Below are positions 1-32,000 of a DNA stretch of 32,000 nt, in pieces. The stretch spans positions 5,730,001 to 5,762,000 of the forward strand of contig CP104013.1 in the NCBI GenBank assembly GCA_025839675.1, written 5' to 3'. This DNA is from Candidatus Lokiarchaeum ossiferum (lineage in GTDB: Archaea > Asgardarchaeota > Lokiarchaeia > Sigyniarchaeales > Promethearchaeaceae). Under the pieces are notes generated by a model. The model had not been told where the DNA came from. It ran no database searches and saw nothing but the letters and a program-made list of their open reading frames with translations. Made by a program: the position numbers and the translations under genes. Every line of letters starts with the position of its first letter. Positions within the stretch are counted from its first letter, which is position 1.

Positions 1-432
1 TTCCGTGGGATAGATCCTCGTTTTCATCCAGTCGTTCTTGGAAAAATGCTTTCATTAATTATTCCGATTGCATCGGGACTCTGGATAGTAAGCTGGGTGT
101 TAGAAGATTTAGGGGTCCTTCAATTTAAATTACCCGAATCCAGCACTCAATCGGAACTCTATGAAATCCAACCTACACATAAAATTTATTCCTCATTAAT
201 TTCTGGATATGGAGGATTTTCATCTCTACTATTCTATATCGGGTTTATAATTTATTATTTCACCGATTATTCAGAAAGTGGTGGCAATTTTGCCGATTTA
301 TTTATGGTTTTGATAATGGGATTAAGTGCTTTGTCAATTTTGCCTGTCTATTTCATTTATTGGAAAATTAAAAAGGAATCCATCATTGTTGGATTGAAAC
401 AAGCCCCACAATTGACACAATCGATTCTTTAA
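1..432 (+). CDS. multi-pass membrane protein of unknown function, possibly 5'-partial
   Basis: ORF track gives 46..432, but the frame is open back to base 1 (FRGIDPRFHPVVLGK precedes the first Met), so the gene may start upstream of the window. Several hydrophobic helices (LIIPIASGLWIVSWVL, FSSLLFYIGFIIYYF, LFMVLIMGLSALSILPVYFIYW). No family recognised. Confidence 0.45.
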   Translation, partial: FRGIDPRFHPVVLGKMLSLIIPIASGLWIVSWVLEDLGVLQFKLPESSTQSELYEIQPTHKIYSSLISGYGGFSSLLFYIGFIIYYFTDYSESGGNFADLFMVLIMGLSALSILPVYFIYWKIKKESIIVGLKQAPQLTQSIL

Positions 433-474
433 AATGAAATATTTTTCTTTCTTCTATCAATTTTTTAAAATTAT

Positions 475-1062
475 TTAAGTTATTTTATTAGTATAGGCAA
501 TTTTATAGTCTATTTTTCCTTCTGAATCCTTTTGAACTTCAATTTTAGTTATCGAATGAAAATCAATCTGAAACTTGAAGGAATCTTTTAAATGAATTTT
601 GTTCAAATAAGCCAATATCGAGCGAATTGAACCTCCATGGGCAATCACTACTATGTTTTTTTGTGTTTCTTTACTAATTTTTTCCCAAAATTCAACTGAT
701 CGAGCATATAATTGAAGGTAAGATTCTCCATTGGGTGTTTGAACTTCAACAAAATTGTCTGCCCAATTTCTGAACGCTTTGATTTTTTCCAAATCTTTCC
801 AAGGGATCATCTCCCAATCTCCAAAATTCATTTCACAAAGTCTTGCATCCACGATTGGTTGGTCTTTTGTTAATTGGTTAACCAATTTAAGACATCTATG
901 GGAAGGGCTAGAATAATACACAACATTTTTTATATTGGCCAAATGCTTTTTAACAAATTTCACTTCATTTTCAAAAGAACTTGCAAGAGGAACATCCGAA
1001 ATTCCATAACATGTGGATTCCTTAAGATCAACTTTAGTATGGCGAATTAAAAAAATGTTCAT
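475..1062 (-). CDS. cobC: histidine-phosphatase family protein, likely CobC-type alpha-ribazole-5'-phosphate phosphatase
   Basis: N-terminal FLIRHTK (RHG-type phosphohistidine motif) and VIAHGGSIR near the C-terminus indicate a phosphoglycerate-mutase-like histidine phosphatase fold. It overlaps cobY by 4 nt and is the last gene of the cobamide operon. The specific function is inferred from context. Confidence 0.6.
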   Translation of the reverse strand: MNIFLIRHTKVDLKESTCYGISDVPLASSFENEVKFVKKHLANIKNVVYYSSPSHRCLKLVNQLTKDQPIVDARLCEMNFGDWEMIPWKDLEKIKAFRNWADNFVEVQTPNGESYLQLYARSVEFWEKISKETQKNIVVIAHGGSIRSILAYLNKIHLKDSFKFQIDFHSITKIEVQKDSEGKIDYKIAYTNKIT

Positions 1063-1730
1063 GGGTAATCATCAACCTTTTTTTTTTCATCTAAGAAAGA
1101 TACATATCGGTAATAATCATCTGCGGTATTAATATTGAGCAGCAAATCCACATTTTCAGTGATATACTCTATCTGATCAATAAAGGATTCTCGGATTAAT
1201 TTACCATTTAATATGTTTATGCCGATTGAGAATAGTTTGTTTCCATATTTATCAATAAATGCATTATTTCTATCCGTTGGAATAGTACTATTTTTTATGG
1301 CTCGTTCCCAATCCATCATTACTGCCAATGCGGGTTTCTTTTCCTCAAAAAATTTTTGAACTATTGAATTCAAGAAGGAAGGGTGAATTGTCGGTAAGTC
1401 CGCAGTTAAAATTAATACATTCGAGAGATTGTAAGTCTCAATAATAAATTTCAAATCTGAATGAAAATCTTTGCCCGGTGTGCTTAGGATTTCAATTTTA
1501 GGATTATTTTGTGATTTTAAATATTGGTATGTTTTGGGAGTGTGTGGAGAGGTCGCAATATAGATTTTAGCAAGACTTTCGGAATTTAATGCAACTTTGA
1601 TGATCACATCGATTAATCGCGTTTTCTTTACTTGGATGAGTGGTTTTTCTTTGATGGCTTGATCAATCTGATTGAAATCAAATCTTGAGGCTTTCCCACC
1701 TGCCATAATTATGCAATCGATTTTTTCCAT
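1059..1730 (-). CDS. cobY: adenosylcobinamide-phosphate guanylyltransferase (archaeal CobY-type nucleotidyltransferase)
   Basis: N-terminal glycine-rich NTP-transferase loop CIIMAGGKASRF (MobA/CobY-like fold). 223 aa, located between cobS and cobC. CobY is the known archaeal replacement for CobU. Confidence 0.6.
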   Translation of the reverse strand: MEKIDCIIMAGGKASRFDFNQIDQAIKEKPLIQVKKTRLIDVIIKVALNSESLAKIYIATSPHTPKTYQYLKSQNNPKIEILSTPGKDFHSDLKFIIETYNLSNVLILTADLPTIHPSFLNSIVQKFFEEKKPALAVMMDWERAIKNSTIPTDRNNAFIDKYGNKLFSIGINILNGKLIRESFIDQIEYITENVDLLLNINTADDYYRYVSFLDEKKKVDDYP

Positions 1731-1742
1731 TTAATATCGTGC

Positions 1743-2576
1743 TCATGTTGTAACTAGTGTTTGAATAATGATTATGGTAATTAGGTTTGCTAAACGGATT
1801 ATTTCATGGATTGCCCCTAAGCAATCTCCTGTTAACCCCCCAAAATGCTTGTTTGAAATCTTATTTAGAATGAAAAGAACACCATATGTTGTGAGTAATG
1901 CTCCTCCTAAAAAAATTAGTATTTCAGAGATGGATAATAGCGCTATAGTATTAGTGATAGGAAATATTCCTACGATAATAAATAATATCGAATTGATTCC
2001 TAAGAGGGCCGCTATGATCAATAGAACGGAAAGCAAGGTGGAGTAGAGAAAATATTTATAATTATTTAATTCTATGAATTTACTTGCTGTGGTGGTGTGG
2101 GCATTTTTTCCAAAAGTACAACTTACTTGAAGGGCATATTTTGCCATGATTTCAGTAATACAGAGTAGGACAATCAAATTTTGATCAATAGAGCCTAGGG
2201 CAATTCCGGTTGAGACTACTATAATTATCCCTAAAGATAAGCCTCCTGCTCCAATGGCGACATCATGCATCACTTTGATTTTTTTCTCTGGGGTGCCCAT
2301 TACCATGAGTCCATCGCCAAAATCAAACAACCCATCTGTGTGATGAGCTCCCGTAATCCCAATGAGAATTCCTAAACACAAAAATCCTGTTAATAAGGGC
2401 GGTAAAATCAAATTGAGTAGAAATCCTATGACACCCACAAAGAGTCCGAGACAAAATCCAACAAAGGGAAATAGCCACATTTTCTTGGCAATTTGATCGA
2501 AGGAGGAAAAATGGACCTTGACAGGAATTCGGGTTAAAAATCCAAAGACCATTTGAATATCCTTAAGAATCATCAA
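1743..2576 (-). CDS. cobS: adenosylcobinamide-GDP ribazoletransferase (cobalamin synthase)
   Basis: Polytopic membrane protein with FLTRIPV near the N-terminus and HHTDGLFDFGDGL, both typical of the CobS/CobV family. Operon context supports the call. Confidence 0.85.
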   Translation of the reverse strand: MMILKDIQMVFGFLTRIPVKVHFSSFDQIAKKMWLFPFVGFCLGLFVGVIGFLLNLILPPLLTGFLCLGILIGITGAHHTDGLFDFGDGLMVMGTPEKKIKVMHDVAIGAGGLSLGIIIVVSTGIALGSIDQNLIVLLCITEIMAKYALQVSCTFGKNAHTTTASKFIELNNYKYFLYSTLLSVLLIIAALLGINSILFIIVGIFPITNTIALLSISEILIFLGGALLTTYGVLFILNKISNKHFGGLTGDCLGAIHEIIRLANLITIIIIQTLVTT

Positions 2577-3282
2577 TATATCCTCCTTTTATTAAAGACA
2601 ATTTCAAATTTCGCATATATGCTTTGGAAACGAGCTTTCCAAATTCGGTACTTAAACCAGACCAATTAACTTTATGCAAACGTCCAGTAGTAAAAACACC
2701 TATCGCATCTGTGGTGGTGCCGGTGGCGCAATGTCCTTCTTGAGTTGAAATCTTTCCCTCTCGTAGCACAACCGTTTTTGCTTCAGTTAGCAAAATAAAT
2801 AAATTGGAATAAAGGTGGGGTGGAAAATCACAATCAAAAATCACAATGGTGTTTATTGTGTTGTGTTTAGGATTATACTCATGATTCCTTAAATCCTCTT
2901 GAAGGGAAAAGTAGTTGTTCATCCCATCTTGAGGTGATGCTGCATTTGTGGTTCCCGCGGTAACAATTAGCAACATTTCTATTGGTCCGAGAGATACTTT
3001 TTCTATTGCAGCGTTTTTCATTTTTACAGCAGTCAAAAAAACAACACTATTATCTGATAAGTTGTGTCTTTTCTGAAGATTGTCAAAAGTCGAGTTAAAT
3101 TCTTCTAAAGTATAGGATTTGGGAACGTAATTATTTACAATTTCACGGGTTATTAAATTCCCTCCATTTAATGCTGCGTTACTTAATCCATGAAGATCTA
3201 ATGTTGAGCGAATAATGATTTCTGATTCAGTCCAAGTATAAGAAATTCCTTCAATATTTGTTTTCGCGTGTTTAATTAGCAT
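2563..3282 (-). CDS. cbiZ: adenosylcobinamide amidohydrolase
   Basis: CbiZ-like motifs AALNGG, VTAGTTNA and ATGTTTDAIGV in a 239-aa protein. Overlaps cobS by 14 nt and cbiB by 11 nt. Confidence 0.7.
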   Translation of the reverse strand: MLIKHAKTNIEGISYTWTESEIIIRSTLDLHGLSNAALNGGNLITREIVNNYVPKSYTLEEFNSTFDNLQKRHNLSDNSVVFLTAVKMKNAAIEKVSLGPIEMLLIVTAGTTNAASPQDGMNNYFSLQEDLRNHEYNPKHNTINTIVIFDCDFPPHLYSNLFILLTEAKTVVLREGKISTQEGHCATGTTTDAIGVFTTGRLHKVNWSGLSTEFGKLVSKAYMRNLKLSLIKGGYIDDS

Positions 3283-4354
3283 AAAGTGATAACCCCCAAA
3301 TGATTAATAGTGAAATCAAGCCGAAGAGAATGATAAATAATAACATCGATAGTCGCGTGCATTTATATGAAAGGAATATATCTGCTGGTTTAAGGTCTCG
3401 ATTTTTATCTCCCAAAATATATGAGCCCGGTTTTTCTAGTTGAACATCTAGCAATCCTGCCATCAAGCCCATTGTCCATCCTGCATTCATACTCTCTAAC
3501 GTGCGTGCATCTCGCTTGAGAATAAATTTCGCGTTACTTATATTTAATTTCATTAAAAATCCGATAATAAACATGCACAATACCGTTAATCTTGTGGGAA
3601 TAAAATTCGCAACATCGTCGGATTTGGCTGAGAACCATCCAATATTGATATTTTCTTCATCCTTATATCCAACAACGCTATCTCCCGTGTTAATGATTCG
3701 ATACAAATAGGCAAATCCGATTGGTAAAAAAAGGAAAAATGAGCCATTCGTAAGAATACTGAGTATAAATCCTAGTAAACCTCCCATGAAATAAAACCAG
3801 AAAACACTGGTTACAGCATCGGTAGAACTTTCTGCAATCACTTCAACGGATGCTGATATAATATGTTGCTCATCTAATATTTTTGTATTTCGACGCACGA
3901 TCCATGATAATTTTTCTTGGGCTTGTTCAAGGGCATCATTTTCTAAGAAATTTTGAATCGGTTTGGTGACATCACCCAGATTTTTAATGGCAAAGGTCCA
4001 TTTCAGGAGAAATCCCAGAAGAAAAGTAATAATACCTAACTCCCAGAATTTGGGAGCATAGTTTGGATCGATATTTTGGAAATTCCAGAATTTCCAGACT
4101 CCAATTTGGATCCCAATAGATATTGAGCAAAAAATCAAAATTACGATGAAAATGAGTAAGATTCCATTCAATTTATCCCTTTTTTGATTCCCAGTACGTA
4201 ATTTGGACTTGAAAAAGGAAATTGATTTTCCAATTAGCATGACAGGATGGAATTTAAAGTTCGGATCTCCTATGATCAAATCAATAATAATTGCCCATAT
4301 TGCCGTTAAACTAATAAATGTAATATATACATCTTGAATCAGTAATAATTCCAT
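3272..4354 (-). CDS. cbiB: adenosylcobinamide-phosphate synthase
   Basis: 360-aa polytopic membrane protein with the HPVMLIGK motif characteristic of the CbiB/CobD family. Operon context supports the call. Confidence 0.85.
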   Translation of the reverse strand: MELLLIQDVYITFISLTAIWAIIIDLIIGDPNFKFHPVMLIGKSISFFKSKLRTGNQKRDKLNGILLIFIVILIFCSISIGIQIGVWKFWNFQNIDPNYAPKFWELGIITFLLGFLLKWTFAIKNLGDVTKPIQNFLENDALEQAQEKLSWIVRRNTKILDEQHIISASVEVIAESSTDAVTSVFWFYFMGGLLGFILSILTNGSFFLFLPIGFAYLYRIINTGDSVVGYKDEENINIGWFSAKSDDVANFIPTRLTVLCMFIIGFLMKLNISNAKFILKRDARTLESMNAGWTMGLMAGLLDVQLEKPGSYILGDKNRDLKPADIFLSYKCTRLSMLLFIILFGLISLLIIWGLSLYAN

Positions 4355-4360
4355 AATTTA

Positions 4361-5908
4361 TCACTTTTCTTTATTTCCCATTTCTAATCCAACGATTTTA
4401 CATAATTCTTGTAAATCTAAATGCTTGCGTACAATCGTAGCAACTTTGTCGATGTTCTGTTCCACGATTTCGTTATGGGAGGTTTTTGTTTCTACGAATT
4501 GTTTATTGTGGTGAGAAGCCACAAAAGATAGAAATTCCTTTCTAAAAAGATCATTTTCCCAAATTCCATGGAGAAAAGTTCCGAAAGTACTCATGGATTC
4601 ATTATAAATGCCCAAGGAATAATTCTTCTTTAAAAGATTTTTATCTTCATATTCTAGAAACGTTTTAAGATTTGGACCATTTTTAATAATTCCCATGTGA
4701 ATTTCATAACCTTTAATAATTTGCCCTTCTAAATTTGGAATATTTATGACTTTGGCACTTATTTGGTGTGTGATTTTATCATAATCCTTAAACTCTGCTG
4801 TGGTAGGAAGCAAACCTAATCCATTGTATTCTTTAATAAGATTTTCTTCAATTCCTTTATCAATGATTTTTTGCCCCAACATTTGAAAACCACCACAAAT
4901 CCCCAGTATAATTGCTCCTTGTTTTTCTAAGAGAGATACTTCGTCGAAAAATCCATTTTCTTTCATCCAATTCAAATCTGAAATAGTATTTTTTGTTCCA
5001 GGAATAATAATCAAATCTTTATTTTTCAACTGATGTGGTTTGATACAATACTCTAAGGATACATCATTTTCTGCCAAAAAAGGTTCAAAATCTGTGAAAT
5101 TAGAAATTTTTGGTAGTCGAATAACCCCAATATTAATATTTCGTAATTTTCGAGTTTCTTTAATATCAAGAGAATCTTCCGCGGGAAGATAGAGATCATT
5201 AATGTAAGGAAGTACTCCCAAACAAGGCATATTGAGTTTTTCACTTAACATTACCAACCCTGATGTCAATAAACTTTCATCTCCCCGAAATTTGTTGACG
5301 ATATACGCCTTAATTAATGGTTTCTCATCCTCCTTAACTAACTCAACCGTTCCATAGATCGATGCAAAAACTCCCCCTTTATCAATATCCCCCACAATTA
5401 CTACTGGTGATTTTACCAATTTTGCCACAAACATATTTGCAATCTCATGATCTGCTAAATTTATTTCTGCTGGGGACCCCGCGCCTTCAATGATTACAAC
5501 ATCATTGGTCTGACTTAATTTTTCCAATGATTTTTTAATATGGGGTATTAATTTAGGAATATATATAGGGTAATATTCACGTACTTTGTAATCCGCGAAA
5601 GGTTTGCCCATTAAGATAATTTGAGATGTATTATTCCCTTTGGGTTTTAGTAAGACTGGATTATGGGCTGGTTGAGGTTCGATTCGGGCTGCTTGAGCTT
5701 GCAAAACTTGCGATCGTGCAATTTCAAAACCTTCCTTATTTACAAAGGAGTTTAAGGACATGTTTTGTGATTTGAATGGTGCCACCTTATACCCCATATC
5801 TGCGAAGATACGGCACAATGCCATAACCAATGTGGTTTTCCCAGAATCCGATGTGGTTCCTTGAATCATTAAAAATTTAGCGGTCATGATATGCTTCATC
5901 TTGGTCAA
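4361..5908 (-). CDS. cobQ: cobyric acid synthase
   Basis: N-terminal P-loop GTTSDSGKT and a C-terminal glutamine amidotransferase domain with GICGGFQMLG and a downstream His (FLHG). 515 aa. The true start may be the internal Met at 5887 (MTAKFLMIQG...). Confidence 0.9.
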   Translation of the reverse strand: MTKMKHIMTAKFLMIQGTTSDSGKTTLVMALCRIFADMGYKVAPFKSQNMSLNSFVNKEGFEIARSQVLQAQAARIEPQPAHNPVLLKPKGNNTSQIILMGKPFADYKVREYYPIYIPKLIPHIKKSLEKLSQTNDVVIIEGAGSPAEINLADHEIANMFVAKLVKSPVVIVGDIDKGGVFASIYGTVELVKEDEKPLIKAYIVNKFRGDESLLTSGLVMLSEKLNMPCLGVLPYINDLYLPAEDSLDIKETRKLRNINIGVIRLPKISNFTDFEPFLAENDVSLEYCIKPHQLKNKDLIIIPGTKNTISDLNWMKENGFFDEVSLLEKQGAIILGICGGFQMLGQKIIDKGIEENLIKEYNGLGLLPTTAEFKDYDKITHQISAKVINIPNLEGQIIKGYEIHMGIIKNGPNLKTFLEYEDKNLLKKNYSLGIYNESMSTFGTFLHGIWENDLFRKEFLSFVASHHNKQFVETKTSHNEIVEQNIDKVATIVRKHLDLQELCKIVGLEMGNKEK

Positions 5909-7358
5909 TTATTTTTTTATGGATTTCCATCAATTGCATGTGTGTTATTTCTTGGAAGGAACTCTTAAGATTGATTAGCTCAGTTAGAATAATGTCTACA
6001 TTACTCGCTTTATGGGATAAAATACAATCTGCACAATTCCATATTTTTTTTCCAGTTTTTTGAGAGGTTATGAAGTTTCCTCCACTGATTGGATTATGGC
6101 AAGGATAAAAGGGACAATAGCAAAAAGTGCAATCTTCTAGCTGTTTATGACATGGAAAATACGGACAACTCAGATCTTTTCCTTTTCTATGTTTTAAAGC
6201 CAATGCTTGGTTTATTAAATCGATCCCTTTGGGGTGCATCCCTCCAGAATTGACGATCTTTTTAAACTCTTGTATTATCTTCAAATTGCTCTCATGATCC
6301 TTAATCGCAATTCTAATGAATTTATCATTTAAGCCCTTGAGGGTTGCACAATCTCTTATGAGGATATTTGATTCTACCAATCGAGTTTTTACATCTGCAC
6401 TGTTCATCCCAAGATTTTCGAGATTTACAAGTAAAAAATTAGCGTTTGAAGGGTATGGCTTGAATCCATATAATGAGTTTATTTCATCGAACATAAACTT
6501 ACGTTCCTTGGTATAATATTCTCGAGATAATTCTTGGAGATGAGTGTTTCCAATCAATCTTCCCATAAGTTCTTGGGCAACAGTATTAACAGACCATAGG
6601 TTTTGATAGGATTTCATTTTAGAAATCATTTGTTGGCTTCCTAGTCCATAACCGATTCTAAGGCCTGGAATTCCATAAAATTTTGTAAAACTTCTACATA
6701 TGAAGAGATTGGGACACTGCTCTAACATTTCGTTTGTTCGAGGTGTTTTTTCAACGAATTCTATGAATGCTTCATCGAGGAACACCAATGTTTCCGAATT
6801 CAACGCTTGCTTTAGGATGTTTTTAATGTCATTATGGGCATCCAAACTCCCATTTGGATTATTTGGGTTGCAAATGAAGATTGCTTTTGGAGACTGAGAC
6901 AGAAATTCAAATATTTCTGCCATTGGTAACTTAAAATCATTCTCAGGTAATCGAAAAATATTTATGATTTTTGCTTGGTTTTTTGTAATGGCCCATTCGT
7001 ATTCTGTAAAGGTTGGTTGGACCACGATTATTTCATCATTTTTTGTAAAGAAAGCATCGGAAAAAACCGTAATTAGGTCCATGGCTCCATTTCCCACAAT
7101 TATTTGATTCTGGGTAAATGCATTATTTGAAATTTTGATCAATAATTCCTTAAGGCGAGTTGAATTGGAATCGGGATAAAGATCAATGGTTTCAAGTAAG
7201 TCTTTAAGATCCATGTCGACAATTGATTTTTTAAAAAGATGGTTGACGTTGACACTGAAATCGAGGATTTTTTTGTTATTTAGGTTTTGAGAATAGACTT
7301 CTCCTCCATGGGAAGCGTGATTTGGTATTATTGGTAAGTCTGATTGCTTTCTATCCAT
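5877..7358 (-). CDS. cobD: L-threonine-O-3-phosphate decarboxylase (class I/II aminotransferase fold) with a C-terminal cysteine-rich domain
   Basis: HGG near the N-terminus, NPNNPNG, and the PLP-lysine motif SFTKFYGIPGLRIGY. The ORF-track start at 7376 is TTG; I prefer the ATG at 7358 (MDRKQ), which is preceded by GAGGAG. The C-terminal ~90 aa carries CPYFPCH...CTFCYCPFYPCH...CADC. Confidence 0.75.
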   Translation of the reverse strand: MDRKQSDLPIIPNHASHGGEVYSQNLNNKKILDFSVNVNHLFKKSIVDMDLKDLLETIDLYPDSNSTRLKELLIKISNNAFTQNQIIVGNGAMDLITVFSDAFFTKNDEIIVVQPTFTEYEWAITKNQAKIINIFRLPENDFKLPMAEIFEFLSQSPKAIFICNPNNPNGSLDAHNDIKNILKQALNSETLVFLDEAFIEFVEKTPRTNEMLEQCPNLFICRSFTKFYGIPGLRIGYGLGSQQMISKMKSYQNLWSVNTVAQELMGRLIGNTHLQELSREYYTKERKFMFDEINSLYGFKPYPSNANFLLVNLENLGMNSADVKTRLVESNILIRDCATLKGLNDKFIRIAIKDHESNLKIIQEFKKIVNSGGMHPKGIDLINQALALKHRKGKDLSCPYFPCHKQLEDCTFCYCPFYPCHNPISGGNFITSQKTGKKIWNCADCILSHKASNVDIILTELINLKSSFQEITHMQLMEIHKKIIDQDEAYHDR

Positions 7359-7372
7359 TTTAGTAGTTCTCC

Positions 7373-8644
7373 TCAATTATGCAAAAGGCGCTCCTTAATT
7401 TTTAACATTTCTTCAATCGAAGATGTTTTATACACATCTTTTTTTTGCGAAATGCGGTGATATAATTCTGTAGCTTTTCCGTCAGTAAAATCACGGTCTT
7501 CGATGGGGGTTTCCTCAATAATGATTATTTTCCCCGAGAATTGATCTAAAACTTGGAGATTTACTAAATTTGCGTTACCAAATGGAACATTGGCAAGAAT
7601 CACTATATTGGATTGATGGATTGCAGTTTCTAATAATTTTAGTGTTTTACTGGAAATAGGGGAAAATGGGGCTTCAGAAATGGTTTTTATTTGCATTTTT
7701 TCTGCCATCGTATGATCATCATCTAGTACATGAAGAACTCCAATGGAAGTATTCACATTTGATATCAAGGATAAGAAATTGATCGCGGTTCCGCCTCCAG
7801 CGATGATGTGTATTTTTTTTTCATCGGGGACTTGTTTGATTTTGAATTTTGAATTGAGATAGTTACTAATCGGTATAACGTATGTTGATTGCGTGATTGG
7901 GTTACTTTCAATTATAACATCCACGTTATAAACTTCTTTAACATTTTGCTCTGTGATCGTTTCTGTTACATCTCCAAAAGCATGGATTTTACCATTATTA
8001 AGCAAAATAATTTTATCACAAAATTGCGCCGCCAAATTAAGGTCGTGGAGAACGATTAAAATAAGAATCCCCTTTTGAACAAATTTTTGGAAAAGTTCCA
8101 TGAATTCCAATTTGTAATTGATATCTAAGTGGGATGTTGGTTCATCCAGTAATATTATTTTGGTTTGTTGAGCTATGGCTCTTGCAATCATTACCTTTTG
8201 TTGCTCTCCACCACTAAGTTTATTATATTCTCTGTCTCTTAATTCTTCCAAATTCAAATCTTTAAGTATATCATTTACTATTTTATGATCCTCTTCACTT
8301 TCACGAGAAAAACGATCTATATACGAGTATCTCCCCATGAGTACAATTTCTTCGACTGTAAAGTTGAAATCCAAGGTTTCCGATTTTTGTTGAACATAAG
8401 CTAGGTTTTTTGCGATTTCCTTGATTGACATCTGTTCTAAACTAATTTCATTTACAAGTATGTCCCCATAATTTTGTTTTAATAATCTCCCAACAATATT
8501 CAAGAATGTTGTCTTTCCACAACCATTTGGACCGAGTATTCCGTACAAATTACCTTTTCCAAATGAAAGGGAAATATTTTCAAGAATTGGTTCCATATTA
8601 TAGGAAAAATGAATATCATTAACTTTGATGGATGGCATTTTCAA
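7373..8644 (-). CDS. btuD: ABC transporter ATP-binding protein (BtuD/FepC type) with an extra ~170-aa C-terminal domain
   Basis: Walker A GPNGCGKTT, signature LSGGEQQ, Walker B ILLDEPTSHLD, H-loop VLHD. GGAG lies ~11 nt upstream of the ATG. The C-terminal extension begins around KKIHIIAGGGTAINF. Confidence 0.75.
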   Translation of the reverse strand: MKMPSIKVNDIHFSYNMEPILENISLSFGKGNLYGILGPNGCGKTTFLNIVGRLLKQNYGDILVNEISLEQMSIKEIAKNLAYVQQKSETLDFNFTVEEIVLMGRYSYIDRFSRESEEDHKIVNDILKDLNLEELRDREYNKLSGGEQQKVMIARAIAQQTKIILLDEPTSHLDINYKLEFMELFQKFVQKGILILIVLHDLNLAAQFCDKIILLNNGKIHAFGDVTETITEQNVKEVYNVDVIIESNPITQSTYVIPISNYLNSKFKIKQVPDEKKIHIIAGGGTAINFLSLISNVNTSIGVLHVLDDDHTMAEKMQIKTISEAPFSPISSKTLKLLETAIHQSNIVILANVPFGNANLVNLQVLDQFSGKIIIIEETPIEDRDFTDGKATELYHRISQKKDVYKTSSIEEMLKIKERLLHN

Positions 8645-8654
8645 TTTTCTCCGT

Positions 8655-9683
8655 TTACTTATTTGATCGTTTTTTTTTAATCACCAAATATATGAAGAAG
8701 GGTCCTCCCATAAGAGAAGTGAAAACTCCAACCGGGATTTCTTGCGGTGAAATCAAGATTCTTGCTAATACATCCGCCCAAATTAATAATATTGCTCCCA
8801 CAATTCCCGAAATTGGAATAATTTTCCGATTATCGCTTCCAAATATTAACCGGGTTATATGGGGTACAATTAATCCAATAAATCCAATGGAACCACAAAA
8901 TGCTACTGCAGTTGCAGTAAACATAGTCATACATAACAATACAATACTTTTAGATCTTTTTACGTTCACACCCATAGTTTGAGCGGAACTATCTCCCATC
9001 AAAAGGAGATTCATATCTAATCCATAAAAAATAAGGATTGTTGTAAAAGGAATGAGCAGTAATCCAGCAATTTTGACTTCCACCCATGTGATTCCCCATA
9101 GTTTTCCAAGTAATATTGAAAGTATCATGTGAGATTTATCTTCGGATAGAAATAGAATGAAACTAATCAAGGCAGAAAAAATATATGATAGGGCAATTCC
9201 TGAAAGCAATAACGAATAAATGTGAATGGATGATTTACTTCTTGCAATCATGTATATTAAAAATACTGCTCCAATTGCAAAAATAAATGAAAATAATGGA
9301 ATTGTAAATTGTCTGAAGAAGAAGAGTTCAAACACAATGACGAGGGCTGCACCAAATCCCGCGGCGGAAGAAATACCAATGACGTAAGGATCTGCTATTG
9401 GATTTCGGAAAACAATCTGGGATATTACTCCAGCCATACTCAACATGGCTCCAACGATGACTGCCATCAATATTCGAGGAAGGCGTAATTGTAAAATAAT
9501 TACTTGCTCCACTTGTGTGAAAGACTGACCTGTTTGGATCCCAATTTCATTGAGAAGTATTGCAATACTATGGCTTAAAGGTATTTTTACGCTTCCTAAT
9601 GTGCATGACATGAAAACGCTAAAGATTAATAAAAAAATTAACACCTGTAAGGTAATTATTTGCATCGATTTTTTCATATACAT
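8655..9683 (-). CDS. btuC: FecCD/BtuC-family ABC permease
   Basis: 342-aa protein that is hydrophobic throughout, with about 9-10 helices. It lies between the ATPase and the binding protein of a type II importer. The start could be the third Met (MKKSM, 9677), which follows AAAGGA. Confidence 0.8.
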   Translation of the reverse strand: MYMKKSMQIITLQVLIFLLIFSVFMSCTLGSVKIPLSHSIAILLNEIGIQTGQSFTQVEQVIILQLRLPRILMAVIVGAMLSMAGVISQIVFRNPIADPYVIGISSAAGFGAALVIVFELFFFRQFTIPLFSFIFAIGAVFLIYMIARSKSSIHIYSLLLSGIALSYIFSALISFILFLSEDKSHMILSILLGKLWGITWVEVKIAGLLLIPFTTILIFYGLDMNLLLMGDSSAQTMGVNVKRSKSIVLLCMTMFTATAVAFCGSIGFIGLIVPHITRLIFGSDNRKIIPISGIVGAILLIWADVLARILISPQEIPVGVFTSLMGGPFFIYLVIKKKRSNK

Positions 9684-9733
9684 CCTTTCGCTTCAAATTG
9701 TATTTTTATAGTTTATTTCCCGAATAGCAAGAT

Positions 9734-10669
9734 TTATAGCAAGTTTGGATATAAATATTTTGTCATATTTTCTAACGCTTGGATAATTCTTGGACCCCCC
9801 CGTAAAAAGATATCATCATTGACCGAATAAATTCGATTGTTTTTTATTGCATTAATTGAACTGTATCCTGTTCGGTTACTTATGATTTGGGAATAAAAAG
9901 GGGCTGAATGTTCCGTAATGAAGATTGCATCGGGATTACCACTTATAATATTTTCATTACTCACCATGGGATATTCTTCGTTAATATCTGCGAAGATATT
10001 TATCCCTCCGGCTTTATCAATCATATCATTTAGAAAAGATTCATTTCCTACAACCATAGGGGATTCCCAAATTTCAAAATAACATGTCATTTTATCGGTG
10101 GCACTTATAGTTGATGTTTTATCTACAATAAGATTATAAGAATCAGTTAACTGATCCGCGAAATCATTTCCTTCCTTCGTGTAGCCTGAAAGTTTTCCAA
10201 TGTCTCTAATTGAATTGATCACATTCATGATTGTACTTCCTGGTTCCACAATAACTATTGTTAAATTCAATGCTTCTAATGTTGCAGTTGATTCTGCATT
10301 AAAAGTGGGAGATATAATTAAATCTGGCGCTAAAGAAACTAATTTTTCTAAGTCCGGTGTTGAAAATCCTCCAATGCTCTCAATATCGAGTGCTTCATTG
10401 GGATAATTGCAGAAATCCGTGCGTCCAACTAAGATATCATTTGCACCTATTGCGAAAAGAATTTCGGTTATTGATGGGGCCATGGAAATGATTCGTTCAG
10501 GGGTGGTTAAAACTTCAACTTCTCGCCCTTGGGAATCGGTATAAATCCATTTATTTCCGAAAGAAAGGAATACCGTATCCGTGACTGAAGCATAAATGCC
10601 ATATCCGGTGAATCCAAAGATACAAACTAATATAAATCCACCCAGAATCTTTTTATTTTTTTCGTTCAT
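9734..10669 (-). CDS. btuF: cobalamin/siderophore-type substrate-binding protein, membrane-anchored
   Basis: N-terminal hydrophobic anchor GGFILVCIFGFTGYGIYA, then ERIISMAPSITEILFAIGANDILVGRTDFCNYP, typical of BtuF/FhuD-class binding proteins. Confidence 0.75.
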   Translation of the reverse strand: MNEKNKKILGGFILVCIFGFTGYGIYASVTDTVFLSFGNKWIYTDSQGREVEVLTTPERIISMAPSITEILFAIGANDILVGRTDFCNYPNEALDIESIGGFSTPDLEKLVSLAPDLIISPTFNAESTATLEALNLTIVIVEPGSTIMNVINSIRDIGKLSGYTKEGNDFADQLTDSYNLIVDKTSTISATDKMTCYFEIWESPMVVGNESFLNDMIDKAGGINIFADINEEYPMVSNENIISGNPDAIFITEHSAPFYSQIISNRTGYSSINAIKNNRIYSVNDDIFLRGGPRIIQALENMTKYLYPNLL

Positions 10670-11000
10670 TTTAAAACCTTATTTTAGAATAATTATTCAA
10701 AAATCGGAGTAGGAAACTTATCCTATAGGTTGTTCAAGTCTACGATATTAAAAAATTTTTTCCTTTTTTATGTGGTTGATTATCCGCTAAAATTTTAAAT
10801 GAGTTTTGTTAAATGATGGCTTTAGTAATTGAAGACATTAAATTTAATCTTTTTAATCCAGAAGAATTTACAGAACAGATAATTCTTTACCTAATTGAAG
10901 CTAAAATGAAATTTATATTTCAAGATATTTTTTCCCAAAAATAATAAAGTCACCACCGAGAGTGTTTTTATGGGAATAGTCTTCCTTCTCCTCCTCACCC

Positions 11001-11711
11001 ATGCAAACCGGAACCGATGTGCTTCATCAAATTTGTAGTGAACCTCCCCTTTCGACAGGCCTTCTCCCCCTTGACACTCTGCTGCATGGGGGATTAACGC
11101 GGGATTTAGTGACCTTACTCATCGGGAATCCGAAAATTAATGCCCAAATTCTCCAACAGATTGCCTTAGAGGCCACCGTTCGTCTCCATCAGACACACCC
11201 CGAGACGACCCAGAAAATCTTGTATGTTGATGGGGCCAACCGCTTCAATCCATATCATTTGTCGCAATTAGCCATTCATCACGGGGTGGCGGCCCAAACG
11301 ATTCTCTCCACCATCTTAGTGTCACGGGCGTTCAATTGGTCCAACATGGTTGAAACCGTGGCCGAAAATTTAGATAAAGTGGCTGATACTCCCATTGATA
11401 TGATCGTGGTGTCAGGCCTCACCAAGTTTTTTGAAGAAGAAGCCGTGATCCCCCGCACCGACACCGCTTCCCCCCAATTGCGTCCCAAGGCTTTCGAAGG
11501 CTTGAATGCCATGTGTGCCGGTTTGAAACGCTTGCAAGCCAAGCATCATACTCGGATTTTACTCTCCACCACCCTCAATACTAAATCCACCGTCAAACCC
11601 GCAGGCGGGCATATTCTCACCCATTTTGCCAATGTCATCATCCGCATGCTCCCCTACCTAAAGTACCTTTTTCAGGTTAAATTTTTTCTTTTCATTTTCT
11701 ATCCCCCTTAG
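11001..11711 (+). CDS. RecA-superfamily (RadB/KaiC-like) protein with degenerate Walker motifs
   Basis: LPLDTLLHGGLTRDLVTLLIG resembles the RadA/RadB/KaiC segment leading into Walker A. However, the P-loop position reads GNPKINAQ (no GK[ST]) and the Walker B strand reads DMIVVSGL (no terminal Asp). GC is much higher than in neighbouring genes (35/60 in line 11041-11100). Confidence 0.45.
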   Translation: MQTGTDVLHQICSEPPLSTGLLPLDTLLHGGLTRDLVTLLIGNPKINAQILQQIALEATVRLHQTHPETTQKILYVDGANRFNPYHLSQLAIHHGVAAQTILSTILVSRAFNWSNMVETVAENLDKVADTPIDMIVVSGLTKFFEEEAVIPRTDTASPQLRPKAFEGLNAMCAGLKRLQAKHHTRILLSTTLNTKSTVKPAGGHILTHFANVIIRMLPYLKYLFQVKFFLFIFYPP

Positions 11712-11796
11712 TATTACCCAAGATTCCCATGATTCCTTTCTAATAGCAAAACTTCTTAGGGAATTACAACTAACCCTTCTTTGGAATTGAATTCGC

Positions 11797-12627
11797 ATGG
11801 GATACATCACAGAGAAAACAGACACCCAATGGATACCACCAGAAAAATATTGGGAGTTACTCCAAATGAAAACCAAAGTTCAATTTCTGCTCGACGATCG
11901 ATCCCAACCAGGAAGCATAGAACAGATTGTAAATTTGAAACCGTATATGCAATTTTTTTCACTCAATATCGCTTCCGGGGATGAAAGAGCGGAAAAGGAA
12001 ATGCTAAAACGGGTGTCGGATACTGTAACCGATTTTTCCGAAGTTCGCCACTATCGACTCACCTGGAAAGGAGATACTCATCCTACCTTCAATTTCCAAA
12101 AAACCCTGCGTCCCAAAATTACGGTTGGGCGATTACCTATTACCCCTCGGGTAAATTTTTCGGCGCTCCGGATAGAAACGTTAGAATACGCTGTTCAACA
12201 AGATCGTCTTCACCGATTTAAAGCCGAGTTTGGTCGCTCTTATCATGAAATGCGGTCGATGGCAAAAGAAAGGGATCCGAAAATTCAATCGCGAATGGAT
12301 GAAATTGAGAAATATTCTATTACTCTGCCCGATTCTTCGGCTTTCGGCGATTGGATATATTATGATTTGGCTTTTTATATGGATTCTTCCCGCAAGTATT
12401 ATATAGAAGGGCGGTTTTACGAGATCCAAGATCAACGGACTGTGGTCTTCTTTGCTCCGATGGATCCTTCCCTTCTCGGCAAGTTCCTCAATTACGCGGA
12501 ACAATGCGGGTTATATTTAGGCTATTTTGTGATTAATCCTCTCTTTCTCCTGATTCTAAAGAAAACTAATCATCTCTATATCGATTCTTTTGAGACGGCG
12601 AGTCGGGCGTTGAATTTTCAGCCATGA
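11797..12627 (+). CDS. hypothetical protein (higher-GC block)
   Basis: 276-aa ORF, 85 nt downstream of and co-directional with the RecA-like gene, with the same elevated GC. No motif recognised. Confidence 0.5.
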   Translation: MGYITEKTDTQWIPPEKYWELLQMKTKVQFLLDDRSQPGSIEQIVNLKPYMQFFSLNIASGDERAEKEMLKRVSDTVTDFSEVRHYRLTWKGDTHPTFNFQKTLRPKITVGRLPITPRVNFSALRIETLEYAVQQDRLHRFKAEFGRSYHEMRSMAKERDPKIQSRMDEIEKYSITLPDSSAFGDWIYYDLAFYMDSSRKYYIEGRFYEIQDQRTVVFFAPMDPSLLGKFLNYAEQCGLYLGYFVINPLFLLILKKTNHLYIDSFETASRALNFQP

Positions 12628-12805
12628 ATCTTTGCAAAGCCTCTCCATTCAAAGATTAGAAAATCGGAAATATCTTAAAAAAAAATATCCAAGTTAATAC
12701 CTTGGGAACCTTCAAATATGGAAAAATATGTTTTTTCCAATAAAATAGCTATAAATAAGCATACCCATTTTTTAATGCAGACACCAATTTTTAGAATGGG
12801 AGAAT

Positions 12806-13108
12806 GTGACTCCATCGGAAAAAAGTAAGCCAGAAATCCCTTGGATCGAGGGCTCTTCTCTATCCAAAATCGGAGATTTAACTCAAAAGCGAGAAAAAAT
12901 CGTCAAAAACGATCATCTAGCAGTTATTTGTGATCGTTGGCAACTCTTTGAACACCGTATTAAAAGAGTTCACGAGGGAACGACTGCCCCGAACAATTCA
13001 AAAAAGATCATTCATGAGAAAGGTACACTTGTTGAAGCCATTTTTGGTGTAATTTACCTAGAAATGGGATTTGAGGAAGTATTACGTGTGATCCCTTCGA
13101 TTCAATAA
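12806..13108 (+). CDS. degenerate RNase III-like domain ORF, possibly a gene remnant
   Basis: The C-terminal KGTLVEAIFGVIYLEMGFEEV resembles the RNase III xDxxEAxxGAIYLDxG helix. The upstream SLSKIGDL echoes the ERLEFLGD signature, but the acidic residues are replaced. The only start is a GTG with a poorly spaced GGGAG, and there is no internal Met until the C-terminal third. Confidence 0.3.
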   Translation: MTPSEKSKPEIPWIEGSSLSKIGDLTQKREKIVKNDHLAVICDRWQLFEHRIKRVHEGTTAPNNSKKIIHEKGTLVEAIFGVIYLEMGFEEVLRVIPSIQ

Positions 13109-13166
13109 GTTTTTAATATTAATTCATTTTAGAGAGAAGATCTAAGAATCGGGAGGAAATGATAAA

Positions 13167-13727
13167 ATGAGTATCGGAATTTCAGGATATTTTGAAGTAA
13201 AAAAAAATGGTAAATGGGTTGGTATCGAATATCTGTACAAAAGAACTCTACAAAATTATGAAATGTATAGTATTTTTTTTGGAATGAGATATCATACAAT
13301 CGAACCAATTGCATATAATCGAGGAATCCCTGATTTCGCTTCAGAAGAATTTCTTGCTGATTATGAAAAATGGGGATCTGATGCTGGGGGCGCAACATTT
13401 CTTTCTGCAAAAGAATATGCCGCAATAGATTGGGAAAAAAGTGATGAAGATGAATATTTGATTGTGGAATATGAATTAATTGATAACCAACTAATCTATA
13501 AAAGAGATGATCATTCTTGGAATTTGAAGATTCCTTCTCAAATGAATTTTGATGAAAATCTTGAAATCCATGATGGAAATAGAGTATTCAAAAAAGAATT
13601 TGTGTCCCGCCAATTCTATATAGATCATTACGCAGATAGCAATTGGTTAGATCTTCTTAGAGATTTTGGAGAATTAGGTGAAAAGCATGGATTGGAAAAC
13701 GTTCGTATGGTGGTTTTCTTTATGTGA
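13167..13727 (+). CDS. hypothetical acidic protein
   Basis: 186-aa ORF with GGAGG at 13152-13156, 10 nt before the ATG. AT-rich composition. No family assigned. Confidence 0.55.
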   Translation: MSIGISGYFEVKKNGKWVGIEYLYKRTLQNYEMYSIFFGMRYHTIEPIAYNRGIPDFASEEFLADYEKWGSDAGGATFLSAKEYAAIDWEKSDEDEYLIVEYELIDNQLIYKRDDHSWNLKIPSQMNFDENLEIHDGNRVFKKEFVSRQFYIDHYADSNWLDLLRDFGELGEKHGLENVRMVVFFM

Positions 13728-13792
13728 AGATTGATATCCAAAACGGTACTTTAAACACCTGTGCCATCCCAATCACTTGAAGCAATTGTAGA

Positions 13793-14578
13793 CTAAATTT
13801 TATTTTTTTTAATAGATTTTTGATTCCACTCTTCAAATAGAAGATCGATCGAATCGAGTTCTTTGGACACGTCACTGGTGCACCGGATTGATTGCTTTAA
13901 CCGGATAAACTTAAACCCCGACACGTTTTCTCCCACAAATTTGAGAAAATTTTCAATAAAGGTCGGAAACTGGGGAATGGCGTGACCCGGGTATTTGAGG
14001 GCTGCTTCCTGCGTAACAATTTCAATGGCTTTTTCCAGTTCCACTTCATCTCCTGGAATCAATTCAAATAATAATTCCTTGATCAATGCTATCACCAATT
14101 TGCGGAGATATTTCTCCATCGTTTCGTGAACTAATTGAGTAATTATTGAAAATATAGCAGGATGCACCCCAGTTTTAGATATGTGTTGCGCAATTCGTTG
14201 ATCATATTGTCTTGTCATAGAGCCCTGTTGTATCTCGAGTTCAGGTTTGAGGAACGGAAGCTCAATTGTCTTGTTATCTGGGTATCTGATTATGACTTTA
14301 TCTTCACTAATTTGAATTTGTTCTCCAAGATGGAGGGCCATTTTGGTACCTCTTGGATTAGTAAGATCCCCTTCAAGATTATCTTTCAAGCGCGGAATAA
14401 TAAGCCCTCCGGGTTGGAAGATAGATTGCTTTATGCAGATTTCCATCATTTCTGCCCGTCTTTTATCTAAATCTAATTTGATGACGCTACGTTTCCAGTT
14501 TTTAGGATTTGCTTGCGATTCGTTATACAATTCAGTCCAATAGTTATGTTCTAGATCCAAGAGACAATTTTTATCCAT
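13793..14578 (-). CDS. hypothetical protein, co-directional neighbour of the OLD nuclease gene
   Basis: The ORF-track start at 14677 is a TTG lying inside the direct repeat. I prefer the first ATG at 14578 (MDKNCLLDLEH...), giving 261 aa. No motif recognised. The gene starts 423 nt downstream of the OLD stop codon. Confidence 0.55.
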   Translation of the reverse strand: MDKNCLLDLEHNYWTELYNESQANPKNWKRSVIKLDLDKRRAEMMEICIKQSIFQPGGLIIPRLKDNLEGDLTNPRGTKMALHLGEQIQISEDKVIIRYPDNKTIELPFLKPELEIQQGSMTRQYDQRIAQHISKTGVHPAIFSIITQLVHETMEKYLRKLVIALIKELLFELIPGDEVELEKAIEIVTQEAALKYPGHAIPQFPTFIENFLKFVGENVSGFKFIRLKQSIRCTSDVSKELDSIDLLFEEWNQKSIKKNKI

Positions 14579-14626
14579 GCGAATACCATGCCTTAATTTG
14601 TGAATGACTTTGGCAAAAGAAAAGAG

Positions 14627-14792
14627 GAAGAAAATCACCAAAGACAAATACTCGGGTCCGCAAACCCTTTCTCTCAATCTTTGATGTTCACGATTTTCAC
14701 CCGATAGTGATCCCAGCAGGACGTTCTCTGCCGACGAAAGTCGTGAATAAAATTTTCTAAAGAAAAGAAAGACATTTTTCTATTTAAAGTCA
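14627..14792. repeat. direct repeat, copy 1 (166 nt)
   Basis: Ungapped hand alignment to 17343-17508 gives 152/166 identical. A 45-nt block is identical in both copies (14646-14690). About 39% GC (64/166 counted). On the minus strand it carries TTTAAATAG (14780-14788). Confidence 0.9.
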
Positions 14793-14971
14793 ATGGAAGG
14801 TTGTTTTTTCCAATTCCTTATAAGGGCGCAAAACATAGCTCAATTAGCGATCCTTAAGAATACGAAAAGGAATGGCACATCCTCGTGAAGAAGAACCAAA
14901 TGGGAAGGAAGATCCCTATGATTTTTGCCTAATCCTCCAATGGTATTCCAACCAAGTGATGGTGTGCAATT

Positions 14972-14986
14972 AAAAAAATTTTTTTT
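14972..14986 (-). terminator. oligo-T tract downstream of the OLD gene
   Basis: The plus strand reads A7T8. On the minus strand this gives a T7 run (14972-14978) about 25 nt after the OLD stop codon. Oligo-T is the usual archaeal termination signal. Confidence 0.3.
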
Positions 14987-15001
14987 CATTCTCAGATTGC
15001 T

Positions 15002-17140
15002 TCAGGAATTCACTATTGCTTGCAACATCTCTTTAATTTCACTAAATATTTCTTCTTTCGTTTGCAACTTAGTTATTCCTCCTAAATCCCGATTCTTCTT
15101 ATAACTTTTTCCAACTTGATGAAATAGGATATCTAATACTTCCGCACCTCGTATTATTGACAGTAGTTCATTATCAATTTCAAAAATAGATTCTTCTTTT
15201 GCCTCAAGAACCAAATTGTTGATTGCTTCGCGATTTTTAATTAAGGTATCGTTTGCCTCTACCTTTCTGTTTTTAATTATTTCGATCAAATTATCACATT
15301 GTTCTTGAAAATTATTAAGAAAATCATCATGGTTTTTTGTTTTAAAAATTTTTTTATCATTGAAATATATTGGATTGCATAATTCAGCAAAAACTCGTTT
15401 TTGAACTAAATCTGGCCCTGCATCAAATATTGCTTTGTTTAGATCTATTTTCTTACTTTCTACATCAGTTAAGTTGAATTGCTGCACTAAATATCGTGTT
15501 AGTATAATTGGATTTAAAACATAGTTTTCCAATTCTCGCCGTTTTAAGATAATTAGGTTAGAATTTTTAAAATCGGATAATTTTTCTTTAAATTTCTGGA
15601 TTTGATAATCAGAATTTTCATCTCGGTCGATTATGAACCACATTTTCATGCCTTGATCTTGTAAAAAATTCATGGTGGCACTAGCAGCATAATGGGTAAA
15701 GGATTTTATTCCGTTTAACACCACAAATCCAATGTGAAGGTCTTCCGGATTCATTCCAAGAGTAAAAAACCAATTATTAAATGCTTCTTTATCGGTGATA
15801 CCCTCAACAAAAATTAATTTATCATAGGTCAGAAGGTCGGCTGGAGATACTCCTAAACGAGTTGATGTTAAAATAAATTCTTCACGATCTAATCGTTTTA
15901 CAGTGGAAAAATCTTCACGACGTAAAACTTCATGTACACTTACTTTAGAACGAATTTGACTGAAAAAGAAAATGGAATGAGTTGAAATTAGTATTTGTTT
16001 GCCTGGAAGAAAATCTTGAATTACATTGAAAAGAATTTTTTGAAGCTTAGGATGCAAGTTTCCCTCGGGTTCCTCAATTAAAAGAATATTTTTTTCATCA
16101 GATTCCAATAAGTGAGTTAATATTATTACCAAATCCTTCAATCCTTTACCTAGAAAATCAAAATTTGTCAGATCTTCCTTATTATGTTCCCGAACAAACG
16201 GAATTATTTTGCCTGTGCTGAGATCTTGCCCAATTTCTGTAATATTCGAATAAAATTGCTTTAAAAGCAGATCTAATTTGTCTAATATTGGTTGCTTTTC
16301 TCGAATATTATAATATTGAAATAGTTTTTGGGGAAAATTATTACCATTGGGAGATATGGGATCGTGTATCAATTTCATCTCCATATTTGCTTGGAACTGG
16401 CGAACGTCTTCAATTGGATGGATATTGTCAAAAAACTGGAATATTTCTCTAAAAAAATATAAACCTAAAGACCACATTTCTTTTTTTCCTAAGTATTGAT
16501 CTACATCATGAGTAGTTCGCATATTATTTAGTTGAATCATGTCGGTTGTTATGGGGGAGATTTTCACAAATTCATTTATACCAACAAGGTAAAATTTAAT
16601 GGTAGTCTTCCTTATATAAGTGGATGAATGTAAAAAATTATATTTTTCAGATATTCTTGACTCATCCAATATTCCTGAGCCGTGAAGTGTGATCTTAGGA
16701 CCCAAATAAGTGATATATGACTTTCCTTCCCCATCAAATTTTATATTCATTTGAATTTTTTTAAAAAATTTCATAAAACCACATGAGATTTCATTCTCAT
16801 GGTAAACGATATTATGTTCCTGAATATTTTTAGGTGTCTCAGGGGAAAAATGTTCTTCTATTGCTTGCCAAATTTCCTGCAATTTAGCTCCGTTGAACCG
16901 AAATGTCATTTCTACTCCACAATCTGTGGATTTTTTCCCAGAACGGAATAAATTTGAATCGACAATTTTATGAAATCGGAATTGTTTTAGAAACCGAAAT
17001 AAGTTGGATTTACCGCTGTTATTAGGCCCAATAATTAGTCCGAGTTGATTTATTCGATCAAAACTTGCTTTCTGATAACTTAGAATATTCTCAAATTTAA
17101 TTGCTGTTAATCCCACTTTAGGTGAGTTCATGATTTCCAT
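15002..17140 (-). CDS. OLD-family nuclease (ABC-type ATPase fused to a Toprim domain)
   Basis: Walker A GPNNSGKS (aa 38-45), Walker B/D-loop LLIEEPEGNLHP, H-loop ISTHS, then a C-terminal Toprim domain with LIFVEGITDKE (catalytic Glu) and WFIIDRDENSD (DxD). This is the domain order of P2 Old and GajA. Confidence 0.85.
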   Translation of the reverse strand: MEIMNSPKVGLTAIKFENILSYQKASFDRINQLGLIIGPNNSGKSNLFRFLKQFRFHKIVDSNLFRSGKKSTDCGVEMTFRFNGAKLQEIWQAIEEHFSPETPKNIQEHNIVYHENEISCGFMKFFKKIQMNIKFDGEGKSYITYLGPKITLHGSGILDESRISEKYNFLHSSTYIRKTTIKFYLVGINEFVKISPITTDMIQLNNMRTTHDVDQYLGKKEMWSLGLYFFREIFQFFDNIHPIEDVRQFQANMEMKLIHDPISPNGNNFPQKLFQYYNIREKQPILDKLDLLLKQFYSNITEIGQDLSTGKIIPFVREHNKEDLTNFDFLGKGLKDLVIILTHLLESDEKNILLIEEPEGNLHPKLQKILFNVIQDFLPGKQILISTHSIFFFSQIRSKVSVHEVLRREDFSTVKRLDREEFILTSTRLGVSPADLLTYDKLIFVEGITDKEAFNNWFFTLGMNPEDLHIGFVVLNGIKSFTHYAASATMNFLQDQGMKMWFIIDRDENSDYQIQKFKEKLSDFKNSNLIILKRRELENYVLNPIILTRYLVQQFNLTDVESKKIDLNKAIFDAGPDLVQKRVFAELCNPIYFNDKKIFKTKNHDDFLNNFQEQCDNLIEIIKNRKVEANDTLIKNREAINNLVLEAKEESIFEIDNELLSIIRGAEVLDILFHQVGKSYKKNRDLGGITKLQTKEEIFSEIKEMLQAIVNS

Positions 17141-17342
17141 GTATCATTATCCTTACTCTTATTAAAGTCCTTAGGAAAATTTTCAGAGTTATTAACAAGT
17201 TGAAATGGTCCAATCTCAAAAAGCTAAAGATTAAGTCATATTTCTTGCTATCTTCTCAAAATAAATAAGAGATAGAATGCTTATGGCCAAATTCAAGCAC
17301 TACGTATTAAGTACCAATTTTATTTATATATAGGAAAGAGAA

Positions 17343-17508
17343 GAAGAAAATCACAAAAGATAAATACTCGGGTCCGCAAACCCTTTCTCTCAATCTTTGA
17401 TGTTCAAGATCTTCACCCGATAATTGTCCCAGCAGGACGTTCTCGGCCGAGAAAAGTTGTGAATAAAATTTTCTAAAGAAAAATAAGACATTTTTCTATT
17501 TAAGGTCA
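17343..17508. repeat. direct repeat, copy 2 (166 nt)
   Basis: Matches 14627-14792 (152/166 identical, no gaps), with the identical core at 17362-17406. Lies 203-368 nt upstream of the OLD start codon. On the minus strand it carries CTTAAATAG (17496-17504). Confidence 0.9.
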
Positions 17509-18005
17509 CGGGAAAGTCTTATTTTTAGATGGGTAAAAAATAAAATTAAACAAAACAGGTTCAACCAGCAATCTCAAGATGATGCCGCCGGATTACTTCT
17601 CTCATGATTCATCGAATACAGGAAGTCCAAGAACTGAACATCTTACAATGCATCAAGTTTCTTGGTAAACCCAACTTCCGCAAAGATATGCATATAACTC
17701 AAACACACACTTACCGTAGGTACATAGATCGAAAAATCAATAGTGATCTCCGTCATCTTACCTTATTAGATCAGCGAAGGCTTACAGAATCGGAAATGCC
17801 TTAAAAAAAGATCGCCCTCTCCTTGTTTATAGTTCATTTTGCAATGTTCCTGAATATGACGGCAATAAATGCGAAAAAGGCTGAAAAGAGAAAAAAAAAT
17901 CCCCAAAAAACTTCCTTGTACAAAGCATGCTTGATTCTAGGAATTTTTTAAGATATAATATATAAGATATAATTGATCAAATAAACAAACTGAGCTGTCC
18001 AAAAT

Positions 18006-18602
18006 ATGGCTACAATAATGAATCGAAAAAAGAATAATAAAATAATATCTTCGTTAATAGCTATTACTGCAATAATTATTAGGATTATGACAGATTACTT
18101 AATTAATATTATTTCAAATAATAATGAATGGATATCAACTCTTTTAGGAATAATTAAATTCGTATTTCCCACCCTATGTTTTTTATGGGTTTTTTTAAGA
18201 ATTTACGGAGATTATTGCGGAAAAAGACAAGAATTTCTTGAAATAATAGGATATTCAGGAACTAAGTGGTATCAATTTATAGATAAATGCTATGTAAAAC
18301 CTAATGAATATAAATCAATGAAGCACATTTTAAAAACTGAAAAAATTCTTTTTATCATTGGGCCTCCGCAGTATGGAAAAACCTATACAGCGGTAAAATT
18401 TCTTAAAGAATTTTATATTAAAAAAAAATTAAATCCTATTTGGATTAAAGGAGATTCAGTCCAAAACAGAAGAGTTTCAAGACAATTTTTGCTAGAATTA
18501 GAAACAAAGAATGTACAAGATTCAATCATCTATATTGAAGATCCTTTTGGAAAAACAAAGTATGAAAGAAGAGTTGGGATCGAGAGAAATTTGCTAGAAT
18601 AA
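18006..18602 (+). CDS. N-terminal fragment of a frameshifted membrane-anchored STAND-like P-loop NTPase
   Basis: Two hydrophobic helices (aa ~15-28 and ~45-66), Walker A GPPQYGKT (aa 119-126) and a Walker B-like SIIYIEDPFG (aa 173-182). The ORF stops 16 codons later at TAA 18600-18602. Confidence 0.6.
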   Translation: MATIMNRKKNNKIISSLIAITAIIIRIMTDYLINIISNNNEWISTLLGIIKFVFPTLCFLWVFLRIYGDYCGKRQEFLEIIGYSGTKWYQFIDKCYVKPNEYKSMKHILKTEKILFIIGPPQYGKTYTAVKFLKEFYIKKKLNPIWIKGDSVQNRRVSRQFLLELETKNVQDSIIYIEDPFGKTKYERRVGIERNLLE

Positions 18603-18721
18603 TCTCGTATATTAAAAAGACTACAAATTCATACCTAATAATTACTTCCAGAGATGAAACTTTTCAAAAATTTAAGGATAGTCAAATTCTTGGAGAAAAA
18701 ATAAGAAATTATTACGAAACA

Positions 18722-20005
18722 ATGAAAATATATTATCCTTCTTATGATTTATCAAAACGAAAGAAAATATTAAAAAAATGGGCAAAGATTGAGCATTGTT
18801 GGTGGAGGAAAAACCGAAAAATGAGAAATTTTATCTTTGATCAATTTAATAGCCCTATATTATTTCCTTCCCCTCTAAGTATTTGGAATTTTGCAGCTTT
18901 CTCGAAAAATATTAAGGAATTCGATGAAATAGAAAAAGAATTGTCTTCCACTCCAAACGAGTTTCTTAGTGATTACAGTAAAATATTTGAGAATTTATCT
19001 AGTGAAAGACAAATTATTTTCTGCCTAATATCCATTGCAGAGTGGAACGCTATTGTATTGGAAGCAAAATATGACCATCTATGTTCAAAGATTAATATTT
19101 CAAATCCCTTGGATTTTACTAAGTTAATAGAAATGCTAGAAGGGCAATATCTTATTATCTATAAAGAAGATAATGTATCCTATGTCAAATTTATTCATCC
19201 AATCTTTCATGAATCCTTTTTATTTAGCTTTTTTAGATCAAATTCTGTAAAAAATGGTTATAAAGAGATGATTGTGAAAATTTTTACTATGATGCTTGAT
19301 AGTGATTACTCTCTTTCTTTTGATCCCCACGATATTGATAGTGAATGGGATGATTTTGATGATTATCAAGACGAAACGAACGCTAGTTTAGTTAATGAAA
19401 AAAAAATATCTGATTTAGATCTTCATTTTAGTAACGAACCCATAATTGATTTTATAGTAAATAATTATAACATATTGCCAAATAAAATTCAACTAATTCT
19501 TTTTTCTCTTTCAGAAAAAGAAAATTCAGCAGGGATGGTCGGTAAGTGCTTATCTAATCATTTTTCAGAACTACCAGAAGAATTAGTAAAGCTGACAAAA
19601 AAAATTTTAACAGGTAATATTTGGCCTTGGGGACCCATTGAATATTTGATTGCGCAAATTAATTATATTCCTGGAGATTTTCAAAATATCATCTTGGATT
19701 TATCAAAGCAGGAAGAGTTTTATGTTGATATTAGCTATAGTTTCAGTCCATATTTTGACAACATCTCAGAAGTATTGCAAACTAAGCTTATTCATAATTT
19801 AATTGATAATGATCGTAGAGATCAATATATCTTGCATGCAATCAATTACCATTTTGATAAATTTTCATTATCAAGGAAAAAGGAAATAATTTCTCATATT
19901 AAATCCTACCCAGAATTAATCGATCTAATAAAAAATGGAAATATTAATCCTCATGATAATCAAAAATTAAAAGATTATTTACTCTTGGTAGATGGGGCAA
20001 TATAA
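18722..20005 (+). CDS. C-terminal fragment of the same STAND-like NTPase
   Basis: This frame is open from 18566 and reads ...EKFARIISYIKKTTNSYLIITSRDETF before the first ATG at 18722. LIITSR is the hhhTSR-type motif that follows Walker B in NACHT/STAND NTPases. About 400 aa of helical sequence follow. Confidence 0.6.
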   Translation: MKIYYPSYDLSKRKKILKKWAKIEHCWWRKNRKMRNFIFDQFNSPILFPSPLSIWNFAAFSKNIKEFDEIEKELSSTPNEFLSDYSKIFENLSSERQIIFCLISIAEWNAIVLEAKYDHLCSKINISNPLDFTKLIEMLEGQYLIIYKEDNVSYVKFIHPIFHESFLFSFFRSNSVKNGYKEMIVKIFTMMLDSDYSLSFDPHDIDSEWDDFDDYQDETNASLVNEKKISDLDLHFSNEPIIDFIVNNYNILPNKIQLILFSLSEKENSAGMVGKCLSNHFSELPEELVKLTKKILTGNIWPWGPIEYLIAQINYIPGDFQNIILDLSKQEEFYVDISYSFSPYFDNISEVLQTKLIHNLIDNDRRDQYILHAINYHFDKFSLSRKKEIISHIKSYPELIDLIKNGNINPHDNQKLKDYLLLVDGAI

Positions 20006-20292
20006 TTGATAGTCTATAATAAATCTAAAAAAATTTCAATCATCAAATTATTTATCTCCAATATTTACTTATTCGTATCTTAATTATTAAAAATGTTTAA
20101 AAAGGCTTTTTTCTAATTCTTTGATGTGTCCAGCAAAAAAGAGGAAATTATCCAACATTATTTTTCAGTAATTGAAAAAGCAGAATCTGATTCCCTAGTT
20201 ATTATTCAAAAAATTCGAGAATATTATACCACAAACCATGAATTTTCAAAAGAAAATATAATAAGTATTATCGAGGAAGGGGCAATAAGAGA

Positions 20293-22683
20293 GTGAAATT
20301 AAAAAATATTGATATAACCGCTTTTCGAGGTGTGCCTGCAACAAGGATTAATCTTGATAAAAAAAATTTAATCTTGTTAGGTGAAAATGGGTTTGGTAAA
20401 TCATCGATTGTGGAAGCCTTTGAATTTTTTTTTACCGGGGACCTGGAATTTAGAAAACCTCAGGAAATTCGTAAAGAGCATTTTACTACTTTAGGATTTT
20501 CCCCAGATAAAACCAAGCTGGAATTTACATTTGAGAATAATGAAATTCTTGAGAGAAATCTTACTGCCTTTGTTGATTTTGGCTCCAAATCAACAGAATT
20601 ATCTAACTTTGTCAAAAATTCTGCACTAGTTCGCTTTATCTTGCGGCGAAAACATATAATTCAATATATTGAAGCCCGTCCATCTATCCGATATAATGAG
20701 ATTACATCTTTAATTGGTCTGGATGATTTAAAAAAAGCAGAAACTACTTTTCGGAAAGTATTTCAACACTATGATAATAAATTGAGGCATATTGAAAACG
20801 ATCTCTTTCAAAAAGAAAAATACCTGTCTACACATCTACCAAAAACCAAAGATGGTGATTTCCTGCAGCGGATTAATTTATTTCTTCAACAGAATGATGT
20901 TAATTCAATTTCTTCTTTTCAAGAATTGGACAATAGATTAAAGACTTTAATCAAGGAAAATCCAGACAATTCAAATATTATTCAGCAATTCTCTTTTTTA
21001 AAAGCAACAAAGTCGAAATTATCCGAAGGAATCCGATTGATAAAATTATGTAAAAAATCACCTCTTAAATCCCATTTAGATGATTTCTTTCAATTTGATA
21101 AAGTTTTAATTACAGATATGGAAGAATCAAAGCAAAGACTATCATTCTTAATCGAATGTAAAAAACATCTACATATATCTAAATATCAAGGTATTTGCCC
21201 TGTATGTTCTCAAAGTATTTCCACCTCAGAAGTTGATAATAATATTGCAAATGAAATTAGAAGGTTAGAAGTCAAACTGGCTCAAAAAACAGAATATAGT
21301 CAAAAAATCACCATTTTGTTAAAAATGCTTCAAGATTTTCAAACTTATCTTAGTAAAATCATCTTATTAGATATATTTCCTATTAAAGAGCTGGATATAT
21401 TGAAAATGGTTAAAAAAAAAATTGAGGTATTTGATCAGAAAATTGAGGATATTGGAAAACCTAGTGGAAATATCTTTAAAGATATTGAATCTGATTTAAA
21501 TAATCTCGATAAATTTTTAAAAATTCAAATTGAAGGTATAAGAAAGAATTTACTCGAATTAGAGCCAGCGATAATATCTCATCCAAAATTTAATCTAATA
21601 AAGACCATTCCATTAATTCAGAAAACCTATCAAGATCTAATAGAATTACAAAAACAAGCAGAAATCATACTTCCAAAAAAGAAACTAACAGAAAAACTAT
21701 TAACTCACTTTTTGGATGTTGAGAGAAAAAAAATTCAAGAAATTTTTACAGAAATTCAGGAGAAAGTCCGAATATTTTATCGGATGCTTCATCCAACGGA
21801 TGATTTTTGTAATATAATTTTAGATCATGTTGATAACAATAAATTGAAACTTTTAATTGATTTTAGTACATCAAATGGTCAAGATCCACGTGCATATGAA
21901 AGTGAAGGACATCTTGATTCTTTAGCAATTTGTATTTTTCTGGCATATTTTAAAACCTTTCATAATGAATTTCCGTATCTTATTTTAGATGATGTTTTAA
22001 CCTCTATTGATAGTCAACATCGATCTAGATACTGTGATTTATTGTTATCTAACTTTCCAAATCAACAACTTATCATCACCACCCATGATAAAATATGGTT
22101 TGATTATATTTCTGGGCATATTCGAGCTAAAGGACAACAAAGTAAATTTTTAGAAATTCAGATAATCAGATGGGATCTAGAAGGCGGACTTCAATTTAAA
22201 AAAGTTATTCCTGAGGAAGATATGATCGATAAACTGATTGAAGATAATTTGATGAGTGCTGCTGGAAACCAGATAAGAATACTTTTTGAGAGAATTTTAA
22301 AAGATTTCTGTAAAATGTTTGAATTCTCGCTTAAATACAAGGAGAATAATGATCATACTATTGGTGATCTATTTCCCACTATAAAAAAGCAAATTTGTGG
22401 ACTAATTTTGAACGAACCTTTAAAATCTAGAGTGGACAATTTGTTTACAAAAATCGAAGCACATAGATGGATGGGAAATTTGCTCTCACATGATAATATG
22501 GATAGAAGTTCAATTACAACCGAAGAAGTTCAAATTTTTAAAGAATTGGTATTTTCTCTTAATAAATTATTTATTTGCGATGATTGCAATAATAAAATGG
22601 TCTATGCAAAAGAACTCAGAACAATTAAATGTAAATCTCTGGACTGTGTTTGTTCAAACCAAGGTGCAACAAAAAATCGGTAA
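20293..22683 (+). CDS. RloC-like protein: Rad50/SMC-type ABC ATPase with a coiled-coil zinc hook, a C-terminal PrrC/RloC-like HEPN region and a terminal zinc ribbon
   Basis: GTG start. ITAFRGV...LILLGENGFGKSS (Walker A, aa 30-37). A long Lys/Glu/Leu-rich insert has CPVC at aa 302-305. Signature-like SEGHLDSL, Walker B YLILDDVLTSID (aa 562-573), H-loop IITTHD. Downstream come R662-x3-E666 (QIRILFERIL), N729-x3-H733 (MGNLLSHD) and CDDC...C-x4-C-x-C (aa 762-787). Confidence 0.7.
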   Translation: MKLKNIDITAFRGVPATRINLDKKNLILLGENGFGKSSIVEAFEFFFTGDLEFRKPQEIRKEHFTTLGFSPDKTKLEFTFENNEILERNLTAFVDFGSKSTELSNFVKNSALVRFILRRKHIIQYIEARPSIRYNEITSLIGLDDLKKAETTFRKVFQHYDNKLRHIENDLFQKEKYLSTHLPKTKDGDFLQRINLFLQQNDVNSISSFQELDNRLKTLIKENPDNSNIIQQFSFLKATKSKLSEGIRLIKLCKKSPLKSHLDDFFQFDKVLITDMEESKQRLSFLIECKKHLHISKYQGICPVCSQSISTSEVDNNIANEIRRLEVKLAQKTEYSQKITILLKMLQDFQTYLSKIILLDIFPIKELDILKMVKKKIEVFDQKIEDIGKPSGNIFKDIESDLNNLDKFLKIQIEGIRKNLLELEPAIISHPKFNLIKTIPLIQKTYQDLIELQKQAEIILPKKKLTEKLLTHFLDVERKKIQEIFTEIQEKVRIFYRMLHPTDDFCNIILDHVDNNKLKLLIDFSTSNGQDPRAYESEGHLDSLAICIFLAYFKTFHNEFPYLILDDVLTSIDSQHRSRYCDLLLSNFPNQQLIITTHDKIWFDYISGHIRAKGQQSKFLEIQIIRWDLEGGLQFKKVIPEEDMIDKLIEDNLMSAAGNQIRILFERILKDFCKMFEFSLKYKENNDHTIGDLFPTIKKQICGLILNEPLKSRVDNLFTKIEAHRWMGNLLSHDNMDRSSITTEEVQIFKELVFSLNKLFICDDCNNKMVYAKELRTIKCKSLDCVCSNQGATKNR

Positions 22684-22754
22684 TTTTTTGATTAGGCGCT
22701 TCTTTCTAAAATTTACGTTATATCAAACATAAAAATTATATTGTTTCATTTTTT

Positions 22755-23252
22755 TTATTGTGACCAGTGATTCTGAGTAATTATCTTCTCCAATTTCAAA
22801 TATAATGAAATTCCTTTCTGAGCCAAAATCTTTGGTCCATCATTAAAGGGAGAAATCCCTTCTATCATAAAAGTTGGAGAATCTTCGACATCATTATCAA
22901 TTTCCCAATTCGCGAATAAATTTGATTGGGGAGTTTTTGGATGTTCTAATTCCCCTCTTTTAGCAGAAAATTTCTGAATTTCTGTGACTAATGATGTATC
23001 TATAAAATCCATTTTTTTTAATAGTTCATTCAATGTGGAAATTCTCCAATATTTCCTTTTATTATTAAAATGGGGTAATTCTCTTAATTTAACAATTAAT
23101 AATGAAGTCATCGCGGAATGAATGCAAAAAATTGCTCCAAAAAATAAATTTTCATTGAAGCATTTTAAGGCTTCGTTTTTCATTTCAAGAAAATGAAAAG
23201 ACCTATCTAAGTACAAACCTTTATTTTCGGGAGGGATTTTATCGTTCTTCAT
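22755..23252 (-). CDS. small helical protein with an Rx4H HEPN-like motif
   Basis: 165 aa. The N-terminal helix pair ALKCFNENLFFGAIFCIHSAMTSLLI resembles the first HEPN helices. SAKRGELEHP gives R99-x4-H104, matching the HEPN Rx4-6H signature. Confidence 0.4.
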   Translation of the reverse strand: MKNDKIPPENKGLYLDRSFHFLEMKNEALKCFNENLFFGAIFCIHSAMTSLLIVKLRELPHFNNKRKYWRISTLNELLKKMDFIDTSLVTEIQKFSAKRGELEHPKTPQSNLFANWEIDNDVEDSPTFMIEGISPFNDGPKILAQKGISLYLKLEKIITQNHWSQ

Positions 23253-23480
23253 TAGTAATACTTCTTATTCTTTATTAAAATTCAAATCTCTAACAAGATA
23301 TAAGTATTTCCATCAGATCTTTGGTTGGATAAAAAAAATCTGAGTATGACTGAGATTAATTTGACATACCGATATTTTAATGGTCGCTACAAAATCTTCC
23401 AATGTCTTCACCAATTCCAGAAATTATGAGCGTAAGTTGCGGATGAATCATCAAATAGCGTCAATCTGTTTTTGAGTTCT

Positions 23481-25676
23481 TCATTTGAATGGATCCTGTA
23501 ATATTATCCATTTGACAATTCCGTAATCAGTTGGTGTCTCTTGTTGATGAAGTATGCTAAACATTTTTGATACCGTTTGATCTATTCCCAAAGCGATACC
23601 TAAATTCTTATTTGTAATTCTCATATCTTCGATTAATTGACCTAAAACTTCATCCTTCGCAGTATTACTCTCAATTTTTTTTACTTCGATCAGAATATTG
23701 TTATCAACTGATATATCAATATGAGTTGTTCTCACTAATTTATCATTAAGAACAACGCTTGGGAAATGATTTCTCAATTCTTCACAGATTCGAGGGTTTA
23801 TTCCACGATCTTCATGAGGGAGTGGATCAGAAAACATCTCTTCCAATTTCAAATTCGAAAGAAATTTTGATAATTTGTTGAATTGCGGAGTTTTTGTAAA
23901 TATTGGTTGAAGCCCTAGTTTCCGTCTTGAGGATTCAATTAAAACCAATCCACGTTCAGTTGCAATATCCCGAATAGTTAATTGATTGGAAACAGAAAAT
24001 TCTTGCAATATTTTTTTTAGCACTGGGGATTCTAATTCTTCGGATTCTAACAAAATTTCTTTCATTGCATCAAGAGCGCTTTTACAAATAAGTTGGCATT
24101 CAACCAATTTTTCAGTATTAGGTATCATTTGTTGGGAAACTGGTATCTCTTGCCATTTATTAAGAATCTTCAAAATACCGCTAGGGAATAGTTCCCCAAA
24201 TTTTTCAATATCTGCTTTAAGTTTTCTAATATTTCTAGTAGTATCGACTACTTCTCCGTGTGTTAAATATAGGAGATCTTCAATAATTGTCCAAGTTGGG
24301 AGGCATTTATGAACCTCATCGAAATTTTCATTATATAAATCAAATAATTTGTGAAGTGTCTCAAACTTGGATTTTGCCTTCTTAATATCTCGATTTCCAA
24401 TAGCCAGCGGTATCTCATGTTGGATAATGTTAATTTCCAATTCTGCTTTCTCTTTTTCTGATATGCTTACACTAATTGCCTTTTGATTATACATTATTAC
24501 CTTTTTTGAATTTAAGGATTTTTTATAATGTTTAATTAAGTTGATGTAAATAGAATGTATGTCCTGTTGATGAATTTTGGAAAAAAAAGAACTTTCTATA
24601 TTCGGAACCACTTTTTCAAAATGAATTTTTTCATACAATGGAAGAAGCCTTTCAGCAATTAAGGGACAATAAAAAGATGTCTGTTCAACACAACTTAAAA
24701 TATCTTGCACAAAATTTGGATTCCATTGAATTGATTCAGGAGGAAGATCTAATTCAGGTACTTCCAAAATATTATTAAGCAAAGGTGTGAAGAAATCTAC
24801 GTATATCTGAATTGAATTTTCTTGAAAATCAACATAGGATGGAATGGAATTAAGTATTCGCAATAATTGCGATTGAGTTCTTAAATCTTCTGAAGAATTA
24901 TAATGATCAATAATTATCAAAATCCATTCGTTTTTATATTTCCTTGATTCAAAAAGGACATAATGCAAACCATCAATGAATGTTTGCTTTGCAAATTCAT
25001 CATTCAATCGATTATAATTCTCTAAATACTTATCAATAATCTCTTCACTCCAGTCCAAATATCGGATATTTCGGGCAAATCGAAGAAAACATTCACCTAG
25101 GATTTTCATGGAGTATGCGATTATATACTCATTTTCATTAGTTAAGCACAACTCTTGTAAACGATTAAAATGACCCTCGAATTTCTGGAACAAGGTTGAA
25201 GCAAACCTATCTAGAACAATTAATGAAAAAGTGATAATATCCAAATTATCAGAATAAATATTATTAAATAGTAGGGATAATAGTTCATTCATTTGAGAAA
25301 AAAAGAGGCGAGTGCATTGGGCTAAAATATGTAATCCCATGAGCTGATTTTTTAAAGAATCTCCTTGAATATTTTCCCAGATAAACTTTTTAATAGCAGA
25401 TTTCAAAATGGAATTATTTTGGCCATGAAAATCAACAAAAATATATCTAGCAAAAATTGAGGCGGAATAGGAAGGAAATTCTTCTTGATTATAGACACTC
25501 TCAATTCCTTCCAAAAACTCATCTAAATATTCTGGGTCGCGAGATAGTTTTTTTTGAATTTCACTTAGTTTCTCTTGATATTCTATGGTTATTTTGTTTT
25601 GAGAAATTCTCATATACTCATTTATTAGCTGATTGATATTCACCATGTTTAATCCCATATTAATATAAATGATCAT
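23481..25676 (-). CDS. large helical-repeat protein with an HTH-like segment and a C-terminal PD-(D/E)xK nuclease-like motif
   Basis: 731 aa. The N-terminal ~380 aa is all-helical and repeat-like. LTIRDIATERGLVLIESSRRKLG looks like an HTH. The C-terminus THIDISVDNNILIEVKK gives D654...E665-x-K667, followed by GQLIED. Alternative starts at 25658 or 25646 sit just after the upstream stop codon (25660). Confidence 0.55.
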   Translation of the reverse strand: MIIYINMGLNMVNINQLINEYMRISQNKITIEYQEKLSEIQKKLSRDPEYLDEFLEGIESVYNQEEFPSYSASIFARYIFVDFHGQNNSILKSAIKKFIWENIQGDSLKNQLMGLHILAQCTRLFFSQMNELLSLLFNNIYSDNLDIITFSLIVLDRFASTLFQKFEGHFNRLQELCLTNENEYIIAYSMKILGECFLRFARNIRYLDWSEEIIDKYLENYNRLNDEFAKQTFIDGLHYVLFESRKYKNEWILIIIDHYNSSEDLRTQSQLLRILNSIPSYVDFQENSIQIYVDFFTPLLNNILEVPELDLPPESIQWNPNFVQDILSCVEQTSFYCPLIAERLLPLYEKIHFEKVVPNIESSFFSKIHQQDIHSIYINLIKHYKKSLNSKKVIMYNQKAISVSISEKEKAELEINIIQHEIPLAIGNRDIKKAKSKFETLHKLFDLYNENFDEVHKCLPTWTIIEDLLYLTHGEVVDTTRNIRKLKADIEKFGELFPSGILKILNKWQEIPVSQQMIPNTEKLVECQLICKSALDAMKEILLESEELESPVLKKILQEFSVSNQLTIRDIATERGLVLIESSRRKLGLQPIFTKTPQFNKLSKFLSNLKLEEMFSDPLPHEDRGINPRICEELRNHFPSVVLNDKLVRTTHIDISVDNNILIEVKKIESNTAKDEVLGQLIEDMRITNKNLGIALGIDQTVSKMFSILHQQETPTDYGIVKWIILQDPFK

Positions 25677-26244
25677 ATATCATTTTTAATGTCGAAGAAT
25701 AAATGCTAAGGAGATTCTGGAGTTGTCCTAGTGATAGATCTGAGTGAGGTTTTCGAATCTCCCTGTCAAGCTCGTTTCCAATTGCCTTACATCGATAGAT
25801 CAAGAATTTTGCAGTACCTTCTTTTTCAATAGCATGATGATATATTTTTGGATCTTGTACCCCTAAATCCCGAATTAAATTCTCTATATGATTTTTTATT
25901 GGATTTTCCAAATTGATATATATATCTGAATGTTGTATTTTTATTACTTCTTTTAAAATAATTTTGAGTTCAAATTCAAATTGGGAAATCTCTTGATGAA
26001 AATCAAGAGAACCATGTATTATTCTGAGACCTTCAAATAAAGACACATAATATTGGTCATAATCTTCTTGGGAAGTAAATCGATTATTTTCCATTAAGGA
26101 GATTATATCTCCCAGAAGATCTTCACATTTTTCACACTTATAGTGGGGGTAATTCAGAATTCTCCCATTTTTCAACTTCATTGGAAAATGTTTTAATATT
26201 TTGGATGTAGGTTGTCTGCAAAATATACAGTATTTTTGACTCAT
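25660..26244 (-). CDS. zinc-ribbon protein, first gene of the operon
   Basis: 194 aa. C6-x2-C9 and C36-x2-C39 (CIFC...CEKC) form a four-Cys ribbon, and the rest is helical. It overlaps or abuts the 731-aa gene, which suggests translational coupling. Confidence 0.55.
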   Translation of the reverse strand: MSQKYCIFCRQPTSKILKHFPMKLKNGRILNYPHYKCEKCEDLLGDIISLMENNRFTSQEDYDQYYVSLFEGLRIIHGSLDFHQEISQFEFELKIILKEVIKIQHSDIYINLENPIKNHIENLIRDLGVQDPKIYHHAIEKEGTAKFLIYRCKAIGNELDREIRKPHSDLSLGQLQNLLSIYSSTLKMIYDHLY

Positions 26245-26265
26245 GATTACTAATACTTTTTTCGA

Positions 26266-26275
26266 TTTATATTAA
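26266..26275 (-). promoter_or_regulatory. TATA-like box for the 26244 operon
   Basis: The minus strand reads TTAATATAAA, with its 5' end 31 nt upstream of the ATG at 26244. This spacing fits an archaeal leaderless or near-leaderless transcript. Confidence 0.3.
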
Positions 26276-26524
26276 TTTAGGTTTTCAATATGCATTCAAT
26301 ATTGTCTGGCTCAAATTAGGATAGGATATACCCATCGAAAGATTAAAAGAAGTAATTTAGTAAGGAAAATCCAAATAGAAGCGATTAGTAGACCAAATAA
26401 AATTTTTCAATTTATAATTCATCATTATAACATCGCCTTTTTTGCATATTTTAAGACCGACAACTAAAACGATGAAGTGACCATACTCCTAATTTTTGAA
26501 CATTATCAGAACGATGCGTAGCAT

Positions 26525-26821
26525 CTATGAAAAAGAATGGGAAATAGAAAATCTCCTGGCCATAATTGGAGAAACCTTATATTGTTGGATAGCTGAGTCG
26601 ATCCCTGCCTTATATTGCTGGCATTGTACCAATATGGCTTTTCCAAACTCGGGGAGAACTAAGTCTTCAGATACGCTACCCCAAAATTGCTTGATTTGGG
26701 CTAGGAGCTCGTGTGGGGCAGTATTCATCAATACCTCATAACATGCATGGGACGAACTGGCAAAAATGGGGTGGTCGATTAATTCGGTTTGGAAACCATC
26801 AAATCCTTTGCGATAAAGCAT
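26525..26821 (-). CDS. hypothetical protein (higher-GC block)
   Basis: 98-aa ORF on the same strand as the upstream higher-GC genes. Its sequence looks more protein-like than the overlapping plus-strand ORF 26496..26741. Confidence 0.4.
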   Translation of the reverse strand: MLYRKGFDGFQTELIDHPIFASSSHACYEVLMNTAPHELLAQIKQFWGSVSEDLVLPEFGKAILVQCQQYKAGIDSAIQQYKVSPIMARRFSISHSFS

Positions 26822-26840
26822 ATAGGATCGAGGGCTAACA

Positions 26841-26849
26841 GGGGGGGGG
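26841..26849. repeat. G9 (C9 on the minus strand) homopolymer
   Basis: Read directly from the sequence: acaGGGGGGGGGtta. It lies 20-28 nt upstream of the ATG at 26821, in the 101-nt gap between two minus-strand genes. Confidence 0.9.
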
Positions 26850-26922
26850 TTATAGGTATCATGGGATGGTCACTTTAGAGATTTTAAAAAAAAAGAAATT
26901 GAGCTCGGGGTTCCAATATAGA

Positions 26923-27471
26923 TCATGGAATATTCGATAAATTTAATGAAGGAAGAGGGTGGAAATAAGGAGATAATATTGAAATGGGGATGTTGAAAGA
27001 CATCATTAACAACCGTAAGACATGGACTCGAGATGCAAACGGGGATTTATGTGATTGATACGTGGTCCACAAAGGCCCATAAATCGAAAGGAATATCTGC
27101 CATACACTCGATTCTATGTAGTTAATCGAATGGAGAGCATCTGCACACAACCGATTGATCCAAGGATCGACGGCGATGATCGTTTTAGTGTGCAAAAAAA
27201 TGCGTAGGAGACTCTGCCGAAATTCCGCCTTACATAACGGAGGATCCGTTTTGATCCATGCATGAAGACTGTGTCGCGTTTTGAGATAAGTTAGATAGGA
27301 AATATCGAAGATGTGTAGGATGAGACGAAGGTTGACGATAAACCCATGCTTGCGCGCCCGAACTATAAAACAGACGGCTTGTTGTGCAAGAGACGCGTGA
27401 GGATAACGAGCGAGAAAACCAGCCATGTACACATAGGGCACCCCCAACTCAGAACATACTCTTTCCAGCAT
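26923..27471 (-). CDS. hypothetical protein (higher-GC block)
   Basis: The ORF-track start at 27480 is TTG. I prefer the ATG at 27471, which shares one base with the upstream TGA (TGATG). 182 aa. No motif recognised. Confidence 0.5.
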   Translation of the reverse strand: MLERVCSELGVPYVYMAGFLARYPHASLAQQAVCFIVRARKHGFIVNLRLILHIFDISYLTYLKTRHSLHAWIKTDPPLCKAEFRQSLLRIFLHTKTIIAVDPWINRLCADALHSINYIESSVWQIFLSIYGPLWTTYQSHKSPFASRVHVLRLLMMSFNIPISILSPYFHPLPSLNLSNIP

Positions 27472-27941
27472 CAACTGCAATCCCCCTCCCGATCGAAAGG
27501 CGAAAGATATCGACCTGCTAAGTCATCTTGAAGCAATGCATATACTTCAGATGGAAAGTAGATGGCGTGATATAAAGATCTTAACATATCCCAGTGGTGC
27601 ACGACGGTCCAATCGGGATTGATATTGGCCCCCCAGAGTTGAAAGAGAAATTCAATTCGTTCTTGCCAATCCGCAAAATCCAATAATTCCACCAGCAGAT
27701 CATGACACCGCTTGACTTCTAAGCGTGGTCCCACACAGGGTTGAAACCGTTCGGAAAGATCAAAGCGTTTTTCTTGGGTGATTAAGAAATTTTGCAGCAA
27801 AGTGGCATCCAGCGGAAAGTGTGCCAGAGTCTTAAGAAACCCATCTAAAAGCGTGCCTGTCTCCAAAAATGTGAAAATCGACTCGGGAATTCGTAGATGA
27901 TCCTTCCCTTTGGTCCCTTGCGAACATGAATCCTTAATCAT
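27471..27941 (-). CDS. hypothetical protein (higher-GC block)
   Basis: The ORF-track start at 28151 would overlap the upstream gene by 218 nt. The internal ATG at 27941 (MIKDSCSQG...) overlaps the upstream stop by 8 nt (ATGATTAA), a typical coupling junction. 156 aa. Confidence 0.5.
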   Translation of the reverse strand: MIKDSCSQGTKGKDHLRIPESIFTFLETGTLLDGFLKTLAHFPLDATLLQNFLITQEKRFDLSERFQPCVGPRLEVKRCHDLLVELLDFADWQERIEFLFQLWGANINPDWTVVHHWDMLRSLYHAIYFPSEVYALLQDDLAGRYLSPFDREGDCS

Positions 27942-28872
27942 TGAAGAACGCCCCCTTATAATCCAAAATGGAATTTTCTGAGGGAGAGATAACCTCCCCA
28001 TTGCGAATGTGCAAATCGTGAAAATCCAGTAGTAAAGTACACTTCCGTGCGAGAATACACCGACGAGGGGCCGCTTTCCCCAAATGGGTCTGTAGATCAA
28101 TATCAGATTTCCCGCACATGGGACACGTATTCGTTTGGCAAATAATGACATGTTGATCTCGTCCCAAAGGTACGATCTCGAAAGATCCCCGCATGGTCGG
28201 ATGGGTTTGTAAGTGGTGGATCCGATGGTGAGTTAGCCCCTTGGAAGGGATATATAGCAAACCTTGGCGCAGAATGGTCGGTGAAAATAAAGCTTTCTTA
28301 TCAAACTCTACCATGTGGCGGAGAGTGCTTAAAGACCCATAATAGCGCGCATACTTGCCAAATAGTATTAATTCTTCGGCATATTTCTCATGAAATAGAC
28401 ATTGATAAATAATCATGAGATCGAACAGTTTTTGACAATCTTGGGGATCAAAGAAAAACTTGGAATGTTCCTGGTGGCGAGAGAGAAACTTTTCAAAACA
28501 CATTATCCACTTAATCACAAACTTGGTATCTAATTCCACAAAATGTTGAAAGACCACTTTAAGCATCCGGAGAAGGAATTTCACTTCGGCAAAGGGAATC
28601 TGGATATGGCCATACTGCTGATACAGAGCAGTCTCCAAAGTCCACAATTCTCGAAAGTATTTAGGGGCAGCTGGAGATTTTTGATTATGGCGAATCAATG
28701 TATGTACAAAATCATTCCGATATTGCGCATAAACGCCTAAGGGATCGGTTTCAATGGCATGAGTGAGATCGTCATTTATTTTTTGGCCAAAAAACTGAGT
28801 CATCATGAGGTTCGGAACTTTACTGGGATCTGATACTAGGGCATTTTCAGGGGATAAAGGGACGGAAAGCAT
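27934..28872 (-). CDS. hypothetical protein with a Cys cluster (higher-GC block)
   Basis: 312-aa ORF, first gene of the minus-strand higher-GC operon. Contains C-x4-C-x2-C (CQTNTCPMC) plus two further Cys residues downstream. No family recognised. Confidence 0.55.
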   Translation of the reverse strand: MLSVPLSPENALVSDPSKVPNLMMTQFFGQKINDDLTHAIETDPLGVYAQYRNDFVHTLIRHNQKSPAAPKYFRELWTLETALYQQYGHIQIPFAEVKFLLRMLKVVFQHFVELDTKFVIKWIMCFEKFLSRHQEHSKFFFDPQDCQKLFDLMIIYQCLFHEKYAEELILFGKYARYYGSLSTLRHMVEFDKKALFSPTILRQGLLYIPSKGLTHHRIHHLQTHPTMRGSFEIVPLGRDQHVIICQTNTCPMCGKSDIDLQTHLGKAAPRRCILARKCTLLLDFHDLHIRNGEVISPSENSILDYKGAFFND

Positions 28873-28896
28873 TATAAAAATTTAACGCAGTTCAAC

Positions 28897-28906
28897 TATT
28901 TAAATA
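28897..28906 (-). promoter_or_regulatory. palindromic TATA-like box TATTTAAATA
   Basis: It contains the archaeal box-A consensus TTTAAATA on both strands. Its minus-strand 5' end is 34 nt upstream of the ATG at 28872. It sits in the 155-nt divergent spacer. Confidence 0.35.
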
Positions 28907-29027
28907 TTGCGAAAATCACAATATTAATATATTCATTATTAATATATAAATATCGAAAAATTTCGAAATCTTTAATAGGGCTGTCCAGCATGAGATCCTT
29001 AGTAAACAATTTGAGTTTGGAACCCTC

Positions 29028-29351
29028 ATGCCCAAGATACGCATTGCCCATCTCTTTATTTTGAAAGAACTTGCAACTCTTCTCCAGATTCAAAAAGTAA
29101 AAGCCATTCAAAAACCCACCTTCGTTCACCATTTAGATCAAATCCCCCTTACCACCTTCCAACTATTAGATATTGATAAAAAGGAGAGGGAAAAAGTAGC
29201 CCACTTGAAATATGAAACTTATTTCCGGGTGATGCGCGATACGGGGATCATTGATAATGTACGGATGAAAGGTGACGCGCAAACCCCGTCTCTTTATTCT
29301 GTATCGAAGCTTGGGTATGAGATTTTGAATCTTTTTGATATCACCTTCTAA
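29028..29351 (+). CDS. small protein, possibly a winged-helix DNA-binding regulator
   Basis: 107 aa, divergent from the higher-GC operon. The C-terminal TPSLYSVSKLGYEILNLF resembles the wing plus last helix of MarR/PadR-like wHTH proteins. This is weak and based on pattern only. Confidence 0.35.
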   Translation: MPKIRIAHLFILKELATLLQIQKVKAIQKPTFVHHLDQIPLTTFQLLDIDKKEREKVAHLKYETYFRVMRDTGIIDNVRMKGDAQTPSLYSVSKLGYEILNLFDITF

Positions 29352-29419
29352 TTTTTGAATATGATAAATATTACTCGGTCCGAAGAAATATTAAATTTTT
29401 TAGGATCTGAATATGTATT

Positions 29420-30379
29420 ATGAAAAACCAATTTGTTGAAATAACATTGAACGAAATCAATGATTTTGTTTTTGCAATTCATCCATTCAAAGAACCATAC
29501 TTAAAAAACTTCAAAGAGTTAATAAAACCAACGTTTGAGAAAAAAGGTTTCACTTGTGATAACGTCGGTGAAAAGAAAGGACCAATTAATATAAAGAAAG
29601 AAATTTGGAAGTTAACAAGAACTGCAAAAATAATAATTGCAGATATTTCTGATCTGAATCCTAACGTTTTCTATGAATTAGGATTAGCACATGCTTTAGG
29701 AAAGCCCGTAATTATCATTATTGATTCTAAAACAAAAAATCCTTTTGATGTAAATAGTATAAAAGCGATTGAGTACAATACAAGTGAAAAAAGGTGGAAA
29801 AATAAATTAAAAATAGAAATTAGCGAATATATCGATGCAATTATTCAAGAAAATCAATTTCACATTTATGATAATATCTCAGTAAATATTAAAGATGTGG
29901 CAAAATTAGGTGATATTCAAGAAAGAATACAAAAAATATCAAAAATACATCCATTAGATCTACTGCCGGATGACTTAAAATCAAAGGAATTAAGTCCTAT
30001 TGAAATTGCATTGAATAGATTCAGTCAATATTCCGAACAAGAAAAAAAAAAGAAAGAGAAAGTGCTTCAAATTCAAGCAAAAAGAATTTATGATGATTTG
30101 CAGAAGATACTTTTTTCAAACGACCAAAATATAGATGATTCAAAATATTCACTTGTATTTAATGAAATTACTCCATTAGTGACAAAATTAGGCTTTATAT
30201 TCGACACAGAATTCATTTCTGATGATGATTATATATCTTTCTTCAATATAGATAATAAGTATATTTTAAAAAGGTCTGGAGTTCATTATCTTTCTAATAA
30301 AGAAGATATAGATAAAAGACAATTTCTCAAAGATTTAAAAGATTATTGGAAAGAAAAAATTGAGTTAGATATAAGTTAA
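29420..30379 (+). CDS. nucleoside 2-deoxyribosyltransferase-like (SLOG/TIR-related Rossmannoid) domain protein with a helical C-terminal half
   Basis: FVFAIHPF...TAKIIIADISDLNPNVFYELGLAHALGKPVIIII matches the core strand-helix-strand of Nuc_deoxyrib_tr-like domains (xFExGxAxxxGKPV). The C-terminal ~170 aa is Lys/Glu-rich and helical. Confidence 0.55.
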   Translation: MKNQFVEITLNEINDFVFAIHPFKEPYLKNFKELIKPTFEKKGFTCDNVGEKKGPINIKKEIWKLTRTAKIIIADISDLNPNVFYELGLAHALGKPVIIIIDSKTKNPFDVNSIKAIEYNTSEKRWKNKLKIEISEYIDAIIQENQFHIYDNISVNIKDVAKLGDIQERIQKISKIHPLDLLPDDLKSKELSPIEIALNRFSQYSEQEKKKKEKVLQIQAKRIYDDLQKILFSNDQNIDDSKYSLVFNEITPLVTKLGFIFDTEFISDDDYISFFNIDNKYILKRSGVHYLSNKEDIDKRQFLKDLKDYWKEKIELDIS

Positions 30380-30386
30380 TTTATAT

Positions 30387-30638
30387 TTAATTCTCTCCTT
30401 TCATTGGTCGAATTTTTGCACCCATTTCTAATAATCTACGTCTAACAGTGGATTTTCCAATACTCATAATTTTAGGGAATGAATCCATCCCTATCTTCTT
30501 TTCAATGTATAAGCATTTGATTTCCTTATCTTTTCATTCTTTTTCTGCCAAATAAAACTCCATTTTCCATTGCTCTATCTTATTACTATTGAGAATCTGG
30601 TTCCCCTGCAATAACCAAGAAATATTTTTGGTGATACA
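30387..30638 (-). pseudogene. possible decayed small HTH gene
   Basis: My own minus-strand translation reads ...NKIEQWKMEFYLAEKE*KDKEIKCLYIEKKIGMDSFPKIMSIGKSTVRRRLLEMGAKIRPMKGEN*. SIGKSTVRRRLLEMG looks like an HTH recognition helix. An in-frame TGA at 30534-30536 interrupts it. The longest ATG-initiated piece is 33 aa (30387-30488). Confidence 0.2.
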
Positions 30639-30698
30639 TTATGATAAGAACATGATAAATAAAAGTAAAGTTCCGAGACTGAGGGGTTGTGAATTTAT

Positions 30699-30717
30699 TT
30701 GATAGCAATTTGCTATC
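30699..30717. promoter_or_regulatory. perfect 19-bp palindrome TGATAGCAA-T-TTGCTATCA
   Basis: Read directly from the sequence: 9-bp arms around a 1-nt centre. It lies between the HTH remnant and the 30846 ORF, about 130 nt upstream of that ATG. This geometry is operator-like. Confidence 0.35.
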
Positions 30718-30845
30718 ACTTTTGTAAGTAAATAATCCCTTCTATTTAACAAATGTATAAAACTAGATCATAAGAAATATTGAGCTATTTTAAAAATAGT
30801 CTCAAAAAGAAAAACAAATATTTGCTAATATCTAATATTGTTATT

Positions 30846-32000
30846 ATGTCAAAATCTGGAAATTTTGAAAATAAGGATGTAGAAGATTTATTCAATATAT
30901 TATGTAGTGAATATTCTCGAATAAATAAAATTATTGAAGACCAACCACCTTGTAGTAATCCTCCTCCAAATTTTGAACAGTTTAAGATTCTCCTGGATCA
31001 TAATGTATTGTTTAAATATGGTCAGTTGGAAGTGATGCAGTTTCATCCAGAGATTTTTCAAATTTTGAAGAAAATATTCCTCGAATTTAATGAGGATTTA
31101 CATGTAGGCTTTTCGCTTGATTATTATGCTTATAAGATTAAAATTGGGTCACTATACAATAAAATTGTTCAAGAGACCTTTATTGTATGGAAATTTTTTT
31201 TTAATCAATTTAAATCTAAATTGCATGAAATAATCAAAGATTGGCGCTCTGATTTTAATGAATTAGAAATGGATATCTCGATTATACTCCCTCTAAAAGG
31301 CTTTTATCTTAATAAAAAGGAAATTACACCTTTCATAATTATATCTGATGACAATTCTACAGCAATTTTTCAAAATATACCCAATTATAGTGTTTACACA
31401 AACAGAATATTGATTGATAGATCATCTCTTAAATTTGGATTGGATGGAATCTCAAACCAATTTTCACCTTATTGTATTCTAATAAAATCTAAAATTCCAT
31501 TCGATGTACTAAAACGAGATGAAAGTGGTAAATTTTTTATGGGAGTAGATCATCCTGAAAATCCGATTAAAATATGGGAACATGTGAAACATTTTGTACA
31601 AGTATTAGCACTTGAAGGAAATCCAATAAAATTTGGAAAACCTTTTTACCACTTTCCATGGTGGATATCTAAAAGAATCATAAATTTGATGAAATTTATG
31701 TATCCTGACTGGATTGACTCACAGTTTTTTATAAATCATGAATATAGCGAGATTGTACCTGATTATTATACATTTAATAATGATATGCATAATTATAATC
31801 GAGATTATATATTTTATTCAATCGAAAATAATCCACGACTCAAAAAGGATATGATTTCTCAATACTCATCTAATATATTAGATCCTACTGAAATTTTTGC
31901 TAATGAGTTATCTAAGAAAATTTCTCAACCATGTGATTTTGATCATATAAAGGAAATCTGGTATTGCTTAACTAATTATAATCAAAATATCAATTTCTCA
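30846..32000 (+). CDS. hypothetical protein, 3'-partial (runs off the window)
   Basis: I translated all 385 codons from ATG 30846 to base 32000 by hand and found no stop. It is absent from the ORF track, presumably because it lacks a stop codon. The first in-frame ATG follows a TAA at 30771. No motif recognised. Confidence 0.55.
   Translation, partial: MSKSGNFENKDVEDLFNILCSEYSRINKIIEDQPPCSNPPPNFEQFKILLDHNVLFKYGQLEVMQFHPEIFQILKKIFLEFNEDLHVGFSLDYYAYKIKIGSLYNKIVQETFIVWKFFFNQFKSKLHEIIKDWRSDFNELEMDISIILPLKGFYLNKKEITPFIIISDDNSTAIFQNIPNYSVYTNRILIDRSSLKFGLDGISNQFSPYCILIKSKIPFDVLKRDESGKFFMGVDHPENPIKIWEHVKHFVQVLALEGNPIKFGKPFYHFPWWISKRIINLMKFMYPDWIDSQFFINHEYSEIVPDYYTFNNDMHNYNRDYIFYSIENNPRLKKDMISQYSSNILDPTEIFANELSKKISQPCDFDHIKEIWYCLTNYNQNINFS

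Follow-up and report, generated by a model that had tools for sequence, protein, structure and literature searches.

A zinc-hook ATPase fused to a HEPN-like domain and its conserved small partner gene: a putative two-gene conflict module in Candidatus Lokiarchaeum ossiferum

Introduction

An N-terminal ABC ATPase that controls a C-terminal HEPN RNase is a known design, represented in the cited part of a HEPN superfamily survey by PrrC, RloC, APECO1_4465 and ERFG_01251 (PMC3710099); PrrC, APECO1_4465 and ERFG_01251 are encoded in or near R-M loci. RloC of Geobacillus kaustophilus and Acinetobacter baylyi consists, according to the sections cited here, of one chain of about 800 aa (in G. kaustophilus, 804 aa and a hook at C291), the ABC head of which is split by a coiled coil bearing a CxxC zinc hook. 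A C-terminal HEPN-type RNase domain follows, with the triad Arg-X3-Glu-X36-52-His and often a Ser before the His; GTG starts are common and R-M linkage is occasional (Davidov & Kaufmann 2008, PMC2610378). PrrC, in the parts of the literature cited here, measures 341-416 aa and has no coiled-coil or zinc-hook insert.

Other described systems share parts of this plan. Lamassu (LmuA/LmuB/LmuC; e.g., Vibrio cholerae DdmABC) relies on an SMC/Rad50-derived ATPase, LmuB, of which some subtypes carry CxxC hooks; LmuC is encoded just before LmuB, and the effectors named (Cap4, Mrr, Protease, Sir2, Lipase) reside on a separate LmuA (PMC12663957). Its proposed logic is that of a DNA-sensing SMC protein governing a toxic effector. 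RAZR / PD-T7-4 is a 25-kDa protein without ATPase, in which a DUF4145 HEPN domain and an N-terminal zinc ribbon form a proven RNase combination; Arg and His are needed for defence, and the RNase is only active upon assembly, which takes place around phage ring proteins (PMC13017515). Finally, Rad50/SbcC, the partner of Mre11/SbcD, combines the same type of head fold with an antiparallel coiled coil and a zinc hook.

Here, we describe a gene pair of Ca. Lokiarchaeum ossiferum that has the ATPase-HEPN order of PrrC and its kin, the overall plan of RloC, the small gene immediately 5' of an SMC gene and the presumed effector-governing logic of Lamassu, a combination of HEPN-like domain and Cys4 ribbon as in RAZR, and the head, arm and hook of Rad50/SbcC. 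With a probability of roughly 60%, we consider it a conflict module of two genes, serving defence or abortive infection, and one representative of a large unnamed family; it would consist of a Rad50/SbcC-like zinc-hook ATPase fused to a divergent HEPN domain and a Cys4 ribbon, plus an acidic protein of about 60 residues.

Results and Discussion

Gene pair and ATPase architecture

The window is a 32,000-nucleotide stretch of the Ca. Lokiarchaeum ossiferum genome, an origin in agreement with the probable archaeon proposed earlier. It contains the following features of the gene pair, the ATPase head and its arm:

20096..20103, + strand: TATA-box-like element TTTAAAAA of archaeal type, centred about 26 nt 5' of the GTG of the small ORF (sequence reading)
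20126..20296, + strand: small partner gene, 56 aa, GTG start, acidic with pI 5.1 (ORF call; conserved position in relatives)
20273..20282, + strand: purine-rich Shine-Dalgarno-like stretch GAGGAAGGGG, about 10 nt 5' of the ATPase GTG and within the end of the small ORF (sequence reading)
20293..22683, stop included, + strand: gene of the fusion protein (SMC/Rad50-like ATPase, HEPN-like putative RNase domain and zinc ribbon), GTG start, 796 aa
20293..20721, + strand: N-terminal half of the ABC ATPase head, aa 1-143 (Pfam, PDB Rad50 heads, invariant residues)
20380-20403, + strand: Walker A GENGFGKS, aa 30-37
20722..21789, + strand: antiparallel coiled-coil arm, aa 144-499, with a C-P-x-C zinc hook at its apex (AF2, invariant hook residues)
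21196-21207, + strand: zinc hook CPVC, aa 302-305
21790..22128, + strand: C-terminal half of the ABC ATPase head, aa 500-612 (motifs, PADLOC LmuB alignment), with a signature-like S537-E-G-H540
aa 562-573: Walker B/D-loop YLILDDVLTSID, comprising Walker B LILDD (D566, D567) and the D-loop D573
aa 593-598: H-loop IITTHD (TTH598)
22147..22203, + strand: small beta-hairpin linker, aa 619-637 (AF2), with W627 (78/79) and G632 (79/79)

The original prediction had located the 796-aa ORF, its Walker, H-loop and CPVC motifs, R662/E666, N729/H733 and the Cys cluster exactly where they are found, as well as the 56-codon GTG-initiated ORF that overlaps the ATPase start. The N-terminal head half matches Pfam SMC_N (3.6e-13) and AAA_15 (7.5e-10), and Rad50 heads in the PDB both by sequence (3e-9) and by fold; among the structural and PDB sequence matches of the 796-aa protein, Rad50 and SMC proteins rank first. 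In our main alignment of 79 archaeal and bacterial relatives with 19-32% identity, N32, G35, K36, S37, C302, P303, C305, S537, L565, D566, D567, D573 and G632 are invariant in the head, arm and linker (79/79). Invariance of the named residues at such a low identity indicates that these features are not due to chance. Where a catalytic Glu usually follows Walker B, the protein has an Asp (D567); ATP may therefore be turned over slowly, or the ATPase may work purely as a binding switch.

The full-length AF2 model (pLDDT 76) shows the head in two halves, plus a helical domain and a Cys ribbon made of two strands. Around 350 helical residues make up the arm, which runs out along helix 144-293, turns back at the CPVC loop (300-308) and returns along helix 311-499, in line with the antiparallel arm and apical CxxC anticipated from the sequence. 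Pfam Rad50_zn_hook gives faint matches in relatives. The anticipated RloC-type plan was thus recovered: the ABC head is Rad50-like and split, the coiled coil carries a CxxC hook, and a nuclease-like domain of HEPN type stands at the C-terminus. Compared with Rad50/SbcC, the arm is much shorter, and a HEPN-like and zinc-ribbon module has been added.

The C-terminal domain and its alternating arginine

Downstream of the linker, four further features were delineated:

22213..22566, + strand: all-helical HEPN-like domain, aa 641-758 (motif conservation, sub-threshold Pfam matches, AF2/Foldseek)
22276-22290, + strand: predicted active-site residues R662 and E666 (QIRILFERIL)
22477-22491, + strand: predicted active-site residues N729 and H733 (MGNLLSHD)
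22576..22653, + strand: C-terminal Cys4 zinc ribbon, C762-x2-C765...C780-x4-C785, with C787 extra (AF2, conservation)

The catalytic residues of the characterised proteins are R692/E696/H737 in RloC and R320/E324/H356 in PrrC. In the present family, none of the 79 aligned relatives departs from E666, N729 or H733. According to AF2, E666 lies in a long helix (aa 654-675), in keeping with HEPN domains, where an earlier core helix bears a second acidic residue that is conserved. R662 is an Arg in 62 of the 79, and a Ser precedes the His (S732) in 33. Hence, the R-x3-E...His triad of the original prediction stands for E666 and H733 and fits the published pattern, while its Arg is not a constant element. 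The canonical HEPN motif is R-x4-6-H with a polar residue following the Arg, as given in the cited part of PMC3710099. A form of it, R-N-x(3-5)-H, occurs in 17 of the 79, which are exactly those without R662; the remaining 62 possess R662 and lack R728. The window protein belongs to the latter: N729-x3-H733 is kept, G728 occupies the canonical Arg position and the Arg is found at 662 instead. A catalytic-type Arg is therefore present at 662 or 728, never at both and never at neither. The same holds for a second set of 91 independent cluster representatives, where the Arg columns show 80 proteins with R662 only, 10 with R728 only and none with both or neither; one of these 80 has a His in the N729 column, which is probably a misalignment. 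A neighbour-joining tree of the 79 requires two Arg changes, and one member (P0036) represents a separate switch within the R662 clade, which amounts to about three independent switches. As the E/N/H residues are invariant and the Arg always occupies one of two positions, this pattern is characteristic of a catalytic site and not of a binding surface. The alternating Arg may be seen as a natural experiment on how a PrrC/RloC-type R-x3-E...H site could arise from a canonical HEPN R-N-x-H.

Pfam DUF4145 (HEPN clan) matches the C-terminal domain with 18.8 bits (E 0.0017), under its cut-off, and six out of 30 C-terminal domains give sub-threshold matches to HEPN-clan Pfam models (DUF4145, HEPN_Apea, HEPN_Cthe2314), with no HEPN profile attaining its curated threshold. 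This sub-threshold DUF4145 match is also the sole basis of the link to RAZR. The domain is modelled as all-helical with a pLDDT of 89.8, and the highest-probability Foldseek PDB matches are the HEPN proteins 2q00 (prob 0.94), 2hsb (0.75), the Csm6 protein 6tug (0.69) and 1o3u. Their E values are 0.2-1.5, so the fold assignment leans mainly on the motif logic. The most fitting interpretation of the C-terminal domain is a predicted, divergent HEPN RNase.

The terminal Cys cluster, proposed in the original prediction as an extra zinc ribbon, is a genuine element. Among the 79 aligned sequences, C762 is kept in 72, C765 in 67 and C780 in 76; AF2 models two short strands (aa 768-780), and profile searches give weak matches to the ribosomal zinc ribbons eS27 and eL43. 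The ribbon is missing from one Verrucomicrobiota/Synechococcus clade and is kept in most members.

Comparison with RloC and PrrC

In plan, the window protein resembles RloC closely, and one possibility is that it represents a true but divergent RloC orthologue, i.e., an anticodon nuclease that responds to DNA damage and removes the wobble nucleotide of tRNA. Size and hook position are similar (796 aa and C302 versus 804 aa and C291), the R-x3-E...S-H pattern is shared with the triad in the cited part of PMC2610378, and some members are linked to type III or type I R-M genes, as some RloC are. One relative, Aliiroseovarius L097, even passes the cut-off of Pfam AAA_13 (PF13166) with 47.9 bits, over model positions 236-599 of 713 (hook and C-terminal head). 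However, the window protein has no AAA_13 match at E <=1, and its relatives mostly score 25-30 bits against a cut-off of 36 bits, on the ATPase/hook part of the model only; in no relative does the match extend to the nuclease part. The Glu-to-His spacing, correctly anticipated to be longer than that of PrrC, is 66 in the window protein and 62-83 across all 79 members, never 36-52. PADLOC LmuB scores far exceed those of the PADLOC PrrC model, which reaches 16 bits on one relative. Moreover, the family differs from RloC by an invariant Asn four residues ahead of the His, by an Arg at the canonical HEPN position in about 20% of the members, by its C-terminal Cys4 zinc ribbon and conserved overlapping small partner gene, and by its broad presence in archaea; for RloC, the cited sections of PMC2610378 describe no zinc ribbon at the C-terminus and no small partner that is obligatory. 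We consider orthology to RloC distinctly unlikely, and the RloC/PrrC membership put forward in the original prediction is not borne out: judged by profiles and the published description, the family falls outside RloC/PrrC as currently defined. Searches of the PDB by fold and by sequence, and of the literature, returned no solved RloC or PrrC structure.

The small upstream gene

The TGA of the small ORF overlaps the ATPase GTG as GTGA (20293-20296), and this overlap recurs in essentially all homologous loci. A small ORF is found at the same position in 73 of the 75 loci of full-length relatives, encoding approximately 47-70 aa; lengths exceed this where reading from the first in-frame start over-extends the ORF. 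The small ORF that the original prediction had named as a possible partner is thus conserved. An HMM built from 16 of these ORFs recovered 47 sequences among 8126 six-frame ORFs, all of them directly upstream of the ATPase. The small proteins of the relatives have a median length of 61 aa and a median pI of 4.6, are probably helical, and are labelled 'hypothetical protein' by RefSeq on plasmids; there is no PADLOC or Pfam match. The TATA-like element 26 nt upstream suggests a leaderless or near-leaderless two-gene transcript (a sigma-70 scan is uninformative for an archaeal host), and the Shine-Dalgarno-like stretch inside the small ORF is consistent with coupled translation. Such a conserved micro-protein would be an added regulatory component, unmentioned in the cited parts of the RloC, PrrC and HEPN descriptions.

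Comparison with Lamassu

PADLOC LmuB (PDLC03859) is the best defence-library profile for the window protein, with an E value of 4.2e-22 over aa 1-613 (model positions 3-597 of 611), and also for four bacterial members (E 1e-21 to 3e-27). The original prediction had listed a best match to LmuB combined with a C-terminus that is not nuclease-like as an outcome that would speak against it; the best match is indeed LmuB, but the nuclease-like C-terminus is present. These scores invite a reading as a compacted Lamassu in which the ATPase corresponds to LmuB, LmuC has shrunk to the small ORF, and the C-terminus of LmuB has acquired the effector, normally the separate LmuA, by fusion. Nearly the whole LmuB model is covered, CxxC hooks in some LmuB subtypes and a gene in this position are Lamassu traits (PMC12663957), and Lamassu effectors are modular. 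Yet, 75-94 bits is modest for around 600 aligned residues, and neither an LmuA-like gene nor an LmuA C-terminal domain was found in about 75 loci: the putative HEPN effector is fused in cis to the ATPase. The upstream protein of about 60 aa shows no relation to LmuC in sequence, with no PADLOC or Pfam match, and is far below the size implied by the LmuC residues mutated in the Lamassu study, which are numbered up to 149 (PMC12663957), and HEPN does not occur in the main text of that paper. A compacted Lamassu is, in our view, unlikely.

Proposed function

Returning to the two-gene conflict module, the pair probably works as a switch against viruses in the manner of RloC or Lamassu, and we infer its RNase activity, trigger, target and small-protein role as follows. 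Both genes would be carried on one message, with probably coupled translation. The large protein would dimerise via its zinc hook, and via its heads once ATP is bound. Head and coiled coil may serve as the sensor, as in Rad50, RloC and LmuB, the signal probably being foreign or broken DNA or the failure of a linked restriction system. In HEPN RNases, two domains side by side form one active site. Because of this requirement, head engagement would unite the pair of C-terminal HEPN domains and turn on RNA cleavage; such a physical coupling of head dimerisation to HEPN dimerisation, if true, is plausible and readily testable. Cleavage would then halt translation in the infected cell, possibly with tRNA as the target by analogy with RloC and PrrC. 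The small acidic protein may either restrain the nuclease in an antitoxin-like manner or sit as an adaptor where LmuC or the SbcD C-terminus is placed, on the coiled coil or the head.

The first of these roles would turn the locus into a toxin-antitoxin-like pair. A labile 56-aa protein would then inhibit its partner, either by covering the HEPN site or by preventing the heads from engaging, as opposed to being a structural adaptor or sensor subunit. Its upstream place, stop/start overlap, small size and acidity (pI around 4.6) are typical of proteic antitoxins, the gene is co-inherited with the ATPase gene in essentially every locus, and a partner commonly restrains HEPN toxins according to the cited part of PMC3710099. 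Nonetheless, the one hit among antitoxin families, a MazE/PemI-type model, has an E value of 0.04 and amounts to noise, the small protein has no evident DNA-binding fold, and RloC and PrrC are controlled by their own ATPase domains and not by an antitoxin. We regard this variant as rather doubtful.

Distribution and genomic company

The family comprises about 2400 clusters (50% identity) at E <=1e-30, spread in a patchy manner over archaeal and bacterial phyla, which indicates horizontal transfer; copies are also found on plasmids and a few on viral contigs. Public databases label the proteins only as 'AAA family ATPase', and neither the PADLOC models nor Pfam or NCBIfam hold a system-level name. 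In the window, the pair lies in a low-GC stretch (26-30%) adjoining an OLD-type ATPase-TOPRIM gene and nSTAND3 fragments. The neighbours of relatives include type III Mod (seven loci) and Res (five loci), SNF2/PLD helicase-nucleases (15 loci), AbiE, HipA and Tn7-like genes. Such company counts in favour of a conflict system. Across about 75 loci, no neighbour of at least 80 aa is conserved, the commonest being the SNF2/PLD helicases with just those 15 loci. The small ORF is thus the sole conserved partner, so the trigger cannot be read from gene context.

This distribution also bears on a housekeeping role, in which the protein would be a Rad50/SbcC-like repair or chromosome-maintenance ATPase with the C-terminal domain as a non-catalytic nucleic-acid-binding module. 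The top Rad50 and SMC matches accord with it, as does the RefSeq GO term 'double-strand break repair' on plasmid copies, and some HEPN domains are non-catalytic, as stated in the cited part of PMC3710099. However, no Mre11/SbcD phosphoesterase gene is present in the window or among the conserved neighbours of relatives, the distribution is sporadic and mobile-element-like, including plasmids, Tn7-like elements and defence islands, and the invariant E/N/H with an Arg at one of two positions points to a catalytic site. We deem a housekeeping role highly improbable.

A bolder form of the conflict-module reading, which we put forward tentatively and somewhat short of even odds, is that the Lokiarchaeum pair is the founding example of an immune system of two components, unrecognised yet very widespread, that is intermediate in evolution between RloC and Lamassu and present in Asgard archaea, methanogens and many bacterial phyla. 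It would consist of a micro-protein and an SMC-HEPN-zinc-ribbon fusion, in which ATP/DNA-driven head engagement assembles a composite HEPN site and the 60-aa acidic protein is the gatekeeper. If true, thousands of proteins labelled as 'AAA family ATPase' would constitute a defence system, and a second, independent Rad50-like DNA sensor would be wired to an RNase, besides RloC. The module is absent from the list in a PADLOC/DefenseFinder-based survey of the Ca. Lokiarchaeum ossiferum genome (10.64898/2026.02.13.705702), an absence that speaks to its unrecognised status only and not to a defence function. Few Asgard archaea are in culture, Ca. Lokiarchaeum ossiferum among them, and with a virus-host system now described for a sister strain (10.64898/2026.02.13.705702), the biology of the module could be tested in a lineage related to eukaryotes.

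Gene pair and domain anatomy

The module consists of two ORFs on the forward strand of the window, a small one and the gene of a zinc-hook ATPase that carries a predicted HEPN-like domain at its C-terminus:

20126..20296 (+): small ORF, GTG start, 56 aa; precedes the ATPase gene
20293..22683 (+): ATPase-HEPN gene, GTG start, 796 aa
aa 30-37: Walker A, GENGFGKS
aa 302-305 (nt 21196-21207): zinc-hook motif CPVC
Walker B/D-loop of the same protein: LILDDVLTSID
H-loop of the same protein: IITTHD
R662 and E666: within QIRILFERIL
N729 and H733: within MGNLLSHD
C762/C765 ... C780/C785/C787: terminal Cys cluster

The TGA of the small ORF and the GTG of the ATPase gene share bases as GTGA. The original prediction had named both ORFs, their overlap and each of these motifs, all of which are present in the sequence at the residues it assigned, and its guess of a probable archaeon was correct, the host being the Asgard archaeon Ca. 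Lokiarchaeum ossiferum Loki-B35. From a reading of the sequence only, an element TTTAAAAA (20096-20103), about 26 nt 5' of the GTG of the small ORF, looks like an archaeal TATA box; if so, transcription would begin at or close to this GTG and the transcript would be leaderless. The ATPase GTG is preceded, at a distance of about 10 nt, by a GAGGAAGGGG stretch. A sigma-70 promoter scan was also run on the window and is uninformative, as the host is an archaeon.

A conserved small partner gene

A short ORF that ends at or overlaps the ATPase start was found in all homologous loci of the first set, including one locus in which gene callers had overlooked it, and in 73 out of 75 further loci in which the ATPase is full length. 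Sixteen of the small proteins were used to build an HMM, which was searched against all 8126 six-frame ORFs (35 aa or longer) from all loci and the window. Each of its 47 matches is the ORF that directly precedes the ATPase gene in the same orientation, and bacterial loci (Legionella, Alicyclobacillus, Herbinix, Bacteroidota) are among them. A chance ORF in AT-rich DNA was considered and rejected in view of this family-wide conservation and the specificity of the HMM. Because of the 73 loci and the exclusively upstream matches, the small ORF, predicted as a possible partner, is regarded as a real, co-inherited partner gene. The small proteins are acidic, at a median pI of 4.6, and half of them are no longer than the median of 61 aa; they match no family in Pfam, NCBIfam or PADLOC.

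The ATPase part

In Pfam, the 796-aa protein matches SMC_N (3.6e-13) and AAA_15, while NCBIfam returns RecF and Rad50 matches that are all sub-threshold. A PDB sequence search matched archaeal Rad50 heads (best 3e-9), and the heads of Rad50, cohesin, SMC and condensin occupy the top Foldseek ranks of the full-length AlphaFold2 model (pLDDT 76). In this model, the head is formed from two segments, aa 1-143 and aa 500-612, and a helical arm turns back at residues 300-308, placing the CPVC at the turn as anticipated. The best PADLOC model is Lamassu LmuB (PDLC03859; E 4.2e-22, aa 1-613 against model positions 3-597 of 611). It is likewise the top PADLOC model in four bacterial relatives, on one of which a PrrC model reaches only 16 bits.

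Conservation was assessed in an alignment of 79 full-length members with 19-32% identity to the window protein. N32, G35, K36, S37, C302, P303, C305, S537, L565, D566, D567, D573 and G632, located in the ATPase, hook and linker, are invariant, and H598 is kept in 75 members. The conservation of the motif residues across the alignment indicates that the ATPase is selected for nucleotide binding. In all 79 members, a second Asp stands after that of Walker B, where a catalytic Glu is usual (aa 566-567, nt 21988-21993), which we take to be a RecF-like feature. The Asp-Asp pair may point to slow hydrolysis and a switch-like ATPase.

A HEPN-like domain with two alternative arginine positions

Assignment of the C-terminal domain to the HEPN fold draws on profile and structural evidence that is consistent but statistically weak. 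Pfam DUF4145, of the HEPN clan, gives a weak match (E 0.0017, 18.8 bits, under the 23.1-bit cut-off), and matches to this clan occur in six out of 30 C-terminal domains, all of them sub-threshold. An AF2 model of the domain (pLDDT 89.8, pTM 0.82) is all-helical and ends in a two-strand Cys ribbon. Ranked by probability, HEPN proteins lead its PDB matches (2q00, 0.94; 2hsb, 0.75; Csm6 6tug, 0.69; also 1o3u and 4nqf), with E values of at least 0.2. A HEPN-only profile retrieved two fragments in a word-indexed protein search. A PDB sequence search with profiles of the C-terminal domain returned only zinc-ribbon noise, Foldseek of the model against viral structures (BFVD) gave no meaningful match, and PADLOC gave no relevant match on the C-terminal domains. 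The combination of HEPN (DUF4145) with a Cys4 zinc ribbon is that of RAZR, in which it is a proven RNase (PMC13017515).

The predicted active-site residues E666, N729 and H733 are invariant in the 79 members. R662, which forms R-x3-E, is present in 62 of them; the other 17 all have an Arg at position 728, right before the invariant N729, and R728 is absent from every member with R662. The canonical HEPN motif R-N-x(3-5)-H, as described in PMC3710099, is the pattern seen in these 17 members. The rule has zero exceptions, neither in this set nor in 91 independent cluster representatives (80 with R662 only, ten with R728 only, none with both, none with neither), yet the raw counts overstate the statistics because there are only about three independent events: two changes of the Arg position are needed on a neighbour-joining tree of the 79 sequences, and the cluster representative P0036 is a separate switch within the R662 clade. 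Such a distribution would be expected if a single active site needs one Arg that either of two neighbouring helices can supply, and it links the PrrC/RloC-type 'R-x3-E ... H' to the canonical HEPN site.

The extra terminal Cys cluster of the original prediction is real and kept in most members (C762 in 72, C765 in 67 and C780 in 76 out of 79). The zinc ribbon is absent in a clade of Pyrinomonadales, Verrucomicrobiota and Synechococcus (loci L045, L051, L055, L059, L092 and L095). Proteins of this clade stop about 36 residues past the catalytic His, and the ORFs in front of their genes are longer, at 74-131 aa when the first start is called. In another subgroup, mainly from Chloroflexota (L049 5989-8880, L060, P0089/P0100/P0103 and others), the proteins have about 960 aa and carry an extra extension of about 170 residues after the zinc ribbon, for which Pfam has no match.

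Relation to RloC and Lamassu

The published definition of RloC (PMC2610378) comprises an ABC head with a coiled-coil/CxxC insert and the motif Arg-X3-Glu-X36-52-His, often with a Ser before the His; GkaRloC, for instance, has 804 aa with C291, R692, E696 and H737. The original prediction of an RloC-like anticodon nuclease stands as far as this overall plan and the R-x3-E...H motif are concerned. The distance from Glu to His, already suspected to be longer, is 66 in the window protein and 62-83 in the family as opposed to 36-52. Membership of AAA_13, the Pfam profile of RloC/PrrC, did not hold either: the window protein has no match, and most relatives reach 25-30 bits, below the cut-off of 36 bits, with a match confined to the ATPase and hook; one scores 47.9 bits. 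Nor does the RloC description used here (PMC2610378) mention an invariant Asn, a zinc ribbon or a partner gene, three features of the window protein. No cryo-EM structure of PrrC was found in the literature. On present evidence, the window protein appears to work in the manner of RloC, but given the spacing, the AAA_13 result and the extra features it is not to be classed as one.

Lamassu offers a second comparison, with LmuB as the best profile of the window protein and a small gene preceding the SMC gene, as LmuC does (PMC12663957). However, the family has no LmuA; the effector is instead fused in cis to the ATPase. The gene pair is a variant of the known ABC/SMC-HEPN kind. Its family, so far unnamed, would best be regarded as a third branch among the zinc-hook SMC-like immune ATPases.

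From the anatomy, conservation, gene pairing and context established here, we infer that the ATPase would dimerise via its zinc hook and ATP, and that head and arm would sense DNA. Head engagement would join two HEPN domains into a composite RNase site, and cleavage of RNA, possibly tRNA, would lead to translational arrest; the small protein would serve as a gatekeeper or an adaptor. The module draws its interest from how large the unnamed family is, from the conservation of the micro-protein and from the pattern of Arg relocation; the HEPN fold assignment is statistically weak and the function predicted.

Size and spread of the family

A word-indexed search retrieved only 16 proteins, a severe underestimate of the family. 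An exhaustive HMM search with a ten-sequence alignment gave 23,606 proteins at E <= 0.001 and, at E <= 1e-30, 2396 cluster representatives. The 150 top matches all have E < 1e-134 and are mostly full length. Scanning one genome per GTDB species revealed at least 249 family loci. Archaeal hosts are Methanobacteriaceae, Helarchaeota, Methanoperedens, Archaeoglobus, Methanolobus, Bathyarchaeota, Thermoplasmata, Methanomassiliicoccales and Haloplanus, and bacterial hosts include Chloroflexota, Acidobacteriota, Verrucomicrobiota, Nitrospira, Legionella, Synechococcus, Treponema, Herbinix and Alicyclobacillus. Plasmid-borne copies occur in Hymenobacter, Fibrella, Rhizobium, Aliiroseovarius, Phaeobacter and Bradyrhizobium. 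When plasmids were searched by tblastn with a relative, 32 records were obtained, of which the best-covered ones and H1, H11, H16, H24 and H26 are all family members. A few copies are located on viral contigs. Public annotations read 'AAA family ATPase', 'ATP-binding protein', 'hypothetical protein', 'RecF' or 'SMC', and none of these names is RloC or nuclease.

Genomic surroundings

The gene pair lies within an island of 26-30% GC (18000-26000), while the flanking operon for cobalamin salvage/biosynthesis and BtuFCD-like transport (475-10669; region 1-10700) has 31-38% GC. The difference would fit an island that was acquired by horizontal transfer. Nearby are an OLD-type ABC-TOPRIM gene, nSTAND3 NTPase fragments and a further large ORF downstream:

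15002-17140 (-): 712-aa OLD-family protein, GajA/OLD-like, with AAA_21, AAA_15 and an OLD-like TOPRIM
18006-18602 (+): 198-aa ORF whose C-terminal half matches the start of the nSTAND3 P-loop NTPase domain (E 4.5e-10)
23481-25676 (-): 731-aa ORF, convergent with the module, whose last ~90 residues weakly resemble PD-(D/E)XK_3 / GxxExxY nucleases (E 0.002-0.005, below cut-off)

The 712-aa gene may be the Gabija gene of Loki-B35, for which a Gabija operon clustered with Pycsar systems has been described (preprint 10.64898/2026.02.13.705702); the adjoining 294-aa ORF (13793-14677, -) has no Pfam match. Directly upstream of the module, the 198-aa ORF is followed after a 120-nt gap by a 427-aa ORF (18722-20005, +) without a family match, and the two look like a split/frameshifted or two-part STAND NTPase. 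Downstream, a convergent 165-aa ORF (22755-23252, -) without matches may form a further uncharacterised conflict gene pair with the 731-aa ORF in the same island. The survey of Loki-B35 defences names pVip, R-M/DrmD, two Pycsar systems, Gabija, RM IIG and Prometheus (10.64898/2026.02.13.705702). The module is absent from it, which indicates that current tools fail to recognise the module.

Across the relatives' loci, SNF2/PLD helicase-nucleases are near family genes in 15 cases, and type III R-M genes are located directly 3' of the module (N6_N4 methylase in seven loci, Res in five). In the bacterial loci L065, L067, L068, L074, L088 and L025, the N6_N4 methylase and then a ResIII helicase-nuclease directly follow the module on the same strand, an arrangement similar to the reported linkage of some RloC genes to R-M systems. 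MmeI/Eco57I-type and type I methylases, NERD, AbiE, HipA and Tn7-like genes are further neighbours. This is the typical company of defence and abortive-infection genes. No conserved third gene or larger neighbour was found across these loci, and an Rfam scan of the entire window gave no RNA family. Two patches of the window have an unusually high GC content for this genome (0.40-0.46): 27000-29000, with ORFs that lack a Pfam match, and 11001-12627, with one such ORF and a Rad51/KaiC-like ORF.

What the first reader, a model, noticed from the sequence alone, without database searches (positions are those of the whole stretch)
22755..26244. Candidate undescribed defence module: zinc-ribbon protein, helical-repeat/HTH/PD-(D/E)xK protein, and an Rx4H HEPN-like protein
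Three co-directional minus-strand genes lie in the most AT-rich part of the island. The 194-aa four-Cys zinc-ribbon gene abuts or overlaps the 731-aa gene (stop at 25660; candidate starts at 25676, 25658 and 25646). The 731-aa protein combines about 380 aa of helical repeats, an HTH-like segment, and a terminal D654...E665-x-K667 restriction-endonuclease-type motif. After a 228-nt gap comes a 165-aa protein with HEPN-like helices and R99-x4-H104. A DNase-type plus an RNase-type effector joined to a large repeat 'sensor' is the logic of many antiviral systems. However, this domain combination does not match any named system I know (Gabija, Lamassu, Septu, Zorya, Wadjet, PARIS, AVAST, CBASS and others). 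A TATA-like box sits 31 nt upstream of the first ATG.
Basis: partly seen in the sequence, partly recalled or inferred. Interest (0 to 1): 0.7.

Follow-up and report, generated by a model that had tools for sequence, protein, structure and literature searches.

The report
Archaeal repeat-sensor nuclease, not a trio
The three genes are real, but only the big middle one has relatives: it fuses a repeat scaffold to a DNA-cutting domain, belongs to a small unnamed Lokiarchaeia gene family found in antiviral gene clusters, and occurs elsewhere without the two small genes.

Summary
The window is Candidatus Lokiarchaeum ossiferum B-35 (CP104013.1, about 5.730-5.762 Mb). All three minus-strand ORFs exist as described.

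- **731-aa protein.** It has a confidently modelled ARM/HEAT-type alpha-solenoid (residues ~90-470), a helical linker, and a C-terminal PD-(D/E)xK nuclease domain.
- **Family.** An exhaustive search found only 36 clusters. Every one whose source could be named is Lokiarchaeal or from marine sediment. The nuclease module is constant; the N-terminus is swapped between ARM/HEAT, LRR, TPR-like, AbiTii and HNH.
- **Partners.** None of eight independent full-length homologue loci, and none of about 30 family loci, carries a relative of the Zn-ribbon or 165-aa gene. No neighbour is conserved.
- **Context.** Neighbours are often defence genes: OLD-like, nuclease-SAVED, Mrr, DUF4238, Lamassu-like.
- **Small ORFs.** Both are ORFans. 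The Cys4 motif is real. The HEPN reading of the 165-aa protein could not be verified: Rx4H arises by chance in 14% of shuffles, there is no profile hit, and the model has pLDDT 38.

Best reading: a stand-alone sensor-nuclease of Shedu-like logic in a strain-variable defence island, not a conserved three-gene system.

The parts
23481..25676 (-). 731-aa gene (NEF87_004891; NCBI start 25646, 721 aa): ARM/HEAT solenoid, helical linker and PD-(D/E)xK nuclease
   Evidence: ORF. 100% match to the L. ossiferum protein. AF2 with a 5-sequence alignment gives pLDDT 76.4 and pTM 0.58. 36 homologue clusters found.
24267..25409 (-). Residues ~90-470: alpha-solenoid of ARM/HEAT type, the proposed sensor or binding scaffold
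   Evidence: pLDDT 84-95 per 10-residue block apart from the 312-319 loop. Foldseek PDB top hits are Vac8, importin-beta/transportin, AP adaptor, CAND1, beta-catenin and PP2A PR65, with E from 3e-5. Identity to homologues is 29-35%, lower than for the nuclease domain.
23889..24266 (-). Residues ~471-596: helical linker of lower confidence.
   Evidence: pLDDT 39-78 with helices 478-573. I571, R584 and G588 are invariant in five full-length homologues (that call numbers residues one lower). No Pfam HTH hit.
23484..23888 (-). Residues 597-731: C-terminal PD-(D/E)xK (restriction-endonuclease fold) domain with E622, H652, D654, E664, K666 and Q680
   Evidence: Weak hits to Pfam PDDEXK_3 (E 0.0018 full length, 3.8e-4 domain alone) and TIGR04256 GxxExxY. 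Of 23 family members, 16 hit REase_DpnII-MboI (best 2e-5) and 12 hit PDDEXK_3. D654, E664, K666, G679, Q680 and D699 are invariant in 23 sequences. The model shows alpha-beta-beta-beta-alpha-beta order with D654 and E664/K666 on consecutive strands.
25660..26244 (-). 194-aa gene (NEF87_004892): N-terminal Cys4 Zn-ribbon motif (C6, C9, C37, C40) plus an uncharacterised C-terminal part with R161-x5-H167. An ORFan, and coupled to the 731-aa gene.
   Evidence: ORF, Cys positions and the overlap or 1-13 nt gap with the 731-aa starts. Two or more CxxC by chance in 0.13% of shuffles. Only faint RING/Zn-finger Pfam hits. No PADLOC, NCBIfam or PDB hits. No relatives in about 37 related loci or in viral contigs.
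22755..23252 (-). 165-aa gene (NEF87_004890): small ORFan, helical only in a low-confidence model, with R99-x4-H104. HEPN identity unverified.
   Evidence: ORF and motif. The only hit is to itself in 5.8 billion proteins. No Pfam, NCBIfam, PADLOC or PDB hit. AF2 pLDDT 37.7 and Foldseek E of 0.85 or worse.
23253..23480 (-). 228-nt spacer holding a T8 run (23331-23338; 142 nt after the 731-aa stop, 78 nt before the 165-aa ATG) and a TATA-like TTTTAATAAA (23271-23280; first base at -28)
   Evidence: Read directly from the sequence. The interpretation as an archaeal oligo-T terminator followed by a promoter is inference.
26266..26275 (-). TATA-like box TTAATATAAA, first base 31 nt upstream of the 194-aa ATG. 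This would imply a leaderless or short-leader mRNA.
   Evidence: Sequence. Two public contigs begin at 26225 and 26226, 18-19 nt inside this ORF. AT-rich DNA makes such boxes common, so this is weak evidence.

Best explanation
The locus is a stretch of a strain-variable defence island in Ca. Lokiarchaeum ossiferum B-35, and its functional core is the 731-aa gene alone. That protein is a single-chain sensor-nuclease. An ARM/HEAT alpha-solenoid (residues ~90-470) is joined by a helical linker to a C-terminal PD-(D/E)xK nuclease with the catalytic set E622/D654/E664/K666.

It belongs to a small, unnamed family that appears restricted to Lokiarchaeia. The nuclease module is the constant part. The N-terminal part is exchanged between ARM/HEAT, LRR, LRR+ARM, TPR-like, AbiTii, HNH and unknown domains.

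Proposed mechanism, which is inferred and not shown: the repeat domain binds a virus- or mobile-element-derived ligand. Binding relieves autoinhibition or drives oligomerisation of the nuclease, which then cuts DNA.

The flanking 194-aa Zn-ribbon gene and the 165-aa gene are lineage-specific ORFans and not conserved partners. The 194-aa gene is co-transcribed with the 731-aa gene in this genome. It may be a local accessory or an independent small toxin-type gene. The 165-aa gene probably has its own promoter.
For: - **Domains.** AF2 model with pLDDT 76. Foldseek hits to ARM/HEAT proteins with E from 3e-5. The nuclease core shows the right strand and helix order. D, ExK and GQ are invariant across 23 sequences. 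16 of 23 members hit REase_DpnII-MboI and 12 of 23 hit PDDEXK_3. PDDEXK_3 and GxxExxY hit the window protein itself.
- **Family size and spread.** 36 clusters among 1.84 billion representatives. Named members come from the Loki's Castle sediment metagenome, Ca. Harpocratesius repetitus and a Promethearchaeota MAG. Median GC of the loci is 0.28.
- **Modularity.** LRR, TPR/RPN7-like and AbiTii N-termini were detected, the AbiTii hit at 30.4 bits, above the Pfam cut-off. LRR+ARM occurs in P0004. HNH plus the nuclease domain occurs in L034 and L037. The nuclease domain is 43-48% identical across homologues, the solenoid only 29-35%.
- **Autonomy.** No relative of the 194-aa or 165-aa protein occurs in any related locus. 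No neighbour is conserved. Upstream genes are divergent in L001, L004, L006 and L036.
- **Defence context.** In the window: OLD/AriAB-like, LmuB-like and nSTAND3 genes. Elsewhere: an OLD-like gene (L011), a Cap4-like nuclease-SAVED gene (L021), Mrr_cat (L023), DUF4238 (L032) and an AAA_15/DUF3696 gene (L030). The LmuB-like neighbour is listed as a B35 singleton relative to strain B36.
Against: - No experiment supports the proposal. Nuclease activity, ligand and antiviral effect are all inferred.
- The Pfam hits of the window protein itself fall below the curated cut-offs.
- No solved structure matched the family profile.
- The nuclease fold could not be searched separately from the solenoid.
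- The defence context is anecdotal: several loci, no enrichment statistic.
- Many related contigs are short, so distant partners could be missed.
- The tight coupling of the 194-aa and 731-aa genes (overlap or 1-13 nt) argues for some functional link in this strain.
- HNH-nuclease fusions show that the conserved module need not be the only effector. It could serve DNA binding or oligomerisation.
Confidence: 0.55

Rival explanations
1. A strain-specific two-gene operon. The 194-aa Zn-ribbon protein and the 731-aa sensor-nuclease work together, with the small protein acting as regulator, adaptor, antitoxin-like inhibitor or second (RNase) effector. The 165-aa gene is unrelated.
For: - The 194-aa stop overlaps or lies 1-13 nt from the 731-aa starts.
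- There is a single TATA-like box upstream of the pair.
- Public contigs that look like transcript assemblies run from the 5' end of the 194-aa gene through the 731-aa gene.
- UniRef's automatic name for the 194-aa protein is 'DUF4145 domain-containing'. With the Cys4 ribbon, that would give the architecture of the RAZR/PD-T7-4 RNase (PMC13017515).
Against: - None of eight full-length homologue loci has such an upstream gene, and several have a divergent gene instead. The nuclease family therefore does not need it.
- DUF4145 could not be reproduced with Pfam, even on the isolated C-terminal part.
- No PADLOC model matched at E up to 0.1.
- Rx4-6H occurs by chance in 72% of shuffles of this protein.
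Confidence: 0.2
2. One reading: a three-gene system with a Zn-ribbon protein, a repeat-sensor DNase and a HEPN RNase acting together.
For: - The genes are co-directional and lie in a defence island.
- R99-x4-H104 is present in the 165-aa protein, and UniRef's automatic name for it is 'HEPN domain-containing'.
- Public contigs cover all three genes without a break.
Against: - The genes never co-localise in any related locus.
- The 228-nt spacer holds a T8 run and a TATA-like box.
- HEPN has no profile or structural support, and the motif is not beyond chance.
- Contig continuity cannot separate read-through from the convergent LmuB-like transcript.
Confidence: 0.08
3. It is not an immune gene. 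The family would be a lineage-specific DNA-processing or mobile-element-associated nuclease on a protein-interaction scaffold. ARM, LRR and TPR proteins are generally expanded in Lokiarchaeia. On this reading the island context is coincidental or reflects a selfish element.
For: - A DDE transposase lies next to the split copy in Ca. Harpocratesius repetitus.
- An integrase-like fragment lies next to L003.
- Several neighbourhoods hold only unannotated genes.
- No PADLOC model matches.
Against: - Defence genes recur beside family members in unrelated loci.
- One member carries an AbiTii abortive-infection domain.
- A swapped N-terminus on a constant nuclease is the pattern seen in immune sensors such as Shedu (bioRxiv 10.1101/2023.08.10.552793).
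- The family has a patchy distribution.
Confidence: 0.12

Closest known systems
Shedu (SduA; DUF4263 PD-(D/E)xK nuclease with diverse N-terminal sensor domains)
   Same: A single-gene system. A conserved C-terminal PD-(D/E)xK nuclease core is combined with highly variable N-terminal domains that regulate it (bioRxiv 10.1101/2023.08.10.552793 and 10.1101/2023.08.10.552762). The family here shows the same constant-nuclease, swapped-N-terminus pattern.
   Different: No SduA or other PADLOC model matches the 731-aa protein at E up to 0.1. The nuclease resembles REase_DpnII-MboI and PDDEXK_3 rather than DUF4263. The N-termini here are long repeat solenoids (ARM/HEAT, LRR, TPR). The family is known only from Lokiarchaeia.
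DSR2 (SIR2 effector plus alpha-solenoid/HEAT-repeat sensor that binds the phage tail tube protein)
   Same: An NTPase-free single protein in which an alpha-solenoid repeat domain senses a phage protein and switches on a fused enzymatic effector (PMC11850899, PMC11263360). This is the closest precedent for the mechanism proposed here.
   Different: The effector is a SIR2 NADase at the N-terminus, not a C-terminal nuclease. There is no sequence relationship (no PADLOC hit). Ligand binding by the solenoid here is only inferred.
Avs/STAND (NLR-like) defence proteins with TPR sensors and nuclease effectors
   Same: Repeat sensors (TPR, LRR) are combined with restriction-endonuclease-fold effectors, and the genes sit in defence islands. 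This comparison rests on my own knowledge of the family.
   Different: The 731-aa protein has no P-loop or STAND NTPase module by Pfam, NCBIfam or PADLOC. The model is solenoid, linker and nuclease only.
RAZR / PD-T7-4 (Cys4 zinc ribbon plus DUF4145 HEPN RNase), as a comparison for the 194-aa protein only
   Same: N-terminal Cys4 Zn-ribbon motif, about 200 aa, and a C-terminal R...H pair followed by about 27 C-terminal residues. UniRef's automatic name is 'DUF4145 domain-containing'.
   Different: No PADLOC model matched at E up to 0.1. Pfam DUF4145 did not match. The spacing is R161-x5-H167, against R146-x7-H154 in RAZR.

Membership tests
PD-(D/E)xK nuclease superfamily (C-terminus of the 731-aa protein) | Conserved acidic and lysine catalytic motif, D...(D/E)xK, on consecutive beta-strands | tested here: met
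   D654 and E664-V-K666 are invariant in 23 family sequences. In the model they lie on strands 653-656 and 660-667.
PD-(D/E)xK nuclease superfamily (C-terminus of the 731-aa protein) | Alpha-beta-beta-beta-alpha-beta core fold | tested here: met
   AF2 secondary structure: H621-636, E640-642, E653-656, E660-667, H670-687, E691-698, with pLDDT about 56-87. The fold could not be searched on its own because the model cannot be cropped.
PD-(D/E)xK nuclease superfamily (C-terminus of the 731-aa protein) | Profile match to a curated PD-(D/E)xK family | tested here: inconclusive
   The window protein scores 19-21 bits against PDDEXK_3 (cut-off 22) and E 0.005 against TIGR04256. Across the family, 16 of 23 members hit REase_DpnII-MboI (best E 2e-5) and 12 of 23 hit PDDEXK_3, all in the same register. 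The family profile found no PDB sequence.
PD-(D/E)xK nuclease superfamily (C-terminus of the 731-aa protein) | Metal-dependent nuclease activity | not testable with these tools
   Needs biochemistry.
ARM/HEAT alpha-solenoid (residues ~90-470) | Stacked helical-hairpin or three-helix repeats forming a superhelix | tested here: met
   pLDDT 84-95 apart from the 312-319 loop. Foldseek probability is 1.0 for Vac8, importins, AP adaptors, CAND1, beta-catenin and PR65, with E from 3e-5 and TM 0.2-0.5. No Pfam repeat family is detected.
Cullin (UniRef automatic name of the 731-aa protein) | Cullin repeats plus a cullin-homology domain detectable by profile or fold | tested here: not met
   No Pfam cullin hit at E up to 10. 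No cullin chain appears among the top 50 Foldseek PDB hits; only the HEAT protein CAND1 in cullin complexes does.
HEPN (165-aa protein) | Rx4-6H motif | tested here: inconclusive
   R99-GELE-H104 is present. It arises by chance in 14% (Rx4H) and 37% (Rx4-6H) of composition-preserving shuffles. There are no homologues with which to test conservation.
HEPN (165-aa protein) | Four-helix up-down bundle or a profile match to a HEPN family | tested here: inconclusive
   No hit in Pfam, NCBIfam, PADLOC or PDB. The single-sequence AF2 model has pLDDT 37.7 and the best Foldseek E is 0.85, so it is uninformative. The UniRef name 'HEPN domain-containing' is a lead, not a test.
RAZR / PD-T7-4 (194-aa protein) | N-terminal Cys4 zinc ribbon | tested here: met
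   C6-x2-C9...C37-x2-C40. The chance of two or more CxxC is 0.0013. Faint RING/Zn-finger Pfam hits cover residues 2-43. This holds at motif level only.
RAZR / PD-T7-4 (194-aa protein) | C-terminal DUF4145 HEPN domain with catalytic R and H | tested here: not met
   Pfam DUF4145 is not detected in the whole protein or in residues 46-194 at E up to 10. The same search does find DUF4145 (E 0.001) in the neighbouring LmuB-like protein. No PADLOC model hits at E up to 0.1. R161-x5-H167 is not beyond chance.
Shedu (731-aa protein) | DUF4263/SduA nuclease core | tested here: not met
   No SduA model hit in PADLOC at E up to 0.1.
STAND/Avs (731-aa protein) | Central P-loop STAND NTPase | tested here: not met
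   No NTPase family is found in Pfam, NCBIfam or PADLOC. The model has no alpha/beta NTPase domain.
Conserved multi-gene defence system (the trio) | Component genes co-occur in other genomes | tested here: not met
   tblastn, BLASTP and phmmer with the 194-aa and 165-aa proteins against 25 + 8 related loci found nothing. All-versus-all clustering of the neighbours in the first 25 loci found no conserved neighbour.

The most novel reading that the evidence does not exclude
The 731-aa protein represents a Lokiarchaeia-specific repertoire of NTPase-free pattern-recognition nucleases. In these proteins, eukaryote-style repeat sensors (ARM/HEAT, LRR, TPR) are wired directly to a restriction-endonuclease-fold effector. 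[quoted passage not shown] In this strain it may additionally be paired with a RAZR-like Zn-ribbon RNase.
Probability: 0.3. Interest if true: 0.6.

Novelty: new variant of a known kind. Interest (0 to 1): 0.4.

Why it matters
If the family is an immune sensor-nuclease, it adds an uncharacterised single-gene defence type to Asgard archaea. Their defence repertoire is of interest for the origin of eukaryotic immunity. It would also show ARM, LRR and TPR sensors coupled to an effector without a STAND NTPase switch.

A cultured host (L. ossiferum B35 and B36) and a cultured virus of strain B36 now exist (bioRxiv 10.64898/2026.02.13.705702), so the idea is in principle testable.

The result also shows that tight local gene order in a single genome is poor evidence for a multi-gene system.

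Tried and rejected
- **Word-indexed protein searches.** Searches with the 731-aa protein, the 165-aa protein and a 12-sequence alignment returned only self hits. Only the exhaustive search found the family.
- **Cullin lead from the UniRef name.** Rejected.
- **Rosetta-stone test.** P0004's extra 237 residues are LRR, not the Zn ribbon. No family member carries a segment like the 194-aa or 165-aa protein.
- **Solved structures.** Sequence searches with the 731-aa, 194-aa and 165-aa proteins, the LmuB-like C-terminus, the L001 neighbour and the family profile gave nothing meaningful.
- **Viral contigs and viral structures.** No relatives were found.
- **Fold search of the 165-aa model.** It was run although the model is poor and, as expected, was uninformative.
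- **Pairwise comparison.** The 194-aa protein, the 165-aa protein and the DUF4145-like LmuB C-terminus show no similarity to each other.
- **Cassette-defining repeats.** None was found at the ends of the 6-kb public contigs.
- **Origin of runs SRR32148620-23.** It could not be established from the paper library.

Full report
**Origin and observation**

The 731-aa ORF is 100% identical to NEF87_004891 of Candidatus Lokiarchaeum ossiferum. A supplementary table places UYP48611.1 at 5757934-5758872, which equals window 27934-28872. The window is therefore CP104013.1, about 5,730,001-5,762,000.

The 194-aa gene ends at 25660-25662. The 731-aa frame has ATGs at 25676 (17-nt overlap), 25658 (1 nt after the stop) and 25646 (the NCBI start).

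The Cys4 pattern C6/C9/C37/C40 is real and unlikely by chance (0.13% of shuffles). R99-x4-H104 exists, but such a motif arises in 14% (Rx4H) to 37% (Rx4-6H) of shuffles of this protein. The TATA-like box starts at -31 from the 194-aa ATG. The trio has GC ~0.30 and is not the most AT-rich part of the window.

**The 731-aa protein**

Pfam gives a sub-threshold PDDEXK_3 match at residues 641-697, and NCBIfam gives the related GxxExxY model at the same place. PADLOC gives nothing.

The exhaustive HMMER search found 36 clusters. Four are full-length homologues at 30-33% identity, and many proteins share only the last ~110-130 residues.

An AlphaFold2 model built on five full-length sequences reached pLDDT 76.4 and pTM 0.58. 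Residues ~90-470 form a confident all-helical solenoid. Residues 621-726 run helix-strand-strand-strand-helix-strand, with D654 and E664/K666 on consecutive strands. Foldseek against the PDB returned ARM/HEAT proteins: Vac8, importin-beta and transportin, AP adaptors, CAND1, beta-catenin and PR65. It returned no cullin. UniRef's automatic name, 'Cullin family profile domain-containing', is therefore not supported.

An alignment of 23 C-terminal domains has invariant D654, E664, K666, G679, Q680 and D699, and near-invariant E622 and H652. Scanned one by one, 16 of 23 members hit Pfam REase_DpnII-MboI (best E 2e-5) and 12 of 23 hit PDDEXK_3. I accept the PD-(D/E)xK assignment.

It has no Pfam support and is modelled as low-confidence coil.

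**The family is modular and lineage-restricted**

The constant nuclease module is fused to several N-termini:
- ARM/HEAT, as in the window protein, P0003, P0005 and P0008.
- LRR plus ARM, in P0004.
- LRR, in L015, L017, P0024 and P0030.
- TPR/RPN7-like repeats, in L009, L010, L012 and P0028.
- An AbiTii domain above the Pfam cut-off, in L021 and P0034.
- HNH, in the 314-aa gene of L034 and L037.
- Unassigned regions.

The nuclease domain is better conserved (43-48% identity) than the solenoid (29-35%).

Named sources are the Loki's Castle sediment metagenome (LCGC14), Ca. Harpocratesius repetitus, 'Candidatus Lokiarchaeota archaeon' and a Promethearchaeota MAG. The loci have a median GC of 0.28. 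No member was found on viral contigs.

**Neighbourhood test**

I fetched 25 loci with the family profile and eight more by exact look-up. tblastn, BLASTP and phmmer with the 194-aa and 165-aa proteins found nothing in any of them. All-versus-all clustering of the neighbours in the first 25 loci produced no conserved partner.

Eight independent loci encode full-length homologues: L001, L002, L004, L006, L030/31, L032/33, L034/35/37 and L036.
- The upstream gene is divergent in L001, L004, L006 and L036.
- It is a transposase in L030.
- The downstream gene, where co-directional, is a different thing each time: an HNH-nuclease paralogue (L034, L037), DUF4238 (L032) or an unknown 323-aa protein (L036).

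**Defence context**

In the window the trio is flanked by several defence-type genes:
- an LmuB-like SMC ATPase (PADLOC LmuB, E 4e-22) that is convergent with the 165-aa gene;
- an nSTAND3 fragment;
- an OLD/AriAB-like ATPase-TOPRIM;
- a 319-aa gene listed as a TIR-domain protein in a published table.

That table also lists the LmuB-like gene as a singleton of strain B35 relative to B36. The authors report that the two strains have largely different defence repertoires.

Other family members sit next to an OLD-like ATPase (L011), a Cap4-like nuclease-SAVED effector (L021, E 6e-66), an Mrr_cat nuclease and DUF6602 (L023), a HATPase_c_3 protein (L016), DUF4238 (L032) and an AAA_15/DUF3696 ATPase (L030). 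This is suggestive, but I did not compute an enrichment statistic.

**The two small proteins**

Both are ORFans. The 165-aa protein hits only itself among 5.8 billion proteins. Neither protein has a Pfam, NCBIfam, PADLOC or PDB match. The single-sequence model of the 165-aa protein is unusable (pLDDT 37.7), and its fold search gave noise.

UniRef's automatic names are 'HEPN domain-containing' for the 165-aa protein and 'DUF4145 domain-containing' for the 194-aa protein. I could not reproduce either. The same Pfam search does detect DUF4145 (E 0.001) in the C-terminus of the neighbouring LmuB-like protein.

If the DUF4145 name were right, the 194-aa protein would share the architecture of RAZR/PD-T7-4, a Cys4 zinc ribbon plus DUF4145 HEPN RNase (PMC13017515). 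I treat this as a lead only.

**Transcription signals**

The 194-aa and 731-aa genes are tightly coupled. After the 731-aa stop come 142 nt, a T8 run (23331-23338) and a TATA-like box that starts 28 nt before the 165-aa ATG. For an archaeon this reads as a terminator followed by a promoter, which is inference.

Two public assemblies (SRR32148622 and SRR32148623) contain 6.0-6.1-kb contigs identical to window 26225/26226 down to 20134/20182. Their ends lie 18-19 nt inside the 194-aa ORF and 10-58 nt inside a 56-aa ORF that overlaps the LmuB-like start. In SRR32148622, the cobalamin operon is assembled from 116 nt upstream of its first gene, without the divergent RadB-like gene. These boundaries look like transcript ends, so the runs may be RNA-seq. 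I could not verify the run type. Even if they are RNA-seq, convergent read-through prevents assigning the 165-aa gene to the upstream unit.

**Mechanism and placement**

The best-supported reading is a stand-alone sensor-nuclease. A repeat scaffold recognises a ligand and controls a fused PD-(D/E)xK nuclease.

- **Shown:** domain folds, catalytic-residue conservation, N-terminal swapping, absence of conserved partners, and recurrent defence neighbours.
- **Inferred:** the ligand, the activation step, the substrate and the antiviral outcome.

The closest logic is Shedu, a common nuclease core regulated by diverse sensor domains (bioRxiv 10.1101/2023.08.10.552793). DSR2 is also close: an alpha-solenoid sensor binds the tail tube protein and switches on a fused effector (PMC11850899). 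Membership in either family was tested by PADLOC models and not met. STAND/Avs membership fails for lack of an NTPase.

I rate the locus a new variant of a known kind, of moderate interest. The proposed three-gene system is not supported. An unnamed, Lokiarchaeia-restricted sensor-nuclease family is.

Noticed in passing
window 18722-22683 (+): 427-aa ORF, 56-aa ORF (ATG 20124, overlapping the GTG at 20293) and 796-aa ORF: A Lamassu-like unit. The 796-aa protein matches PADLOC LmuB (E 4e-22) and SMC_N. Its C-terminus carries a DUF4145-like segment (E 0.001) with HRWMGNLLSH, followed by a Cys-rich tail. NCBI calls it RecF. The 427-aa upstream protein has no family hit, but it weakly resembles the C-terminal part of a 714-aa metallophosphoesterase next to a family member in L013.
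   Followed up: partly
window 14620-14809 and 17336-17525, flanking 15002-17140 (-): A 190-nt direct repeat (88% identity) brackets the OLD/AriAB-like ATPase-TOPRIM gene. The first copy overlaps the 5' end of the 294-aa ORF at 13793-14677. It looks like the footprint of a cassette insertion, and it breaks short-read assemblies at both copies.
   Followed up: partly
window 18006-18602 (+): A 198-aa ORF contains only the first ~83 of 155 positions of the nSTAND3 NTPase model. It is probably a truncated or disrupted STAND gene.
   Followed up: no
window 29028-30379 (+): A 107-aa and a 319-aa ORF. The 319-aa protein has no Pfam hit here. UniRef names it nucleoside 2-deoxyribosyltransferase, and a published table lists it as a TIR-domain protein (arCOG09612) unique to strain B35.
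   Followed up: no
window 26923-28872 (-): A block with much higher GC (0.40-0.45, against ~0.30 around it) holds three mutually overlapping ORFs (185, 226 and 312 aa) in different frames, none with a family hit. The block may be foreign or frameshifted. The 312-aa protein has an 80%-identical copy elsewhere in strain B36.
   Followed up: no
L027, L028 (= window 26225/26226 to 20134/20182); L041, L042 (the cobalamin operon end of the window, starting about 10700-10785): Contigs from runs SRR32148620-23 end within about 10-120 nt of the first start codons of transcription units instead of running on into neighbouring genes. This suggests they are transcript assemblies. If so, the whole 194-731-165 stretch and the convergent LmuB-like unit are expressed.
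   Followed up: partly
L034 1648-4802; L037 627-3781: Two family members lie in tandem. A 730-aa ARM-nuclease gene is followed 18 nt later by a 314-aa protein with an N-terminal HNH domain and the same C-terminal nuclease module, in which the His equivalent to H652 is Asn.
   Followed up: partly
L030 6748-8909 (Ca. Harpocratesius repetitus genome): The closest homologue (39-49% identity) is split into 376-aa and 302-aa ORFs in different frames, directly downstream of a DDE transposase. It is probably a pseudogene. A giant ORF of more than 10,000 aa lies 1.7 kb downstream.
   Followed up: no
L001 1474-2070 (-); L007 1096-1824 (+): Genes next to two family members carry the classical HEPN-type RNxxxH motif. 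The L001 gene has RNGVSH and RNIYSH within 198 aa, and the L007 gene has RRNIIVH. Across all ORFs of the first 25 related loci there were 8 such motifs, against about 2 expected. No profile or PDB hit was obtained.
   Followed up: partly
L021 4758-5867 (+); L032 7079-8440 (+): A Cap4-like endonuclease-SAVED effector (PADLOC E 6e-66) lies 631 nt upstream of the AbiTii-nuclease member. A DUF4238 gene overlaps the stop codon of the LRR+ARM member.
   Followed up: no
UniRef names of NEF87_004890, _004891 and _004892: The automatic names are 'HEPN domain-containing', 'Cullin family profile domain-containing' and 'DUF4145 domain-containing'. None could be reproduced with Pfam, NCBIfam or fold search. 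They should not be taken as annotation.
   Followed up: yes
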